A DNA stretch of 64,000 nucleotides from positions 744,001 to 808,000 of the forward strand of contig MU004197.1 of assembly GCA_010093605.1 (NCBI GenBank), written 5' to 3'. Position 1 is the stretch's first letter, and each line of letters opens with the position of its first letter. The position numbers and the translations under genes were made by a program. Positions 1 to 64,000 of this stretch are shown in pieces. Source of the stretch: Lophium mytilinum. Taxonomy: Eukaryota. The notes below the pieces were generated by a model. It was not told the DNA's origin, did no database searches, and saw only the letters and a program-made list of their open reading frames with translations.

Positions 1-115
1 CCCTCAAGGAGGTAGTGAGCGAGCAAGAGCGGAGTTTGAGGGGTGTGATTCACCCGTCGCTGAGCTTATGATCTAGAGACTGGATGCCTAAAACAGTATG
101 AGGAAGGGATGAAAG

Positions 116-1624
116 CACGTGGGGCACGTGATGGGGTTGGGAGAGGGGTATAAAAACTTCTCCGTTTCTGCAGCGAGGCACTTTTTCTCCAGGGAGGAGG
201 AGGGCTAGATTGTAAATCAATTGAGCCCAATAACATGAGTGGTGGTGGGGGTGGTTTTGCAAAACAATATGCACGACGAGACAATGGGGTGCTGTGGCGG
301 CCGTGGTGTTGCAAACAATCGAAGACAACTGCCCGCATGGTGGGAGCAACTTTGCAGAATTACGATGTTATGGTGGGCTTCCCTGCCTAAGATGATGATG
401 CTGACAATCCCTCTAGATATATACCTGCCCTTAGCTTCGACAAGTCTTGAAGGAGAGTATGGAGAGGAGGTATTGAAGGTCTTCGTCAGCGAAAAGCGAG
501 AGATCACTGCCCCGGTTCCACCTCCATCGGATCTTATGTTGTACAGGTTGATACCGCTTCCTAGACTCCTCCATGGAACTACGGCCGGTACCACTTTAAA
601 CCCCCAACTCCAGCTCTATCAGCAGTTTGAAGAGGTCAAGTTGACACCACTCCCCGTCTTCCTCTCCATGTTCCTGGCTTTCTGCCGATTTTGACATCCC
701 AACCCCACTCCATGGACGTTTGAGGCCGTCATTTGATGAAAGCCCGAAACACCATCCTGCTCCGCTGAGAAAACGAGCAAGGAGCGGGGAACGGGGAGGT
801 TTTATACTCGGAAGATGGGAAGAAGTTCGAGAGGCACGTGAGAGGCACGTGAGAGGCACGTGAGCTATGCTTCTGAAGGCCTATCTAGCATACTTTGTCA
901 TCGCTCACATGTTCTCTCACGTGCGTCTTTCTGATCTCTCTTATAAAAGCTTTTGTCTGCATGCAGTTGCTTTCAGCATAGGGCGACACTTGGGGTTGAA
1001 TCAAAATCGACTTGTTCAAACTGCGATGATGGGTTCTGGAGAGGAGGGTCGATTGGCTTGGGGGGATCAAAACGATGAATCATTGGTACCCGATGGCTGC
1101 TGTGGGGATTGTGTTCTGCGATTGAAACAGCAGACTGGTGAGACGATGGTGAAGCGTTGGAGGATGCTTCATTTCCAACGATGCGGAACATTGTCGTTGT
1201 CCGGTGATGCTCGATAGTAGAATATGCTGTTAGAGGAAATTACTAGCATTAGCCATGGTTTGAACTTGCTGTGACATTTGGCAAGTTGATAAAGAATACA
1301 CAGAAAGACGAAGGCGTTTGAAGTCTAGGAGGCGCTGAAGGAGCTTAGCCTGCTATCTAATATCCCATGAGCAGCATAAGCAGGAGGTAGTGCGAATCAG
1401 CAGGTGACAGTGATGAAGAGGAAACACACCCCGAACTCTCTCCCACTCCAGCCAACCACAGGTCCATGCTCAGTTTCTTTAGCGGAGTTTCGAGACAGGT
1501 ACTCCATGTGTCCCTTCAGTTCTACCTTTGAAAAGACCCTCTCCAAAAACTTCTCCTCCCGTGATTGTCGCTAACTTGACTTGGAGATGCTTTTATAGAT
1601 GGGAGAAGTTTTTGGGTTATGTGA
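116..1624. repeat. Left array of non-coding cassettes (about two units, ~116-862 and ~906-1624) bounded by CACGTG/CACATG + TATAAAA modules; homologous in inverted orientation to 28230-29250
   Basis: ATGGTGGGAGCAACTT at 337-352 is the reverse complement of 28781-28796; GATGGCTGCTGTGGGGA at 1092-1108 is the reverse complement of 29032-29048. Extended similarity 730-890 vs 28230-28390 and 890-1210 vs 28925-29250. No convincing protein ORFs. Confidence 0.8.
829..861 (+). repeat. 11-bp tandem repeat (GAGAGGCACGT)x3 creating three CACGTG E-boxes
   Basis: Read directly; CACGTG at 835, 846 and 857. Confidence 0.95.
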
Positions 1625-1939
1625 TCTCAATGGTGTGAATGTAGCGCACGGACCGTCAATCACATCTAGTTTTGCCTTTGTACTACAACACCTCTCCTTA
1701 ACATTCAATCGATGGATAGCAAATTTAGGTAAATTGATATTACTGACACTAAAGTTTCGCCGTTAACCTAGTGTCCCTCTCTTCATGCCGTTAGTACTCT
1801 ACGGCTTCAAAGGCGAGAGAGGCTATCTAGCTAGGAGGTATGCCTTCGTGCGCAATTCATCTTCTTCTTCAGCAACACAAAACCCTTTGCGCACGAGTCA
1901 TGGTGCGTACGTCGCCAACCGTGCTGCCCTTCGGTCCTC

Positions 1940-2197
1940 CTACACAACTTCAATCATCGGTGAGATGTTCTCTTTCCTCCTCTCCAACCAAACCGTCGAA
2001 TCACATGCTTGGCCCTTTCGAGATACTTGCATGAAGGCGGCGTTCATATAGCAACGATACATCGGACCATTAACCCAATTAGGCCACGGGGTACCTGACC
2101 GACTCCCCGCCTGCCAAAGGCTACGCCATCCGCACGCAAGTTGCAACGCCCTTCTCCTGCTCCTGAAAGAACGTCGAAACGCCGCTCGGTGCAACAT
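1940..2197 (-). pseudogene. Possible decayed Zn(II)2Cys6 transcription factor N-terminus
   Basis: RSRRRALQLAC-GW-R-SLWQAG-S-RSGTP-W-PN-W-VNGPMYR-C matches Cx2Cx6Cx5Cx2Cx7C spacing; the four non-Cys positions are CGT, AGT, TGG and TGG, each one base from a Cys codon. Confidence 0.4.
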
Positions 2198-3160
2198 GTG
2201 TCACTATTCGCAAGCGTGTGAGCGTACAGAGTAGACCGTCGGCTCCTTCCCGATTAATCCTAGCGCTTGATCTCGTGGATGCGTTGCTAGTGGGCAGAAT
2301 GGGAGCGGGACGGGAAATCGACATAGCCGTCATCATTCCCGAGACCTTAGATCTAGCCCTGTGGCAAAGTCAGACTGAAAAGGACCAGCTAGACTGATAC
2401 ACGCGGCATGCCGTCGTTTCGGTGTGGTTTTTGTTTTTTGAAGACGACGCCGCTTAAGTCTAGAGTTTGCCGAGGTTTTTAGCGGCCGATATTCTTCCCA
2501 TGATGTTATTAGGGCCCCAATGACCGCGCGGTGCCTTACCCATGATTCTCTAGAGCCACTCGCTAATGCGGTTCACAGCTGGCACTAAGACTACTGCATG
2601 CGAGTCACTCTCCAGGCTTCATGGATACTATCGACCGCTGGTGCTAGGTCAAGCCTTCTCCGCTAGCTCTACTTCTTCCATCAATCGATCTTCCCTGATC
2701 TTCGGACATCAGATGTATCAGGTAGGAATCGCCGAGCATAACGCCGGTCACAAGCTTCGAATTCTGCTTTCTTCTCGCCTCAAGTGCGTCAAGTCAGCTT
2801 TCTCCCTTTTCTTGAACGCCTCAAATGCCGAGGGCTTGCCATCGAACCTACGCGAGCTAACCGACCCTGTCTTCCAACGGTGATAGAACCGAATTGGTAC
2901 CTGACAGACGCCTCTTTCCCCGCACTACCGAACGGACGGTACTCCGGACCCTCTCCTATGGAGTACGGTAAACCTGCCACATGGCGGCCCCTTATCGCGG
3001 CAGACGGCTTCGTGGCGCTGTGTAGGGCAGAGAGGCTCCACTCTATTAATGCTGGCAAGCCTCTTGAATCCTATCCGTGGCTTTGGTTATCTATTCTACC
3101 ACGTTCCCCCTGCAAGCAGTACGCAGTGACAACTCTTTAAACCCACCACGAACGAACACG

Positions 3161-4521
3161 ATGTCGACTTCCACAGATTCAAAAGTTTCGTGCATCGCCT
3201 TTGGATTCACTCTCGGCTTTGGGTATCTAACAGGATGGGATGCATGGAAGCTCACGAGGAAACACCGCAGTCCACTGCGAAGTATGTTTATATGGATGGT
3301 GTGGGGTGAACTTTTCGTCAACCTCGCTATCGCAATCGTGGCTTGGCTTTTCCTGGAAGGAGTGATTAAACCTACGTATGCAATCCTCTTCTTAACCACT
3401 TTTTTGTACTTACAATCTTTAGGTTCCCGACTTTCTTCTTCATTTGTACGTCGCTCGCTACTAATGCCAATAATATCGCCATGTACTGTTACTAAACGTC
3501 CTCAAAGTGGTCCTCTGGGTCTTCGAGATCCAGTTCATCCTCCAAATTCTCGTCAACCGCGTCTCTCTCATCACACGCAAAGACTCTAAAGTCGAGTATA
3601 TCCGCTGGGGAACCGTAGCAATCATCACCGCCGTTGAGATCTCCGTCTTTTGCATTTGGATCCCTGCGCACCTTGACATCTCACAAACGTAAGCTCATCT
3701 TCAGTGCGCCGTACCTACCCATCAATATCAATGCTTACCGCTCGCAGCTACATCAACATCAACAACATCTGGGACAAAATAACCAAATTCATCATCCTTT
3801 TCGTCGACTGCGGCCTAAACTACTACTTCATAACCCAAATCAAGCGCCGCCTCGTGCGCAACGGGATCGAGAAATACAACGACCTAGTCCGCTTCAACAC
3901 GCGAATCATCATCGTGTCAATCAGCATGGACGTAAGCATCCACTCCACCCACCATCCTACCTTCACCACCCCTTACTCACGCACCTCCAGCTCCTCATCG
4001 TCGGCACGATGTTCCTCTCAAACGGCGTCGTCTTCCTCCAATTCCACCCAGTCGCGTACACCGTAAAACTAAAGATCGAGCTCTCAATGACCAACCTCAT
4101 CACCAAAATCGCGCAAGAAACGGTTCAGTCCCGTGTCGATGCCCTCTCCCAGTCTACGTCTAAAAGCCACAAGATCGGCATCATCTCGTCGATCACGTCT
4201 GGTGGTAATCATAAGAGGCTGACCACCCCCCGCGCTACGGACAACGTGAATACGGAGGCGGGCGACGTGGGCATGATTAGCATGACGGATAGAGTTGGCG
4301 GGGGGGTGAAGGGTGGTGTGCAGACGCATGTGAAGGCTGATGTGGAGACGGGGTCTCAGGAGCAGGAGGAGGGAAAGGGGATCCAGATGCGGAGGGAGGT
4401 GAGGCGGGAGGTGACGTATGCGGATGGGCGGGAGGAGAGGGAGGGACGGGCGAGTACGCAGGGGAGTCGGGAGTTTGTGGGGGGGTTTGATGAGGATGAT
4501 CAGAAGCCTTTGGCTTGGTAA
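3161..4521 (+). CDS. Multi-pass integral membrane protein with hydrophilic C-tail (spliced, ~5 exons)
   Basis: Hydrophobic helices in consecutive ORF pieces (IAFGFTLGFGYLT, MFIWMVWGELFVNLAIAIVAWLFL, LWVFEIQFILQILVNRV, FHPVAYTVKLKIELSM) joined by GT..AG introns. Confidence 0.8.
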
Positions 4522-5006
4522 GGGGCTCGGATTGGGATTGGGACTGGGATTGGGCGGCGTGTTTTGGGATGGGAGGGAGATATCCATGGTTTCGGATTGA
4601 ATCGGTTATTTCAAGTTAAGGGGGTTACTTCGCTTTTTTTCAATCGAGCATCCACTACTATACCTCTATCCTTGAAGAGAAGCGCTTACATGTCTTGTAG
4701 CTTCATAGCAGTACGCCCGCACAGTTGGTAGCTACTACAGTTTCGGAGGCATGACGCGATGTCAAGTTCTAAGCATTGTATATCAGACAGTTCTTTGACT
4801 CACTGGCTGTCAACTAGTCAGGCCACTCCTCACAGTGCTGTCAAGTGAGCAAGATTGTCGCCAAACAGCGATGAATCCGGGTCTCCAGACTCATGGACTC
4901 GCATCATTCTAAACCATTCGAAGATAAATATCAAGCAACTACTTCAGCGTCTTAAAGAGTGTCCCATCAAACCCACCATCTGCACTCCACCGCAACCCCA
5001 AACCCC

Positions 5007-8000
5007 CTAACCCTCCTTCATCCTACTCCTCTCAACCACCAACTTACTCAACGTAGCAAACGACGCACCCCCCGAAATCTCAAACATCGCCACCTCAGCC
5101 TTAAACTCTTTCGCGATCCAACTACGCAGCTCAACCGCCAACAGCGAATCAACCCCGTACGCGGCAACAGGCTTGTACATGTCAACTTCGCCATGCAGGC
5201 CCGCCAGCGTGCGCTGCAGTTTCGCTACCAGCGCCTGCGCCACCACATGCGCCGCGTCCGTCTGCGAACTCGCGGTGTGGAAGCGCTCTTTCCAAGCCTC
5301 TGGCCCGTCATCCGTCTTCTCACCCGTAGGTCTACCTTTCACGTTGTCTTTTAGATGCGTGAAGATGGCTTGGCGGGAGATCACGATCCCGTCCAAGCCC
5401 TTTCTATCATCCGATCCCAGCCCGATAACGGGCTGGCTCTGCTGGGGCGAGAGGAGGGGAAGAGATGGGTCGCAGTAGTAGTCCAAGATCGCGTAGAAGA
5501 AGTTCCTTGATATCCCATTCAAAGCGCCGTATCCGAGCACACGGTTGAGGAACTCGGGGTTTTCAGCGAGCAGGCCGTCTTCTGTCAAGGCGCCGAGATC
5601 TAGAGCGACGGCGCGTTGGCCGCGGGAGACGCGGTAGCGCGCGAGGGCGTCCATGTAGCTGTTGCCGGCGGCGTAGTTGGCTTGGCCGCGGAGGCCGACA
5701 ACGCTGGAGGCTGAGGAGAGGAGGATGAAGAATTGGAGGTCGTTGGGGAGGATGTGGTGGAGGTTCCAGGAGCCGGTGGTTTTGCAGTCGGTGCCTAGGC
5801 GCCAGTCGCTGTGGTTCATTTTGTCGAATATGGAGTCCTGATGTTGGTTAGTGTTGAGAGTTCACTTGTATGAGCGGGAAGTGTGTTTACTCTTAGGACC
5901 ATTGAGCCTTGGATGCAACCTCTTATCGGTGGCATTTCATTCGAGCACTGCTGAATCACCTCTTCTAATGCTGCAGCGTCTGTAATGTCGCAGGCTGGAG
6001 CTTTGACCAAGACGTCCTGCTTTTTCAGTTCTTCTATGAAACCTCTCGCCGTCTCGTTACGAATGCCGGAGCGGGAGAGGAGTATCAGGTTTCTGGCGCC
6101 GCGATCAACAAGCCATCGTGCGACGCTGCGACCCAAGCCTCCAAGTCCTCCGGCAATCACGTAGGTTGCATCGTGGCCAATGATGAAACTTGGCTGGGTA
6201 GCAAGTAATGCCTAAAATGGTAAGAAAGGAGCCTCTTCTCTGAGTTCGAATCGACACTTACCTTGACTGGAATCGTAGGTGTCATTTCCAACACGATCTT
6301 CCCTGCCGTCTTTCCATCTTGCATCGCACGGAAAGCCTCCTCTACTTTTGTAGCAGGGTATACATTCAAGGACCGAACGAGATGGAACTTCCCTGCCGCG
6401 AAAAGCTGAAGAACCTCTTCGAAAGCGCGCCTCGAATCCTGTGGGCGCTCAGTCTGCCATCTGAAGCCGTCGAAACATATAAAGCTGGCGTTGTTCTTGA
6501 ATGGATACATGGGTAAGTTAGCATTGGAGAGTATATCTCGTTTCCCAAGCTCGACAAACCGACCGTAAGGGGCAATACACTCCCAACTCGACACCAGGCT
6601 GTCACCTGCCAACGAATTCAGGACGACGTCGACTCCTCTACCTTCGGTCTTACGCATGATGCCTTTGGCGAAACCGGAGTCACGGCTAAAGAAGATATGA
6701 TCTTCTGGAATACCGTATTGTTCAACGAGGACATCCTTCTTCATCTCGGAGCCAACGGTAGCGTATACAATACCACCGAGGTACTGAGCCACCTGGATAG
6801 CTGCTTGGCCGGTTCCACCAGCTCCAGCGTGGATCAAAATCGTCTGTCCCTTTTGGAGACGCGCTATGCTATGGACTGCTTGCCAGGCCGTGCAGAACTG
6901 GGTTGGGATACTTGCCGCTTCCGCGAAGGTCATGTCGTCCGCAATTCGGAGAACATGGCTTGCTTTACCGCGTGCGTATGTTTTGAAGCATGGAGACGCA
7001 GACATGACGACTCGATCCCCCACGGACAGCTCGACAACGTTGTTCCCAGTTCGAGAAACCAGCCCTGAACATTCGCTGCCGTAAGAAGAGTCTGGTATGC
7101 GGCCCAGGGCCAACAAGCAGTCTCGGAAATTCAGACCTACGGCACGAGCTTCTACTTCGACCTCGTCGGGATCTAGGGGTATTTGATGGTCATCATCTTC
7201 AGTGAAGTGCAGGGTATCTAGGAACCCCACGGATCCTATAGCTAGCTGGAGGGGAGGGCAGTCTTTGATCATACGGGAAGAGGTTTGTCGTGGTAGCGAC
7301 CGGCGGAACAAATCCTCGGTAAGTGTCTCTGCCTGCACGACTCTCGGGATCTGGAGAAGACCATCGATCTCTACATACTCCATGTCTTGTGTTGATTGGT
7401 CAACATCTGCTTGCTGTACGATCCGGAATATCTGGCAAATAGCCTCGAGCTGTTCAATTGTCACGGCAGAGTCCAGATCAAGAGCCAGGGTCGCGCATGG
7501 CCGTTCCGGATTTTCATTTCGAAGAACGCGGAATAGGCCATTTGCCACGCCGGACTCTGGCTTTTTGGGAGCGTTCCCACCTCCGTCGGTCACCCAGAGG
7601 ATGCCTTTCGCAGAAGTTACGAGCTCTTGGAACATCGAATACATCTCGTTTGATAGATCTATGAGGAAAGGGCGTTCCATCTCTTGAATGAAGATGAAGT
7701 AAGAAGAGGCCATGTCGTCTATTCGAGCCACCTCCGCGAAGCTAGTAGAATAGCGACAGCGTGGAAGCATTGATTGGAGGCGAGACGCCACACCTCGCTG
7801 GAACTCAGACTCGGGGTCTAGCACTATAATTGGTGCTCCACACGAGGACACATCGGGGGGTATACTGAATTCCATTTCGTGCACGGTTGATGTCGCCGTA
7901 GATATCATGATGCTGCCCTCTTGACATTCAGGGCCGAGGAAGTCGGGGATGTCTAGGTCGACACCAGAGAAGAAGTTGTCGCGTAGTATCTTGTCCCAAG

Positions 8001-11000
8001 ACGCAGAGGTCATTGTGGGACCCCATGGTCGATAATCTTCGGAGCTGAGCCACCACCCAGGCAGAAGGCCCATGATAAAGGCTGGTCGCATAATCTCGGG
8101 TTTGGTGGGCTCGTAAAGTACAAGGAGACCACCTGGCTTCAGGAGCTTTCTGACGTTTTTGAGAGTAAAGTTAATATCAGGAGTAGCATGGAGGACGTTC
8201 GCGGCGACGACGATATCGAAAGTCCCGCAATCAAGTCCCTGGTGGCTAGGGTCGAGTTCTATGTTCAGCGCTTGATACTCGATATTGGGGTATTGGATGA
8301 ATCTCGCCCCAGCTGCCTCGAAGAACGCTGGAGATATGTCGGTGTAGAAGTAATTCGAATATCTTGGCTTGCGCATCGCGCTGTCTGTTTGTGCAGAGAG
8401 TGCCGAGAGCACCTTTTCAGTCGTGCCGCCCGTTCCAGCGCCCACCTCGAGTACCTTCATATTTGGATTTTTGTGGGCAGCGGCATCGAGATACCGGGAC
8501 AGCTCTGCAAAACAGGCGCGGGAGTCGTTGATTTCGCGATAGAAATCTGTAAGTAGATTCCCATGGAACAAAAACTCCAGTGGATCTGTATCGCCCCGCA
8601 GGATCGAGGTCAAGCGGCGACCCGTCTCAACATACGCGTGTCCTTCGGCGTTTGTAGATTTGAGCTGCTCGCACATCCTTTCCGCAGCCTCCGAGTCTTC
8701 GGAAAGCCGAGCCCACTCTGGTTTCATATGGAGGAGATGATCCTCTCGATATCGATGAAGCTGCATCTTGGCCCAGTCATGATAGCGTGATAGATGGGCA
8801 GGAGTGGTTGAGAAGTTATGATTTCGAAGCTCATCCACAGCTTTCGTGAGAAGTGCGAGTAGTAAGATATCTAGATCCTGGTAAAATTGGACAGGCTCAG
8901 GGTTCTTCGGGCGGACCTCCAAGCAGTAATCTGAGAGTTTCTGAGAGCTCAAGAGAGTAACGTCTGGCCTCCAGTCAAGATGGTAGCAGGTCTGCTTTAC
9001 GCCCGCATCATTTGCGGATTCTGTCATCTCTGCAACGATGGTGGATCTAAGACCTACCACCTTCGCAAGAATTCTTTCTTTCGAATCATCGAGAACGGAA
9101 ATGTTGAATTCGGTTCCACGAGCGTCTTTGTCCACCATCCAAGCAGCCGCGCTTACAGAATTAGATCCTGGTTGGCTTAATCCCGGGGTTGCAACCCAAA
9201 GTCGTTTCAAGGAGCTAGGAACTGCCGTTGGTGTTTGCACGTCTCCTCCTTTTGCACAAACCGCCAAACTGAGGTGCAAGATTGCATCTAAGGTGCATGG
9301 ATGAATTACATGCGGCTGTGGGAAATGATCCGTTGGCCACTCGAATATCTCAATATCGGCCTTACCCTCATTTTCAGAGTGAAAAGAACCGTTCCTCAGT
9401 AGCTGGAATGACGGTCCGAAGTCAAAACCGCTGGCTCTAAGGGATTTATAGAGCTTTTGGCGTTCGAATGAATCCCTGACTGGATCTGAAAGGTCAAAAT
9501 GGCGCTGGCGGCACAGATTGAGCTCTTCCATCTCCTCTCTGGCGGCGCTGAACCCTTCTGCGATGGCTTTGTACGTCACACGAATGGATCCCCGACAGAT
9601 TTCGTGCCATTCATCCGATTCAAAAGAAAAGACTCGAAATTCGGACCATGGTGTCTCGGAGTTGGCAGAGTCTCGGATCTGGCGAAGATGTAGATGCGTT
9701 TCTATGCCGTTTGCGTGGGAAGGGACGTTTAGAGCGGACAAGAACCGGACGTCCTTCAGTTCGAATCCCTCTACTCTGCGACTTTTGTCCGCTGTCTGAT
9801 TTGCAGCTTCGATTGCCATCACGAGCATTCCAGCCGCAGGATATATAGTCGATCCGTTGATCTAAACCGGATTGGTTAGCAATGGCCAGCTGAGACCGAC
9901 CGTAATACTCACCTGATGGTCTTCGACCCATGGCATTTCCGACACGCGAATGAAGTTACGCCATTTAGCTTCGACGTCATTCCAATCTGGGCTTGGTTTT
10001 CCGAGAAGGTCCAACTTTTCTTGAGGGTGGAGCCGAAGTCTTTTGCTCACTCGCCCTTCTTCCCAATATCGACGTGAATGATTGAATGGGTACTCGGGGA
10101 GATCACAAAGCAGCTTTCGTGTGCCAAAAGAGTCTTGCCCCAGGCTATAGATACGGCTCAGATCTAGCGGGTATCCATGGCAGTATAATTGGCTGAGAGA
10201 ATTGAACAAGGAATGTAAAGGAGGTTTGTCCCGCACTAGGACGGACTCATAGGCGATCTTGGAGTTGCTGCTCAACCCGCTCACGATGTCCCTTAGCGGT
10301 CCTCGTAGGGCGGAGTGAAACCCGACTTCAAGTAGAAAGGTCACCTTGGATCGATTTCGGTGGCTGCCATCAAGCTTTTTCCAGATCTTGGCTCCGGCTT
10401 GGAACGTAAATCCTTCAACTGCTGGGGCAAACTTAACAGGACATGTCATGTTGTCGACCCAGTATTGAGGCGTGCGTAGTATCCTATCGTGTATCCATTT
10501 CCCCGTAACAGTCGAGATCATGGTAATCGGGTGAGGCGTTGCAGCCCCCTTTTCCAAGCCGCTGATAGACTCAAGGTACCTCTGCGCGACACCCTTCATG
10601 GAATGGGAATGATAAGGTAGATTAACTTTCAGCTTATGGGCGAATACTTTGCTCTCCAATAACATTGTCTCAAGAAGGTCGATATGATCGCTGCGTCCGG
10701 ATATCGTCACACTCTTCGGGCTATTGATGCATGCCACTGTGAGCATATGCTCTCCTGTTTGTTCCGCCACTCGGTCAAGGGAGACCAATACATCTTCCTT
10801 AGAAAGCCCGACCGCCATCATGCCGCCCCGGATCTTGCCAGACCTTGAGAGGAGCGCCGAATGGTATCCTCGAAAGTAAGCAAGTTTCCAGGCCGACTCG
10901 GCAGATAGAGCCCCGGAGCAATATCTGAATAACTTGTAAGCAATGGAAATTGCATCATATAACCACTTACGCCGCTGCAATTTCTCCCGATGAATGCCCG

Positions 11001-13759
11001 ACCACGACGTTGGGGTAGATGTCGAAGCTGCGCAAAGTGTCGACGAGAGCCACCTGCAATGCAGTAGAGATGGGCTGGCTGTACTCCGCATCATCAATTC
11101 TGGACACTTTCTCATCCTTGTACAACTCCTCTGTCGACACGTTAAGTATAAAATTGAAGTTTAGTCCCTAGTATTGACCACTTACCTCGCAGTTTCCAGC
11201 GGCAACCAAGCTTTTGCATATAGAATTCAGCGCGCATCAGACTTTCCTTGTAGACATCGAATCGCTCGAGACATAGAAGCTCTCTTCCGGGGTATTGAGC
11301 ACCTTGTCCTGTGAAAACGATGCACAAGGATGGTTCCGGGATGGACCTCTGGGTTGATGAGAGACGCGACTCTAAGTGGGCCAGGCTGTCCTGAGTATCT
11401 ACAACCGCGAAGGATCTCCAAGGAAAGTAGTTCCGTCTAGCTAATGTTGTGTATGAGAAATCACCTAAATCCAAGTCCGGCATTGAAATTCCCTTCAACC
11501 TGCTCTGTACGTATTGTATGTGGGCTTTCGCCTGCCTTTGGAGGGTGTCTTTGTCCATCGCGGAGAGCACAATAAGCTTCGGGGGATTGCCAAGACTATC
11601 AAGCGTATCATCTGATTGCATATGGTTGTCAAGACCGTTGGCCGTTATAGTTCGGGAATCCGAGGGCAAAGAGTGATTGATAGCACTCTTTGTGTCCGGA
11701 TCGGCGTTCAACCGCTTAAACCTTTTGCTTGGAGAACTTTCAACTGTATTATGACCATTGTTGGGCAAATGATGTTTCCGCAAACCATTGGAGCTACTAG
11801 AGAAAGAATGGCCATTAGCAGCTGTCGCCGTTCCGCTCACGCAACCTTCTTCTTCATCATTCTCGGGGTACTCGACGGTATTATGATGCCCAACAAGCCG
11901 ACGAGACTGGAGATAATGCAACGCATCATCAAGAATCACGTGGGCGTTCGTTCCTCCGAATCCAAAAGAATTCACGGAAGCTCGGCGAAGACCTTTAGTA
12001 GGCCATTTGGTTGGTTGAAGTGGGAACTAAGCCATCGTCAGTATCAACAGGTTCCATAGTCGATGTTGACGCAATCTGATATACCTTGATGTTTAGGTAT
12101 TCCGTGTCTATCTGGGGATTGATATTGACGAAGTTGGTGTTCGGGGGTATCACTCCTTTTTCGAGTGCGAGAATGGACTTTATGACGCCTGCAACACCGC
12201 TAGCACCTTCGAGGTGGCCAATATTGCTCTTCACGGCTCCTCTGTTCAAGTTAGTTTCCTAACTCTATCCATTTGAGATATAATTCGATCATGGAAATGA
12301 CGGAGCGAGCTTAGCAGCCAGCCTAAAAAGCAGGCGCAAGGACAAGTCGAATACTTTAGACGAGGCGGCATTAGGATCATGAAATCTGCGAAGCTTACAC
12401 ATAGAGCGGGTCAACTAATGATCGCGAGCGTCGAAACACCTCCCCAATTGCATTGGCCTCTATCGGGTCACCCACGGCTGTACCTGTGCCATGAGCTTCG
12501 ATGAATCTCGTCTGATCGAGCTCGAGACCCGCTCGGCGGTACGTCTCTCGAATGAGCTCGGACTGAGCTTTCCCGCTTGGCTGCGTAAGTCCAGTGGTGT
12601 AGCCATCCTGATTGCTCCCGGTTGATCGGATCACTGCACGGATCACGTCGTTATGTTTGATCGCGTCGGACAGCCTTTTCAGCACGAGGACGCCAAACCC
12701 TTCGCCTCGCGCGTACCCGTTAGCTCTGTCATCGAAAGAGTAGCACTGATTATCTGGAGACAAGAGACCAAGATTGGACAATGCGTGCATGATGTCCGGG
12801 TAGAATAGCAGGTTGCATCCTGCAGCAATACTCTCGATTACTGTCAGTTAAATGAACAGGTATCCACTAGCCGCTTAAGCTTACCATGTCTGCATCGCCG
12901 CTAGTCAGATTCTTGACCGCGAGGTCTACACAGACCAGACTACTTGAGCAAGCAGAGTCGACGTTGAAGCTGGTTCCCTTAAAATTGAAGAACCAACTGA
13001 GTCTGTTAGCAAGAATCGAAGCTTCGAAACCGATGCCTGCATGACTGGTGCATTGCTCCGCATCTTTCAGGCTTAATTGCTGCCAGTCATTTGTAAAGCA
13101 GCCAGTGAAGACAGATGTCTTTGATCCGATGACGCGGTCTAAAGGCTGCCCAGCTAAATGACATGAATCAGCATGAGCGGAAACCCCGCGCTTGAGGCAA
13201 GTTCGCTGGAGAAAACAAACCATTTTCCAATGCCCTGAACGTGGTCTCTAGGAGAATTCTTTGCTGAGGATCTAGCGAGGCGGCCTCGGTATCTGAAATG
13301 GAGAAGAAAGGGGCATCAAACTCGGCGATATCACCTGTTAGAAAGTGTCCCCCTTGAAAGGGTATCTGCAACTTGTCAGACATACCGATGGGTCAGAAGT
13401 CGTGCTTGAGATTCGAAGACAACGAAAAGCCATAAAGAAGCGAGAAAAGAAAGATGGAATAAGAGAAAAATGAGATGGAGGCAATGAGAATGACTGACAG
13501 TCCCCCGTCGGTTAAGCTGAGGATGGTACACCGCCGAGGCAGAGAGACGATCTTTGGGAAATTCTGTAGCAGTGTTCCTTTTCTCCAAAAGCGCTTCCCA
13601 GAACGAATCTGCCGTCTCACAGCCACCAGGGAATTTGAATGAGAAACCGACGATAGCGATAGGCTCCGTTGCATCCTTCTTGACGTAGTCATTGGTATCC
13701 GCCGGCAGGGACGTAGGCCCTTCTTCGCTGTATGGCTCGCTTGGAGCTGCGGGAGCCAT
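5007..13759 (-). CDS. Highly reducing iterative type I polyketide synthase (KS-AT-DH-CMeT-ER-KR-ACP), multi-intron
   Basis: [67 protein letters not shown] (~10980-11005), [83 protein letters not shown]. No C-terminal release domain. Confidence 0.97.
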
Positions 13760-14280
13760 CCCGAAAAGATTGGGTTGGTCTTATACTAAGAAAAAAATAA
13801 GCAGCAAGATAGCCAAAGATATGTGGGTAATCCGGTACTTAAAACATCTCGAGGGGGGCCTTTTACTGGTTTGTGACTGGGAACATTTCGAGTCTTACAT
13901 GACTGCCAAATTCACTGCATTTTAGAGTAAGGGAAGTAGTGGATAATGGAACACCCGAAACTCAATCCTCGACCGAAATGGCAAAGCTAGGTGAAGACAA
14001 AGAAAAGCAGGAAGCGGTGAATGATCCGGATTGAGAAATTTTGGTAGGCGTGCCGGCCTTGAAACAATTTGGCAAGCAAAAAGTGTCTAGACCGCCGTTC
14101 TGTAATACCATATCTCTCTTACCATTCACGTCATGTACGACTATCATCGTTCCACGCCGTCGGGCGCATCCCGATGCATGTAGATAAGAGGAGAAAGCTC
14201 TCCCGCAGGCATGGTCATTGTGCTCAACGTCTCTCTATGCGTCAACTGTTCTCTCTTTTCAGTATCTGATATTATCCAGA

Positions 14281-15174
14281 ATGCGTTTCCTCTGCCTGCA
14301 TGGTTTAGGTACCAACAGTGAAGTGATTATCACCCCTCCATTACCAGACGCTGTCGATCACCGAGAATTAGCTGACGAGAGTATTAATTAGATATTCTCA
14401 GCCCAGACAGGTATGCAACCACAAAAAGAACCGACGACATGTCCACGGCTCATGCTCCGCGCCGCAATCTAGTGTCTCTCCGCTACGAGATGGAAGACGG
14501 CCACGCGTTCGATTTTGTGGAAGGCACCATCCCTGCATCTCCCGCCCCAGGTACGTAGAGTAACACCAACTCCGGCCCGAAGTGGCCGGACTGACTGGCC
14601 CCGCTTATACCAAATAGAGACAAAGTCGTACTATCCCGATGCGGACGCACACTTCAATTACTTCGACCTGGACTCTGTGGAGAGCATGCAACGAGCGTTG
14701 AAGCAGCTCGACGACTATGTCGAGTTGGAAGGGCCATACGATGGTGTCATTGCGTATTCGCACGGCGCCGCACTCGTAGCTACCTACATTGCTGGTCAGA
14801 CATTGGGATTGGGGCTGGATGAGTATGGTGCACCCCAAGCTCACACTCGCCCTCCCTTCAAGTGTGCCATTTTCATATCGGGGGCCCGCCCGGCTGATCC
14901 AACAGTTTTGCAACGGGGTGAGCTTCGTCTGCTCAATGCGGAGCAGGACGGTGTTCTACTGCATCTGCCTACGGCGCATATTTGGGGCACCAATGACAGT
15001 TTGTACCCCGATACCAGTCAGTACCTCAGCCAGCTGTGCGATTCAGAATCCAGAGCCGTATTTCTGCATGAAGAGGGCCATAATGTACCGGGCGGAAAGG
15101 CGCGGGAGGCTGTGCTTGGAGCTAGCAAGGCCATTCGGCGCACTATGGACAAGGCTATGGTTGTGCTACAATGA
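14281..15174 (+). CDS. FSH1/LovG-family serine hydrolase (probable trans-acting polyketide-releasing esterase), spliced
   Basis: First exon MRFLCLHGLGTNS at 14281; GPYDGVIAYSHGA nucleophile elbow, PPFKCAIFISG, PTAHIWGTND, HEEGHNVP; divergent from the PKS. Confidence 0.93.
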
Positions 15175-15422
15175 TTCTGTTGAGGATAAGCGTTATAGTC
15201 ACACCATATATGTCAGGGGACCCTGTACGGATGGTGCTGTGGAACATAGGCGTGAACAAAGGGAACTCACTGAAACATTCAATTTGTAGTGCAATTCCCA
15301 TCGTACGATATAGTTGCATCATCCCGAAGCTGACACGTCCCGCCTGCATGATGACTGGGAAAGGATTCGTGAAGCATTGCAAATATTTGTCTACGTCGCT
15401 TTGCTGCTCGGCCCCAACCCTT

Positions 15423-17452
15423 TCACGCTATCCATCCCCTATTCGACCAATTGCGATTCCAGCCTAGACCTACTGCCAGGATTTGCGCCGCGGCGAAAGC
15501 TATGATAGTAGCATCCTGCAAGTTGTAGGCCTTGGCAAGCTCCCGAATAACTTCCACTCGCACAGATGGTGGGAGGCTCTTCAAACCCTCGGTACTTTGG
15601 AGAAAATCGGATAGCGTCGTGGGGTCCAGAATGTTCGCTAGCCCGGATTTGACTCGCTCATTCCAAACGTTGGATGCGATGGCGATTCCAATGACCCCTC
15701 CCAAAAAGCGGAATTGGATGACGGCCCCTGACGCAATCGCTATGAGAGCATCAGCAACGTATCTGTGCGTTCTAGCACTGTCAAGACTCACATAAGTTCT
15801 CTTGACCCGCCATGAATGGTGTGGCGAGCACCAAAATGCCGAAGGACATTCCCATGCCGGCTCCAGCTATCGCCGCATATCCGTAACCACTATTAGGGAA
15901 CTCGCTAGTCGTGGGGAGCGTCGTTAGTAAGGCCAAGCCAATTGTCTGTAGTCCTGCTCCGATAAGTAAGACGTAGGCTACTGGTAGACGTCGTTTAGAG
16001 CCAAAGACGTTTGCGAGGACAGCGCCAAACGCTGCGCCAAAGGTGTATGGAAGCAAATGAATTCCGGCCTTCAGAGCACTTTCTCCAGAAACGACCTGCA
16101 ATCGCTGTGGAAGAAAAATGACAACGACGTTGAATGGGACACCTGCAAGAAAACTAGATCTATCATGGCGTCAGCGAAGTGAAAGTGGTTATTTTTAATT
16201 GGGCGCTGTCGAAGTCTTACAGAAGCGTGGCAGCCCACACACGATCGCTGACGAACAGCCAAGGAAGGAGTGGTTCTTGCCCTGTTCTCCCTTGGGATAC
16301 ATACCACTCCCAAGCAAAGAACAAGATCCAGCTAATCCCAGACAGGACCAAGAGAGCTATTGTTCCCCCATTGGACCATCCAAAGCGAAGTGAGACTTCG
16401 ATGAGAACAGATGATAACAGCAGGGACCCAGCCAATAGAAGTATAGCACCAACAAAATCGATCTTTTGAAGTCCTTTGGAAGAGAAGGTAGGCATGCGTC
16501 TATCGATGGGATGGTGATCTGGCGCGTGGAATGGGAAGCCCCGTGGTACGGCGAGGGCTAAAATTGCCAGGACAAAGACACCGACGGGCAAGCTAGATGA
16601 TTGTCAGGTGCAGCACGATTTGATTTGTGGATTGCTTACTTCAGGTAGAATACCCATCTCCAAGTGGTGTGGCTACTGATCAGACCGCCGAGAAGCGGGC
16701 CCAACAAAGTCGCCATCGCAACCGACACCGAGTTTATTGCCCCGTACAATGGTAACTTACTTTTGGGGACCATCTCATACGTGAATAAGGTAGACATGGA
16801 GTAGCATCCCGCCCCACCAACGCCTTGAAAAGTTCGGCAAATAATGCTGTAGCCGCGTTACCATGTTGCTCGGTACTGAAGAAAGATGGGGTGGTATATG
16901 AATGTTGAGCTTACAGCTGGGTCATGGTCTGACAACCTCCGCAAGCGCCAGAGAAGGCCGTGAAGATGAGCATGCTGGCGAAGAAGGTAGTCTTGCGACC
17001 AAAGACGTCGCTGAGCTTGGACCATAATATCATGAAACCTGTGAGGTGTAAGAAGCGGCTACGGACGTGCAGTACTTGACCTGAAAGAATTCGTCTCTTA
17101 CCCATGTACGTCACCAAGTATGCGCTCACAATCCAGCTAGTCTCGCTGAAACCATTGAGATCCCTTACAATAGCAACGAGAGAGGTGCTGACGATAGTAA
17201 CCTCAAGATTGATCACGAGTAGTGCAAGGACGACACTAGATCTTCGGTCAACAAGCTGCACAGCGCTAATTCTTCCAGCCATCATAGAAGTACGTACGCC
17301 AGGGTCGTCAAGTGTAATCGCCAGCCAAAGAGGTAAGAGAGCTGGCGCTCTCCCAACATAGGAGCCGCTTCGCCATTATCCGTTTCGACGTCGCTTCGAG
17401 CGTTGGAGATTCGAGGCAGCTCCATGGGCTGCTCGCCGGCCTTTGAGTTCAT
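15423..17452 (-). CDS. MFS drug:H+ antiporter-type efflux transporter, spliced
   Basis: LEVTIVSTSLV, WIVSAYL, KLSDVFGRK, IICRTFQGVGG, TWRWVFYL, IDFVGAILL, ESALKAGIHLLP across exons. Confidence 0.93.
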
Positions 17453-17957
17453 TGCATTCCTTGGTCTTGGTGGTTCTGGGTGTCGTGAGATGAGGGGGCG
17501 GGGGAGGAGGGGGTCGTTCGGTGAGCAGGAGGTCGTTCGGTGAGCGAGCATGTGCATTGATCTTTAAGCAAGAGAGGGTGAAACAAGCTTTGGGGCGCCG
17601 TCGCGGGAGCGGTTAAAACGCCACCAACGGTCGCCTATCACGGGAGGCGCACGGATTATATGCATTGGTTGGCCCTTAGCTGCAGTGTCACGAAGAAGGC
17701 AGAGCCCACTATGGCTCGGCCTTCGCGGCTTCATAGATTTGTCTCTACGATGCGGCAGCCCTTTCCTTGACACTGTATCAGAATGTTTTTTGATGTATCC
17801 AAATCTACCTATTCATCCGCTTGAATTTGTTCTGAAATAGCTCAAACGGTCAACGTTCAAACGCTACGCGACTGGAATGCATCCCTTGCACTTAGGCTCC
17901 GCCACCTCTATCTAGCTTAAAACTCAACTGCCCGCTCCTCCATACTACTCCCAAATC

Positions 17958-19095
17958 CTAATGCATGATGATAGTTCTCTCTTCGTCCTCGGTTTTGCGA
18001 GATCGGTGGGATTGGTCGTTGTCTGAGCTCTGCGACTCAATCTTGACCATCCGATGAGAGTCCAATCGTGATTGTGGAAAAGACGAAGTAGTTGTCGTGC
18101 GTTTAGATAGCAACGACGAAAGCTGCGACTTATCCCAAACCCGAGCGACAACGGGCTTCAAGCAAACGAGACAGGCTGCGATGAGATATAGTCCTGGCTC
18201 GATGATGGAAAGGACGATAAGCCTTGTCGCAGTCCACGTGCCGTCCTTTGCGAAATCTCTGGTGAAGAAGCCGACGAATCGGATGATGGCTGTCACTACT
18301 CCACTGGAGGCATGTGTCAGTTTGTGATCATCCCTTATTGGAGAGGAAATACGGACATGGAACCTGTTGCAAAGGTGATTGCCAATCCTGCCTTTACGTT
18401 CCTTGAGACATGAAGCTTAAGAATGACAGGAACCGGTAGGCCCAGCATGATTAGGTCAGTCAGAATGTTCATTAACGAGCTCCATCGATACCAAGCATCG
18501 ATGTCGATACAGTGACCGCCTCCGGGAAGTTTCGGATTCCAAAGGTACTCCAAAGGGACGCAGATGACGAATGCTGGAACCATAGATCCGATGCAGTTCG
18601 CTACGATGAGGCCCGCCGTTATCCAGCAGACCACACGGTGAATGGGTTCGCTGAAGATTCGAAGATACAGGCAGAGGATGCTGAGTTTCGGCATGGCGAT
18701 GGCAGGGAGATACATGAGTGGAATGATGAAGGTGAACTTGGCCCATGTCTCTAGCTTCCAAGGCGTGTTCTTTGCTACGGCAACGACATGATAGCCTACT
18801 CCGCCCGCATAAACGTCGACTTAATAAAAGTCAGACCAGTGGTCGAGCAGATCCTTTTGAAGATGTCTACATTACCTAGACAAGCCGCAATGACAGCATA
18901 AGAGAAGATGGCGGCGGCTACGATGAAGGCATCGTCCCATCCCCAAGGAGCCCTTTTCATAGTTCGAGAGATGAAGCGCAGGCATACGAAAATGAAGTGA
19001 AGCACGATAAAAATTGAGGCGCAGACGATGACGCTGTCACCATTATACTCTGCTAGGTACTCGGGCGAGTAATGTGGCTCGGAACTGTTTTCCAT
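17958..19095 (-). CDS. PTH11-like / fungal rhodopsin-domain integral membrane protein, spliced
   Basis: FVCLRFISR, WGWDDAFI, KLSILCLYLRIF, CVPLEYLWNP, NILTDLIMLGLPVP, IIEPGLYLIAACL. Confidence 0.9.
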
Positions 19096-19435
19096 GTTAG
19101 TGATTATTCACCAATAGAAGGCCAGGAAAGGAAGGATGAAGCCTCAAGAGACGAAGACGAAGGCTGAATATGTGAGAAGGCGGCGCTGCTGACACCCGTG
19201 GCAAGGGAGCGGCGCCATGGAGGAATATACGAAGCGGGGGTGTCTCGAATGCATCCCAGCGGCATGTACTCCCTCAATTAATTTTGACTAGAATTGGGAT
19301 GTGTTGGTGTCACGGTGTTAGGCACCCAGTGTCAGGCACCCAGCTTGGTCGGGGCTCACGACCTCGGGACTTGATAAACCTCAACATCAAACTTAGAGTT
19401 CTCCTTCGACTCTCCACAACCTTTGAGCAACAATA

Positions 19436-21235
19436 ATGGCCGATAAATTGAGCCCCTGGCCATCTGCCCGTCACAGTCTTGTTGTCCATCATGTCGATCG
19501 AATCGCCAAAGACCACCCCGAAACTCCGTACGCCGAGTATCCGCGCTCGCCCACATCGTTCACCGAGGGCTTTCGCACAGTATCATACCGCGAACTTGGA
19601 AATGCAGTCAATGGCTTCGCCTGGTGGATCGAGGATCGTCTAGGTAAAGGCGATGCCTTCCCTACGTTGGTCTATCTTGGTCCCCACGATCTGCGCTTCA
19701 TCATCTTCGTTTTGGGGGCGGTCAAGGCGGGCTATAAGGTAAGCTTGCAGTTCCACAACATGCTCACTTTGCATAATCGGGCTCACTCACCGGCGTCCAG
19801 ATGCTCTTTCCGGCACCACGTTACAGTGCAGAGGCTATCTCGGCCTTAATAGTCCAACTCGACGGCAAAATCATGCTCACGCCTGCCAGCCGTCCAGCTA
19901 TCACGGACATGGTTCTAGCCAAACACGAAATGGAAGTCCACCAAGTTCCAGAATTGGATGAGCTCCTCGACCAGGTCCATCCCCATTACCCCTACGACAA
20001 GACATTTGAAGAAGCGCTCGCCGAGCCACTCGTGGCGGTGCATACCTCAGGCACAACTGGGTTTCCTAAACCGATCATTTGGACCCATGAGTGGGCCGAT
20101 AGCTTTGGCGCCGAACGATATTTGCAGCCGCCGGCCAACTTTGAATCCATGGACGGACATATCTTGGGGACACGTGTGTTCAGTCTGATGCCTACCTTCC
20201 ATGTAAGTCCCAGCCGCTGGGATACAAGCTGCGAGCTAACGTAGGGGACAGGCGTCACACTTGTTCGCAAGCATTTTCTTTTCAATCTATCGGGGTACGG
20301 TGTTAATCTACCCCTTGTCCGGCATGCCACCCTCGGCAGCCATGGTTGCAGATGCACTACGTTACACAAAGGCGGACGTTGTCGCACTACCGCCCCCTTA
20401 CTTGGAAGAGATGGGCGCCAATCCAGAGACGCTCCAACGGATCTCTGACCAAGTCGAATATGTCATGTGGGCCGGGGGCGACGTGTCTGTTGCAGCCGGG
20501 GACGCCGTAAACGCCAGGATGAAGCTCTTCACGACCTGCGGTTCCACCGAATGTGGACTGTGGCCCCTACTCGGGCCTGCCGTTTGGAACGCAGATCAAT
20601 GGCACTACATGCGATTCCATCCCGCGATGAACATGCGACTTGACCTCTCCTCGGAAGCCGAGGGCATCTACGAGGCCATCATCCAACGCAACGAAAATCA
20701 CAACGACACGTATGTGCAACCCATTTTCAGGCTCTTCCCCGACCTCGAGGAGTACGGAACTGGTGATCTCTTCCTTCGCCACCCTTCGGATTTGGATCTT
20801 TGGCGGTATCACGGCCGCGCCGATGATCTGCAAACATTCTCGCTCGGGGGGAAGTTCCATCCCACAGCGCTGGAGCAGCGCTTGACTCAGCATCCTGATG
20901 TGCACGAGGCTATGCTGGTAGGGACCGGGTTTCCACGAGCTGCTTTGCTCCTTCGTTTGAAAGAGAGCTGCTCAAGTGATGGTCTTACGAACGTTTGGCC
21001 GCTTATCGAAGAATCGAACAGGACGTGTCCGGCGTATGCCATAATCTTAAGGCAGCTTGTGTATTTGGTTGACCCAGACAAGCCTTTTCCAAGGACTGTC
21101 AAAGGGACCGTGCAGCGAAAAGTCACTGTCGAGTTGTATCTAGAAGAGCTGCAAAGATTATTCAAAGAGCCTAACGGAAAGTCCCTTGCACCGCCCTCGG
21201 CATTCTCGCTCCTCACAGAAAACAACAACAAATAA
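19436..21235 (+). CDS. Adenylate-forming enzyme of the NRPS-like (carboxylic acid reductase-type A domain) family, A domain only; 2 introns
   Basis: HTSGTTGFPKPI, GSTECG, YGTGDLF, YHGRADD, FPRTVKGTVQR; stops ~30 aa after the terminal Lys motif, with no T or R domain. Confidence 0.9.
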
Positions 21236-21503
21236 AGAGCTTTGGATCATCGGACTGAGCAAATTTGGAGGGGCTGTAGTTTGTGGATAAGTTTGCAGGC
21301 CTCTTAGTTGGATATTTCCGTAGAGTGAACGATCACTTCTTGTGCTCAAGGTAACAAATGAAGTCTATTGATTTCCAGCGTGCATTTATGTCGCCTTTAC
21401 ACAGAGTTCATCTCTTCCGAAAGTCGAACCAATACACCATTGAATCCACCATACCATCCCCGTTATCTACACCTATCCCGTGCTAGCAGCTGCACTCAGA
21501 GCC

Positions 21504-22196
21504 TCACAGCTGAGAAACCGGCCGCTTCGGCGGATGACTCTTCTCCCACTCCGCATGAAGCGCATTCGCCTTCTCCACCTTCTCCTTGATCTGCGCATAC
21601 AGAGCACAATACGGCTCGCCCGCCTTCAAAAGATCCGCCGGCCGACCGGTCGCAAAGTCGACGAACACAACCCAGCCCGCACACTCCGCCACAACAGCCT
21701 GCTGCCGCATCGACCAGATCGTCGTAGTAGTGAAGTAGCGATCCGACCGCATGTCGCTAAGCCGGTTCCCAACGAGCATCTAGATCCACGCGTTAGTGAA
21801 CGGCTCCTAGAACTATACGAACGCGGCGTGGCTTACTGAGTCCGGATACGCCGCCGGCCGCTTGAGATTGTACGTGTAGCCCTTCAGCACGGGGCCGATG
21901 GCCTTGCCGCGCAGCATGTCGGCGTACTTGTCGCCCATCACGGTGGAGAAGGACTCGAAGAGGCGCATGTTGGCCGTCGATGCGTACTTGGCGTAGATGG
22001 GGTTCGAGACGTGGTTGTTAGGGTCCTGGTCCGAGGACCAATCGATGGGTATCTCGGCCAGGGAGTCGTAGTCGTAGCCCATGTTGACGGCGGTGTCGAC
22101 GGCTTGGGTGCGCAGGGCGTCGTAGGGTGAGGGTGCGCAGGGGTGGTAGTTGGAGGAGGCTTCGAGGGGAGAGTCGAATTTGGTTTTGCCGGCCAT
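21504..22196 (-). CDS. HotDog-fold (4HBT-like) thioesterase; 1 intron (~21780-21835); C-terminal -SQL
   Basis: IDWSSDQDPNNHVSNPIY (D..xHVxN..Y motif), LKRPAAYPDS, WSMRQQAVVAE..VFVDFATGRP. Confidence 0.8.
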
Positions 22197-22699
22197 TGTG
22201 GTGAGGTTGATGGTGTTGATGATTTTGATGGTGTTGATGAAAAGAAGAGGGTGTAGGCGGGATACTGAAGAAGCTGGCTGGATAGATTGCTGGTGAGGAT
22301 GATGCTGTGCCTCTTCCCATAACCGAGCGGTTTGAGCATTAGCGTGTCGGTTAAAGCTGCAAGGCAGCCGTTGATCGACCGGCCGCTAGTCTAGTCGCAC
22401 GGAATCCCGGCAGCCATCCTTGTGACCGCTGAGCACCAGTGAAATCACCCCATTCGGGCCGAGGGCTTTATGCACTGGCACCACCAGTTTTCTGTGCAAC
22501 CTCCTAGCTTTACATGTGAATACACGCGTCAGGGTGGCTGAGTTGTCAATTCCCGCCGTCATTCTGCCCCAGTTCAGAAGTGAAGGAAAGGCGAATTGTT
22601 GAGATGATTATATTGCACGACGGCTACCAATATACACGTAGTTAATAGGCTGGTATAGAGGGGATTAGGACCAACCGTATTCAGCATTGCTAAACCACG

Positions 22700-24587
22700 A
22701 TGCTCGAACGTTCAACGGCCTCGAACTCGACCAAATCTCTAACCATGGCTGCCACGTCCACTTCCTTTGTCTTCATTCTTTCTCTAGCAATAGCTTTCTC
22801 ATTTCTCACGGTAAGCCTGTTTGCTCCATTTAGCTCAAAATATCTCTTTCTTCATACGAGCTAAGGGAAGATAGGTCCTCGGCATTTGTGCCTATCGACT
22901 ATGGTTCCACCCTCTCTCCAAATACCCCGGCCCTTTCTGGGGCAGCATCACCAATCTCCATGCCGCTTACCACTCGTGGAAAGGCGACTTGCATCTTGAT
23001 ATGTGGAGATGCCATGAGAAATATGGTTAGATGAACCACCCCCTACTCTTGCCATTGCTGAGTCATTTTCAAGGTGACCACGTACGTTACGGTCCCAATC
23101 GCCTCATATTCAACACTGCCGAGTCTATAAAAGGTAAGTCATGAAACCAACTTTTGCTTCCTCTAGTTCCGACATAGGCTGATCGATTACTTTAAGATAT
23201 TTACTCCTCTGGCAAGAATGTGCAAAAATGCAAAGGCTATTTGACCATGATGCATCGAGTCCCCAATACCATTACCCAACGCAATAAGGCTCTTCACGCA
23301 AAACAACGTCGACTCTTGAGTCACGGATTCTCCGACGCTGCACTCCGATCCTATGAGGAGACCATCGATCGCCACATCCAACGGCTTAGCGAGCAACTTG
23401 GCTCCAGTTGCTGCGAATCCGATGAGAGTTGGTCTTGCGTAAGGGATATGTCAAGATGGAGTAGGTAGATTGGAAGACTATAACAAGTATATAGGCGCTA
23501 ATCCAATCTAGCCGGGTACATTACTTTTGATATCATGCTAGACATCATTTACGGTCGTCGGAGTGAGATGGTCACCAAAGAAGACAACAGATATCTCCTT
23601 GAGGCCATCGAGAAATCCAACATCCGAGTTGGCGTTTTGATGCCGCTTTGGTATCTCAAAGGCAGCAGTATTGAGCGATATCTTTTCCCGAGCTCCATTG
23701 TGGCGCGTTACAAATTTCTTACCTTCGTCAAAGCTCTTCTCAAAACCAACGACGATGAAAGAAGTGAGTCTTCAGCGAGGAAGAGTGTATACTCGATCAT
23801 GAAGGGATCGGAAGATAAGGAGGGCCTCGGACCGAATGAGATTGCTGCGGAGTCAACGAACCTAATCGTAGCAGGTAGGTTCCCTTCACTACTTTTCACA
23901 TTTGTGCTTCTACTGACACGCCAGGGTCTAGGCTCCGACACAACCTCCACCGTTCTCGCCGCCGCCTTGTTCTACTTATCTCGGACTCCCACAGTATATG
24001 CGAAGGTAGCAGCCAAAATCCGGTCTTGCTTCCACCGCCCTATCGACCTCCAAAATCGCTCCCTCCTGCATTCATGTCTCTACCTCCGGGCTTGCATTGA
24101 AGAGAGCATGCGTATGGCGCCACCGATCGCATCCGCCCTTTTCCGCGAGGTGGAACCCAGTGGCGCCATGATCGACGGCCACTTCATCCCTGCCGGCGTC
24201 GACATCGGCACTTGCATTTACAGCGTCCATCACAACAGTCAGTACTTCACAGACCCCTTCCAATTTATGCCAGAGCGCTGGCTGCCACTGAAAGATGGGA
24301 GCAACAAGGAAGAGGTCCAAAGTGCTCATAGCGCCTTCATGCCTTTCTCGGTCGGTTCACGCAGCTGCATTGGCAAGGCGTTGGCTATGATGGAGCTCCA
24401 AAGCATCCTAGCCAATCTCCTATTCTTCTTTGACTTCCGCGTCGCTGAGGGTGACGTAGGTGCCATTGGTGAAGGGAGCAAAGACGCGGAGTGGGGAAGA
24501 CACCGGGAGGGTGAGTATCAGCTGTATGATCATCTCACAGCGATGAAGTATGGCCCTTTTCTACAGTTTCGTAAGCGTGCGCTGTAG
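22700..24587 (+). CDS. Cytochrome P450 monooxygenase, spliced (start at 22700 or 22745)
   Basis: N-terminal TM helix, [28 protein letters not shown]-helix split by an intron, EESMR (ExxR), [14 protein letters not shown] heme motif. Confidence 0.96.
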
Positions 24588-24979
24588 ATGACGGCGCCGC
24601 ATATCTCCGAACATACTTTCGATGGCTCGGCAATCAGGCAGTTCTAGATTACTAGCATCTATAGAGCAGGTGTCAGAGGCGGCATCCGTCATCTACCTCG
24701 AATGAGACTTATGAAACTATCACACTTGCATTTTCCCTCTCGGCGGCTGCCGAGATGTCTTGATTAGTCTATGATCCCTGTCGACGACCCTGGGAAGAAT
24801 GGCGCCTGCGCGGGCCGGTCCGCCCGATCGGCCTCCCTGCTAGCATGGGAGATCCCTTTTGCAGATCGAAAGTCAAGCCCCTAAGTATTTGAAACGAAAG
24901 AGCCGGAAAGATGGAATATGTCGGCCGGATACCCTCCGCGGTCGCTGAGAGGAGCCCGAAATCACATTCGCCGTACCAG

Positions 24980-25472
24980 AGATACGTGAAAGACGTTTGA
25001 TAGAAATAAATTTATGAAGTAATTGACCTATATCGCACTTTTGAGAGTCTAATCCTGATCGCTTGATACCGCTGTAAGGGGTGCCCCCGTCTAACTTATT
25101 AGCTCCGTCAAAAGGTAGTCCAATTTCCACTGCGTTGGCCTTTACATGGTCTCTGGAAAATTGAAAGCTTGTTGAGGTACCCCAAGCAGCCGCAAGAGGT
25201 GTCCAAGCGTAGGAGCCTAGGTCCACAATCACGGCACTAAAGATACCTGAAATACGTTTGTTAAAAGAAACGTTATGAGGTAGTTGAGCTTTATCGAGCT
25301 CCTTGTGTTCCGCTCTTGATCGCTGGACACCGCTGTGACGGGTGCCTCCGTCTACTTACTAGCTTCGTCAAAGGGTAGTCCAATTCCCACTTCGGCGGCC
25401 TTTACATCGTATTTGGAAAGTTGAAATCTTGTTGAGGTACCCCAAGCAGTGGCAGGAAGTGTCCAAACGTAG
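24980..25472. repeat. Diverged tandem duplication, period ~260 bp (24980-25212 / 25241-25472)
   Basis: Shared blocks such as CTTGTTGAGGTACCCCAAGCAG, GGTAGTCCAATT and GGCCTTTACAT occur in both copies. Confidence 0.9.
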
Positions 25473-25720
25473 ATTGATTTGAACATGATCTTGCATTGAA
25501 GTGAATGAGGATGTTGATACATGTAATAACTGGCAGTAGCCATGGCTATGAAAGAAGAGTAATTAACACCAAATGCAGAAGTCTCTTCGTACAATTAAGT
25601 TAGAGCTTGCGCTTACGGTAAGTCTTATCTTTAAAGTTAAAAAGCCAGCTTACATCCACTCGCTGTATATAAAGCAATCCATCAAAGGCGGTTATGTTCG
25701 CCGCTTATATGTAAGATAGG

Positions 25721-26700
25721 CTATATTAGGATAACGGGACTCAGTTCCTCCTCTTTGAACTCCTCGCCGTATATAAGGCCGTAGACGAAGGTAGCGCCGA
25801 CTACGCTCATGCACTTATCTGTAGATCTTCCCCTAAGAACTATCGGCATAGGAATATGTGCTAGCAGGTATACCTGGTCTCCGACCTCTACCTCAGATGG
25901 ACCGGTACCCACAAATCCAGTAGAAAGTGTGAACAGACCTCTCTTATCCTCTGAAAATTTGTCGTGCACCTGAATTAAGGCTATGTGTAACTTGGAGATC
26001 TGGCCAAACCTTTGTTTTCCGCCTGTAATTTTCTTTAATAAGGGGGCTAGTACTAGTACACCCCCTTTCTAGTAAATATACACCCTCCCTCTCATCTAAT
26101 CCTCTAATTGGCCAGAACGGCTCGGAGCTTCGCCCGGAGCTCTATTCTCACGTGCATCCGTACTCTAGGTAAGAATGTATAGCCTCTACATTCTATTGTG
26201 CATCCTGTCCAATTAGCTCTACTGTAGCCGTAGATACGCTGTGGTATTGCGACCTGCTGTAGCTACGTACCTATAAACATGCTAAATTCGTCCAAACCTC
26301 ACCTTATTGGGGCTCTTTTGCATGGCATTCCTCTATCGCCGCCCGCACCTACTAAGTATTTTGATCCATATGCCCCCAATCTCTTCGCCGTAGGCCTGCC
26401 CTAAGGCGTCTGTATTATAGTAGAGCTCTAGGCTAGCCGTGGCGGCTGGAGAGCTAAGGTGGAAGATAAGGATAGAATTACTTGAGGAAGCTGAATCGGA
26501 GCCTTCAGAGCACTTATGCGAGCCAGTTAGGATATTAGATGAGAGGGCGGGTGTACGTTTACCAGAAAGGGAGTGTACGGCTACTAATTAGGGGGTGTAC
26601 TAGTACTAGCCCCCTTTAATAATGCCTTAGTTACGCTCTTCATATTATTAGTTTTTGGAAGTACCTTTTCCCAGACCTAAAAGACTTCCACGACTCGATC
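25721..26700 (-). pseudogene. C-terminal remnant of a HET-domain (heterokaryon incompatibility-type) protein gene, interrupted by a MITE
   Basis: LFTLSTGFVGTGP..VEVGDQVYLL..MPIVLR..VVGATFVYGL resembles the conserved C-terminus of HET-6-like proteins; the frame continues across the MITE if the element is excised; an in-frame TAG lies upstream. Confidence 0.7.
26041..26615. mobile_element. Non-autonomous DNA transposon / MITE, 575 bp
   Basis: Perfect 26-bp terminal inverted repeats AGGGGGCTAGTACTAGTACACCCCCT (26041-26066 / 26590-26615), extended imperfect subterminal IR, flanking direct repeat TTAATA (26035-26040 / 26616-26621); no transposase ORF. Confidence 0.9.
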
Positions 26701-26755
26701 CTCCCAGCAAACATATCTCCACATGCCGTATCTCCGTCAATTCGAACCGAAGTGT

Positions 26756-29250
26756 CACATGCCCACCAACAAGATCACATGATTTCCCCTTCTCCTAGGT
26801 ATAAAACCTTCCTCCCAAAGCAAGATGTCGTTCTTCATCGGAGGGGAGCAGCTCGAGAGTGGTTCAAATATGCTAACGAACTTCGACATGGAGTACCCTG
26901 CGGACTTTGGGCTCAAAATAACCATACTACCGACGCATGGAGCTCGGGTGGGCGCAGTGAAACTTCGCTACAACCACGTCCAATGGTTGAACTCACGGAC
27001 GGAATGCTGATGCTCCCCATCTCCACCTCGTTTTTGCACGTCGTTATGAGACGATGATACTAGCGGGAAGAAGGTAAGCAGAGGAATAACTAGCATCATT
27101 ATGCCTTCTCACTAGACCGACACTCCATCATAATTAGCATCCAAGAGAGTTTGAATCCCAGGACATGAGATCATCCAAAGAGTTGTTTTGCAAGACCGCA
27201 AATCCACCACAAACCATAAGGACGGCGTTTTCTGTATTTTGCAAACCCCAGCTGTCCTTCCACGATGAAGGAACAATCCTTCCGTTCAGGAGAAGCTTTA
27301 TATCCCTAGGACTACGCTCACTGCTCCGGGGCACGTGGTTCTCACGTGTCTTCCCCCTCTTGCTTCTTACACAGCAGCTGAACGACGTATCTCAAATACA
27401 GTAGTTCTTTCGAAGGGCATCCCGTGGACGTCATGTGATCTCCTCTTCTCCCAGGTATAAAATCTTTTCCTCAGCCGCTCTGAGTCTCGTTCTTCATCGA
27501 AGTAGGAGGGAGGGAAAACGACGGGTGTTCAACAAAGATCCCAAGAAGAAAGATGCATGGATTGGCGGTGTTGTGTCCGAGTCTCTGGCATCAACTGAGC
27601 CGTACCCCCTTTGACATGGCTGGGCTAAGGATGCGGAACGTCAAGTTCCACGGAGCTGGGAGAAGGAGGAGCAGAGTCAACACGGCAACGAAAGACTGAG
27701 TGGTGTTAAAGAGCGAAGACAAAAAGTAGCGCGTCTTTTTCAATGGAGTAAAGAGAGGAGGTGGCCCGTCTTTTTTCGGTGCTGATGCTCGTCTAGAGTA
27801 TTCAGTCGTGCTGCTCCTTATCTTTTTCTTCCCCTTTCGGACACCATCGGACGTCGTAGAAGGTGATAAGCATGATCCTTCATCGCTGGACGACCCCTAC
27901 ATATAGCGTCGCTGCATCAATATTCACCGATCCCAGCCACCATACGATCCATCGTCGGTACGATTTACAGCTCACAACTCCAGCACCACCATGAAGTGAG
28001 GCCGCGTTCACATACTTGCAAACCACAACCCCAACACCAATCATCGCGCTGGTGTTTGGATAGGTTGCTCCCCAACGTACCTCTGCCAATAGAAAGAACC
28101 TCCGCAGGGAGAAGGGCAGGATTTATGGTCGATGCCTCAGCTCACCCAAGCAGCACGTGCTTCACGTGGCCCTTCTCTTCTTCCCACCACTTTAGGCGCC
28201 CCATTCTTTCCATAATATGGCCATCATAGACAGGCCTTCATAAGCATAGCTCATGTGCCCTTCACGTGCTCCTCACGTGCCCGTTTAGTATGCAAACATC
28301 TTCCGGGTATAAAACCTTCCCATTCGTCGCTTCTTCCTCGTTTCTTCAGCGGAGGAGGGAGGGGTTTGGAGGTTGGTTCATCAAACGCCAGTCGGAAACG
28401 TGCCATGGAGTGGTCGTGGACTCCCTGCCATCAGCCCAGAGCATCCACACCAGCTGGGTTGAAGCAGCATGTGCGAAATCGGACAACTTCGATGGTGATG
28501 AAGTCGAGGGTTCGGAAGTCTGCTGCGAGGTCTTCATGGAGGCGAGGTGGAGGCGGAGTGGGATCAACTCTTCTCATAACCTCACCTTATGCAGTGGAGT
28601 GGGCGAGTCGAAAGCGATAGACTGTATTGTTGATGGAGGTGGGATCGGGGTGTTGTTCTATCTCCTTTCGATGATAAAGAGTATCAATATGCCTTCTTTC
28701 CACTCCCTGTTTGAGGCCTTTGTTGCCAGTGAAAAGAATATACCTAGAGAGATTGTCAGCACCAGCATCGTAATTCCGCGAAGTTGCTCCCACCATTGCA
28801 GAGTCTTTGACTTAGTGTTTCAACACGAACAGCAACATCCCATATCAGAGCAGCTCTGTCTAGTTGCTCCCACCATTGATATGTTGACTGGCCTGACTGG
28901 TGTTTCCTTTTCAAGACATAGCGGTACTGAGCATCACCGGACAACAAGAACGTTCTACATCGTCAGGACTGAATCAGCCCCAACGCTTCACCATTCTTCA
29001 CCAGTTCTACTGTTTTGATCGCAGAACAAAGTCCCCACAGCAGCCATCAGACGCTTATCGTCGAAGCTTTTAGTTCCCCCCAAGCTAAACCCTCTCCTCT
29101 CTATAACGCACCATTTCTCCTTGAAAACCTTTATTTTGATCTAACCCCGAGATGTCGCCCCATGCTAAAAGAAACTTGGTGCAGACGAAAGCTTTTATAA
29201 AGGAAAATAGAAAGGGCCACGTGAGAGAACCTGTGAGTGATGACATAAGT
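26756..29250. repeat. Right array of non-coding cassettes (about three units: ~26756-27348, ~27432-28168, ~28252-29223) with inward-facing E-box + TATA modules
   Basis: Unit starts share GGTATAAAA..TCGTT(C/T)(T/C)T(T)CA(T/G)CG-like sequence (TATA at 26800, 27456, 28308). Reverse TATA at 27297 and 29193, each followed by CACGTG. The third unit is homologous to 330-1210. Confidence 0.75.
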
Positions 29251-29821
29251 GTGCTGTCTTTGCCCGTGACCATGAATCTACCAGACTGGCCGGTATCGCT
29301 TGTTGTATCAGTGCCGAAGCATAGATTTGGGCGCTTCTTGTGATGTTTGGGGTAGCTCGACTAGGTTTAGGTTTCCGATTACGATGTGAAAGGCGACGAG
29401 GTGGGAATTGGACTACCTTTTGTGCAGGCTGATAACTGGGTGGGGTATCTCTCACAGTGGTGTTGAGTGAGCAGGAGTGGAGTCTGATGGATGCGATATA
29501 CATGTGCCTAGACCTTTGAACCAGGGCCGTAGTCTTCGACAATTTTCTATCAAGAGGATCTGAAAGTGAGTAAGAAAGGAGGGAGTCGATCTTGATTTCA
29601 AGACGAAAGAGTTCAAGTAAAGAAGAAGACTTCAGAAAGACGACATAGTGGAGAGTCCAGACTTAGATGCTATGCTTTTCCCCACATTTTCCTAGTACTC
29701 CTTTTCGCAAGATGCCAACTTCAGGACCCAAGCCACCCCATATGGACAATCCAGACCCGTGTTGAGCAAGTCTTCCATCAACTCATAAACATAACCCCCC
29801 TTCCCCCACCAACGAGGCAAC

Positions 29822-30996
29822 TCACCACCCCCTCTTAGCCAACCTCTCCTGCTCCTTCATCGTCGCCGTATTAATCCCCACCATCGCCTCTCCCAAATCC
29901 ATACTCACCTCGACCAACACCTTCGGGTCCCTAAAATGCGTGACCGCCTGCACAATCGCCCTTGCCCTCTTCGCCGCATCCCCACTCTTAAAAATCCCCG
30001 ACCCCACAAACACCCCATCACACCCCAATTGCATCATCAGCGCCGCATCCGCCGGCGTCGCCACCCCGCCCGCCGCAAAGTTTACCACCGGCAGCCGGCC
30101 CAGCTTCGCCGTCTCCTTCAGCAGCGCGAAGTCGGCGCCGATTTCCTTCGCCATGACGCGGAGTTCTTCGTCGCTCATGCCCTTGGCGCGCGCGATGTCG
30201 GCGGACACCTGCCGCTGGTGCCGCACGGCTTCAATCACGTCGCCGGTCCCGGCTTCGCCTTTTGTGCGGATCATGGCGGCGCCTTCGGAGATGCGGCGCA
30301 GGGCTTCGCCGAGGTTGCGGCAGCCGCAGACGAAGGGGATTTTGAAGGGGTGCTTGTCGACGTGGTGGACGGCGTCGGCGGGGGTGAGGACTTCGGATTC
30401 GTCGATGTAGTCGACGCCGAGGGCTTCGAGGATCTGGATGGCCGTGGAGGTTAGAGGATTGTTCAAGGGAGTAGGACGACGGATGAGGGGAGGGGGGAAA
30501 GAGAGGTTAGGACGGGTAGAGGCAGCGTACCTGGCATTCCACGAAGTGGCCGATTCTCGCCTTCGCCATGACGGGGATCGTGACCGTGTCCATGATCTCC
30601 TTGATCATCTTGGGGTCGGACATCCGCGCCACGCCTCCTTCGACCCGGATGTCTGCAGGTACGCGCTCGAGGGCCATGACGGCCGAGGCGCCGGCTTCTT
30701 CGGCGATGCGTGCCTATATGCAGCATTCTAGTTAGCCAATGACTCATCTATAACATCTGTGAAGTTGAAGTCCTTCAGTCGGAGGCCAAAGTGGGATGAT
30801 GGGAATGTATGACGCGACCATAGAAAACTGATGTCTGGAGAATCGAATTGAAACGAAACAATCGTACCTGCTCAGCATTGACAACATCCATAATGACACC
30901 GCCCTTCAGCATCCTCGCCAACCCCGCCTTAACGGCATAGTTGTTCTCGCCGTCCTGGGTGGCATGGCCATTGGTAGTGGGGAGTTCAGTAGCCAT
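29822..30996 (-). CDS. SNZ1: Pyridoxal 5'-phosphate synthase subunit Pdx1/Snz1; 2 introns
   Basis: [81 protein letters not shown]-terminal LAKRGW. Confidence 0.98.
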
Positions 30997-31543
30997 CTCG
31001 TATATCAAAGCTTCTCAAAGCAGAACTTCCCGTCAATCTCGAGAATTAGTGAAGTGTCTTGTAAAGAGGAGAAAGTAAGAGTAAGAATCACCCAGAGAAG
31101 ACGACGATAAGCCAGGTCGAGTACGTAAAGCACCAAAGGATTCGCACCAGCAAGCGTGACTCTTAAAAAAAACTCCACTCCTCAGGGTCCAGTCCGCTGG
31201 GCTGACAGTCAAAGAACCGCACAGCCAGTCACAGTCCGCGAGTCGCTGTGCCTTTCCCCGGATGGATGGCGGGGTGCTATCCCAAGAACGCAGGTTGATG
31301 ACCCCTCCCGACGTCGGCCGGCCGTTTGGCTAAGCCCGATGCAGGAGCCGCAGCGCCCGGCATGCCGATGTTCGGCTTCCCGGATTTAATCGGCGAGGGA
31401 GTGTCTGACATCACCAATCCAATTCCGAGTGTTTTCGTCCCCGATCGTTGCAGCTGTCTGTATCACCCCCGCTCTTGAAGCAATTGTACCTTCTCAAGCA
31501 ATTTTTTCTTTCTACTGTCTGTACACGCTTTTGATTACGGAAA

Positions 31544-32185
31544 ATGGCATCCTTCCTCCTCCGCCCGACCTTCCTCGCCGGCCTAGGCGCAACCTCCGTC
31601 ATCTTCGCGCCCATGCTCCTCCGCCCGCAGCAACAGCTCTTCCGACCATACCGCATGGACGCCTCGCCAACGCCTCTCACAGACACATTCAGGAACTTTC
31701 CCACGCGGGATTCGCAGACGCCGGTCGTGCAGAACGGCGGCTTCAATCCCCAGGCGTTGAAGCAAGTTAGTGCTGGGAGTATCTTTGGTGCGTAACCCCG
31801 AAAATATAGTGCACGATGCAGTACTGGCGCTGACGCGTCATATCACAGGGCTGCTTGGTGGTCTAGCAATCAGTGTATTTTCAAAACCACTGGCTCTGAT
31901 AATTGGTCTATTGGTGTTTGGGGTACAGGTGAGCTTCCCGATGCATTCACCGTGTCATTCCCCGATTTAATCCCCGATCACTCCCGTCATGATCATCGCG
32001 AACTCAATCGCTGACCGCCGTCCCTCATCTAGTTCATTGAGTCCCGAGGCATTCATCTCATCCCCTACGAACGCATCCAGCGGAACTTCAAGAGCACCAA
32101 TGTCCGCTCCTTAATACAAGACAACGTTGCTTTTAAGCTGTCATTCGGGGCCACCTTTGCCCTCGCGGCCTTTGCGAATTTTTGA
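31544..32185 (+). CDS. FUN14-family mitochondrial membrane protein; 2 introns
   Basis: QVSAGSIFG/LLGGLAISVFSKPLALIIGLLVFGVQ/FIESRGI..DNVAFKLSFGATFALAAF. Confidence 0.8.
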
Positions 32186-32464
32186 GCGTGGAATGAAAGC
32201 CTGTGACGCATGGTTAAAACGTCCGACCATGCAGAAAATCTGGAGAAAGGAAGCTGGAGAAACGGGAAATCTTGTATTATACAGTGAAAAAGGAAAAACC
32301 ACAGAGTTGAGTCATGACCGGAACAGTTTGTGTAACCGTTTGGTGACTTCAGACGGCCTCGTCCAGGTGCGAAGTCAGCCGTGCATATGGTTGCCATCCA
32401 GTGGAGCTGCTGTAGTAGTACGTGAGCCTGATCTTTTGCATCTCAGATTGCTTCGTAGACATGC

Positions 32465-35400
32465 TCATTGGGGAGCATTAGGCGAAATACCAAGATATGG
32501 AGCGTCTGGACCTAGCTGCACAGCCATCTTCCTGCATTTCTGCGAGAAGTCTTTGACCGTAACCTTGAAAGCCGAAAATTGACGAGCATTCCTAGAAAGA
32601 GTCAGCAGCGCCACGGAAGCAAAATGAGACGGTCCATACCTCATCAACCCCTCAGTGAACATCCTCATTATTTTTTGGACCTCGAAGTGCTCGGGCGCTC
32701 GTGCAAACAACGGCAACTTACTCAGGGCTTCGGTGATCTCGGTGCGCGCCCAAGGCTGAGATTGTATCATCTTACGAAGTGGCGGCATGATATAATCTAG
32801 CGAGCTAGTATCGGCCTCACCACAAACGTTGAAAACTAGTGCCCGGGTGACCGGTCGGCCAAAGTGACTGACTATTTGCTGCGCGATGCTCTGCTGTGGA
32901 TGGCGCATGTCGAGAGCTAGGGCGAAAATATCGTTCCAAAGCTCGGCTGCAGCACGCTTCGGTAGTACGTCCGGGGATAGCACGCATTCGATGGAGAATT
33001 GAAACATAGCTTGTAGAATTTCGGAAGATTCCCCGTTGAGGATATCGGCATTCGTGTTGATGATCCGCTGGACGACCTCGATGCAGCCTACAGAGACCTC
33101 AGGGTCTGTGCTGGGGTGTCCGAGTTGCTGCATTAATTTCAAAACATAGCGGAGTAGGAGCTGGGCTTGCTCATGAAATGATAGCGATTTATCGCACTTA
33201 TGTGACCGGACGAATATGCAAGCCGTGTCTAGTACAAAAGGGAGGCGTGGTGTATTGACGTCAGTGCTGGCGACGAAGTCGACTGTTGCTTTCGGAGGCA
33301 GTAGAAACGGTCCAGGCACGGACTCCTTGTACCCAGTCCGGAAGATTGAACAGGCTTCTTCAATAATGTCTCCCTCCTTGCCATGAATCTGCGTAAGTAC
33401 CTGAATGAACTGGAAAATCTGAGACTGGAGAACGCTTCCTGGTCCTTCTGTCCAAAAGCTCGATGAGCCTTTTCCGGATAGACCTTCAGATTCGAGATCA
33501 ATCACGGCGTCATCTTGTGCCTGCAAAGCTTTACCTATACTCGTCAGGCATTGAAGAGCAGCTAGCGCAAACACAGCGCCGGTCTCTGTCCCTGCGTGCT
33601 CCGGAGTAATTGCATTCTGGGCGTCCATGGAGATATATTGAAACAGCTGCTGAAGTCGTGTGGCTTTTTCAGCATCGGATGGCAAAGCTTCAATGATTGC
33701 TGCAATGCCTTCCATTACCTTTCCTTTCGTGTGAACTTCAGCTGTCTGATAACCAAGGAATTGTTGGTACATGTCGAAAAAGGACCCAAGTTCTCCAGTG
33801 AGAGCTTTTCTGCAGGACGAGCAAAGGGAAGCGAAGGATTTGGCTGCTGAGTTGGCAAGAGCTGGTTGAGCAAGAGCAGTGACTAAGAATCGAAGCACTG
33901 GGGCCACAAAATCCATATTGCGAAGGAAGAACTCGGTGAAATGCGAGACCATCTCCACTGCAGATCGACGGGTCGCCGCGGGAATATCTTCAGCTGCCGT
34001 CATGTGGTCGAACAGGGAAGTGCCGAGAAGAGTTCGAATTTGGAGGTCCGTATCTGCATCAAGCTCTTCTGCGATAGAGTTCAAGCAGAATAGGCCGGCT
34101 TCGACTTGAAGCCAAGCCTTCTCAGCTAGGGCTGACTGGATGACCTTGACGAAATGGTCGAGAAGCGGCTCACGTATCTGTTCGTAGGCCGACTGAAACA
34201 AATCACGGACATCCATCCGGAAAGATTTGAACCTGCTCCTTGACTCGCTATCCCATTCTTTTGTCACCTCCGGTGGAGGGATGCGTATCTTGTGGAATAA
34301 CTCCGTTACGACTAGAAACGTGTGAGCTTTTGCGATGTCAACCCAAGCTGGTTTCACATCCGTGGCTTTGATCTTAAACATCTCGTCGTCGAGTGTGCTG
34401 ATGTAGACGCTCCAGAAATCGGCCACTGGAGGCGCAATCTCGTCGCTTTCTCCGACGTAGCCTTCGTATTTAAGTAAATTGTGAAGTGTTCCTAGCCCCG
34501 TCAGTTCAGTTTCCTGGGATTTAGATAGGCGATGACCGCGATATATAACAAGCATTGAACGAACCTAAGGCTTGGTCGCATATGATGTCCTGTCCTGCCT
34601 CCTTGTATAGACGGCCAGAATTCAACAGTATCTGGCAATACGCTATGACCATCCGCAAGAGAGTGACTGACGTATCATCGTTCTGATTCAGAATCTCAAT
34701 GCCCCAAGGGCTCATGCAGCATTCCCATAGTTTGCGTTGTTGCTCGGGAAGGAGAAATTTGGGATAATTGTCTAATATATCCGCAAATATGTCCATGGCG
34801 TCGTCTACGTCTAACTCCAGGCATGGCACAGCCATGTCAAACACTGTACGCAAATTCTTGAGAGACTCTGTTGAGTTTTTGAATTCTTGTTGCGCATAAA
34901 AGACCCAGGACACGTATGTCTTAAGAGCCTGAGTGAGGATCTTCTGGCCAGCCTCCTGCATACCCTCTCTTGCGATCTCGTCTCGCATGCACACCACTTC
35001 TTGACCTCGACGCAGGGCTTCATGAAGCAGTGCTTCGATGTCGACCGTATTTGATGCCATTCGTTTGTGAAGCGCCTCATGCTGCTGCTGGGATGAGTTT
35101 TTTGCTGTTTCTGCCAAGTCCATAGCGAATAAGAGAAGATAGTAGATTTGCCCGTCGGTTAGGGCAGGCAGAAGTTCCCAAATTGACAGAAACTTGTCAA
35201 TAGATTCCTCTGGAACCTGGGTACCTTTGTAAAAAGAACAGGCTAGTGTGTGAAGACACTTCGTCCACGACGACGTTGGCTTGCAAAAGTAGTTCGCGAG
35301 CGTGGAGCAAAACTTGGTAGCTACAACCTTACTCTGACTAGTCTTCTCTAGTCGAAGAAGCCATGACATGAGAGTGGATAGGAGAAGAGACGACTGGTTT

Positions 35401-35687
35401 TCATCAAGCTTGTCCCTGGAGCACTTGAGTTAGCAATGTCAAGCAAAAGCAGCACCAGAACGTAACACTAACCCATCCTGGTTCAGCTTGACGGTAAATG
35501 TCAGCGCGCCGTAGTACTGCACCTTGTCATCTTCGCTATGCATGAGCGCGTCGGCAATCTCCCACCCTCGCTCAGACCTTTGTAGAGTAGTGAGAAACGC
35601 GTCGGTTTCCTTGATCACCTGCGGGTTGCCCATTTGGTAGAGCATATTGATCCGCGCTTCGATCTCCGCAACAGTGGGTTCTGCCAT
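32465..35687 (-). CDS. Importin-beta / importin-13-like karyopherin (HEAT repeats), spliced
   Basis: N-terminal IBN_N-like LYQ..LQRSERGWEIADALM..VQYYGALTFTVKLNQD; ~1000 aa helical; VEAGLFCLNSI, LCSSCRKAL. Confidence 0.85.
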
Positions 35688-36398
35688 GGCGGCGGCTTGA
35701 TTGGGGGTTGCTGCAAGCATGTGCGACATTCTCACGACTGTCCTTTACCGTTGAGACGGATCGACGAAGGCCAACAGCCTCTGAAGGAAGATTTGAAGAA
35801 CACTTGGAATAGAAGAGAAAGCACTCAATTTTTCCTGACAAATGAAGGCGCAAATGCTTAGTGAAATGAGAGCGAAGACGGCGGCCTGATGCTGAGAGGC
35901 CAGGAGGCCGCAAATCTACGTGTTGCGGTCACTTTGCTGTAAAGACGGGTTTCGCTCTCTTCGGCTCGCGCAGACAGCAGAGGAGAGCAGCTCCCGCGCG
36001 TCTAGTGAAGAGGGCTCGAGATGGAAGGCCAGCTCACGTGCGCGCTCTACTGAGTCAGTATTGATGTGGTGGTTGTGAAGCTTAAGTGCAGGCCTGGCAG
36101 GCGTGAATGGATCGATCTCCGTCGGCTGGCTGCAGCTGCCGGAAGCGGACCCAGAGCTTGGCGGGGCAAGCGCCCACGCGGGGTTCTAGAAGGGTTTGCT
36201 TTTGCAAGCAACGGGTGACGAGCGTGGAGCTGCAGCTGTCGCAGTCGTCTGGTCCAGGGCCGGATGAATAAAATGAGGCCGTGAGCGCGTTGGGGTGCGG
36301 ACGTGCTCGCCAATGACAGGCTGCCCGCAACCGCAATCGTTTGTCTCTCATGCAATGCAGCCCTCTGACCTTGCCCGCATCTCCTCCAAGCTACTCTG

Positions 36399-38891
36399 AT
36401 GGTACTACTGCGCTTCCTCGCGCGTCCCTCACGTAATTGCCTCCGGACCTATGTAGTCGCCAGTCCGAGCACTTCCTTCCTCTCAACCTTCACCAGACTC
36501 TTCCACTCCACCCCGCCATTCCTCCAAGACATCGCCTCAGAAATGGAGACCGTCAACACCACCGAGCGGCTCTCGCAGCTGCGGGCCTTCATGAAGGACC
36601 ACAAGCTCGACATCTACAGTATGGCACCCATCGTAGCCACGTGCAACCATCTAACCAGTGCCCAGTCGTACCCTCCGAAGACTCCCACCAGTCGGAATAC
36701 ATTGCACCGTGCGATGCCCGCAGAGGTCAGCCTTGTCCTTTCGCCGCGAATAGCCGCTCAGAAGCTCATCGAGATCAGAATACATCAGCGGTTTCTCTGG
36801 CTCTGCCGGCACCGCTGTGGTGACTTTAGAGAAGGCCTCACTCGCAACCGACGGCCGATACTTCAACCAAGCCGAGAAGCAACTGGATACCAACTGGGAG
36901 CTACTGAAGCAGGGACTGCAGGACGTGCCGACGTGGCAGGAATGGTACTACGCTGTACCTCTGATAACGAAGGGGGGAGGCTGATCTCTACAGGACTGCA
37001 GAACAGTCTGAAAGCGGCAAGACTGTGGGCGTGGATCCCAGTGTCATCACTGGATGTGAGTGCTCACGCCATCTCGGGACAAGACCTTTGGGGTGGCTAA
37101 CCTCAAATAGCCGATGCTCGCAAACTGTCGGAGAAAATCAAAAAGAAGGGCGGTGCAGAATTGAAGCCAGTGAAGGAGAATCTGATCGATCTGGTATGGG
37201 GCAAGGCCAAGCCATCCCGGCCAATGGAGCCGGTCAAGATCCAGTCCTTCGAGTACTCAGGAAAGAAGTTTGAGGATAAGTTCGAGGAGCTCAGGAAAGA
37301 GCTTGAGAAGCGGAAGAGCCTGGGCTTCGTTGTCTGTATGTGTGGCCATTTCCTCTGCGATTGAGACATGCTAACATACGATATAGCCATGCTCGACGAG
37401 ATTGCGTGGCTATACAATCTGCGAGGCAACGAGTAAGGATGCCCCTTTGTCTACGACCTTCTAAGGCTAATAATGGGCAGCATACCCTACAATCCGGTCT
37501 TCTTCTCCTACGCCGTCATTACCCCGACCGCTGCTACTCTATACGTAGACGACAGCAAATTATCACCCGAAGTCAAGTCGCATCTTGGCGACGCCGTCAC
37601 GATCAGACCCTACGACTCTGTATTTGGTGATATTGAAGCCCTGAGCACCGAATTGACCCAAAACAAAGGCGAAGAAACCACGCCGAAGAAGTTCCTCGTC
37701 TCAACGAGAGCGTCATGGGCGTTAAACCAGAGTCTCGGTGGCGCTGACAAGGTTGACGAAGTCCGAAGCCCCATCGGCGATGCTAAAGCTGTGAAGAATG
37801 AAGTCGAATTGGAGGGAATGAGAGCCTGTCATGTCCGAGACGGCGCAGCACTGATTGAATACTTCGCCTGGTTGGAAGATCAGCTAATCACCAAGGGTGC
37901 AAAACTCGATGAAGTAGACGGCGCCGACAAACTTGAAGGCCTCAGATCGTATGTACAGCGGTTGGTGCAGGCTAGTCAAGGCTAACGACTTTACAGTAAA
38001 CACGAACGCTTTGTTGGCCTTTCGTTCGACACCATCTCGTCCACGGGCCCCAACGCTGCCGTGATACATTACAAGCCAATGAAGGGAAATTGCTCGGTCA
38101 TCGACCCCAAGGAGGTCTATCTTTGCGATTCTGGTGCTCAATATCAGGATGGCACCACGGACACGACACGGACGCTTCACTTTGGTGAGCCCACTGAAAT
38201 CGAACGGACGGCATATACCCTTGTCTTGAAGGGCAACATCGCTCTGGAGCGGGTCAGATTCCCAAAGGGTACAACCGGCTTCGCATTGGACACCATGGCT
38301 CGTCAATTCCTTTGGGCAGAGGGCCTGGACTACAGGCATGGGACTGGCCATGGAGTTGGATCATTCTTGGTACCCGTTCCGCTGACGAGCTGTCAAACAT
38401 AGCTGACAAGTCTTAGAACGTGCATGAGGGTCCCATCGGCATTGGTACCCGACTCCAGTTCTCGGAAGTCCCACTCTCTATTGGCAATGTCATCTCTGAT
38501 GGTAGGTTTCTACGCGCAGCTGAAATATCATGGCATTGTTACTGACTTTGCCCAGAGCCCGGGTACTATGAGGATGGAAAGTTCGGAATCCGAATTGAGA
38601 GTAAGTATAGCATTCCAACTGCTCGGCTCGACGTGTTTAATGTTTGCAGACATGATCATGGTCAAAGAGGTTGACACCAAATTCAAGTTCGGAGACAAGC
38701 CTTACCTTGGCTTCGAGCACGTAACACTGGTGCCGCACTGCAGGAAGCTCATCGATACGTCGCTGTTGACCGCCGAAGAGAAGACGTTCCTCAATGAGTA
38801 TCACACGGAAGTTTTCGAGAAGACGAGTGGTTTTTTTAAGGGCGATAGCCTCACCTTAGACTGGCTGAAGAGAGAGACACAGCCATACTAA
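36399..38891 (+). CDS. AMPP: Xaa-Pro aminopeptidase P (peptidase M24B), multi-intron; second in-frame ATG at 36543
   Basis: [92 protein letters not shown]. Confidence 0.96.
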
Positions 38892-39329
38892 GCTCTCTTT
38901 TCACTTGTTGCTATCGTCATGCCTCAAGGGTACATGGATTTGGTTGCATTAATGGAATGGTTGGTCACATGAGGAAGGTGATCCTAAGTTATTATCGACC
39001 AGATTATCTTGGTAATGGCTAGTTGGGCCTGCGACCTGGACTACTGCACTCCCAGCCTGCGGACATATGATATTCCTGACCGCTTTAAAGCGCCTGCCTG
39101 CAAAAAGATGACTAGTAAATTATCAGTGACTAATGCTCGGCTTAACCTCTTTCGGATTTCGAAACATACAACTACCCTGATGAACTTCAAACGCGAAACT
39201 AAAGCCGCATCCGCGACGCCGCGTTCCCCATGGCAATGGCATCTCAACGCTCTGGAAGCTGAACAACCCATAAACTACACCACAATGCCGATTGCTGTAT
39301 AGGAAACTCCTCTGCCTCCAAACGCTAGG

Positions 39330-42300
39330 ATGGGAGTCCGCGCGAACTCACTGTTTCTCACAACAGCGAACCTGATTCTTCCTGCGTCTATTCTAATATT
39401 TGCTGCGGCCTTCTTTCCTTATAAACCCTTTTTACCAGGTCTCGCAAAATATGAAGACATTGGATATGGAGCGCCTCCAAGCGCTCCGTTCGACAAGGTC
39501 ATCTTCATGGTTGTTGATGCTCTCCGAAGGTGCCTATTGTTCAAGGTTTTTCGAACTCCTCTTGCTGACAACCAGTAGTGATTTCGTGTACTCAGAGAAG
39601 TCAGGATTCAAGTTTACTCAAAGGTATAGCTTCAACTCTACAGCTATAGATTCTCCAAGCTAATTGAATACAGTCTCATCTCTTCTGGCGCAGCCATTCC
39701 CTTCACAGCGCATGCCACCTCTCCCACCATAACCATGCCTCGCGTGAAAGCCATCACGACTGGCTCCATACCTTCCTTCCTAGACGTGATCCTCAACTTC
39801 GCCGAGTCTGATACGACGTCCACCCTCGCGCACCAAGACACCTGGCTAGCCCAATTGAAGGCAAAGGAGGGCGGGAAGCTGGTGATGTACGGCGATGACA
39901 CCTGGCTCAAGCTGTTTCCAGACACTTTCAGCCGCGCCGATGGGACGTCGAGCTTTTTCGTTTCGGTCAGTGGCGCTTGCGGCGATCCCCGTTTATGTAG
40001 AGCTGTAGAACTGAGATACCAATGGCAGGACTTTACGGAAGTTGACAACAATGTGACGCGGCATGTCCCCGGAGAGCTTCTGAATAGTGATTGGAATGCT
40101 ATGATCATGCACTACCTTGGACTTGACCATATTGGACACAAGGCCGGTCCTAACAGGTAATTCAGCAGGTCTTCTGCAACACGGCATGGAGCTAACACAG
40201 GGCAGCCCCAATATGATCCCAAAGCAAATCGAGATGGACGGAATAGTCCAGCAGATCTACGATGCCATTGAAGGCGAAACTCACCTTGAGAACGCCCTCT
40301 TCGTCCTCGCTGGGGATCACGGTATGAATGATGGAGGCAATCATGGCGGATCTGCCCCCGGAGAAACCTCGCCTGCTTTGGTCTTCATATCACCCAAATT
40401 GAAGACTATTACAAATGGAGTGGAATGCCCGATCACACCGAGGCAGGAGTTTGACTACTACACGAAGATTGAGCAATCTGATATTGCGCCGACTTTGGCT
40501 GGGTTACTTGGGTTTCCCGTGCCATTGAACAATCTAGGGGTCTTCATCCCCGACTTCTTGCAGTTCTGGGATCAAGGTAGAAGCCCTCTCCATCCTTTTA
40601 AACATGAATTTCGGGTCGCTGATAAGAAGTGTCAGGCACCGATCGTGCTCAAATTCTCCTCGGGAATGCAAGACAGATCAAAAATATAGTCCAGGCTACG
40701 TTCCCCAACGCTGATTTCGAGTATGATCAGAGCGATATCCCTGTAACTTGCGCGGGCCTATCAACCGGCGATGAGCTAGCTTGCAAGTGGAGAAAGAATC
40801 TTCACATCGTGGCAACATACGATGAGGAGTTCGTTGCCGAAATCGGCCTCAACTCCCTTCTTGAGGTATGTTTGATTCTGTATCATCCCCATCATTCGAA
40901 GTCATGAATCACTCTGCGAAGAACTACAGGCTAACTGGCCCCAGTTCTGCAGAAAGGCACAAGACGTAATGAGCAGTACCGCCAGCAACTACGACGTGTC
41001 ACGCCTGCTTGTAGGATGCGCCATTGCGTTCGTCTCTGTAGTCCTCACCCTTCTTTCCATGATAAAGTCGTTATCAAAGCCAACCTCAACTGGTGTTTTC
41101 TTCGCGCTTGCTTTGCTTCTATATGGAATTATGATGTTCGCGAGCAGTTACGTAGAAGAGGAGCAGCATTTCTGGTACTGGACTACATCCGCCTGGTTCT
41201 TCTACCTCTTTATCTATGGGTAAGCACCAGTTATTCTCGACCGGAAGCATTAAGCTAAATATCTACCAGATCCCGAAAAAAGGAGCAAGAGTCTTTCGCC
41301 CTCCACCCAGCGCTCATGCTACTCATATGCGTCCGACTTATGCGCCGCTGGAACCAGACAGGCCAAAAGTACGCCGGCGCGCCCGATATCGTTCACAGCG
41401 ACTTCCTCAATAACCCATTGATGCTATGGAGTCTCATCGGCGCAACATACCTCGCAACTACGCTTCGCTTATCTCGACAGGTAGCCAGGTCTGTCTCGGA
41501 ATCTGAGGATGACTCGGAAGACGGCATCTCCGAAGCCCATAAGTTAATTGGTGCTCTCGTGATGATGCCACTAGGCTTCACAGCTTTTCTCTTCAAGCTG
41601 GGTTTCACAGCGAAAGATGCGCCTGAGCTGGTTGAGGGAATGACTAGCGCGTTGCTGGATTGGGTGGACAGCTTGTCCCTCGTTGCGATCTCAAGAGCCA
41701 TATTCTGGGGAATCGGAGGAAGCCTTCTCTGGCTTACCATCAATGAATGGAGGAAATCGAGGGCAAGGAAGGGTGCACGCGGAAGTGGCAGTAAGTTGTT
41801 CTAGATCATCATATACGCGCCCGGATGCTCAAAGCTTACATTACACAGCTCTCGCCGCCGCCCTCTTCGATTTCCTCAGCCTCTTCCTTATCACTCAAAC
41901 CCGAGCACAAAACATCCCCCTCCACCTTATCTTCCGCGGGATGCTTTTCTTCCTCGGTAAGCCAACCCCCCTTCCAGAGCAGCAGTGTTGGTAGACCACA
42001 TCTAGATTACTAACATCCCTTCTATTCAGCCCACCTCGACCTCACAACAACCCAAATAACGCTATCCTCCCTCCTCCTCTCCCACGCCTCCTTCTTCGCC
42101 CTCGGCAACAGCAACGCCATCTCCTCCATCGACCTCTCAAACGCCTACAACGGCGTCTCGGGCTACAACGTCATCGCCGTCGGCGTCCTCCTCTTCGCGT
42201 CGAACTGGGCGGGGCCGATCTATTGGGCCAGCTACGGCACCCTCCTGCTCTCAGCGCACGATAGCGACATCGCTGAAGCCAGCCAATCGTCTCAGAAACA

Positions 42301-42631
42301 GAACAAGAACGTTAAGTCCTGGGTCGCTGCTGAGCGCAAGCAATTGCACAGTCTAGCTGTTGCCACCTCGTTACCTGATTTGAACGAGGAGGGAAGTGGG
42401 AAGGGGGAGGGGGAGGAGAGGCTGTTCTTTAACCATCTAGCTCTTTTGACGCTGTTTACGGCTACGGGGTTGTTGGCGGTGCAGGTTGCGTGCACGGTGC
42501 TTCGCACGCATTTGTTTATTTGGACGGTGTTTAGTCCGAAGTATCTGTATGCTATGGCGTGGGGGTTAGCGTTTCATTTAGGGATTAATGTGGGTTGGGG
42601 GAGTTTGGTTTGGTGGGTGGGACGGTGGTGA
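39330..42631 (+). CDS. GPI7: GPI ethanolamine phosphate transferase 2 (PIG-G/Gpi7), multi-intron
   Basis: FDKVIFMVVDALR, PTITMPRVKAITTG, YGDDTWLKLFP, HYLGLDHIGH, GDHGMNDGGNHGG, ASSYVEEEQHFWY, RRWNQTGQK, LRTHLFIWTVFSPKYLY. Confidence 0.96.
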
Positions 42632-42986
42632 GGAGGGTTGGGATGGGTGGGGGAGATGGAGGGAGGGGCTGCGTCTTCCATGTGCGTGTGTTGCGGTAAG
42701 AGGAAGGCCAGAGAGTATTTTTCGGTAGAGTTGGAATTCAAAGATGCGGCAGAGATATTATAAAACATGTGTATTCCTTTAGTGGTAAGAAAAGCTACAG
42801 ATTTCTGGAGTGTGTGCAGCTCCTAGGGACAGAATTGAGCTGCATCTATTCTATTTTGATCGAACCTTTGTGTTTACACGCCAACATCTTAGGGACTTTG
42901 CTTTATGGATTTAGTTGACGAGCATCCAATACATCTGCTAAGTAATCGTAGGTTTGTGGAAATGGACAGGGTTAACATCCCAGAGA

Positions 42987-43002
42987 TGTGTCACGTGACA
43001 CA
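42987..43002. promoter_or_regulatory. 16-bp perfect palindrome TGTGTCACGTGACACA containing a bHLH (Cbf1-type GTCACGTGAC) site
   Basis: Read directly; intergenic, upstream of the gene at 43907. Function is inferred. Confidence 0.5.
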
Positions 43003-43906
43003 AACAACTTCCGGTTTTGCTAGGGTGTTAGGTTAGAAGTTTGGGCACCGGATATCTTACCAGTTAGGCTTCAGTTTTGCTCCCTTGGTGGAAGAGAGGA
43101 TACGGCGATGGGAGGGGGTTTGGGGGAATTTGGGGGAATTCGGGGTAGGGGTGACGGAAGAGCAAACTTTTGGTATATTGTCTGCATTACCTGAGGAGTA
43201 CTACACGCACAGATACGAATGACTAGAAAAGTGACAGCTAAATGTTTCATGAGATTGATAGTAGGAGGAATGTTCCCTTGCGTACAGCACTTGATGGTGC
43301 ATTTCTCTACGCAGGCTCCCAGCCACCCACGTAGCCGGCCAGTACTGTTTTGCGCAAACATGCACCTCGGACTGGGGATTTTCGAGAAATCTAAAATGTA
43401 TGTAGATTTAGATGTCGCTCTCAGGGTAGATATTCAGAAATCATGGTGTTGGGTTTGGGATGACGTTCGGTCCCTGACTAGGAGCAGGATTCCTCAGGTT
43501 GACCCCTGCGGGCCACGCTGTCTACCAGCCTCCTCGCGGTTAGACCACGCCAGCCTTCAGCAGCGGTGAGCTCCCCAACCACCACAATATTTACTTAAGC
43601 TGCAGTCTGCTCGCCGAGTCTTCTCTCCTCCACCTGCACTCACACACTCACTACTAATTGTTGTTGTCTGCCTGGCTTTTGCTGCTTTTGTTGCTTGTTC
43701 TGCCCTGCCCCTCGCCTATCGATACGACGAGGCCCTCCCTGAGCAGACCCATATTACACCTCTGTATCGTGTTTCACACCCATTGCGACGACTGCCCGAC
43801 GGAAATTGGAGGAGAGAGCACTCTACTCTCGACCAGACGACACAATCCGGCCCCGATTGGCACGCTCCCCGTTCAACGTTTAGACGGAATCACCATTTCA
43901 AGCATC

Positions 43907-45577
43907 ATGTCCGCTCAAACACTACCCCACCGGACCTCGCGACACCCTCTCCCTCCGCAGCCCTCCCATGCAACTCTCTGCTCTCTTCGCGGCGGCGACA
44001 GCAACAGAGCACACCCACTCCGGCAGAACCCTCCCTCCATCGCTGCTTCTTTCGACGACGCGTTTGACGATATCCCGCTCGCACCACCTCCATCCGCCCT
44101 TACCTCCCGGCCCACGCACTACGACCACGACCAACCCTCACCTCTTGACATCTATCCTCCTATAGACCGCCGGCACCAGCGCTCCCTAACCGACACCTTC
44201 TTCGACAACTGTAAACCAATAGTGACAAGGGCTACAACATCGTTTCAACAAACATCCAAGCCATCCCTCCACTCCCCGACCAAGTCCCTCGCCAGCTTTA
44301 TACCCTCGAGAGCCACCCTAGAGTCTGCCGGACAAGCTAAGCCGCGCGTCGCAAAAGTTTTCAGCGACTGGTTCGGCGGCTCCTCCGCTCCTGTTGCACT
44401 GGGAGTGGCCTCGCGTCCCGAAGAGCCAGAATACTCCGAAGGCGAAGAAGAGCAGGACAACGAAGACAGTGAAGACGAGCGCGAACGAGAGGAGGAGGAG
44501 CTAGATCAAGAAGACGCCATGGCGAACAACATATTTACTCGCGCTCCAATATTCAGCCGGACCACAACCTCCAAAAGCTCCGTCTCTACACCACATTCAA
44601 CCCCCACCCCGGTCTCAACCCCGAGCAAGTTCTCCTGGCTACTAAACTCTTCGAAAGCACCCACGACACCCTCGAAGGCTGCCCCGAAGAACTTCCACAA
44701 TCCCTCCGATGAACTCCTCTCCCTCGACATCACCCACGCCCTCTTCCCGCACGGTCCTGTCGACCCTCTTGCGCCATCTTCGTTTCACGATCTCCTTAGC
44801 GCCGCCGAGAACCTCTGCACCCGATACCAGTCTTCCTACCGCGCCCTGAGCTCTGCACTCTCCGACACCCGCGCCGAGCAGTCTGCCCAAGACGACGAGC
44901 TAGACGAAGCCGAGACCCGAGCCCGGCACCTCAAGATGCAGTTGGACGACATGGCTGCCAGAGCGGTGGAGCAGGACCAAAAGATGCAGATGCTGTACGA
45001 AGAGCTCCGAATGGAGAAAGAACGCCGCAAAGAGGAGGAAGAAGCCCGGATGCGCAGCTTGGCCCTTGTGCGTGGCCCGGACTGTGGTCACAATCCACAC
45101 TGTGCAGCTTATACCGGTACACAAGAAGACAGAGATGCGACTCCTCGCAAGCACAAGCGCGTGAGCGGGAGTGGCAGCTGTGTCAGCGACTCTGGTTTCG
45201 AGTCCGAGTGCGACAGTGTCTTCTCACGCCGAAACGGAGCCATGTCACCCACAGATACTCTACCATCTTCCGCGGCCAGCGAAGCCGATTTTGATGAGCG
45301 GGAGAGGAAGCCGATGGGACCACCACAGCTGATCCAGCGACGCTCGACGTACGACAGGGTGTTGAGCGAGCTGCCACTGCATCAACGGGCTCTAGCCACG
45401 CCGAAGACGGTGGAGATCAAGTCTTGGGGATGCGCGAACTGTGAGGGCGGCACTCAGAGCAGCGTGTGGGGCAGGCTTGCGAGGGAACGGGAGCAGAACT
45501 CGATCTTGAAGCGACGCGTGCATGAGCTTGAGGCTGGGGTGGACGAGAGCTTGGACCTTATCTTTCAGCACTGGTAG
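43907..45577 (+). CDS. Hypothetical fungal protein with low-complexity N-half and coiled coil
   Basis: Long ORF, likely start MSAQTLP; acidic tract, coiled coil (DELDEAETRARHLKMQLDDMA), SDSGFES motif, C-terminal CANC plus coiled coil. Confidence 0.8.
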   Translation: MSAQTLPHRTSRHPLPPQPSHATLCSLRGGDSNRAHPLRQNPPSIAASFDDAFDDIPLAPPPSALTSRPTHYDHDQPSPLDIYPPIDRRHQRSLTDTFFDNCKPIVTRATTSFQQTSKPSLHSPTKSLASFIPSRATLESAGQAKPRVAKVFSDWFGGSSAPVALGVASRPEEPEYSEGEEEQDNEDSEDEREREEEELDQEDAMANNIFTRAPIFSRTTTSKSSVSTPHSTPTPVSTPSKFSWLLNSSKAPTTPSKAAPKNFHNPSDELLSLDITHALFPHGPVDPLAPSSFHDLLSAAENLCTRYQSSYRALSSALSDTRAEQSAQDDELDEAETRARHLKMQLDDMAARAVEQDQKMQMLYEELRMEKERRKEEEEARMRSLALVRGPDCGHNPHCAAYTGTQEDRDATPRKHKRVSGSGSCVSDSGFESECDSVFSRRNGAMSPTDTLPSSAASEADFDERERKPMGPPQLIQRRSTYDRVLSELPLHQRALATPKTVEIKSWGCANCEGGTQSSVWGRLAREREQNSILKRRVHELEAGVDESLDLIFQHW

Positions 45578-46116
45578 CGGTTGGCGGAGTTTGATGATTT
45601 GACTTTGTTTTAGCTTAGCTGCATTCTGCTATGGCGTTATATATCTAGGGCATTGGGGGCGGTTTAGCACCTTCAGGCGTTGATCGCTCTTGTACAAAGA
45701 TTGCACATCAGATTACCCGGACATTATTATCTCCTGATCGAGACTTGCAGATGTGAATGGCTCATTAATAAATTAGCCAGCTATGCCTTGAACCTCGGCG
45801 ATCTTAAGCTTTTATCCCCCTCAATTGCCGATCGAGAGTGTGTATACCCTTAGATCTTGCTGATTTGGCCTTGTATGTACAGCCTAGACTGTCGCCGGTT
45901 CTAGGCTTGTGCTGTCTCCCGTTTATTAAAATGCCTATTCGCGCGATTTGGCCCCCAACTAGCGAGGATCGGAAAAGACTAGCGGTATTGGCATATCGCT
46001 GTTTGGGATGGCACAACTCCAGGGAAATCCTTGCCAGTATTGATCTCCTCGTCCATCAAAAGTGATGGCTCAACTCTATTCTCCTTCTTCAACATAAGCT
46101 GGCATAAAGGTGCAAG

Positions 46117-48090
46117 ATGCTACTGGATCTGCCATTGGACCTTTTACTGGTGGTTCTCTCGAAGGTGAGCTTTCATATTCGCTCTTGAGCTATGACATGT
46201 CGTTGAATGGGATAGGTGACGAACCTAAGAGACCTGAAGAACCTATGCGAAGTTTCGAAAAGCCTCTATCCCCATGCTATTGAGCTCTTGTACAGGTCCG
46301 TCACTGTTAAGGCGGCGGATGAAAGGCACCTGCATGAAATCGATGTTTCTTCACTCTTGTTGGACCGCGACAAGCCGGAAGATGAAAACCTCCTTCGTTT
46401 TACAAAAGCCATTCATTTCACATCAACATTTCAGGATAAAAGATTTGAGCGGTGTGTCCACTTTGGTGGTCGTGAGGATTTTGAAGATATTCCCGCGCAT
46501 GGGGATATCCAGTTTGATCGCCTTGCTGAGACAGTCTTGTCTGTGCTGGAAAGATGCGTCGATGGAAACCTGCAGAGTTTCACGTAAGCTCCACTCTTCA
46601 TTTACGTTTTCTTAGCAACTAACAACTACCAAAAGCTGGGGCTTGGGCTGCTGCATCCCAAAAGGCATTTTGGGCTCTGATAGATACCTTGCACGGCATC
46701 AAAGTAGTATCGAATCTATACGCTTAATCATAGATGGCTCATGCTATGCCCTTTTTCTCGGCGAAGGTCCCGTGGGCCTTTCCGCTCTCAACAAACTGAA
46801 AAGTATTCACTTCACGGGACTACGGAACAAATACAATTTCAAAGCCGTCGGTGCGGCTATCCGGTTGAACTCGATGCACTTGAGAAAGCTCGAGTTGGAT
46901 CTCATCGCTACGGGCCTTATGTACGATAACAGCGACTACGGAGACAATTTTTTCGCAGACCATGTCCTCCGTGTGTCTCCGCATGAGAGGACGCGAATCT
47001 GTCAAACACTCGAAACACTTTCTTTGTCTGCGGTCGATTTCCAATTCGCTCAGGGGGCTATTGCGTGTGCTTTTGATCTTGGTTCTCTTACCTCGTTGAA
47101 GCTACGTTGGTGTCCGGGTTGGCAAGATTTCCTGCTCCACGCTGGTTTGGAGGGCCAACCGATTCGACTCAAATCGCTGGAAATCCAGTCGGACTCCGAA
47201 GCGGAGATGGCTTACACACACACGATGTATCTCTTCCTGGGAAGATTCGAGGGCCTGGAAGAACTCATCATCTCTACTGCTTCGCGCGGCGGGACATTGG
47301 CGATTTGGAACTCTCTACTCCACCACAAGTCCACACTTAAACGATTTTTCCATCGGCAAAGGGGCTGGGATAATGACGAAGAATGTGACTTCCCAGATCT
47401 TTCACTGAGTCCAAGTGAGATCGCCATGTTGACTGAACATCCATCGAAGAACCCCTTTTGCGATTTCGACTTGGAGTGTGTTGCCCTCGGGTGCGGGCCT
47501 GACATTACGGTATAGCCCACCTTATAGCCCTTTTCTTGAATCCAGGGATGGCTAATCCTCGTTACCGCAACTCATAGAAACTGCTGCTTTCCCCGCTCAC
47601 AACGAAGCGCTCTTTACAGGTCATACACATACGGCAGCCCGCCAAGGACCACCGCTCAGTAGGTCCCTGGCCCGGCTCTCGAAGCCTAGGACTACAACAA
47701 TCCACCGCCTCAGACCAAGATCTCTTTGAAGCAAGGCACGGCATATGCATGCACCAAGACGCCGCCTCCACCATCTCAGTCGATAGCGATCTCGGGCTCC
47801 CAAGGCGCGCAGACGCCCTCAGCGACTTCGCGCAGTGGGCATTCGGTCCCGTTGGCTTCCCAAGCCTCCGTATAATTGCTTTCGGGGACTTCTCTTACGG
47901 AACGCGGTTCTCGGATACTAATGTGCTTCTTTGCCGGAAGACCGAACGTGATCCGTCGGTTGAGGCAGATGGGGCTAGAGTGCTTTTCTGTCGACTGCGG
48001 CTGGATGATTGGGAGCTGGTGGAGCTGCTGGAGAGGTATGCTGGGGTTCTGGAAGCTTGTCCGGAGGAGAAGATTCCTAAGTACTCCTGA
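46117..48090 (+). CDS. F-box / LRR-like protein; 3 introns
   Basis: Exon 1 MLLDLPLDLLLVVLSK joined to VTNLRDLKNLCEVSKSLY (F-box); LRR-like LxxLxL segments; C-terminal FAQWAFGPVGFPSLRIIAFGDFSY. Confidence 0.8.
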
Positions 48091-48900
48091 TTTCACACGT
48101 GAAGTGGCGGGTTGGCGTCGATACATATTGGCGTTAAAGATGTGGAGAACTGGTATATAGTTATGGTGGTTTGAAAGACGAAATAGTGGGCTGAGGCTAC
48201 CGTCCCAAGTTAACAACTGGGGCAGTGATCAATGGCGTAAAAGAGAGTAGATATGGTTAAGTTCAAGAGCCAGAGTGTTCTTGCGACTGCTTCATGAAAT
48301 CCTCTTCTCGCTCGGACGATTAAAGATCCGACATGACTAAATCCTGGGAACGTCTTATTGTAGACATTTTTCACAGGAAAGAACCTGTTTTAGGAGTGGT
48401 AGTATAACTAAATACCGAAGAGTCTTTTAAAGATCAGCTAGAAGAGAAGATTTAGTCAAATTGATTGTAATTGCCGGGAAATAAGTTCAGCAATGAAGTT
48501 CTATTGAGATAGAGCGCTAAAAGCAAGTTTGGGATTCCCATGTTTATTTTGGTATCATATTCTATTGCTGGAACAATGTTGCGGGTCGTTGAAGGTTTTA
48601 AGAACTCGCTGCAGAGGTCAGTCACGAGCTGGTTGCTTGCGGCCAATGAGACTGGACCAAAAAGGTGCACGTGCCACTTATCTTGGCGCATCGTCAAGTT
48701 CACGCCTCATCACCGCAGCGGACGTCGTCATCTCCAACCTCCCACCACCACAACCGACGCTTCGAATAGTGCTTCCAAAACCCGAACCGACATATCCTCC
48801 CTCGTATCTCATCCTGAGAAACCGCTCCCGGCTCTACAACTGCGCAGACACCGTACCCGCCACTGGATCCTCCTCCAGGCATCCGATAAGCTCGCCCACC

Positions 48901-49382
48901 ATGAAGCCCGTTGTATCTGCCATGAATGCGTGGACATGGTACGCTCATGCCCCTTAGGAGCCAAGGAACCTGCTCTAACGCGCAAATAGCATTGTCGTGT
49001 CCATCTTTGCCATCGTTATCCTCTCTATCATCGGCGCGCTCTTCAAGGTACGCCGGTTCAGCTTCTTCATCTCCAGCTCGACCTCCCCTAGTACCGCTTG
49101 CTTGGGTCCGTAACTAACGGGTCTATCAGACGAACAACCACACAATGATGGGCTCAACCAAGGATCCCGAGGATGGCAGTGCCGTTGCCGCGGCTGTGTT
49201 CGGGGCGGTAGCTATATACGCGGTATGCCAGACTCTTCTAGCCTATCCCAACTTTCACCACCGAGAGAAGGGTTGAACCAACGGACGCTAATACGACAAT
49301 ACAGGCATTCGTCATATTCTGCGGCAGTCAGGCGTGGCTACACATGCGCGAGAGCCGGCGGGGCGCCATATCTCTGTCATGA
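48901..49382 (+). CDS. RNASEK-like small two-TM protein (V-ATPase subunit f homolog); 3 introns
   Basis: Spliced product MKPVVSAMNAWTCIVVSIFAIVILSIIGALFKTNNHTMMGSTKDPEDGSAVAAAVFGAVAIYAAFVIFCGSQAWLHMRESRRGAISLS. Confidence 0.85.
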
Positions 49383-50106
49383 TCGAATCCAATCCACCAC
49401 GACCCTCATAACTCATACACCGAAAACCCAAATACCAATGAGTCTGCCAGAGCTCTAGCTTTAGGATACGGAACGGCGTTGATGGCGCCCGCGGGATTGT
49501 AGATATCTTCAATGCAGACGACTTCCGGGTCACGCGCATGAGTTTTGCTTTTTAGCGGCTTTCGTTAAGTGAACAAACCTATTTACATCTACATCATGTC
49601 ATTTGTCTCTATAATTATAAAAGAATACTACATGCGAGAATAGTTCGAGACAGTACTTTCGTCATCCAACCTTGCAGGGGATCCGCTCATGGCTGATGGT
49701 CAACTCTGCTAGCTGCATTATTTTGATGGACGGCTGATCAATTGCGCTTTATGTTTCGTATTGCCAAAGACATGCACGCAACGAATGGCTCTTGCACTCG
49801 GATCCTTGAACATATTGATACATAAATTATAGCTTCAGAGATTTACCCCGAGAATTCTAGGATGGTCCTGGACCGCCTTGTTCGAACGTACGCCGAGCAG
49901 AGACCTTGTGTATGGCGGCGGGACAGCGCGGCCTACACAGTTGCCACGGCAATTGCGATGGCTATCAAAGCCTCCCACAAGGACTACCTTTTGGTGAACC
50001 TGCTCCACAATCCTGGATTTGATTGCTAACGATCATTGCAGTGCTCCGTATATATTTGAGCTGCATTACACCAGATAGCGCTAAGCAACAAAGCTCATCG
50101 CTTACG

Positions 50107-51096
50107 CTATAGATTCGAGTCCTCGTCCAGCGGAAGACCGTGCCCTCCCTCCGACTTCGGCTTATGATTTGGATTCTCATAACCAAAATACTCAAAGTAC
50201 TGATCAGCAGCTGGGTGTTGCTTGATGCCTGGCTTGTCACCCTCGGGCAGCTGCATAACTTTGACGTATTTGTCCATATCGATGGTATTCGCCTTCCGCC
50301 AGTCGGTAAACTTGTCAAAGGCAACGCACTTTTTGTTGATCGACATGTCCGGGAAGGGATACTCCTGCGTCTCTACCCAGTGCAACGGAATGAGATCGAG
50401 GTTTGCGTTGCATTGGATCCCCTGCAGCAAGATGTCGATGCAGTGGTTGATATGGATCTCGCGCTGCTTGATCGTATGGGCCCTGGCCATGCTCAGGTTG
50501 TAGTAGTTCCCATATGCGACGTGCCGCAGGGAGTTCAGGCAATGCACCTGGTGGAAGGCGTCGAAGATGGCGGCGTAGGCGTCGTCCCCCAAGCCCCACA
50601 CTGCGTTCTCCAGCTTGGCCACTGTTGACGGGTCCGTTCCCATCTTTCGGAGCTCGTCGCGAGTGACGGGGTATACACGGGTCAACTCCCATTCGTCCCA
50701 GATGGCATCAGCTTCGGGGTTGGGTTGCTGCCGTGCGATAGAACCACCCTCTTTCGGCCTGTAGAACGTCCCGTTGATCTTCTTGAGTGTCGGATCGAGG
50801 TCGAATCTGTCGAGGACCGGGCTATACGGGGCCACCCGGCGATAGTCGGCGTTGAGTAGGTTGTGGGTTCGATTGTAGAACCATGTTGCAAACAGCGTGA
50901 TTGAGAGGAGTAGTAAGCATGCGTTCACGACCGTCAAGAGTACCAAGACCCTGCGACTTTGTTTCGTTCGGCCCTCATCTCGAGCCGGAGCACCATTCAG
51001 GAAGCCTTTTGTTTCGTCGTCGTCTGGCTCGGATGAGGAGTCGCGGTTCTCGCCCGACGCCAATGGCTTGTATTGGAACTTGGGGATGAAACTCAT
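50107..51096 (-). CDS. DUF3328 / UstYa-family oxidase, single exon
   Basis: N-terminal TM anchor (VLVLLTVVNACLLLLSITLFATWFY), two HxxHC motifs (FHQVHCLNSLR, HINHCIDILLQGIQCNAN), PFPDMSINKKC. Confidence 0.95.
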   Translation of the reverse strand: MSFIPKFQYKPLASGENRDSSSEPDDDETKGFLNGAPARDEGRTKQSRRVLVLLTVVNACLLLLSITLFATWFYNRTHNLLNADYRRVAPYSPVLDRFDLDPTLKKINGTFYRPKEGGSIARQQPNPEADAIWDEWELTRVYPVTRDELRKMGTDPSTVAKLENAVWGLGDDAYAAIFDAFHQVHCLNSLRHVAYGNYYNLSMARAHTIKQREIHINHCIDILLQGIQCNANLDLIPLHWVETQEYPFPDMSINKKCVAFDKFTDWRKANTIDMDKYVKVMQLPEGDKPGIKQHPAADQYFEYFGYENPNHKPKSEGGHGLPLDEDSNL

Positions 51097-52027
51097 CTTG
51101 GAGCGTGAAGGGCAAGACCGGTCGTCAGATTAGGAGCAAAATCTGGGCTAACGTGGTACATACAGCAGCCGACCAACTTCCGGGTTATCGGGTACTTGCT
51201 GGCGTTGACGTCAACCGCATTCGCATTGTCGCGAGGGTGGCCTGATGGTGGATATGCAGAGGCACTACTACCTTCCCCGAAGGGAATGCGCTGCAATCCA
51301 GCACCATTTGAACGCAATCATCATACATCAGCACTTGAGCCGATGAAGTCTTCAACCCCGCAGTAGCCTGTAAGAGGTTCTAGATGCGAGGACTACAATT
51401 GGCCATGGAAGTGTCCGGAATACGGCTTCAATTATCTAACAAGCGAGCATTTGTGAGCTGGATGTACGAACCGTACAATTCGTGAGTAGTCTTATGGGCA
51501 TGACTAACATTTGAAAGCCAGACATTGACCTCTGAACACTCATGCTCAGGCAAATAGTTCTCATCGAGCACGTAATCTTCAACAAGCAAACCGTCTTCAA
51601 CGACCAAACTGTCCTCGCAATCCCCGGCTACCCTCGGAGAATAAGATGGGACTGTGATTGGTGTATCTGGAATGCAGATTAGCTGCGTATAAGCCCCCAC
51701 CACTATACAACACTCACCCCGGGATAACGCCTTCCTTGGCAGCGCGAATAGGCAAGCGATTGACGTACAGATAAGCGTTGGTCCGTCCGCGGCCAATCCC
51801 TTGTTTGAAGCTTGGTTGGTTGCGGTCCGCGGTAAGAGCGTCCTGCCTGATTAGGCGAATGTCGACACGATCTTAGGAGGCAACTCGGTGCTATTGTTTG
51901 GGGCAATAGCGGCGCGCGATGTAACCTGTTCACGATAACGCCTTTGCCAAGAGGGATTGGGAATAATAGTGCAATGTCTTGGAATGGGTTCGTAATGCCA
52001 AGGTTCACCAGTGTTATGTCTTTGTGA

Positions 52028-52033
52028 TATAAA
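52028..52033 (+). promoter_or_regulatory. TATA box upstream of the small secreted peptide gene
   Basis: TATAAA ~100 nt before the ATG at 52129, followed by a C/A-rich 5' leader. Confidence 0.55.
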
Positions 52034-52128
52034 GGCCTCGCATTCGGCCACCTAGAGTCTCCATCCATCCAGCCTATAACTATCTCAACTCAACCAACAA
52101 CCCTCAACCACCAACTACATCCTTCAAG

Positions 52129-52326
52129 ATGCGTTTTACCAGCATTGCCTTCGCCCTCACGGCGTTCCTCTCCGCCTTCGTGGCTGCTGCTCCCACCACC
52201 AACGACATCACCAAGCGCCTCCCTACTCCTGAGGAGTTCGAGGCTCTTGCCCCAGCGGAGAAGAGGAAGGTCTACACTTCCTGGTACCGCGCTACCAACA
52301 TCCTCCCCACCTCGGATGACGTTTAG
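52129..52326 (+). CDS. 65-aa secreted peptide with two Kex2 (KR) sites; candidate RiPP precursor
   Basis: MRFTSIAFALTAFLSAFVAA (signal-like) / APTTNDITKR / LPTPEEFEALAPAEKR / KVYTSWYRATNILPTSDDV; CAAGATG start context, strong C-ending codon bias, upstream TATA. Confidence 0.85.
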   Translation: MRFTSIAFALTAFLSAFVAAAPTTNDITKRLPTPEEFEALAPAEKRKVYTSWYRATNILPTSDDV

Positions 52327-52874
52327 ATAGTCAAATGTAAGCTCAATTATATAACTCTTATATTGTTGGTGCATATACTCACATATCAACAGCTGACCAG
52401 GAGTGGTGCCAATGCGCGTTGCCGCCTTCGCGAGAACTCATCGAGGTCACTGTGGGATCGTTGTCTGAGCGTTGTGTGGACCGCACGCTCTTTTCAAGAA
52501 AGAAATCGTAGTACCGATCCGCTTCGCGGCATTCTACATAGCTATGCATACCCAGCTATAATGCACCTTCAAACTATGCCTACTCTTGAACGCGTGCCGA
52601 ATGTGTCTTGTGACTGGGTCTGGCATGTCTCATCCCTCCTCTACAACACTATGACATAAGCCCGGGCACTTCTTTTGACTGCTCAGGGTACTCGAATAGG
52701 CTTTTAGACTCCTAAATATGATGTGAAGGCCAACTCAGTGAGAACCAAACCACCTTTTTTTAACGAAACCGAAAACTACGCGGGGCACCCCTCGCAGCGG
52801 TATCGAGCGAGCAAGAGTGGAGTCCGAGGAGTATGAAGTACGTGTGCCCAAACTTGTGGCCTATGACTGCACAA

Positions 52875-54384
52875 TCAATCACTCTTACCAAGCACCTCCT
52901 CGGCGCTCCTCCCCGTGAACTCCTCACAATGCAACGCCCAGTCATTTGGCAGCACAACCCAATTCGCCTTCTCCTTGAGAAAGATATGGCTCCCAATCTC
53001 CGGTAATTTGCACCTCAGACTTGCCTCATCGATACTCCCCATGCTCACGCTCGTTTCCTCCGGGTCTGCCTTGTAGACCATGAACAGAGGTGTGCCACAG
53101 GCATTACAGAATCGGCGCTCTGCGGCCTTGTGGAGATTGAGGGTTTGCAAGGTGATTGGTACTTGTGAAGAGCTTGATTCAGGGGGGTGGGTGGTGATGA
53201 TGAGGGCGGAGGTGGGGATCTGGGCCCAGGGGATGAAGCCGGAGCCGGAGAGTTGGCGACAGGCGGCGCAGTAGCAACAACATGCAGCTGTAGGGGCAGT
53301 GGTGCTAGTGTATGTAATGCTGCCGCAACGGCAGCCCCCCGAGAAGGCTATTTCGGAGTGGGTAAGCAGGGCTTTGGAATCTGGTTTTGTTTCTATCGAC
53401 ACAAGATAGTCAGCTTTGATGGGAGATCATGAAGATAAGCTGACGGTCTAAAGAAGGTGGCTTCACTGTCCCATCTTGGAAAACCTGGAACGACCTTTCT
53501 GGTGCTATCAATCATCACTAACCTTCAACCTTCTTCCCAATGCCCAAAAACACCGTATCCACCTCCTCTACCCATCCATCTACTGCCTGCTTCTCCCACT
53601 CCTCTTTGAAGACCCTCTTAGCCTCCGCCCTCACCTCCTCACTCTCCCTAAACCCCTTGCAAATCTCCTTATCAATCCCCTCCTCAAACAACTTATCCGC
53701 CTCCTCAACCTTGTACTTCTTATCCCCCTGCCCGCACTGATTCTCCACAACCACCATCTCCTGCACCTCAACCCCACACTTCCGCATCACCTCCTCCAGC
53801 GACTTCGGCCCCTTAACCCACATCCGATGATACAGCGTGAACGCGCCTAGCCTCCTCGCCGTCTTCTCCACCGTCCCACTATACGCCAGGTTCTGCGGAT
53901 GCGTGACATCCAACGCCACGAACCCGCCCGGCTTCAAATACCGCACCCAATGCCCCAACGCCGCGACCGGATCCTGGAAAAGCACAAACATGCTAGCACC
54001 CGTGATGCCATCGAATCCCCCCTTCATCCCCGCTAGCTCCTTGATCCCGTCGAGGTCAAGCACGTCGTGCTCGAATAACTCCACTTGCGGGTACTTTTCT
54101 TTGTCTGCGGCAAGTTTCTCCCGCGCGACGGCGAGCATGCCCGGCGTGACATCTACGCCTACGACGCGCCCGCTGGGGCCGACGGCGGCGGCGAGTTGGT
54201 AGGTGAGTAGGCCGGTGCCGCAGGCTAGATCGAGGATCTTGAGACCTGGGGAGAGGTGGGGGGAGATGTGGGAGATGAAGCGGGCGGTGAAGGAGGGGTG
54301 GTGGGATGAGTCGTAGACGGGGGCGCGGGGTGTGTAGAGGCGGATTGCAGAGGCGGATTGGGGTTCTGGGGTGGGGTCTGCCAT
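52875..54384 (-). CDS. Class I SAM methyltransferase probably fused by splicing to a GFA/Mss4-like (CENP-V) zinc domain
   Basis: MT: ILDLACGTG, GVDVTPGML, YLKPGG. GFA: GGCRCGSITY, CYCAACRQLSG, RRFCNACGTPL. The GFA ORF has no ATG; a predicted intron 53522-53393 (GTTAGT..GCTGAC..TAG) joins the two in frame. Confidence 0.8.
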
Positions 54385-55519
54385 GATGGCGTGGTCGGGT
54401 TGGATTTGGGGGAAGAGTGAGAGAGAGTGACGAAGAGGAACACGACTGGTAGGATGCGAATGTGAAGAAATTGGGGAAGCTTGATCAAATTCTTAGGATT
54501 ATGAGAGTTGAAGAGAAGAAGAAACTTTGTTTAGACAGTAGCTACAGGTAACGGGTTTGAAGGGTGTAATGATGGAATGGCCACTGCGGGGTGATGGGAT
54601 GTGCTCTTGAATTAGCGAATGAAGTGTGATGAGTAATTTCACGATAGCTTAGTCGGGTTGCTTGATCCGGCAAGCCTGTGGTGACTCTTCTCAAGCTGAA
54701 GGTTGATGAGATGCAGGGCGGCAGGGCTCATCAACCGATGACGTGGGCGTCTATCTGCGCGGGGGAGGGCAGGAGAGACAGCCACGAAAGTTGCCGTCTT
54801 AGAGTACTTAGCAGCTCTTGATGTGTCCTTTCAAATGCGAATGTCCTCTCGTTGTCGATGCTGACGAAGGCGAAGCCCGATATTCCGACGTTGAAGAGAG
54901 AGGTAATGGAGCTCGTCTACCAATCAGCGGAGAGTAGCGTCCCCACGGAGAGGACGTTATCTTAACCTCGGAATATGCACGCATCTAAACAGCAACATTC
55001 CACTGTCGAAGACTGTTACCTACAGTACTAGTTCACAAGTCTGGGCACATGGACTTATTGCTCCTTGCCTTGAATTTTGCTCACTGGACACTACCTACTG
55101 TAGAGGGCGGCGTGGCAACTCAGTAGAATAGCCAGTCAGCAAGTAGTCGCAAGAAGTGTCCCAAGTTAGGTCTTGATACTGCATACCAATTGGTACAAAG
55201 GCTAGGTACATTCAAACTGTAATAATACCCGTGAAATCCTTGGCTTTTGTTGCATCGAAGCTGGTGGGGCTGAGCTCGCCAAGTTCTGGGGCCTCGTCTC
55301 ATCACTTCAACTTCCGAATCTCCTACACCATTCTCTGTGTTACAACAGCTTGCGAAACCTTTGCTCACGCTTGCGTCTTTACTGAATAGGAAGCCGTTCC
55401 ATTAGAGAAGACGTTTTGGTTACCGAATGCGGCGCAGTCTTTGTCACTTCCAGACAGGATAGATATCTTCCTTCTCCAGTATGCCTTGTATTCGATAAGA
55501 TAGGTAGTCGGTATTCAGA

Positions 55520-55750
55520 GTTTGGGTTATCAGTTTGAGCACCCGGATATCTCACTAGCTAGGCTTTCAGTTTGCTCCCTTGATACCACTGTCAGGAGTA
55601 CCTCAGCACGTTTTAAATCTCCAAATTGGGAATTAGACTTCCATTTTGACAATGCTGACAACTGTCCAGGGCACCCCTCACAGCAGCACCAAGCAAGCAA
55701 AAGTGGAGCCCGAGGAGTGCGATATCCAGTGCCTAAACTTACAAACCAAG
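55520..55750. mobile_element. Old degenerate MITE-like element with ~60-bp imperfect terminal inverted repeats; related solo end at ~43025-43090
   Basis: Left AGTTTGAGCACCCGGATATCTCAC..TTTGCTCCCTTG; right (reverse complement) AGTTTAGGCACTGGATATCGCAC..TTTGCTTGCTTG; at 43038 AGTTTGGGCACCGGATATCTTAC..TTTGCTCCCTTG. Confidence 0.55.
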
Positions 55751-55767
55751 CAGTGTTTGCCCTTCCA

Positions 55768-56016
55768 TCACCCCTCCCCCAAATTCCCCCATACCCCCTC
55801 CCACCTTCGTATCCTCTCCTCCACCTCCATCACCGTCTTCTCCATCTCATCAACCTCTTTCAAATGCCGCCACCTCTCTTCTATCCCCAACCACCACCGA
55901 TCCCCCTCTCGGAGCTCGCGCAGCCGCCGCTCCGCATCCTGCTTTTCTTCGCGCAGAGACTCGAGGTGTATGTTCACGCGGTCGCACAGAATGCTAGGGT
56001 AGTGGTAGTGCGGCAT
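55768..56016 (-). CDS. Small charged coiled-coil hypothetical protein
   Basis: ATG-initiated 82-aa ORF (MPHYHYP..EEKQDAERRLRELRE..); no recognisable family. Confidence 0.35.
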   Translation of the reverse strand: MPHYHYPSILCDRVNIHLESLREEKQDAERRLRELREGDRWWLGIEERWRHLKEVDEMEKTVMEVEERIRRWEGVWGNLGEG

Positions 56017-56508
56017 TCGGGCAAGCGAGAGGCAGACGAGGGGTATGCGAGGGTTTAGAGTTGGGTTCAGGTTAGAATGGCGTAGACTAGGTATTATAGA
56101 TTGAATCGTGTAGGTGGAATTATATGTTTGTGATAAGTTTATATTTGCAGGCAACGCTTAAGGCGCTCGGTAGGCAGGCTTGGGTTTAGAATAGCTTGTT
56201 ATATAGGTATATACTTAGACCTATCCCACAACGCTGTTCTATTAGCACGTCGACATCTAGTGCGACCAAACGTGGTAGCCTGCCACGATGGCGTGAATAC
56301 TGCTTCTTAGTGACGGCGTGGTAGTCAATAGCAGCACGCTTCGTGACGTTGCTGTGCCTGTTTGTAACTAGGCCTCTAATTTCTCCTACGGCCTCTCGCC
56401 ATTCGCCGCCCAAATCCAAGTGCTATCCTCCCTGGCAGCGCACTCGATATATGCAGAATTAATGTACAAGTTTTCGTAAGTCGTCCGAAGCAGCAGAACT
56501 CCACTTGC

Positions 56509-58006
56509 TCAAAACCTATTTTCCAGATTAGTGACTATTCTCGCAAGATCCAGCTCCGGAACCCAGCTTACCGTATCTCATAATTACCCGCCCGTGTCAT
56601 ATACCTCACCCACTTGACACTACTATAATTACTCTTCTCAAACACCTTCAGATACCGCACCAACAACCCCGAGCTCGTGAACATGAGCAAACTAAAGCTG
56701 AGCCCCAGCGGCGGCCGGCTCCATGCTTTTTGGTTCGTCATACTCGTCAGCGTCGCCTCGGCACTCAGCACAAACTCGCTCTGCCCCGTGAACCGCGGAA
56801 TCTTCCACACAATGTTGTTGTGCTCTGGTTCGTACTTCGCCTTTCCTTGAGACGTGCGCTCTGTGATCCGCGCGGTGTTGAGGGGCGTCGGGATGCGTAC
56901 GACGACGTTTGTGGCAAAAAGTTTGCTGCCGTAGTTTGCGCGGATGGCGATGCTATACTCCACTTTCGTTTTCCCGACCTCGTTGACGATAGCGTGGACT
57001 TTGAAAGGCAGGTTCACGTTCTCTGTAGCTCGGTATCGCATCAGCTCGAACTCGCCGTCCGGTGGTACGAAGCTGATGATCCTGTCCGTGTCGAACTTGC
57101 CCAGCTTCACGCATTGGTGGAACTGGCAGTCCTCCAGCGTGACGCTCCCTGCAGCGGCCCGTGTCGCCTTTGTTCCTGCGCGGTTACCGGAAGGCTGGTG
57201 CAGATTATCTTCGCCTAGCGTGAGACGGTCATTGAGCCCGAATTTGCACTCAGGGGTGCCGGAGAGGTATGCGCGCATAACGATCTGGCCGTTTACGTCG
57301 GCGCGGAGAACGGTGCCGGTGGCGGACATGAGGAGGTTTACGTCTTCGATCACGTCGACGAAGGCTTCGTTTTTGCGGTATTTGATGTCGTTTCTGCGCC
57401 AGGAGAGGGCGCCGGTTGCTTGCATGGTGATTTTGGAGGAGTCCTCCTGAGGTTGTGTTAGCGACCGATTTTACTTCGAAATGCTCCATCAATTCAGGGC
57501 CGTTTTGTACCATCGCTCTTTCCGACTTGACGCCTTCCGTTGTGATATACATCTTCAGAGTATCCGTTTCGGTGTTTTGTGGATATCCAAAGTCGAGGAT
57601 TTCTAATCGCAGATATGATCAGTACGAGAACACCAGCAGTTAGAGACCCCAAGTTGAACAGTATCATACCATCCAGCAGCTCATACACAAGCACAAAGTT
57701 GTTCTTCACAGCCTCCTCGTCGAACTTCCCAAAGTAAGCCTTCCCCAACCCCACCAGCCGGTACAGGAACTCGAAGACGAGCGCGGCATTGGCATTGCTC
57801 TTGGTGACAGCGACTAGGTAGATATTTTCGTGTTTCACATGGCTGAAGGTCGTTGAGCCCAGGGTCAGAATAGGTGAGCGAACTTGGGCATTCGAGATGA
57901 CCTGGATGCGGAAGACGTCGGCGAGGCGTGGGCGGCAGTCGTTTCGGAATGCGCGGAAAATGAGGTTCTCGCCCTTCTGATTGAATATGAGAATACCGGA
58001 GAGCAT
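56509..58006 (-). CDS. APM4: AP-2 adaptor complex subunit mu; 3 introns
   Basis: MLSGILIFNQKGENLIFRAFR, VKNNFVLVYELLDE, QATGALSWRR, LSGTPECKFGLND, FHQCVKL, FVPPDGEFELM, VKWVRYMT; last exon F-stop at 56509. Confidence 0.96.
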
Positions 58007-58408
58007 GACGCCGGAGGTGAAATAGTGTGGGTGGAGGCAGGGCGTCGCGTCCTCGGGGGTGAGTGTCGAGTCTGAGGTGGAGATGCGGGCAAGGCCCGTT
58101 CGGCAGCGTGCATGGACCAGGGGAGCTTCACTTTGTTTTCTTATATTGGCACATTTCATAGCTACATCGTTCTCAGTGCTTCTGGTACTGTATACGCTGC
58201 ATTTCGCGTGCTCGCAGTGGCCGCAAGTTGCTCTAAAGGACTAAATGTACAGTGACGGAACCAACGTCGACATAAGGCATGCATGGTCCATCCACTAACT
58301 CGCTCGACCGACTTTGACAATCTTCCCAAAATCATGCAGCACACGTGAACAAGCATAACAGACCACGCTTAGCCGAGACCCTATTTGAACCCTCCCAACC
58401 TAGATGAG

Positions 58409-59784
<1,376 letters not shown>

Positions 59785-60016
59785 CGTGACAGAGGGGCTG
59801 CCGCAGGAGCAGACTGTATTTGAGAGAGGGGAGGGCTGGGGGAAGTTGAATAGAAGCTGAAGTGCGAGAGGAGGTCCTGGATAGGCCGCGGCGCGCAGAT
59901 GTGGTTCGCCAAAACTTCCCAAGGTTAAAGCGAACTTCTGCCCAACACCAATATATTTGTGCAGATACAAAGAGCCTCAGCCCGCATTCTGCCGGCGTCT
60001 ACCTTCCGAGCCCACC

Positions 60017-61840
60017 ATGGCGACTGTCACTCTGACCGAAAGCCGGGCGAAGAACCGGCTGCCGAAGAATGTCAAGCTGCCCCCAGAGAACGAGCGGTAT
60101 ATGCGGGCATGCGCCGACATCGCCAGCGCCCTCATCCAGGACTATGAAGCCCAGGCCGATGGCTCGAAGCCCAAGAAGGACCTCAATCTGAATCACTTGC
60201 GCGGCCAGATCGCAAAGAAGCACTATCTCAAGACCCAGCCGCCGCTGACCGCCATCATTGCGGCCGTCCCAGAACATTATAAGAAATATCTGCTTCCCAA
60301 ACTGATAGCCAAGCCAATACGTACGCTACCCAACATTTCTCACTATTAGGTCTACAAATCTTTAGTAATTAAGTAATTAAATGGGGCTAACGGCACCACA
60401 GGAACATCCTCTGGAATCGCCGTGGTGGCGGTAATGTGCAAGCCCCACCGATGCCCTCATATCGCATACACAGGCAACATCTGCGTCTACTGCCCCGGCG
60501 GCCCCGATTCTGACTTTGAATACTCTACCCAGTCATATACCGGCTATGAGCCAACCTCCATGCGAGCCATTCGGGCTCGCTATGATCCTTACGAACAAGC
60601 GCGTGGCCGGGTGGAGCAGATCAAATCGCTCGGACACAGTGTAGATAAGGTTGAGTACATCATCATGGGCGGCACCTTCATGTCGTTACCAGAGAGCTAT
60701 AGGGACGAATTCATATCCCAGCTACACAACGCCCTGTCCGGCTACCAGACGCTGGATGTTGACGAGGCCGTCGCGGCGGGAGAGATGAGCAATATAAAAT
60801 GCGTAGGCATCACCATCGAGACCAGGCCCGACTACTGCTTGGACCAGCACCTGAGTGCTATGCTGCGGTATGGGTGTACACGTCTAGAGATTGGGGTACA
60901 GTCGCTCTACGAAGACGTTGCTCGAGATACTAACCGTGGCCACACTGTCGCCGCCGTCGCGCAAACCTTCTGTCTCGCCAAAGACGCTGGCTTCAAGGTC
61001 GTTAGCCACATGATGCCCGATTTGCCTAACGTCGGTATGGAGCGAGACCTTGACCAGTTCGTTGAGTACTTCTCGAATCCTGATTTCCGCACCGACGGGC
61101 TGAAGATCTATCCCACACTCGTCATCCGTGGTACAGGTCTGTACGAGCTCTGGCGGACGGGCCGGTACAAAAATTACACCCCCAACGCCCTCATCGACCT
61201 CGTAGCACGAATACTAGCTCTGGTACCGCCATGGACTCGGATTTACCGCGTACAGCGTGACATACCAATGCCGCTCGTCACAGCGGGTGTAGAAAACGGT
61301 AATCTCCGAGAGCTGGCACTCGCTCGTATGAAAGACTTCGGAACAACTTGTCGCGACGTACGAACACGCGAGGTAGGTATCAACGAGGTAAAGCATAAGA
61401 TCCGACCGTCACAAGTCGAGCTGGTTCGCCGCGACTACGTTGCTAACAACGGCTGGGAGACGTTCCTCGCGTACGAGGATCCAAAACAAGACATCCTGAT
61501 CGCGCTCCTCCGGCTACGGCAGTGCAGTAAGACCCACACGTTCCGTCACGAACTGACTGGACAGCCAACGAGCCTGGTTCGCGAGCTCCATGTCTACGGC
61601 TCGGCGGTCCCAGTGCATGCGCGCGATCCTAGGAAGTTTCAGCATCAAGGCTACGGTACCCTCCTTATGGAAGAAGCGGAGCGGATTGCACGAGACGAGC
61701 ATGGTAGTCGAAAGATCTCTGTCATCTCTGGTGTTGGCGTGAGAAGCTATTATGCGAAACTTGGATACCACCTCGATGGTCCATATATGTCCAAAAATAT
61801 CGAACCGGTAGTTGACAGCGATGAGGATGAAGAGTTCTGA
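60017..61840 (+). CDS. ELP3: Elongator complex catalytic subunit Elp3 (radical SAM + KAT); 1 intron
   Basis: [72 protein letters not shown]. Confidence 0.99.
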
Positions 61841-62169
61841 GGTTAGCTGCTATATCCATGTGCCCAGAATCTAAGACCTAGTACTGTATGAGGAAGAACA
61901 CAAGTTGGTATTGTGAGAGTGTATTACAGAGACACGCCATCGTGTTTGAACGAAGTCGTTGAATCGCGGAGGTCGCCCCCAAGGCATGAATCAGCGCCAT
62001 AACCTGTTATCACCGATCTCGATTTGAGACGCCCGCCCACCCCGTTTCCATCATCCTTGAGCTCATGCCGAGCTTTTGAAGCTAAAGCAGAATGTCACCG
62101 CAATCATGGTGAATATCAGATGGCATCTCTCATTTTATAGTTTCTACCAATCCCAATTACGCTTCAACC

Positions 62170-62946
62170 TCAAGCTTCAGCATGCCATGTCTTCTCGACT
62201 TCAATGGCGCTGATTCCAAAATCAGCCCAATCAAGCCTACTCCACTTCTCCGGATTCTCGGATGCCTCAACAAAGTGCTTCAGCGCCAGGACAGCTTGGC
62301 TTGCCCATATCTCCGGGCTTACGCGGCCGACCCCGGTGGCCAGCGGCGTCATGAGAATGCTCTGAATCTCCTCCTCATCTGCCACTGACTCCCCCTCTTC
62401 ATTCGCCTTCTCTTTAGCCTCCCTGACACCGCGGTTGTGGTTGTCAATCGCGCACAGCAGGCTCCAGATACACTCGTACACGACCTCGCGATCCCAAGTC
62501 ACGTTACTGGGCCTCCGCATCGTAGGACACAGCGCGACGCGCTTCGTGCCCCAGCTCTTCCCGCTGCGGCTCCGCTCGTGGAACTCGTCCGGGATGCGCA
62601 CCAAAGTGCAGGTCCCGGGAGGTGCGAACCCGCGCCATTGGCGGTACAACGTGGCCTGGGCAACGTGCGTGAGCGCCAGGTAGTCATCTTTGGGCGAGAG
62701 GGCACGGGAGATCGCGTCGTCGAAGGCGCCGTCGAGGCGCCCGTACGAGTTGGCCGGCGACACGATGGTATCGAACTTGACGCTGGAAGGCAGCTGCGAG
62801 AGCGAATAGTCATGGATTGAGACGGAAACGGATGAGGGGAGCTTGTGTTTCTCGCTTGCGGCTGAGAATGCCGAGCTGAAGCGCTCCTCCATGCATAGGA
62901 GCTGGATCTGCGGGTAGTGCGAGGGTGTGCTGGAAGCCATGCCCAT
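62170..62946 (-). CDS. Macro-domain (Appr-1-p processing-like) protein
   Basis: IVSPANSYGRLDGAFDDAI, ALCPTMR, LMTPLATGVGRV. Confidence 0.88.
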   Translation of the reverse strand: MGMASSTPSHYPQIQLLCMEERFSSAFSAASEKHKLPSSVSVSIHDYSLSQLPSSVKFDTIVSPANSYGRLDGAFDDAISRALSPKDDYLALTHVAQATLYRQWRGFAPPGTCTLVRIPDEFHERSRSGKSWGTKRVALCPTMRRPSNVTWDREVVYECIWSLLCAIDNHNRGVREAKEKANEEGESVADEEEIQSILMTPLATGVGRVSPEIWASQAVLALKHFVEASENPEKWSRLDWADFGISAIEVEKTWHAEA

Positions 62947-64000
62947 GTGGTTGAGTATAATGTTTGGCAGTAGAGTAGAATACGTGACTTATAACGTGCA
63001 AGGCTTGACTCGCTGCGTGCTGCTTTATGCGTTGTGTTCAGCTAAGAGCTCATTGACAGATTGCCGGTAATGTGTGAATGGTGAGTGTGAGTTCGTGAGA
63101 CGGATTAGCAACAGTGCTTCATTCTTAACAAATGTGGAAGCCTAAAATGACGTGAAGAACAGATCGCAAGCAGATGCCTACGCCAAGCAAACGTAGGGGA
63201 ATGGATTGAGGGGTACAAAACTACCTAGCGCGTAGGACATTACAATAATGCGTGGTTTTGAAGACAACAACGACTTGGACAGGATTAGAATGAATTGCGA
63301 CGAATCTTTACTCGTCGTTCTGGACGGATTACTAATCTATGACCACGTGACCCTCCGAGCTCATTCCCCACTCCACGTCCCCGGTTCGACACAAACCATC
63401 AATGAGCACACCCCCATCAACCACCTGAAACTCAAGGTTAGCTGCCGCAGGGTCTTTGATCGTGGGCTTGATGTTGCGACCCAGTATCAGGTGCATATCC
63501 CGTAAGAGTAAGAGTGAACAGCTCTGTATTTTAGGTGGCACACGTAGGAGAAGATGTCACCTGCCTTAGAGTACATCTACCGGGCGAAGGAGTTATATTT
63601 CGCAACCAGCGCGATACACCTTCACATCGGAGAGAGAATAGTCAAGCCGGCGAAGGTGGAACAGCGGGAACCTGTGGACACGGAGAAGAAACCTGACTAG
63701 AGCCGCTCGGGCATCTATACAGCCAGGCATGTTAACGTGTTCTGTATTCCTGGTTAGCAGAGTACAGTAGGCGTCAGCCTCGAGGTGGCGGGTTCAAGTT
63801 GGCTGTCTATTGAGGGTCGACCTCCATGGATTAGCGACTTGTTGCTTCTCGACAAATCAGCAGTCTCACGCTTCTCAAGGGTGTTTTCTCAGTCTCGGAC
63901 TCTATTCGACAAGCAAACCTCCCATCGTCAAACAAGCTCAGGAAGCGACAACGAACAATGGCCGAACAGCATACATCGCAAAGGGATTTCCCTGCCTATA

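Follow-up and report, generated by a model that had tools for sequence, protein, structure and literature searches.

The systems closest to the locus considered here are the asperipin-2a, ustiloxin and phomopsin clusters, the Kex2-processed repeat proteins (KEPs), the biochemically characterised DUF3328 copper enzymes CctR, ApnU and AprY, and a group of RiPP clans predicted in lichens. In PMC12435403, DUF3328 proteins, AprY included, are described as copper- and O2-dependent, and the reconstitution of the cyclase AprY is reported. In the asperipin-2a cluster of Aspergillus flavus (aprA precursor, aprY DUF3328 cyclase, aprR and aprT), the Tyr side chains of the core FYYTGY are ether-linked to beta-carbons in a manner that requires aprY, and phomopsin contains a Tyr-Ile ether, according to PMC6514808. 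The ustiloxin (ustA/UstYa/UstYb/UstQ) and phomopsin (phomA/PhomY/PhomQ/PhomM) clusters add tyrosinase, methyltransferase, several DUF3328 paralogues, peptidases and a regulator; their precedent chemistry is the Tyr-O to beta-carbon ether macrocycle, and their precursors carry many repeats, with UstA being described as cut into 16 peptides. According to PMC7329392, a DUF3328 gene lies near 22% of KEP genes and almost never near mating-factor KEPs. Finally, the predicted UstY-type RiPP clans of Lecanoromycetes in PMC12048977 likewise have DUF3328 beside repeat-free genes with a signal peptide and Kex2 sites, and a single core peptide is raised there as a possibility.

The locus analysed here lies in a 64,000-nucleotide stretch of Lophium mytilinum DNA (the window), which proteins of this species match at 100%. 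Like the asperipin-2a cluster, the locus is small, with a single DUF3328/UstYa as the presumed essential modifying enzyme and a precursor that combines a signal peptide and Kex2-type sites with a core rich in aromatic residues; unlike that cluster, it has no reductase or transporter gene, and it has about 13 conserved core residues rather than 6, in one copy in the window and one to four in the family. It shares with ustiloxin and phomopsin the enzyme family (PF11807 is named after UstYa) and a precursor built from a signal peptide, KR sites and a core that contains Tyr, but the Lophium unit consists of two genes, and the methyltransferase near it is unlinked in other species. The architecture of KEPs (Umemura 2020, Le Marquer 2019) is matched by the multi-core relatives L005, P0142, P0146 and P0148, and the DUF3328 neighbour fits the 22% subclass proposed as cyclised; in contrast to KEPs, the window gene and 21/27 family proteins are single-core, below Umemura's threshold of at least three repeats. 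Unlike the Lecanoromycetes clans, the Lophium single-core gene is tied to multi-core homologues and its adjacency to the enzyme is kept across orders, and for these reasons the precursor is identified here, whereas in those clans it is open. The strings WYRATN, AWYRAT, SWYRAT and YRATNI and the identifiers of Alternaria alternata OAG17306 were not found in Umemura's supplementary tables (KEP Table S2 gives accessions, not sequences, and Lophium and Mytilinidion lie outside it), nor were WYRATN, AWYRAT and SWYRAT found in Le Marquer's tables or the core motif in the literature searched.

A UstYa gene and a divergent peptide gene

The initial annotation described a UstYa-family gene with both HxxHC motifs, head-to-head and about 1 kb from a 65-aa ORF, followed by a methyltransferase(-GFA) gene among housekeeping genes. 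All of these features are present, with the two start codons 1,032 bp apart (Table 1).

Table 1. Features of the Lophium mytilinum locus (nucleotide positions in the window; residues refer to the encoded proteins)
Feature	Residues	Position	Strand	Remarks
UstYa/DUF3328-family oxidase gene		50107..51096	-	single exon, 329-aa ORF
UstYa protein, N-terminus	1-47			disordered, presumably cytosolic
UstYa protein, transmembrane helix	48-78			predicted
UstYa protein, lumenal domain	79-329			holds HQVHC 182-186 and HINHC 215-219
UstYa protein, conserved C-terminal tail	271-329			outside Pfam domain
Divergent intergenic region, 1,032 bp		51097..52128	.	common to UstYa and peptide genes
Peptide precursor ORF		52129..52326	+	65 aa, divergent from UstYa gene
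Signal peptide MRFTSIAFALTAFLSAFVAAA	1-21	52129..52191	+	read by eye, predicted cleavage after AAA run
Pro-region (PTTNDITKR / LPTPEEFEALAPAEKR)	22-46	52192..52266	+	two dibasic Kex2-type sites
Single core (KVYTSWYRATNILPTSDDV) and stop codon	47-65	52267..52326	+	tail of precursor
3'-UTR intron		52337..52392	+	RNA contig joint 52336/52393, GT..AG ends
Methyltransferase-GFA fusion gene, 459 aa		52875..54384	-	convergent with peptide gene; outside unit
Methyltransferase-GFA exon 1		54384-53523	-	ORF 53518-54384
Methyltransferase-GFA intron		53522-53393	-	joint confirmed in RNA contigs
Methyltransferase-GFA exon 2		53392-52875	-	

The UstYa ORF matches Pfam PF11807 (UstYa) with E=4.6e-49 and 167.7 bits against a cut-off of 25, over HMM positions 2-220 of 220, and its motifs H182-Q-V-H-C186 and H215-I-N-H-C219, together with C229, C257 and H311, are unchanged in 29/29 aligned homologues. 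An AlphaFold2 model (mean pLDDT 67.8, moderate confidence) has helices at 48-78, 182-194 and 206-229. Judging from the full-length Pfam match, the invariant HxxHC pair in 29/29 rows and the predicted transmembrane helix, the enzyme looks competent. Its orthologues are 322-329 aa long and 64-84% identical, and the deposited 178-aa model P0139, which begins at Met152, looks truncated; an unspliced RNA contig spanning 49304-51463 covers the gene. In its disordered N-terminus, single transmembrane helix and lumenal helical domain, with HxxHC(x)nHxxHC placed by the model on two adjacent helices (182-194 and 206-229), the protein resembles CctR, ApnU and AprY as far as sequence and a model of this pLDDT can tell; unlike them, its clade adds a C-terminal tail of 59 residues that is strictly conserved and includes an invariant N310-H311. 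Among the 109 matches listed, no UstYa homologue carries the name of a characterised enzyme.

On the other side of the shared intergenic region, which showed no similarity to the metagenome loci at the DNA level, the peptide precursor has KR sites at K29R30 and K45R46 and a spacer, LPTPEEFEALAPAE; its hydrophobic N-terminal pattern and AAP junction are kept in 14 homologues. An intron on the + strand within this region (51464-51517; donor GTACGA, branch site GACTAAC, acceptor CAG; RNA contig joint 51463/51518, GT..AG ends) would, in the simplest reading, belong to the 5'-UTR of the peptide transcript, and after splicing no + strand ORF there other than the 65-aa peptide exceeds 46 aa. The 3'-UTR intron (donor GTAAGC, branch site TACTCAC, acceptor CAG) starts 10 nt past the TAG stop codon (52324-52326), which is retained in the mRNA; the product is therefore 65 aa long, shorter than the deposited 100-aa model, and most homologues, at 65-67 aa, share its end point.

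The small ORF is a real, transcribed gene whose peptide is kept by purifying selection. It is covered by spliced RNA contigs; since the run X1 contigs skip 12 GT..AG or CT..AC intervals over a 12-kb stretch, they derive from spliced RNA, and a single 6,122-nt contig traverses the UstYa, peptide and methyltransferase genes, these contigs revealing transcription and splicing rather than expression level or co-regulation. The dN/dS of the peptide gene is 0.16-0.40 at a dS of about 1 (for the window peptide, 0.16 against L001, 0.37 against L002 and 0.22 against L007). A word-indexed search returned 14 homologues and an exhaustive profile search returned 15 family clusters among 17 matches, giving 26 relatives overall.

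A peptide family with one to four cores

The 36 core units of 27 family proteins have the composition [Y27/F9]-x-x-[W32/I4]-Y-R-A-T-N-I-[L17/I16]-[P24/G10]-x-[S/T]-D-[D/E], which gives the consensus [Y/F]xx[W/I]YRATNI[L/I][P/G] after a dibasic site. Tyr occupies position 49 in 27 units, with Phe in the other 9; at position 52, 32 units have Trp and 4 have Ile. Tyr53 occurs in 36/36 units under an extraction pattern that demanded Tyr there, YRATNI occurs in 36/36 with the motif partly built into the search pattern, and Ile at +5 occurs in 36/36. The conserved core thus spans about 13 residues, of which only one aromatic position is fixed. In alignment A1, R30, P32, T33, P34, E35 and F37 are invariant and K29, K45 and R46 are at least 90% conserved; the PTPEEF segment is not universal, being absent from the more distant subfamilies P0146, P0148, P0150 and P0155. 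The conservation of the dibasic site and the aromatic core had been anticipated in the initial annotation, which also drew a VYTSWY-like core; its aromatic character stands, but its extent does not, as the conserved unit reaches YRATNI[L/I][P/G].

While 21/27 proteins have one core, other relatives have 2, 3 or 4 in tandem, parted by acidic spacers ending in KR: four in L005, three each in P0142 (Byssothecium circinans), P0146 and P0148, and two each in P0003, P0151 and L006. The four cores of L005 have 0 amino-acid differences, and 7-11 of their 42 nucleotides differ, all synonymously. Given these tandem relatives, the Lophium gene belongs, by its sequence, to an ordinary family of Kex2 repeat precursors with 1-4 cores, at whose one-copy end it stands.

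Conservation of the pair and its surroundings

The peptide has stayed beside one orthologous UstYa/DUF3328 clade in both Mytilinidiales and Pleosporales, which bears out the linkage that had been predicted. The two genes are adjacent in 6/6 testable named species of two orders, namely, that of the window and five others: Mytilinidion resinicola (consecutive accessions KAF2811132/KAF2811133), Pyrenophora tritici-repentis (PtrSN002B_010988/010989, PTRG_08637/08636 and 8 further consecutive accession pairs) and, with consecutive locus tags, Alternaria burnsii (GT037_007184/007185), Alternaria arborescens (AA0112_g11222/g11223) and Alternaria gaisen (AG0111_0g9433/0g9432). This count leaves out L001, L005 and L007, which are short contigs, as well as Byssothecium circinans and Pyrenophora seminiperda. 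On metagenome contig L006, the genes are also head-to-head, 644 bp apart, and five pairs of peptide and UstYa clusters with equal-sized longest contigs (12,498; 171,057; 67,935; 40,353; 2,797) may be linked as well. In Melanomma, Neocucurbitaria, Clathrospora, Ascochyta, Paraphaeosphaeria and Epicoccum, the UstYa orthologue stands alone among the matches listed, with the small gene either absent or merely unannotated. In the UstYa tree, 8/8 peptide-linked rows fall in one clade of 23 rows (support 98/97), with subclades of their own for Alternaria (Ile-type) and for EFxxW-type cores.

Three near-identical metagenome contigs (L002, L003 and L004), counted as one lineage, have flanks (ornithine decarboxylase and a pitrilysin-type protease) that differ from those of the window. 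A UstYa remnant lies 390 bp upstream of their peptide gene; only residues 246-329 are left of it, broken by an in-frame stop and a frameshift, and the peptide ORF beside it is intact. Because this UstYa is decayed, the peptide can evidently persist without it, at least for a while. The L002 and L004 peptides differ by 4 non-synonymous changes and 1 synonymous change, numbers too small to interpret.

The methyltransferase-GFA gene matches Methyltransf_25 and related Pfam models as well as GFA (E=2.2e-20), and the deposited 459-aa model P0180 is 100% identical to its exon 1. The gene is widespread in Pleosporales and is a bystander rather than a part of the unit, because it is unlinked to the UstYa orthologue, on separate contigs, in 5/5 other species (Neocucurbitaria cava, Ascochyta rabiei, A. 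lentis, Neodidymelliopsis sp. and Clathrospora elynae). No match to it was found on 7 peptide-family loci, within 10 kb downstream of the L002 peptide gene or in the shorter downstream stretches of L001, L003 and L004. In Mytilinidion, the UstYa, peptide and methyltransferase-GFA genes are all on one contig. The flanking housekeeping genes in the window encode an M24 aminopeptidase, a GPI ethanolamine-phosphate transferase, an AP-complex mu subunit, succinyl-CoA ligase and ELP3, and no transporter, peptidase, tyrosinase, reductase or second DUF3328 gene was found near the pair.

What the two genes may produce

The two genes together seem likely to form a RiPP unit of the ustiloxin/asperipin (dikaritin) type, in which a membrane-bound copper oxidase modifies a Tyr-centred core that is then released by Kex2. 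Such a unit probably makes a modified peptide, by chemical steps each of which we infer. The signal peptide would bring the 65-aa precursor into the ER, where the neighbouring UstYa, by homology a type-II membrane protein, would act on it. Its lumenal domain, with the HxxHC(x)28HxxHC site, would form a copper/O2-dependent centre of the kind shown for the family members CctR, AprY and ApnU, and would oxidise the core [Y/F]xx[W/I]YRATNI, most likely by joining the phenol of the invariant Tyr53 to a beta-carbon in an aryl-alkyl ether macrocycle. The beta-carbon is perhaps that of the always-aromatic residue 49, so that the ring would span five residues. Other reactions known for the UstYa family, namely, hydroxylation, desaturation and halogenation, might occur instead. 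Golgi Kex2 would cut after K45R46 and, in relatives, also after each KR spacer, whereupon exopeptidases would trim the ends and the peptide would be secreted.

Some observations count against a RiPP of this type. The core of about 13 residues is long beside those of ustiloxin, asperipin and phomopsin, which are cited as having 4 to 6 residues and are far less conserved; Tyr is replaced by Phe in 9/36 units and Trp by Ile in 4/36; in L002-L004, an intact peptide ORF sits next to a decayed UstYa; and tailoring or export genes are missing nearby.

An alternative that we consider rather unlikely is that the peptide is an unmodified, Kex2-processed secreted KEP, a linear signal or antimicrobial, with UstYa acting on another substrate and the pairing reflecting no more than a shared divergent promoter or inherited synteny. 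A long, almost frozen core would suit a linear epitope that a receptor recognises, PMC7099791 and PMC7329392 describe KEPs as peptides secreted without modification, and the intact peptide of L002-L004 and the missing tailoring and export genes agree with this as well. However, the pair is adjacent in every testable named species of two orders, the L002 flanks differ, and the linked enzymes all belong to a single clade whose branching follows core type. DUF3328 neighbours are, moreover, missing from nearly all mating-factor-type KEPs in PMC7329392, and the strict conservation of both HxxHC motifs and the 59-residue tail means that UstYa is under selection at this position.

The initial annotation had proposed a distinct non-repetitive precursor class with a Tyr/Trp cross-link in VYTSWY and methyltransferase tailoring in a three-gene island, which we now regard as very improbable. 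Single-core forms do dominate the family (21/27), and the three genes lie side by side in the window and share a contig in the sister genus Mytilinidion, but relatives with 2-4 cores (L005, L006, P0003, P0142, P0146, P0148 and P0151) contradict a separate class, and the methyltransferase-GFA gene is parted from the UstYa orthologue in 5/5 species and was not found in the 10 kb or less downstream of the peptide in L001-L004. As to the cross-link, Tyr49 gives way to Phe in 9/36 units, and Trp is not an obligatory partner because Alternaria has Ile at position 52. We give hardly any credence to a small secreted protein or effector acting whole, without Kex2 processing, for which the signal-peptide-like N-terminus, the small size and the want of a clean KR before the core in some distant members (e.g., ARK in P0150, P0153 and P0155) might speak, as the product has no cysteines and no predicted fold-forming length, and in relatives the core alone is duplicated, always behind dibasic sites.

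Implications

If the two-gene RiPP unit that we favour is correct, the peptide/UstYa pair would be a new example of an already known kind of fungal peptide pathway. As the initial annotation foresaw, repeat-based mining overlooks a precursor of the Lophium type, which has a single core where at least three repeats are required. The pair itself has been maintained over many Dothideomycete fungi, wheat and Alternaria pathogens included.

The peptide and UstYa genes and their transcripts

The 65-aa peptide-precursor gene and the UstYa/DUF3328 gene lie 1,032 bp apart in divergent orientation, and the UstYa, 65-aa and 288-aa ORFs described in the initial annotation were all found where it had placed them and confirmed in every detail. 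The 65-aa ORF is a genuine gene. Its product is 100% identical to BU16DRAFT_622015; a word-indexed search returned 14 homologues, and an exhaustive profile search gave 17 matches, comprising 15 family members and two unrelated repeat proteins. A metagenome scan added nine loci, seven real (L001-L007) and two spurious (L008 and L009), the latter being rejected as family members. When the window was compared pairwise with L001, L002 and L007, the dN/dS of the peptide was 0.16, 0.37 and 0.22, respectively, and dS was close to saturation.

Further evidence came from X1, a sequencing run labelled only "RNA? (a guess)", which we used solely for the intervals that its contigs bridge. Across window positions 46000-58000, these contigs omit 12 intervals with GT..AG or CT..AC ends, which indicates that they derive from spliced RNA. 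They give neither expression levels nor transcript ends, and a single contig of 6,122 nt takes in the UstYa, peptide and methyltransferase-GFA genes together with the intergenic region. Since the intron downstream of the peptide ORF starts beyond the TAG, the stop codon is retained in the message and the product is 65 aa long; most homologues have 65-67 aa. The intergenic intron, being on the plus strand, suggests that the peptide transcript probably has a long spliced 5′ UTR. No similarity was found between the intergenic DNA of the pair and the metagenome loci.

Both deposited models look wrong. The one for the peptide (P0001, 100 aa) splices around the stop that the X1 contig keeps, and the one for UstYa (P0139, 178 aa) begins at Met152, without the transmembrane helix and half of the domain. 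The Mytilinidion models (178 aa, and 73 aa "partial") have similar faults.

Features of the peptide and UstYa genes, of their surroundings in the window and of related metagenome contigs
Feature	Position	Strand	Remarks
UstYa/DUF3328 gene	50107-51096	-	329-aa ORF
UstYa tail, residues 271-329	50107-50283		clade consensus AADQYYEYWGYDNPNHK...GGHGLP.D.DSNL
Intergenic intron	51464-51517	+	X1 contig
Peptide-precursor ORF	52129-52326	+	65 aa
Core-containing peptide stretch			VYTSWYRATNILP, Lophium precursor
Longer precursor stretch			LPTPEEFEALAPAEKRKVYTSWYRATNILPTSDDV, with the pro-region segment PTPEEF, as against the bare core
Intron downstream of peptide ORF	52337-52392	+	X1 contig; 10 nt past the TAG stop
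Methyltransferase-GFA gene	52875-54384	-	intron 53393-53522 spliced in X1 contigs
288-aa ORF	53518-54384	-	exon 1 of the 459-aa methyltransferase-GFA fusion
Small gene convergent with UstYa	48645-49460	+	RNA-confirmed introns 48938-48988, 49046-49127, 49222-49303
Highly reducing polyketide synthase	5010-12847	-	KS, AT, DH, MT, ER, KR, ACP matches
FSH1 serine hydrolase	14473-15171		near polyketide synthase
PTH11-like "fungal rhodopsin domain" protein	17961-18820		near polyketide synthase
AMP-binding enzyme	19777-21232		near polyketide synthase
P450	23502-24584		near polyketide synthase
UstYa pseudogene remnant	L002:9361-9611		metagenome contig
UstYa pseudogene remnant	L003:5552-5802		metagenome contig
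UstYa pseudogene remnant	L004:9361-9611		metagenome contig

Precursor architecture and core sequence

The precursor opens with MR, some 18 mostly hydrophobic or small residues and an AAA-P junction, an N-terminus that is kept in 14 homologues and that, by inspection, is predicted to be signal-peptide-like. Next comes a pro-region with KR sites at 29-30 and 45-46, followed by KVYTSWYRATNILPTSDDV. The second site, K45R46, sits right before the core, with conservation of at least 90% in the alignment of peptide homologues; counted over all core units, Arg stands at -7 in 30 of 36 and Lys at -8 in 25 of 36, and in a few distant members AR-K or GER replaces the dibasic site. The possibility that the pro-region derives from the enzyme was rejected (tblastn to UstYa residues 114-142, E=0.92; profile-profile probability 1.2%). 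Its motif (M/L)PTPEEFxxL resembles the FPTPE-type repeat of two repeat proteins, P0149 (579 aa) and P0157 (1117 aa), which the profile retrieved at E=2e-13 and 2e-4 and which we do not count as family. That repeat has weak sub-threshold Pfam matches such as HhH-GPD, and the motif is probably why some 66-aa peptides (P0008, P0136 and P0165) carry the spurious JGI name "3-methyladenine DNA glycosylase".

In the 36 core units of 27 proteins, the core reads [Y27/F9]-x-x-[W32/I4]-Y-R-A-T-N-I-[L/I]-[P/G]-x-[S/T]-D-[D/E], a pattern in which only the columns outside YR[AS]TN are informative because the extraction demanded that string. The four units with Ile contradict the idea of an obligatory Trp. 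As for the number of cores, 21 of these proteins have one, three have two and three have three, counts that short or mis-modelled entries may make too low. Three copies are present in P0142 (from Byssothecium circinans), P0146 and P0148, and two in P0003, P0151 and the metagenome locus L006; proteins of the Alternaria alternata complex carry the variant AYKAIYRATNII in two clear copies and one degenerate copy. Locus L005 has four copies of KVYQAWYRATNILPA with acidic spacers ending in EKR between them. These four copies have no amino-acid differences, with 7-11 of 42 nucleotides differing, and this variation in DNA but never in protein argues for selection on the peptide sequence of each copy.

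With relatives carrying two to four cores, the proposed "non-repetitive class" does not hold. What the relatives repeat is exactly the last part, behind the dibasic sites, which is decisive for the precursor type: judged from sequence, the family is built like the repeat precursors that Kex2 processes. The gene in Lophium is best seen as the single-copy representative of a new family of Kex2 repeat precursors, one that has a conserved partner in DUF3328.

The UstYa/DUF3328 enzyme

DUF3328 proteins have been shown to be membrane-anchored enzymes that depend on copper and O2 and act as disulfide-linked dimers, and the motif HxxHC(x)nHxxHC has been shown to bind two coppers in CctR, with the cyclase AprY and the halogenase ApnU reported likewise (PMC12435403). 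The Lophium protein matches Pfam PF11807 with 167.7 bits against a cut-off of 25 (E=4.6e-49; HMM 2-220 of 220; residues 43-270), and it carries the motif as HQVHC at 182-186 and HINHC at 215-219, with n=28. H182, H185, C186, H215, H218 and C219 are unchanged in all 29 aligned rows, and the invariant cysteines are four in all (186, 219, 229 and 257). AlphaFold2 places the two motifs on helices 182-194 and 206-229, models a further helix at 48-78 and gives a pLDDT below 50 at residues 1-8 and 10-43; the predicted layout is a disordered N-terminus, one transmembrane helix and a lumenal catalytic domain. In its disordered N-terminus, its helix 48-78, its two motif helices and its six motif residues, the protein is like the characterised DUF3328 copper enzymes. 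Every family feature that can be judged from its residues is present, and by these marks it is a UstYa/DUF3328 member. Foldseek found no PDB match to the model at E<=0.001, and the sequence profile found none in the PDB at E<=1.

Outside the Pfam domain, the enzyme carries a strictly conserved tail of 59 residues. D298, P309, N310, H311 and D326 of this tail are invariant, including in Sordariomycete and Leotiomycete homologues of 46-56% identity, and its modelled pLDDT is 63-86. Its invariant His may provide an additional contact to metal or substrate.

Linkage of the two genes in other genomes

The initial annotation had staked its reading on linkage of the peptide to DUF3328 genes in other genomes, and this is what we found. 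The two genes are adjacent in all six named species in which adjacency is readable, the window included, and on contig L006, where they stand head-to-head with 644 bp between them; L001, L005 and L007, whose contigs are too short, are left out of this count. In the other species, adjacency was read from consecutive locus tags or accession numbers, given here as peptide/UstYa: Mytilinidion resinicola (KAF2811133/KAF2811132), Pyrenophora tritici-repentis (PtrSN002B_010989/010988, PTRG_08636/08637 and eight more consecutive accession pairs in other isolates), Alternaria burnsii (GT037_007185/007184), A. arborescens (AA0112_g11223/g11222) and A. gaisen (AG0111_0g9432/0g9433). In A. alternata, both are on the same 5.66-Mb contig. 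Five further pairs of peptide and UstYa clusters match in the size of their longest contig (12,498; 171,057; 67,935; 40,353; and 2,797), which is a hint of co-location. For Byssothecium and P. seminiperda, the peptide was seen without an enzyme listing. The enzyme alone was listed for Melanomma, Neocucurbitaria, Clathrospora, Ascochyta, Paraphaeosphaeria and Epicoccum, which is uninformative on the peptide, small genes being often unannotated.

Nothing in the window corresponds to the genes that flank the L002 locus (an ornithine decarboxylase and a pitrilysin-type protease), and thus the pair moves as a unit and is not merely part of a frozen chromosome block. In a maximum-likelihood tree of 41 UstYa homologues, all eight peptide-linked rows fall within one clade of 23 rows (support 98/97), and the enzymes associated with Ile-type (Alternaria) and EFxxW-type cores each form their own subclade. 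A Sordariomycete protein, P0039 (Cytospora schulzeri VMCG_10043), is 71% identical to the window UstYa and sister to the Dothideomycete clade (support 100/100), and a second C. schulzeri homologue, VMCG_05731, falls outside that clade; horizontal transfer is possible.

Neighbouring genes

In the methyltransferase-GFA gene, exon 1 shows 100% identity to a protein of L. mytilinum, and exon 2 has a match to the GFA domain (E=2.2e-20). The fusion (METHYLTRANSFERASE) had 189 matches at E<=1e-30 and is widespread in Pleosporales. Among the matches listed (120 of 189), it lies on a different contig from the UstYa orthologue in each of the five species outside Mytilinidiaceae that had entries for both genes (Neocucurbitaria cava, Ascochyta rabiei, A. 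lentis, Neodidymelliopsis sp. and Clathrospora elynae), and it had no match on the metagenome loci of the peptide family. Its distribution marks it as a bystander. In known clusters, its would-be counterparts are the methyltransferases UstM and PhomM. The initial annotation had counted this gene as part of the island, and its interpretation overall survives in part: the pair is real and conserved. Neither a "non-repetitive class" nor an obligatory Trp nor a part for the methyltransferase finds support. The CENP-V/GFA fusion keeps 45-52% identity across many Pleosporales genera, and shorter versions that lack the GFA domain, of about 280-300 aa, occur commonly in metagenomes.

Between 36 and 64 kb, a Pfam scan of all ORFs with 110 aa or more gave neither an aprR-like reductase nor an aprT-like transporter, in which the Lophium pair is unlike the four-gene cluster of the asperipin type. 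The nearest neighbours of the pair are the methyltransferase-GFA gene and, convergent with UstYa, a gene for a small 2-TM protein, whose two hydrophobic stretches lie towards the C-terminus. The genes around the pair, from 29 to 64 kb, are housekeeping ones (SNZ, transportin, an M24 aminopeptidase, a GPI ethanolamine-phosphate transferase, an AP mu subunit, succinyl-CoA ligase and ELP3). The polyketide synthase region, from 5010 to 24584, makes up a polyketide cluster of its own, which lies 25-45 kb away from the UstYa pair with housekeeping genes in between.

A proposed biosynthetic route and its alternatives

The peptide chemistry of DUF3328 proteins centres on ethers between a Tyr oxygen and a beta-carbon; for instance, asperipin-2a, with the core FYYTGY, requires aprY, and phomopsin has a Tyr-Ile ether (PMC6514808). 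We consider it probable that the Lophium pair is a ribosomal peptide unit of the ustiloxin/asperipin type. Given the known ethers, the precursor would be modified at its one invariant Tyr (Tyr53), in the secretory pathway, and the cross-link partner may be the always-aromatic residue four positions upstream. Kex2 would then cleave the modified precursor, and trimming of the ends would follow, to a final length that we can only infer.

Chief among the alternatives is a linear Kex2 peptide that stays unmodified, which we regard as unlikely. On the metagenome contigs L002, L003 and L004, three near-identical contigs of one lineage, the peptide ORF is intact and a UstYa remnant lies 390 bp upstream, covering residues 246-329 with one in-frame stop and one frameshift. 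These contigs confirm the ancestral linkage of peptide and UstYa, yet they show that the peptide is able to outlive the enzyme. The last 54 residues of the remnant are 72% identical to the window protein, which could reflect recent decay or a tail retained for some reason.

The core [Y/F]xx[W/I]YRATNI[L/I][P/G] is near-unchanged across Mytilinidiales and Pleosporales, among wood saprobes as well as crop pathogens, as would be expected of a hormone-, quorum- or development-type signal and not of a fast-diversifying toxin. It is conceivable, though we hold it to be quite improbable, that the pair makes a copper-oxidase-modified peptide of about 13-19 residues serving as an endogenous signal with a co-evolving receptor, each copy being held identical purely by protein selection. 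Were this so, it would be the first fungal signalling peptide with a DUF3328 modification and would far exceed all other dikaritin-type products in size, dikaritins being RiPPs of the ustiloxin, asperipin and phomopsin type, and most members of such families would be single-core genes overlooked by current mining and annotation. A link to Ptr ToxC was rejected, as ToxC1 is KAF7575752 on chromosome 2 and the pair in the same isolate is KAF7573369/KAF7573370.

Relation to published families and significance

Loci combining a Kex2-processed repeat protein (KEP) with DUF3328 have already been predicted in hundreds (PMC7329392), and the Lophium pair follows this known logic and is no departure from it. 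Published screens, as described in PMC7329392 and PMC9632046, demand repeats, and a 2025 lichen-cluster study raises single-core dikaritin precursors, where it treats them, only as a possibility (PMC12048977). The Lophium precursor works like a dikaritin or KEP precursor, but with its single core it falls short in this genome of the at least three repeats asked for by Umemura (2020), a number that relatives reach. The core strings WYRATN, YTAWYR, YQAWYR and YTSWYR occurred in no paper of the literature searched. WYRATN, AWYRAT, SWYRAT and YRATNI were not in Umemura's supplementary tables, a weak search for Table S2, which gives accessions and not sequences, nor were the first three in Le Marquer's tables. 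Table S2 includes neither Lophium nor Mytilinidion, and OAG17306, a family member from A. alternata, is missing from the KEPs that it assigns to that strain.

The pair provides a specific example, open to experiment, of a UstYa/DUF3328 enzyme with a single-core precursor, and this precursor can be named with confidence on the strength of its multi-core homologues and its conserved adjacency. As a minimal two-gene unit, it would be convenient for studying substrate recognition by DUF3328 proteins, a family now known to be copper-dependent. A long core that is very strongly conserved over two orders stands out, as do the two-gene layout and the presence in important plant pathogens. The peptide family occurs in Pyrenophora tritici-repentis and the Alternaria alternata complex, both major plant pathogens, and the small gene is often mis-modelled in such species and elsewhere may be unannotated; a conserved secreted peptide in plant-pathogenic fungi is worth knowing about.
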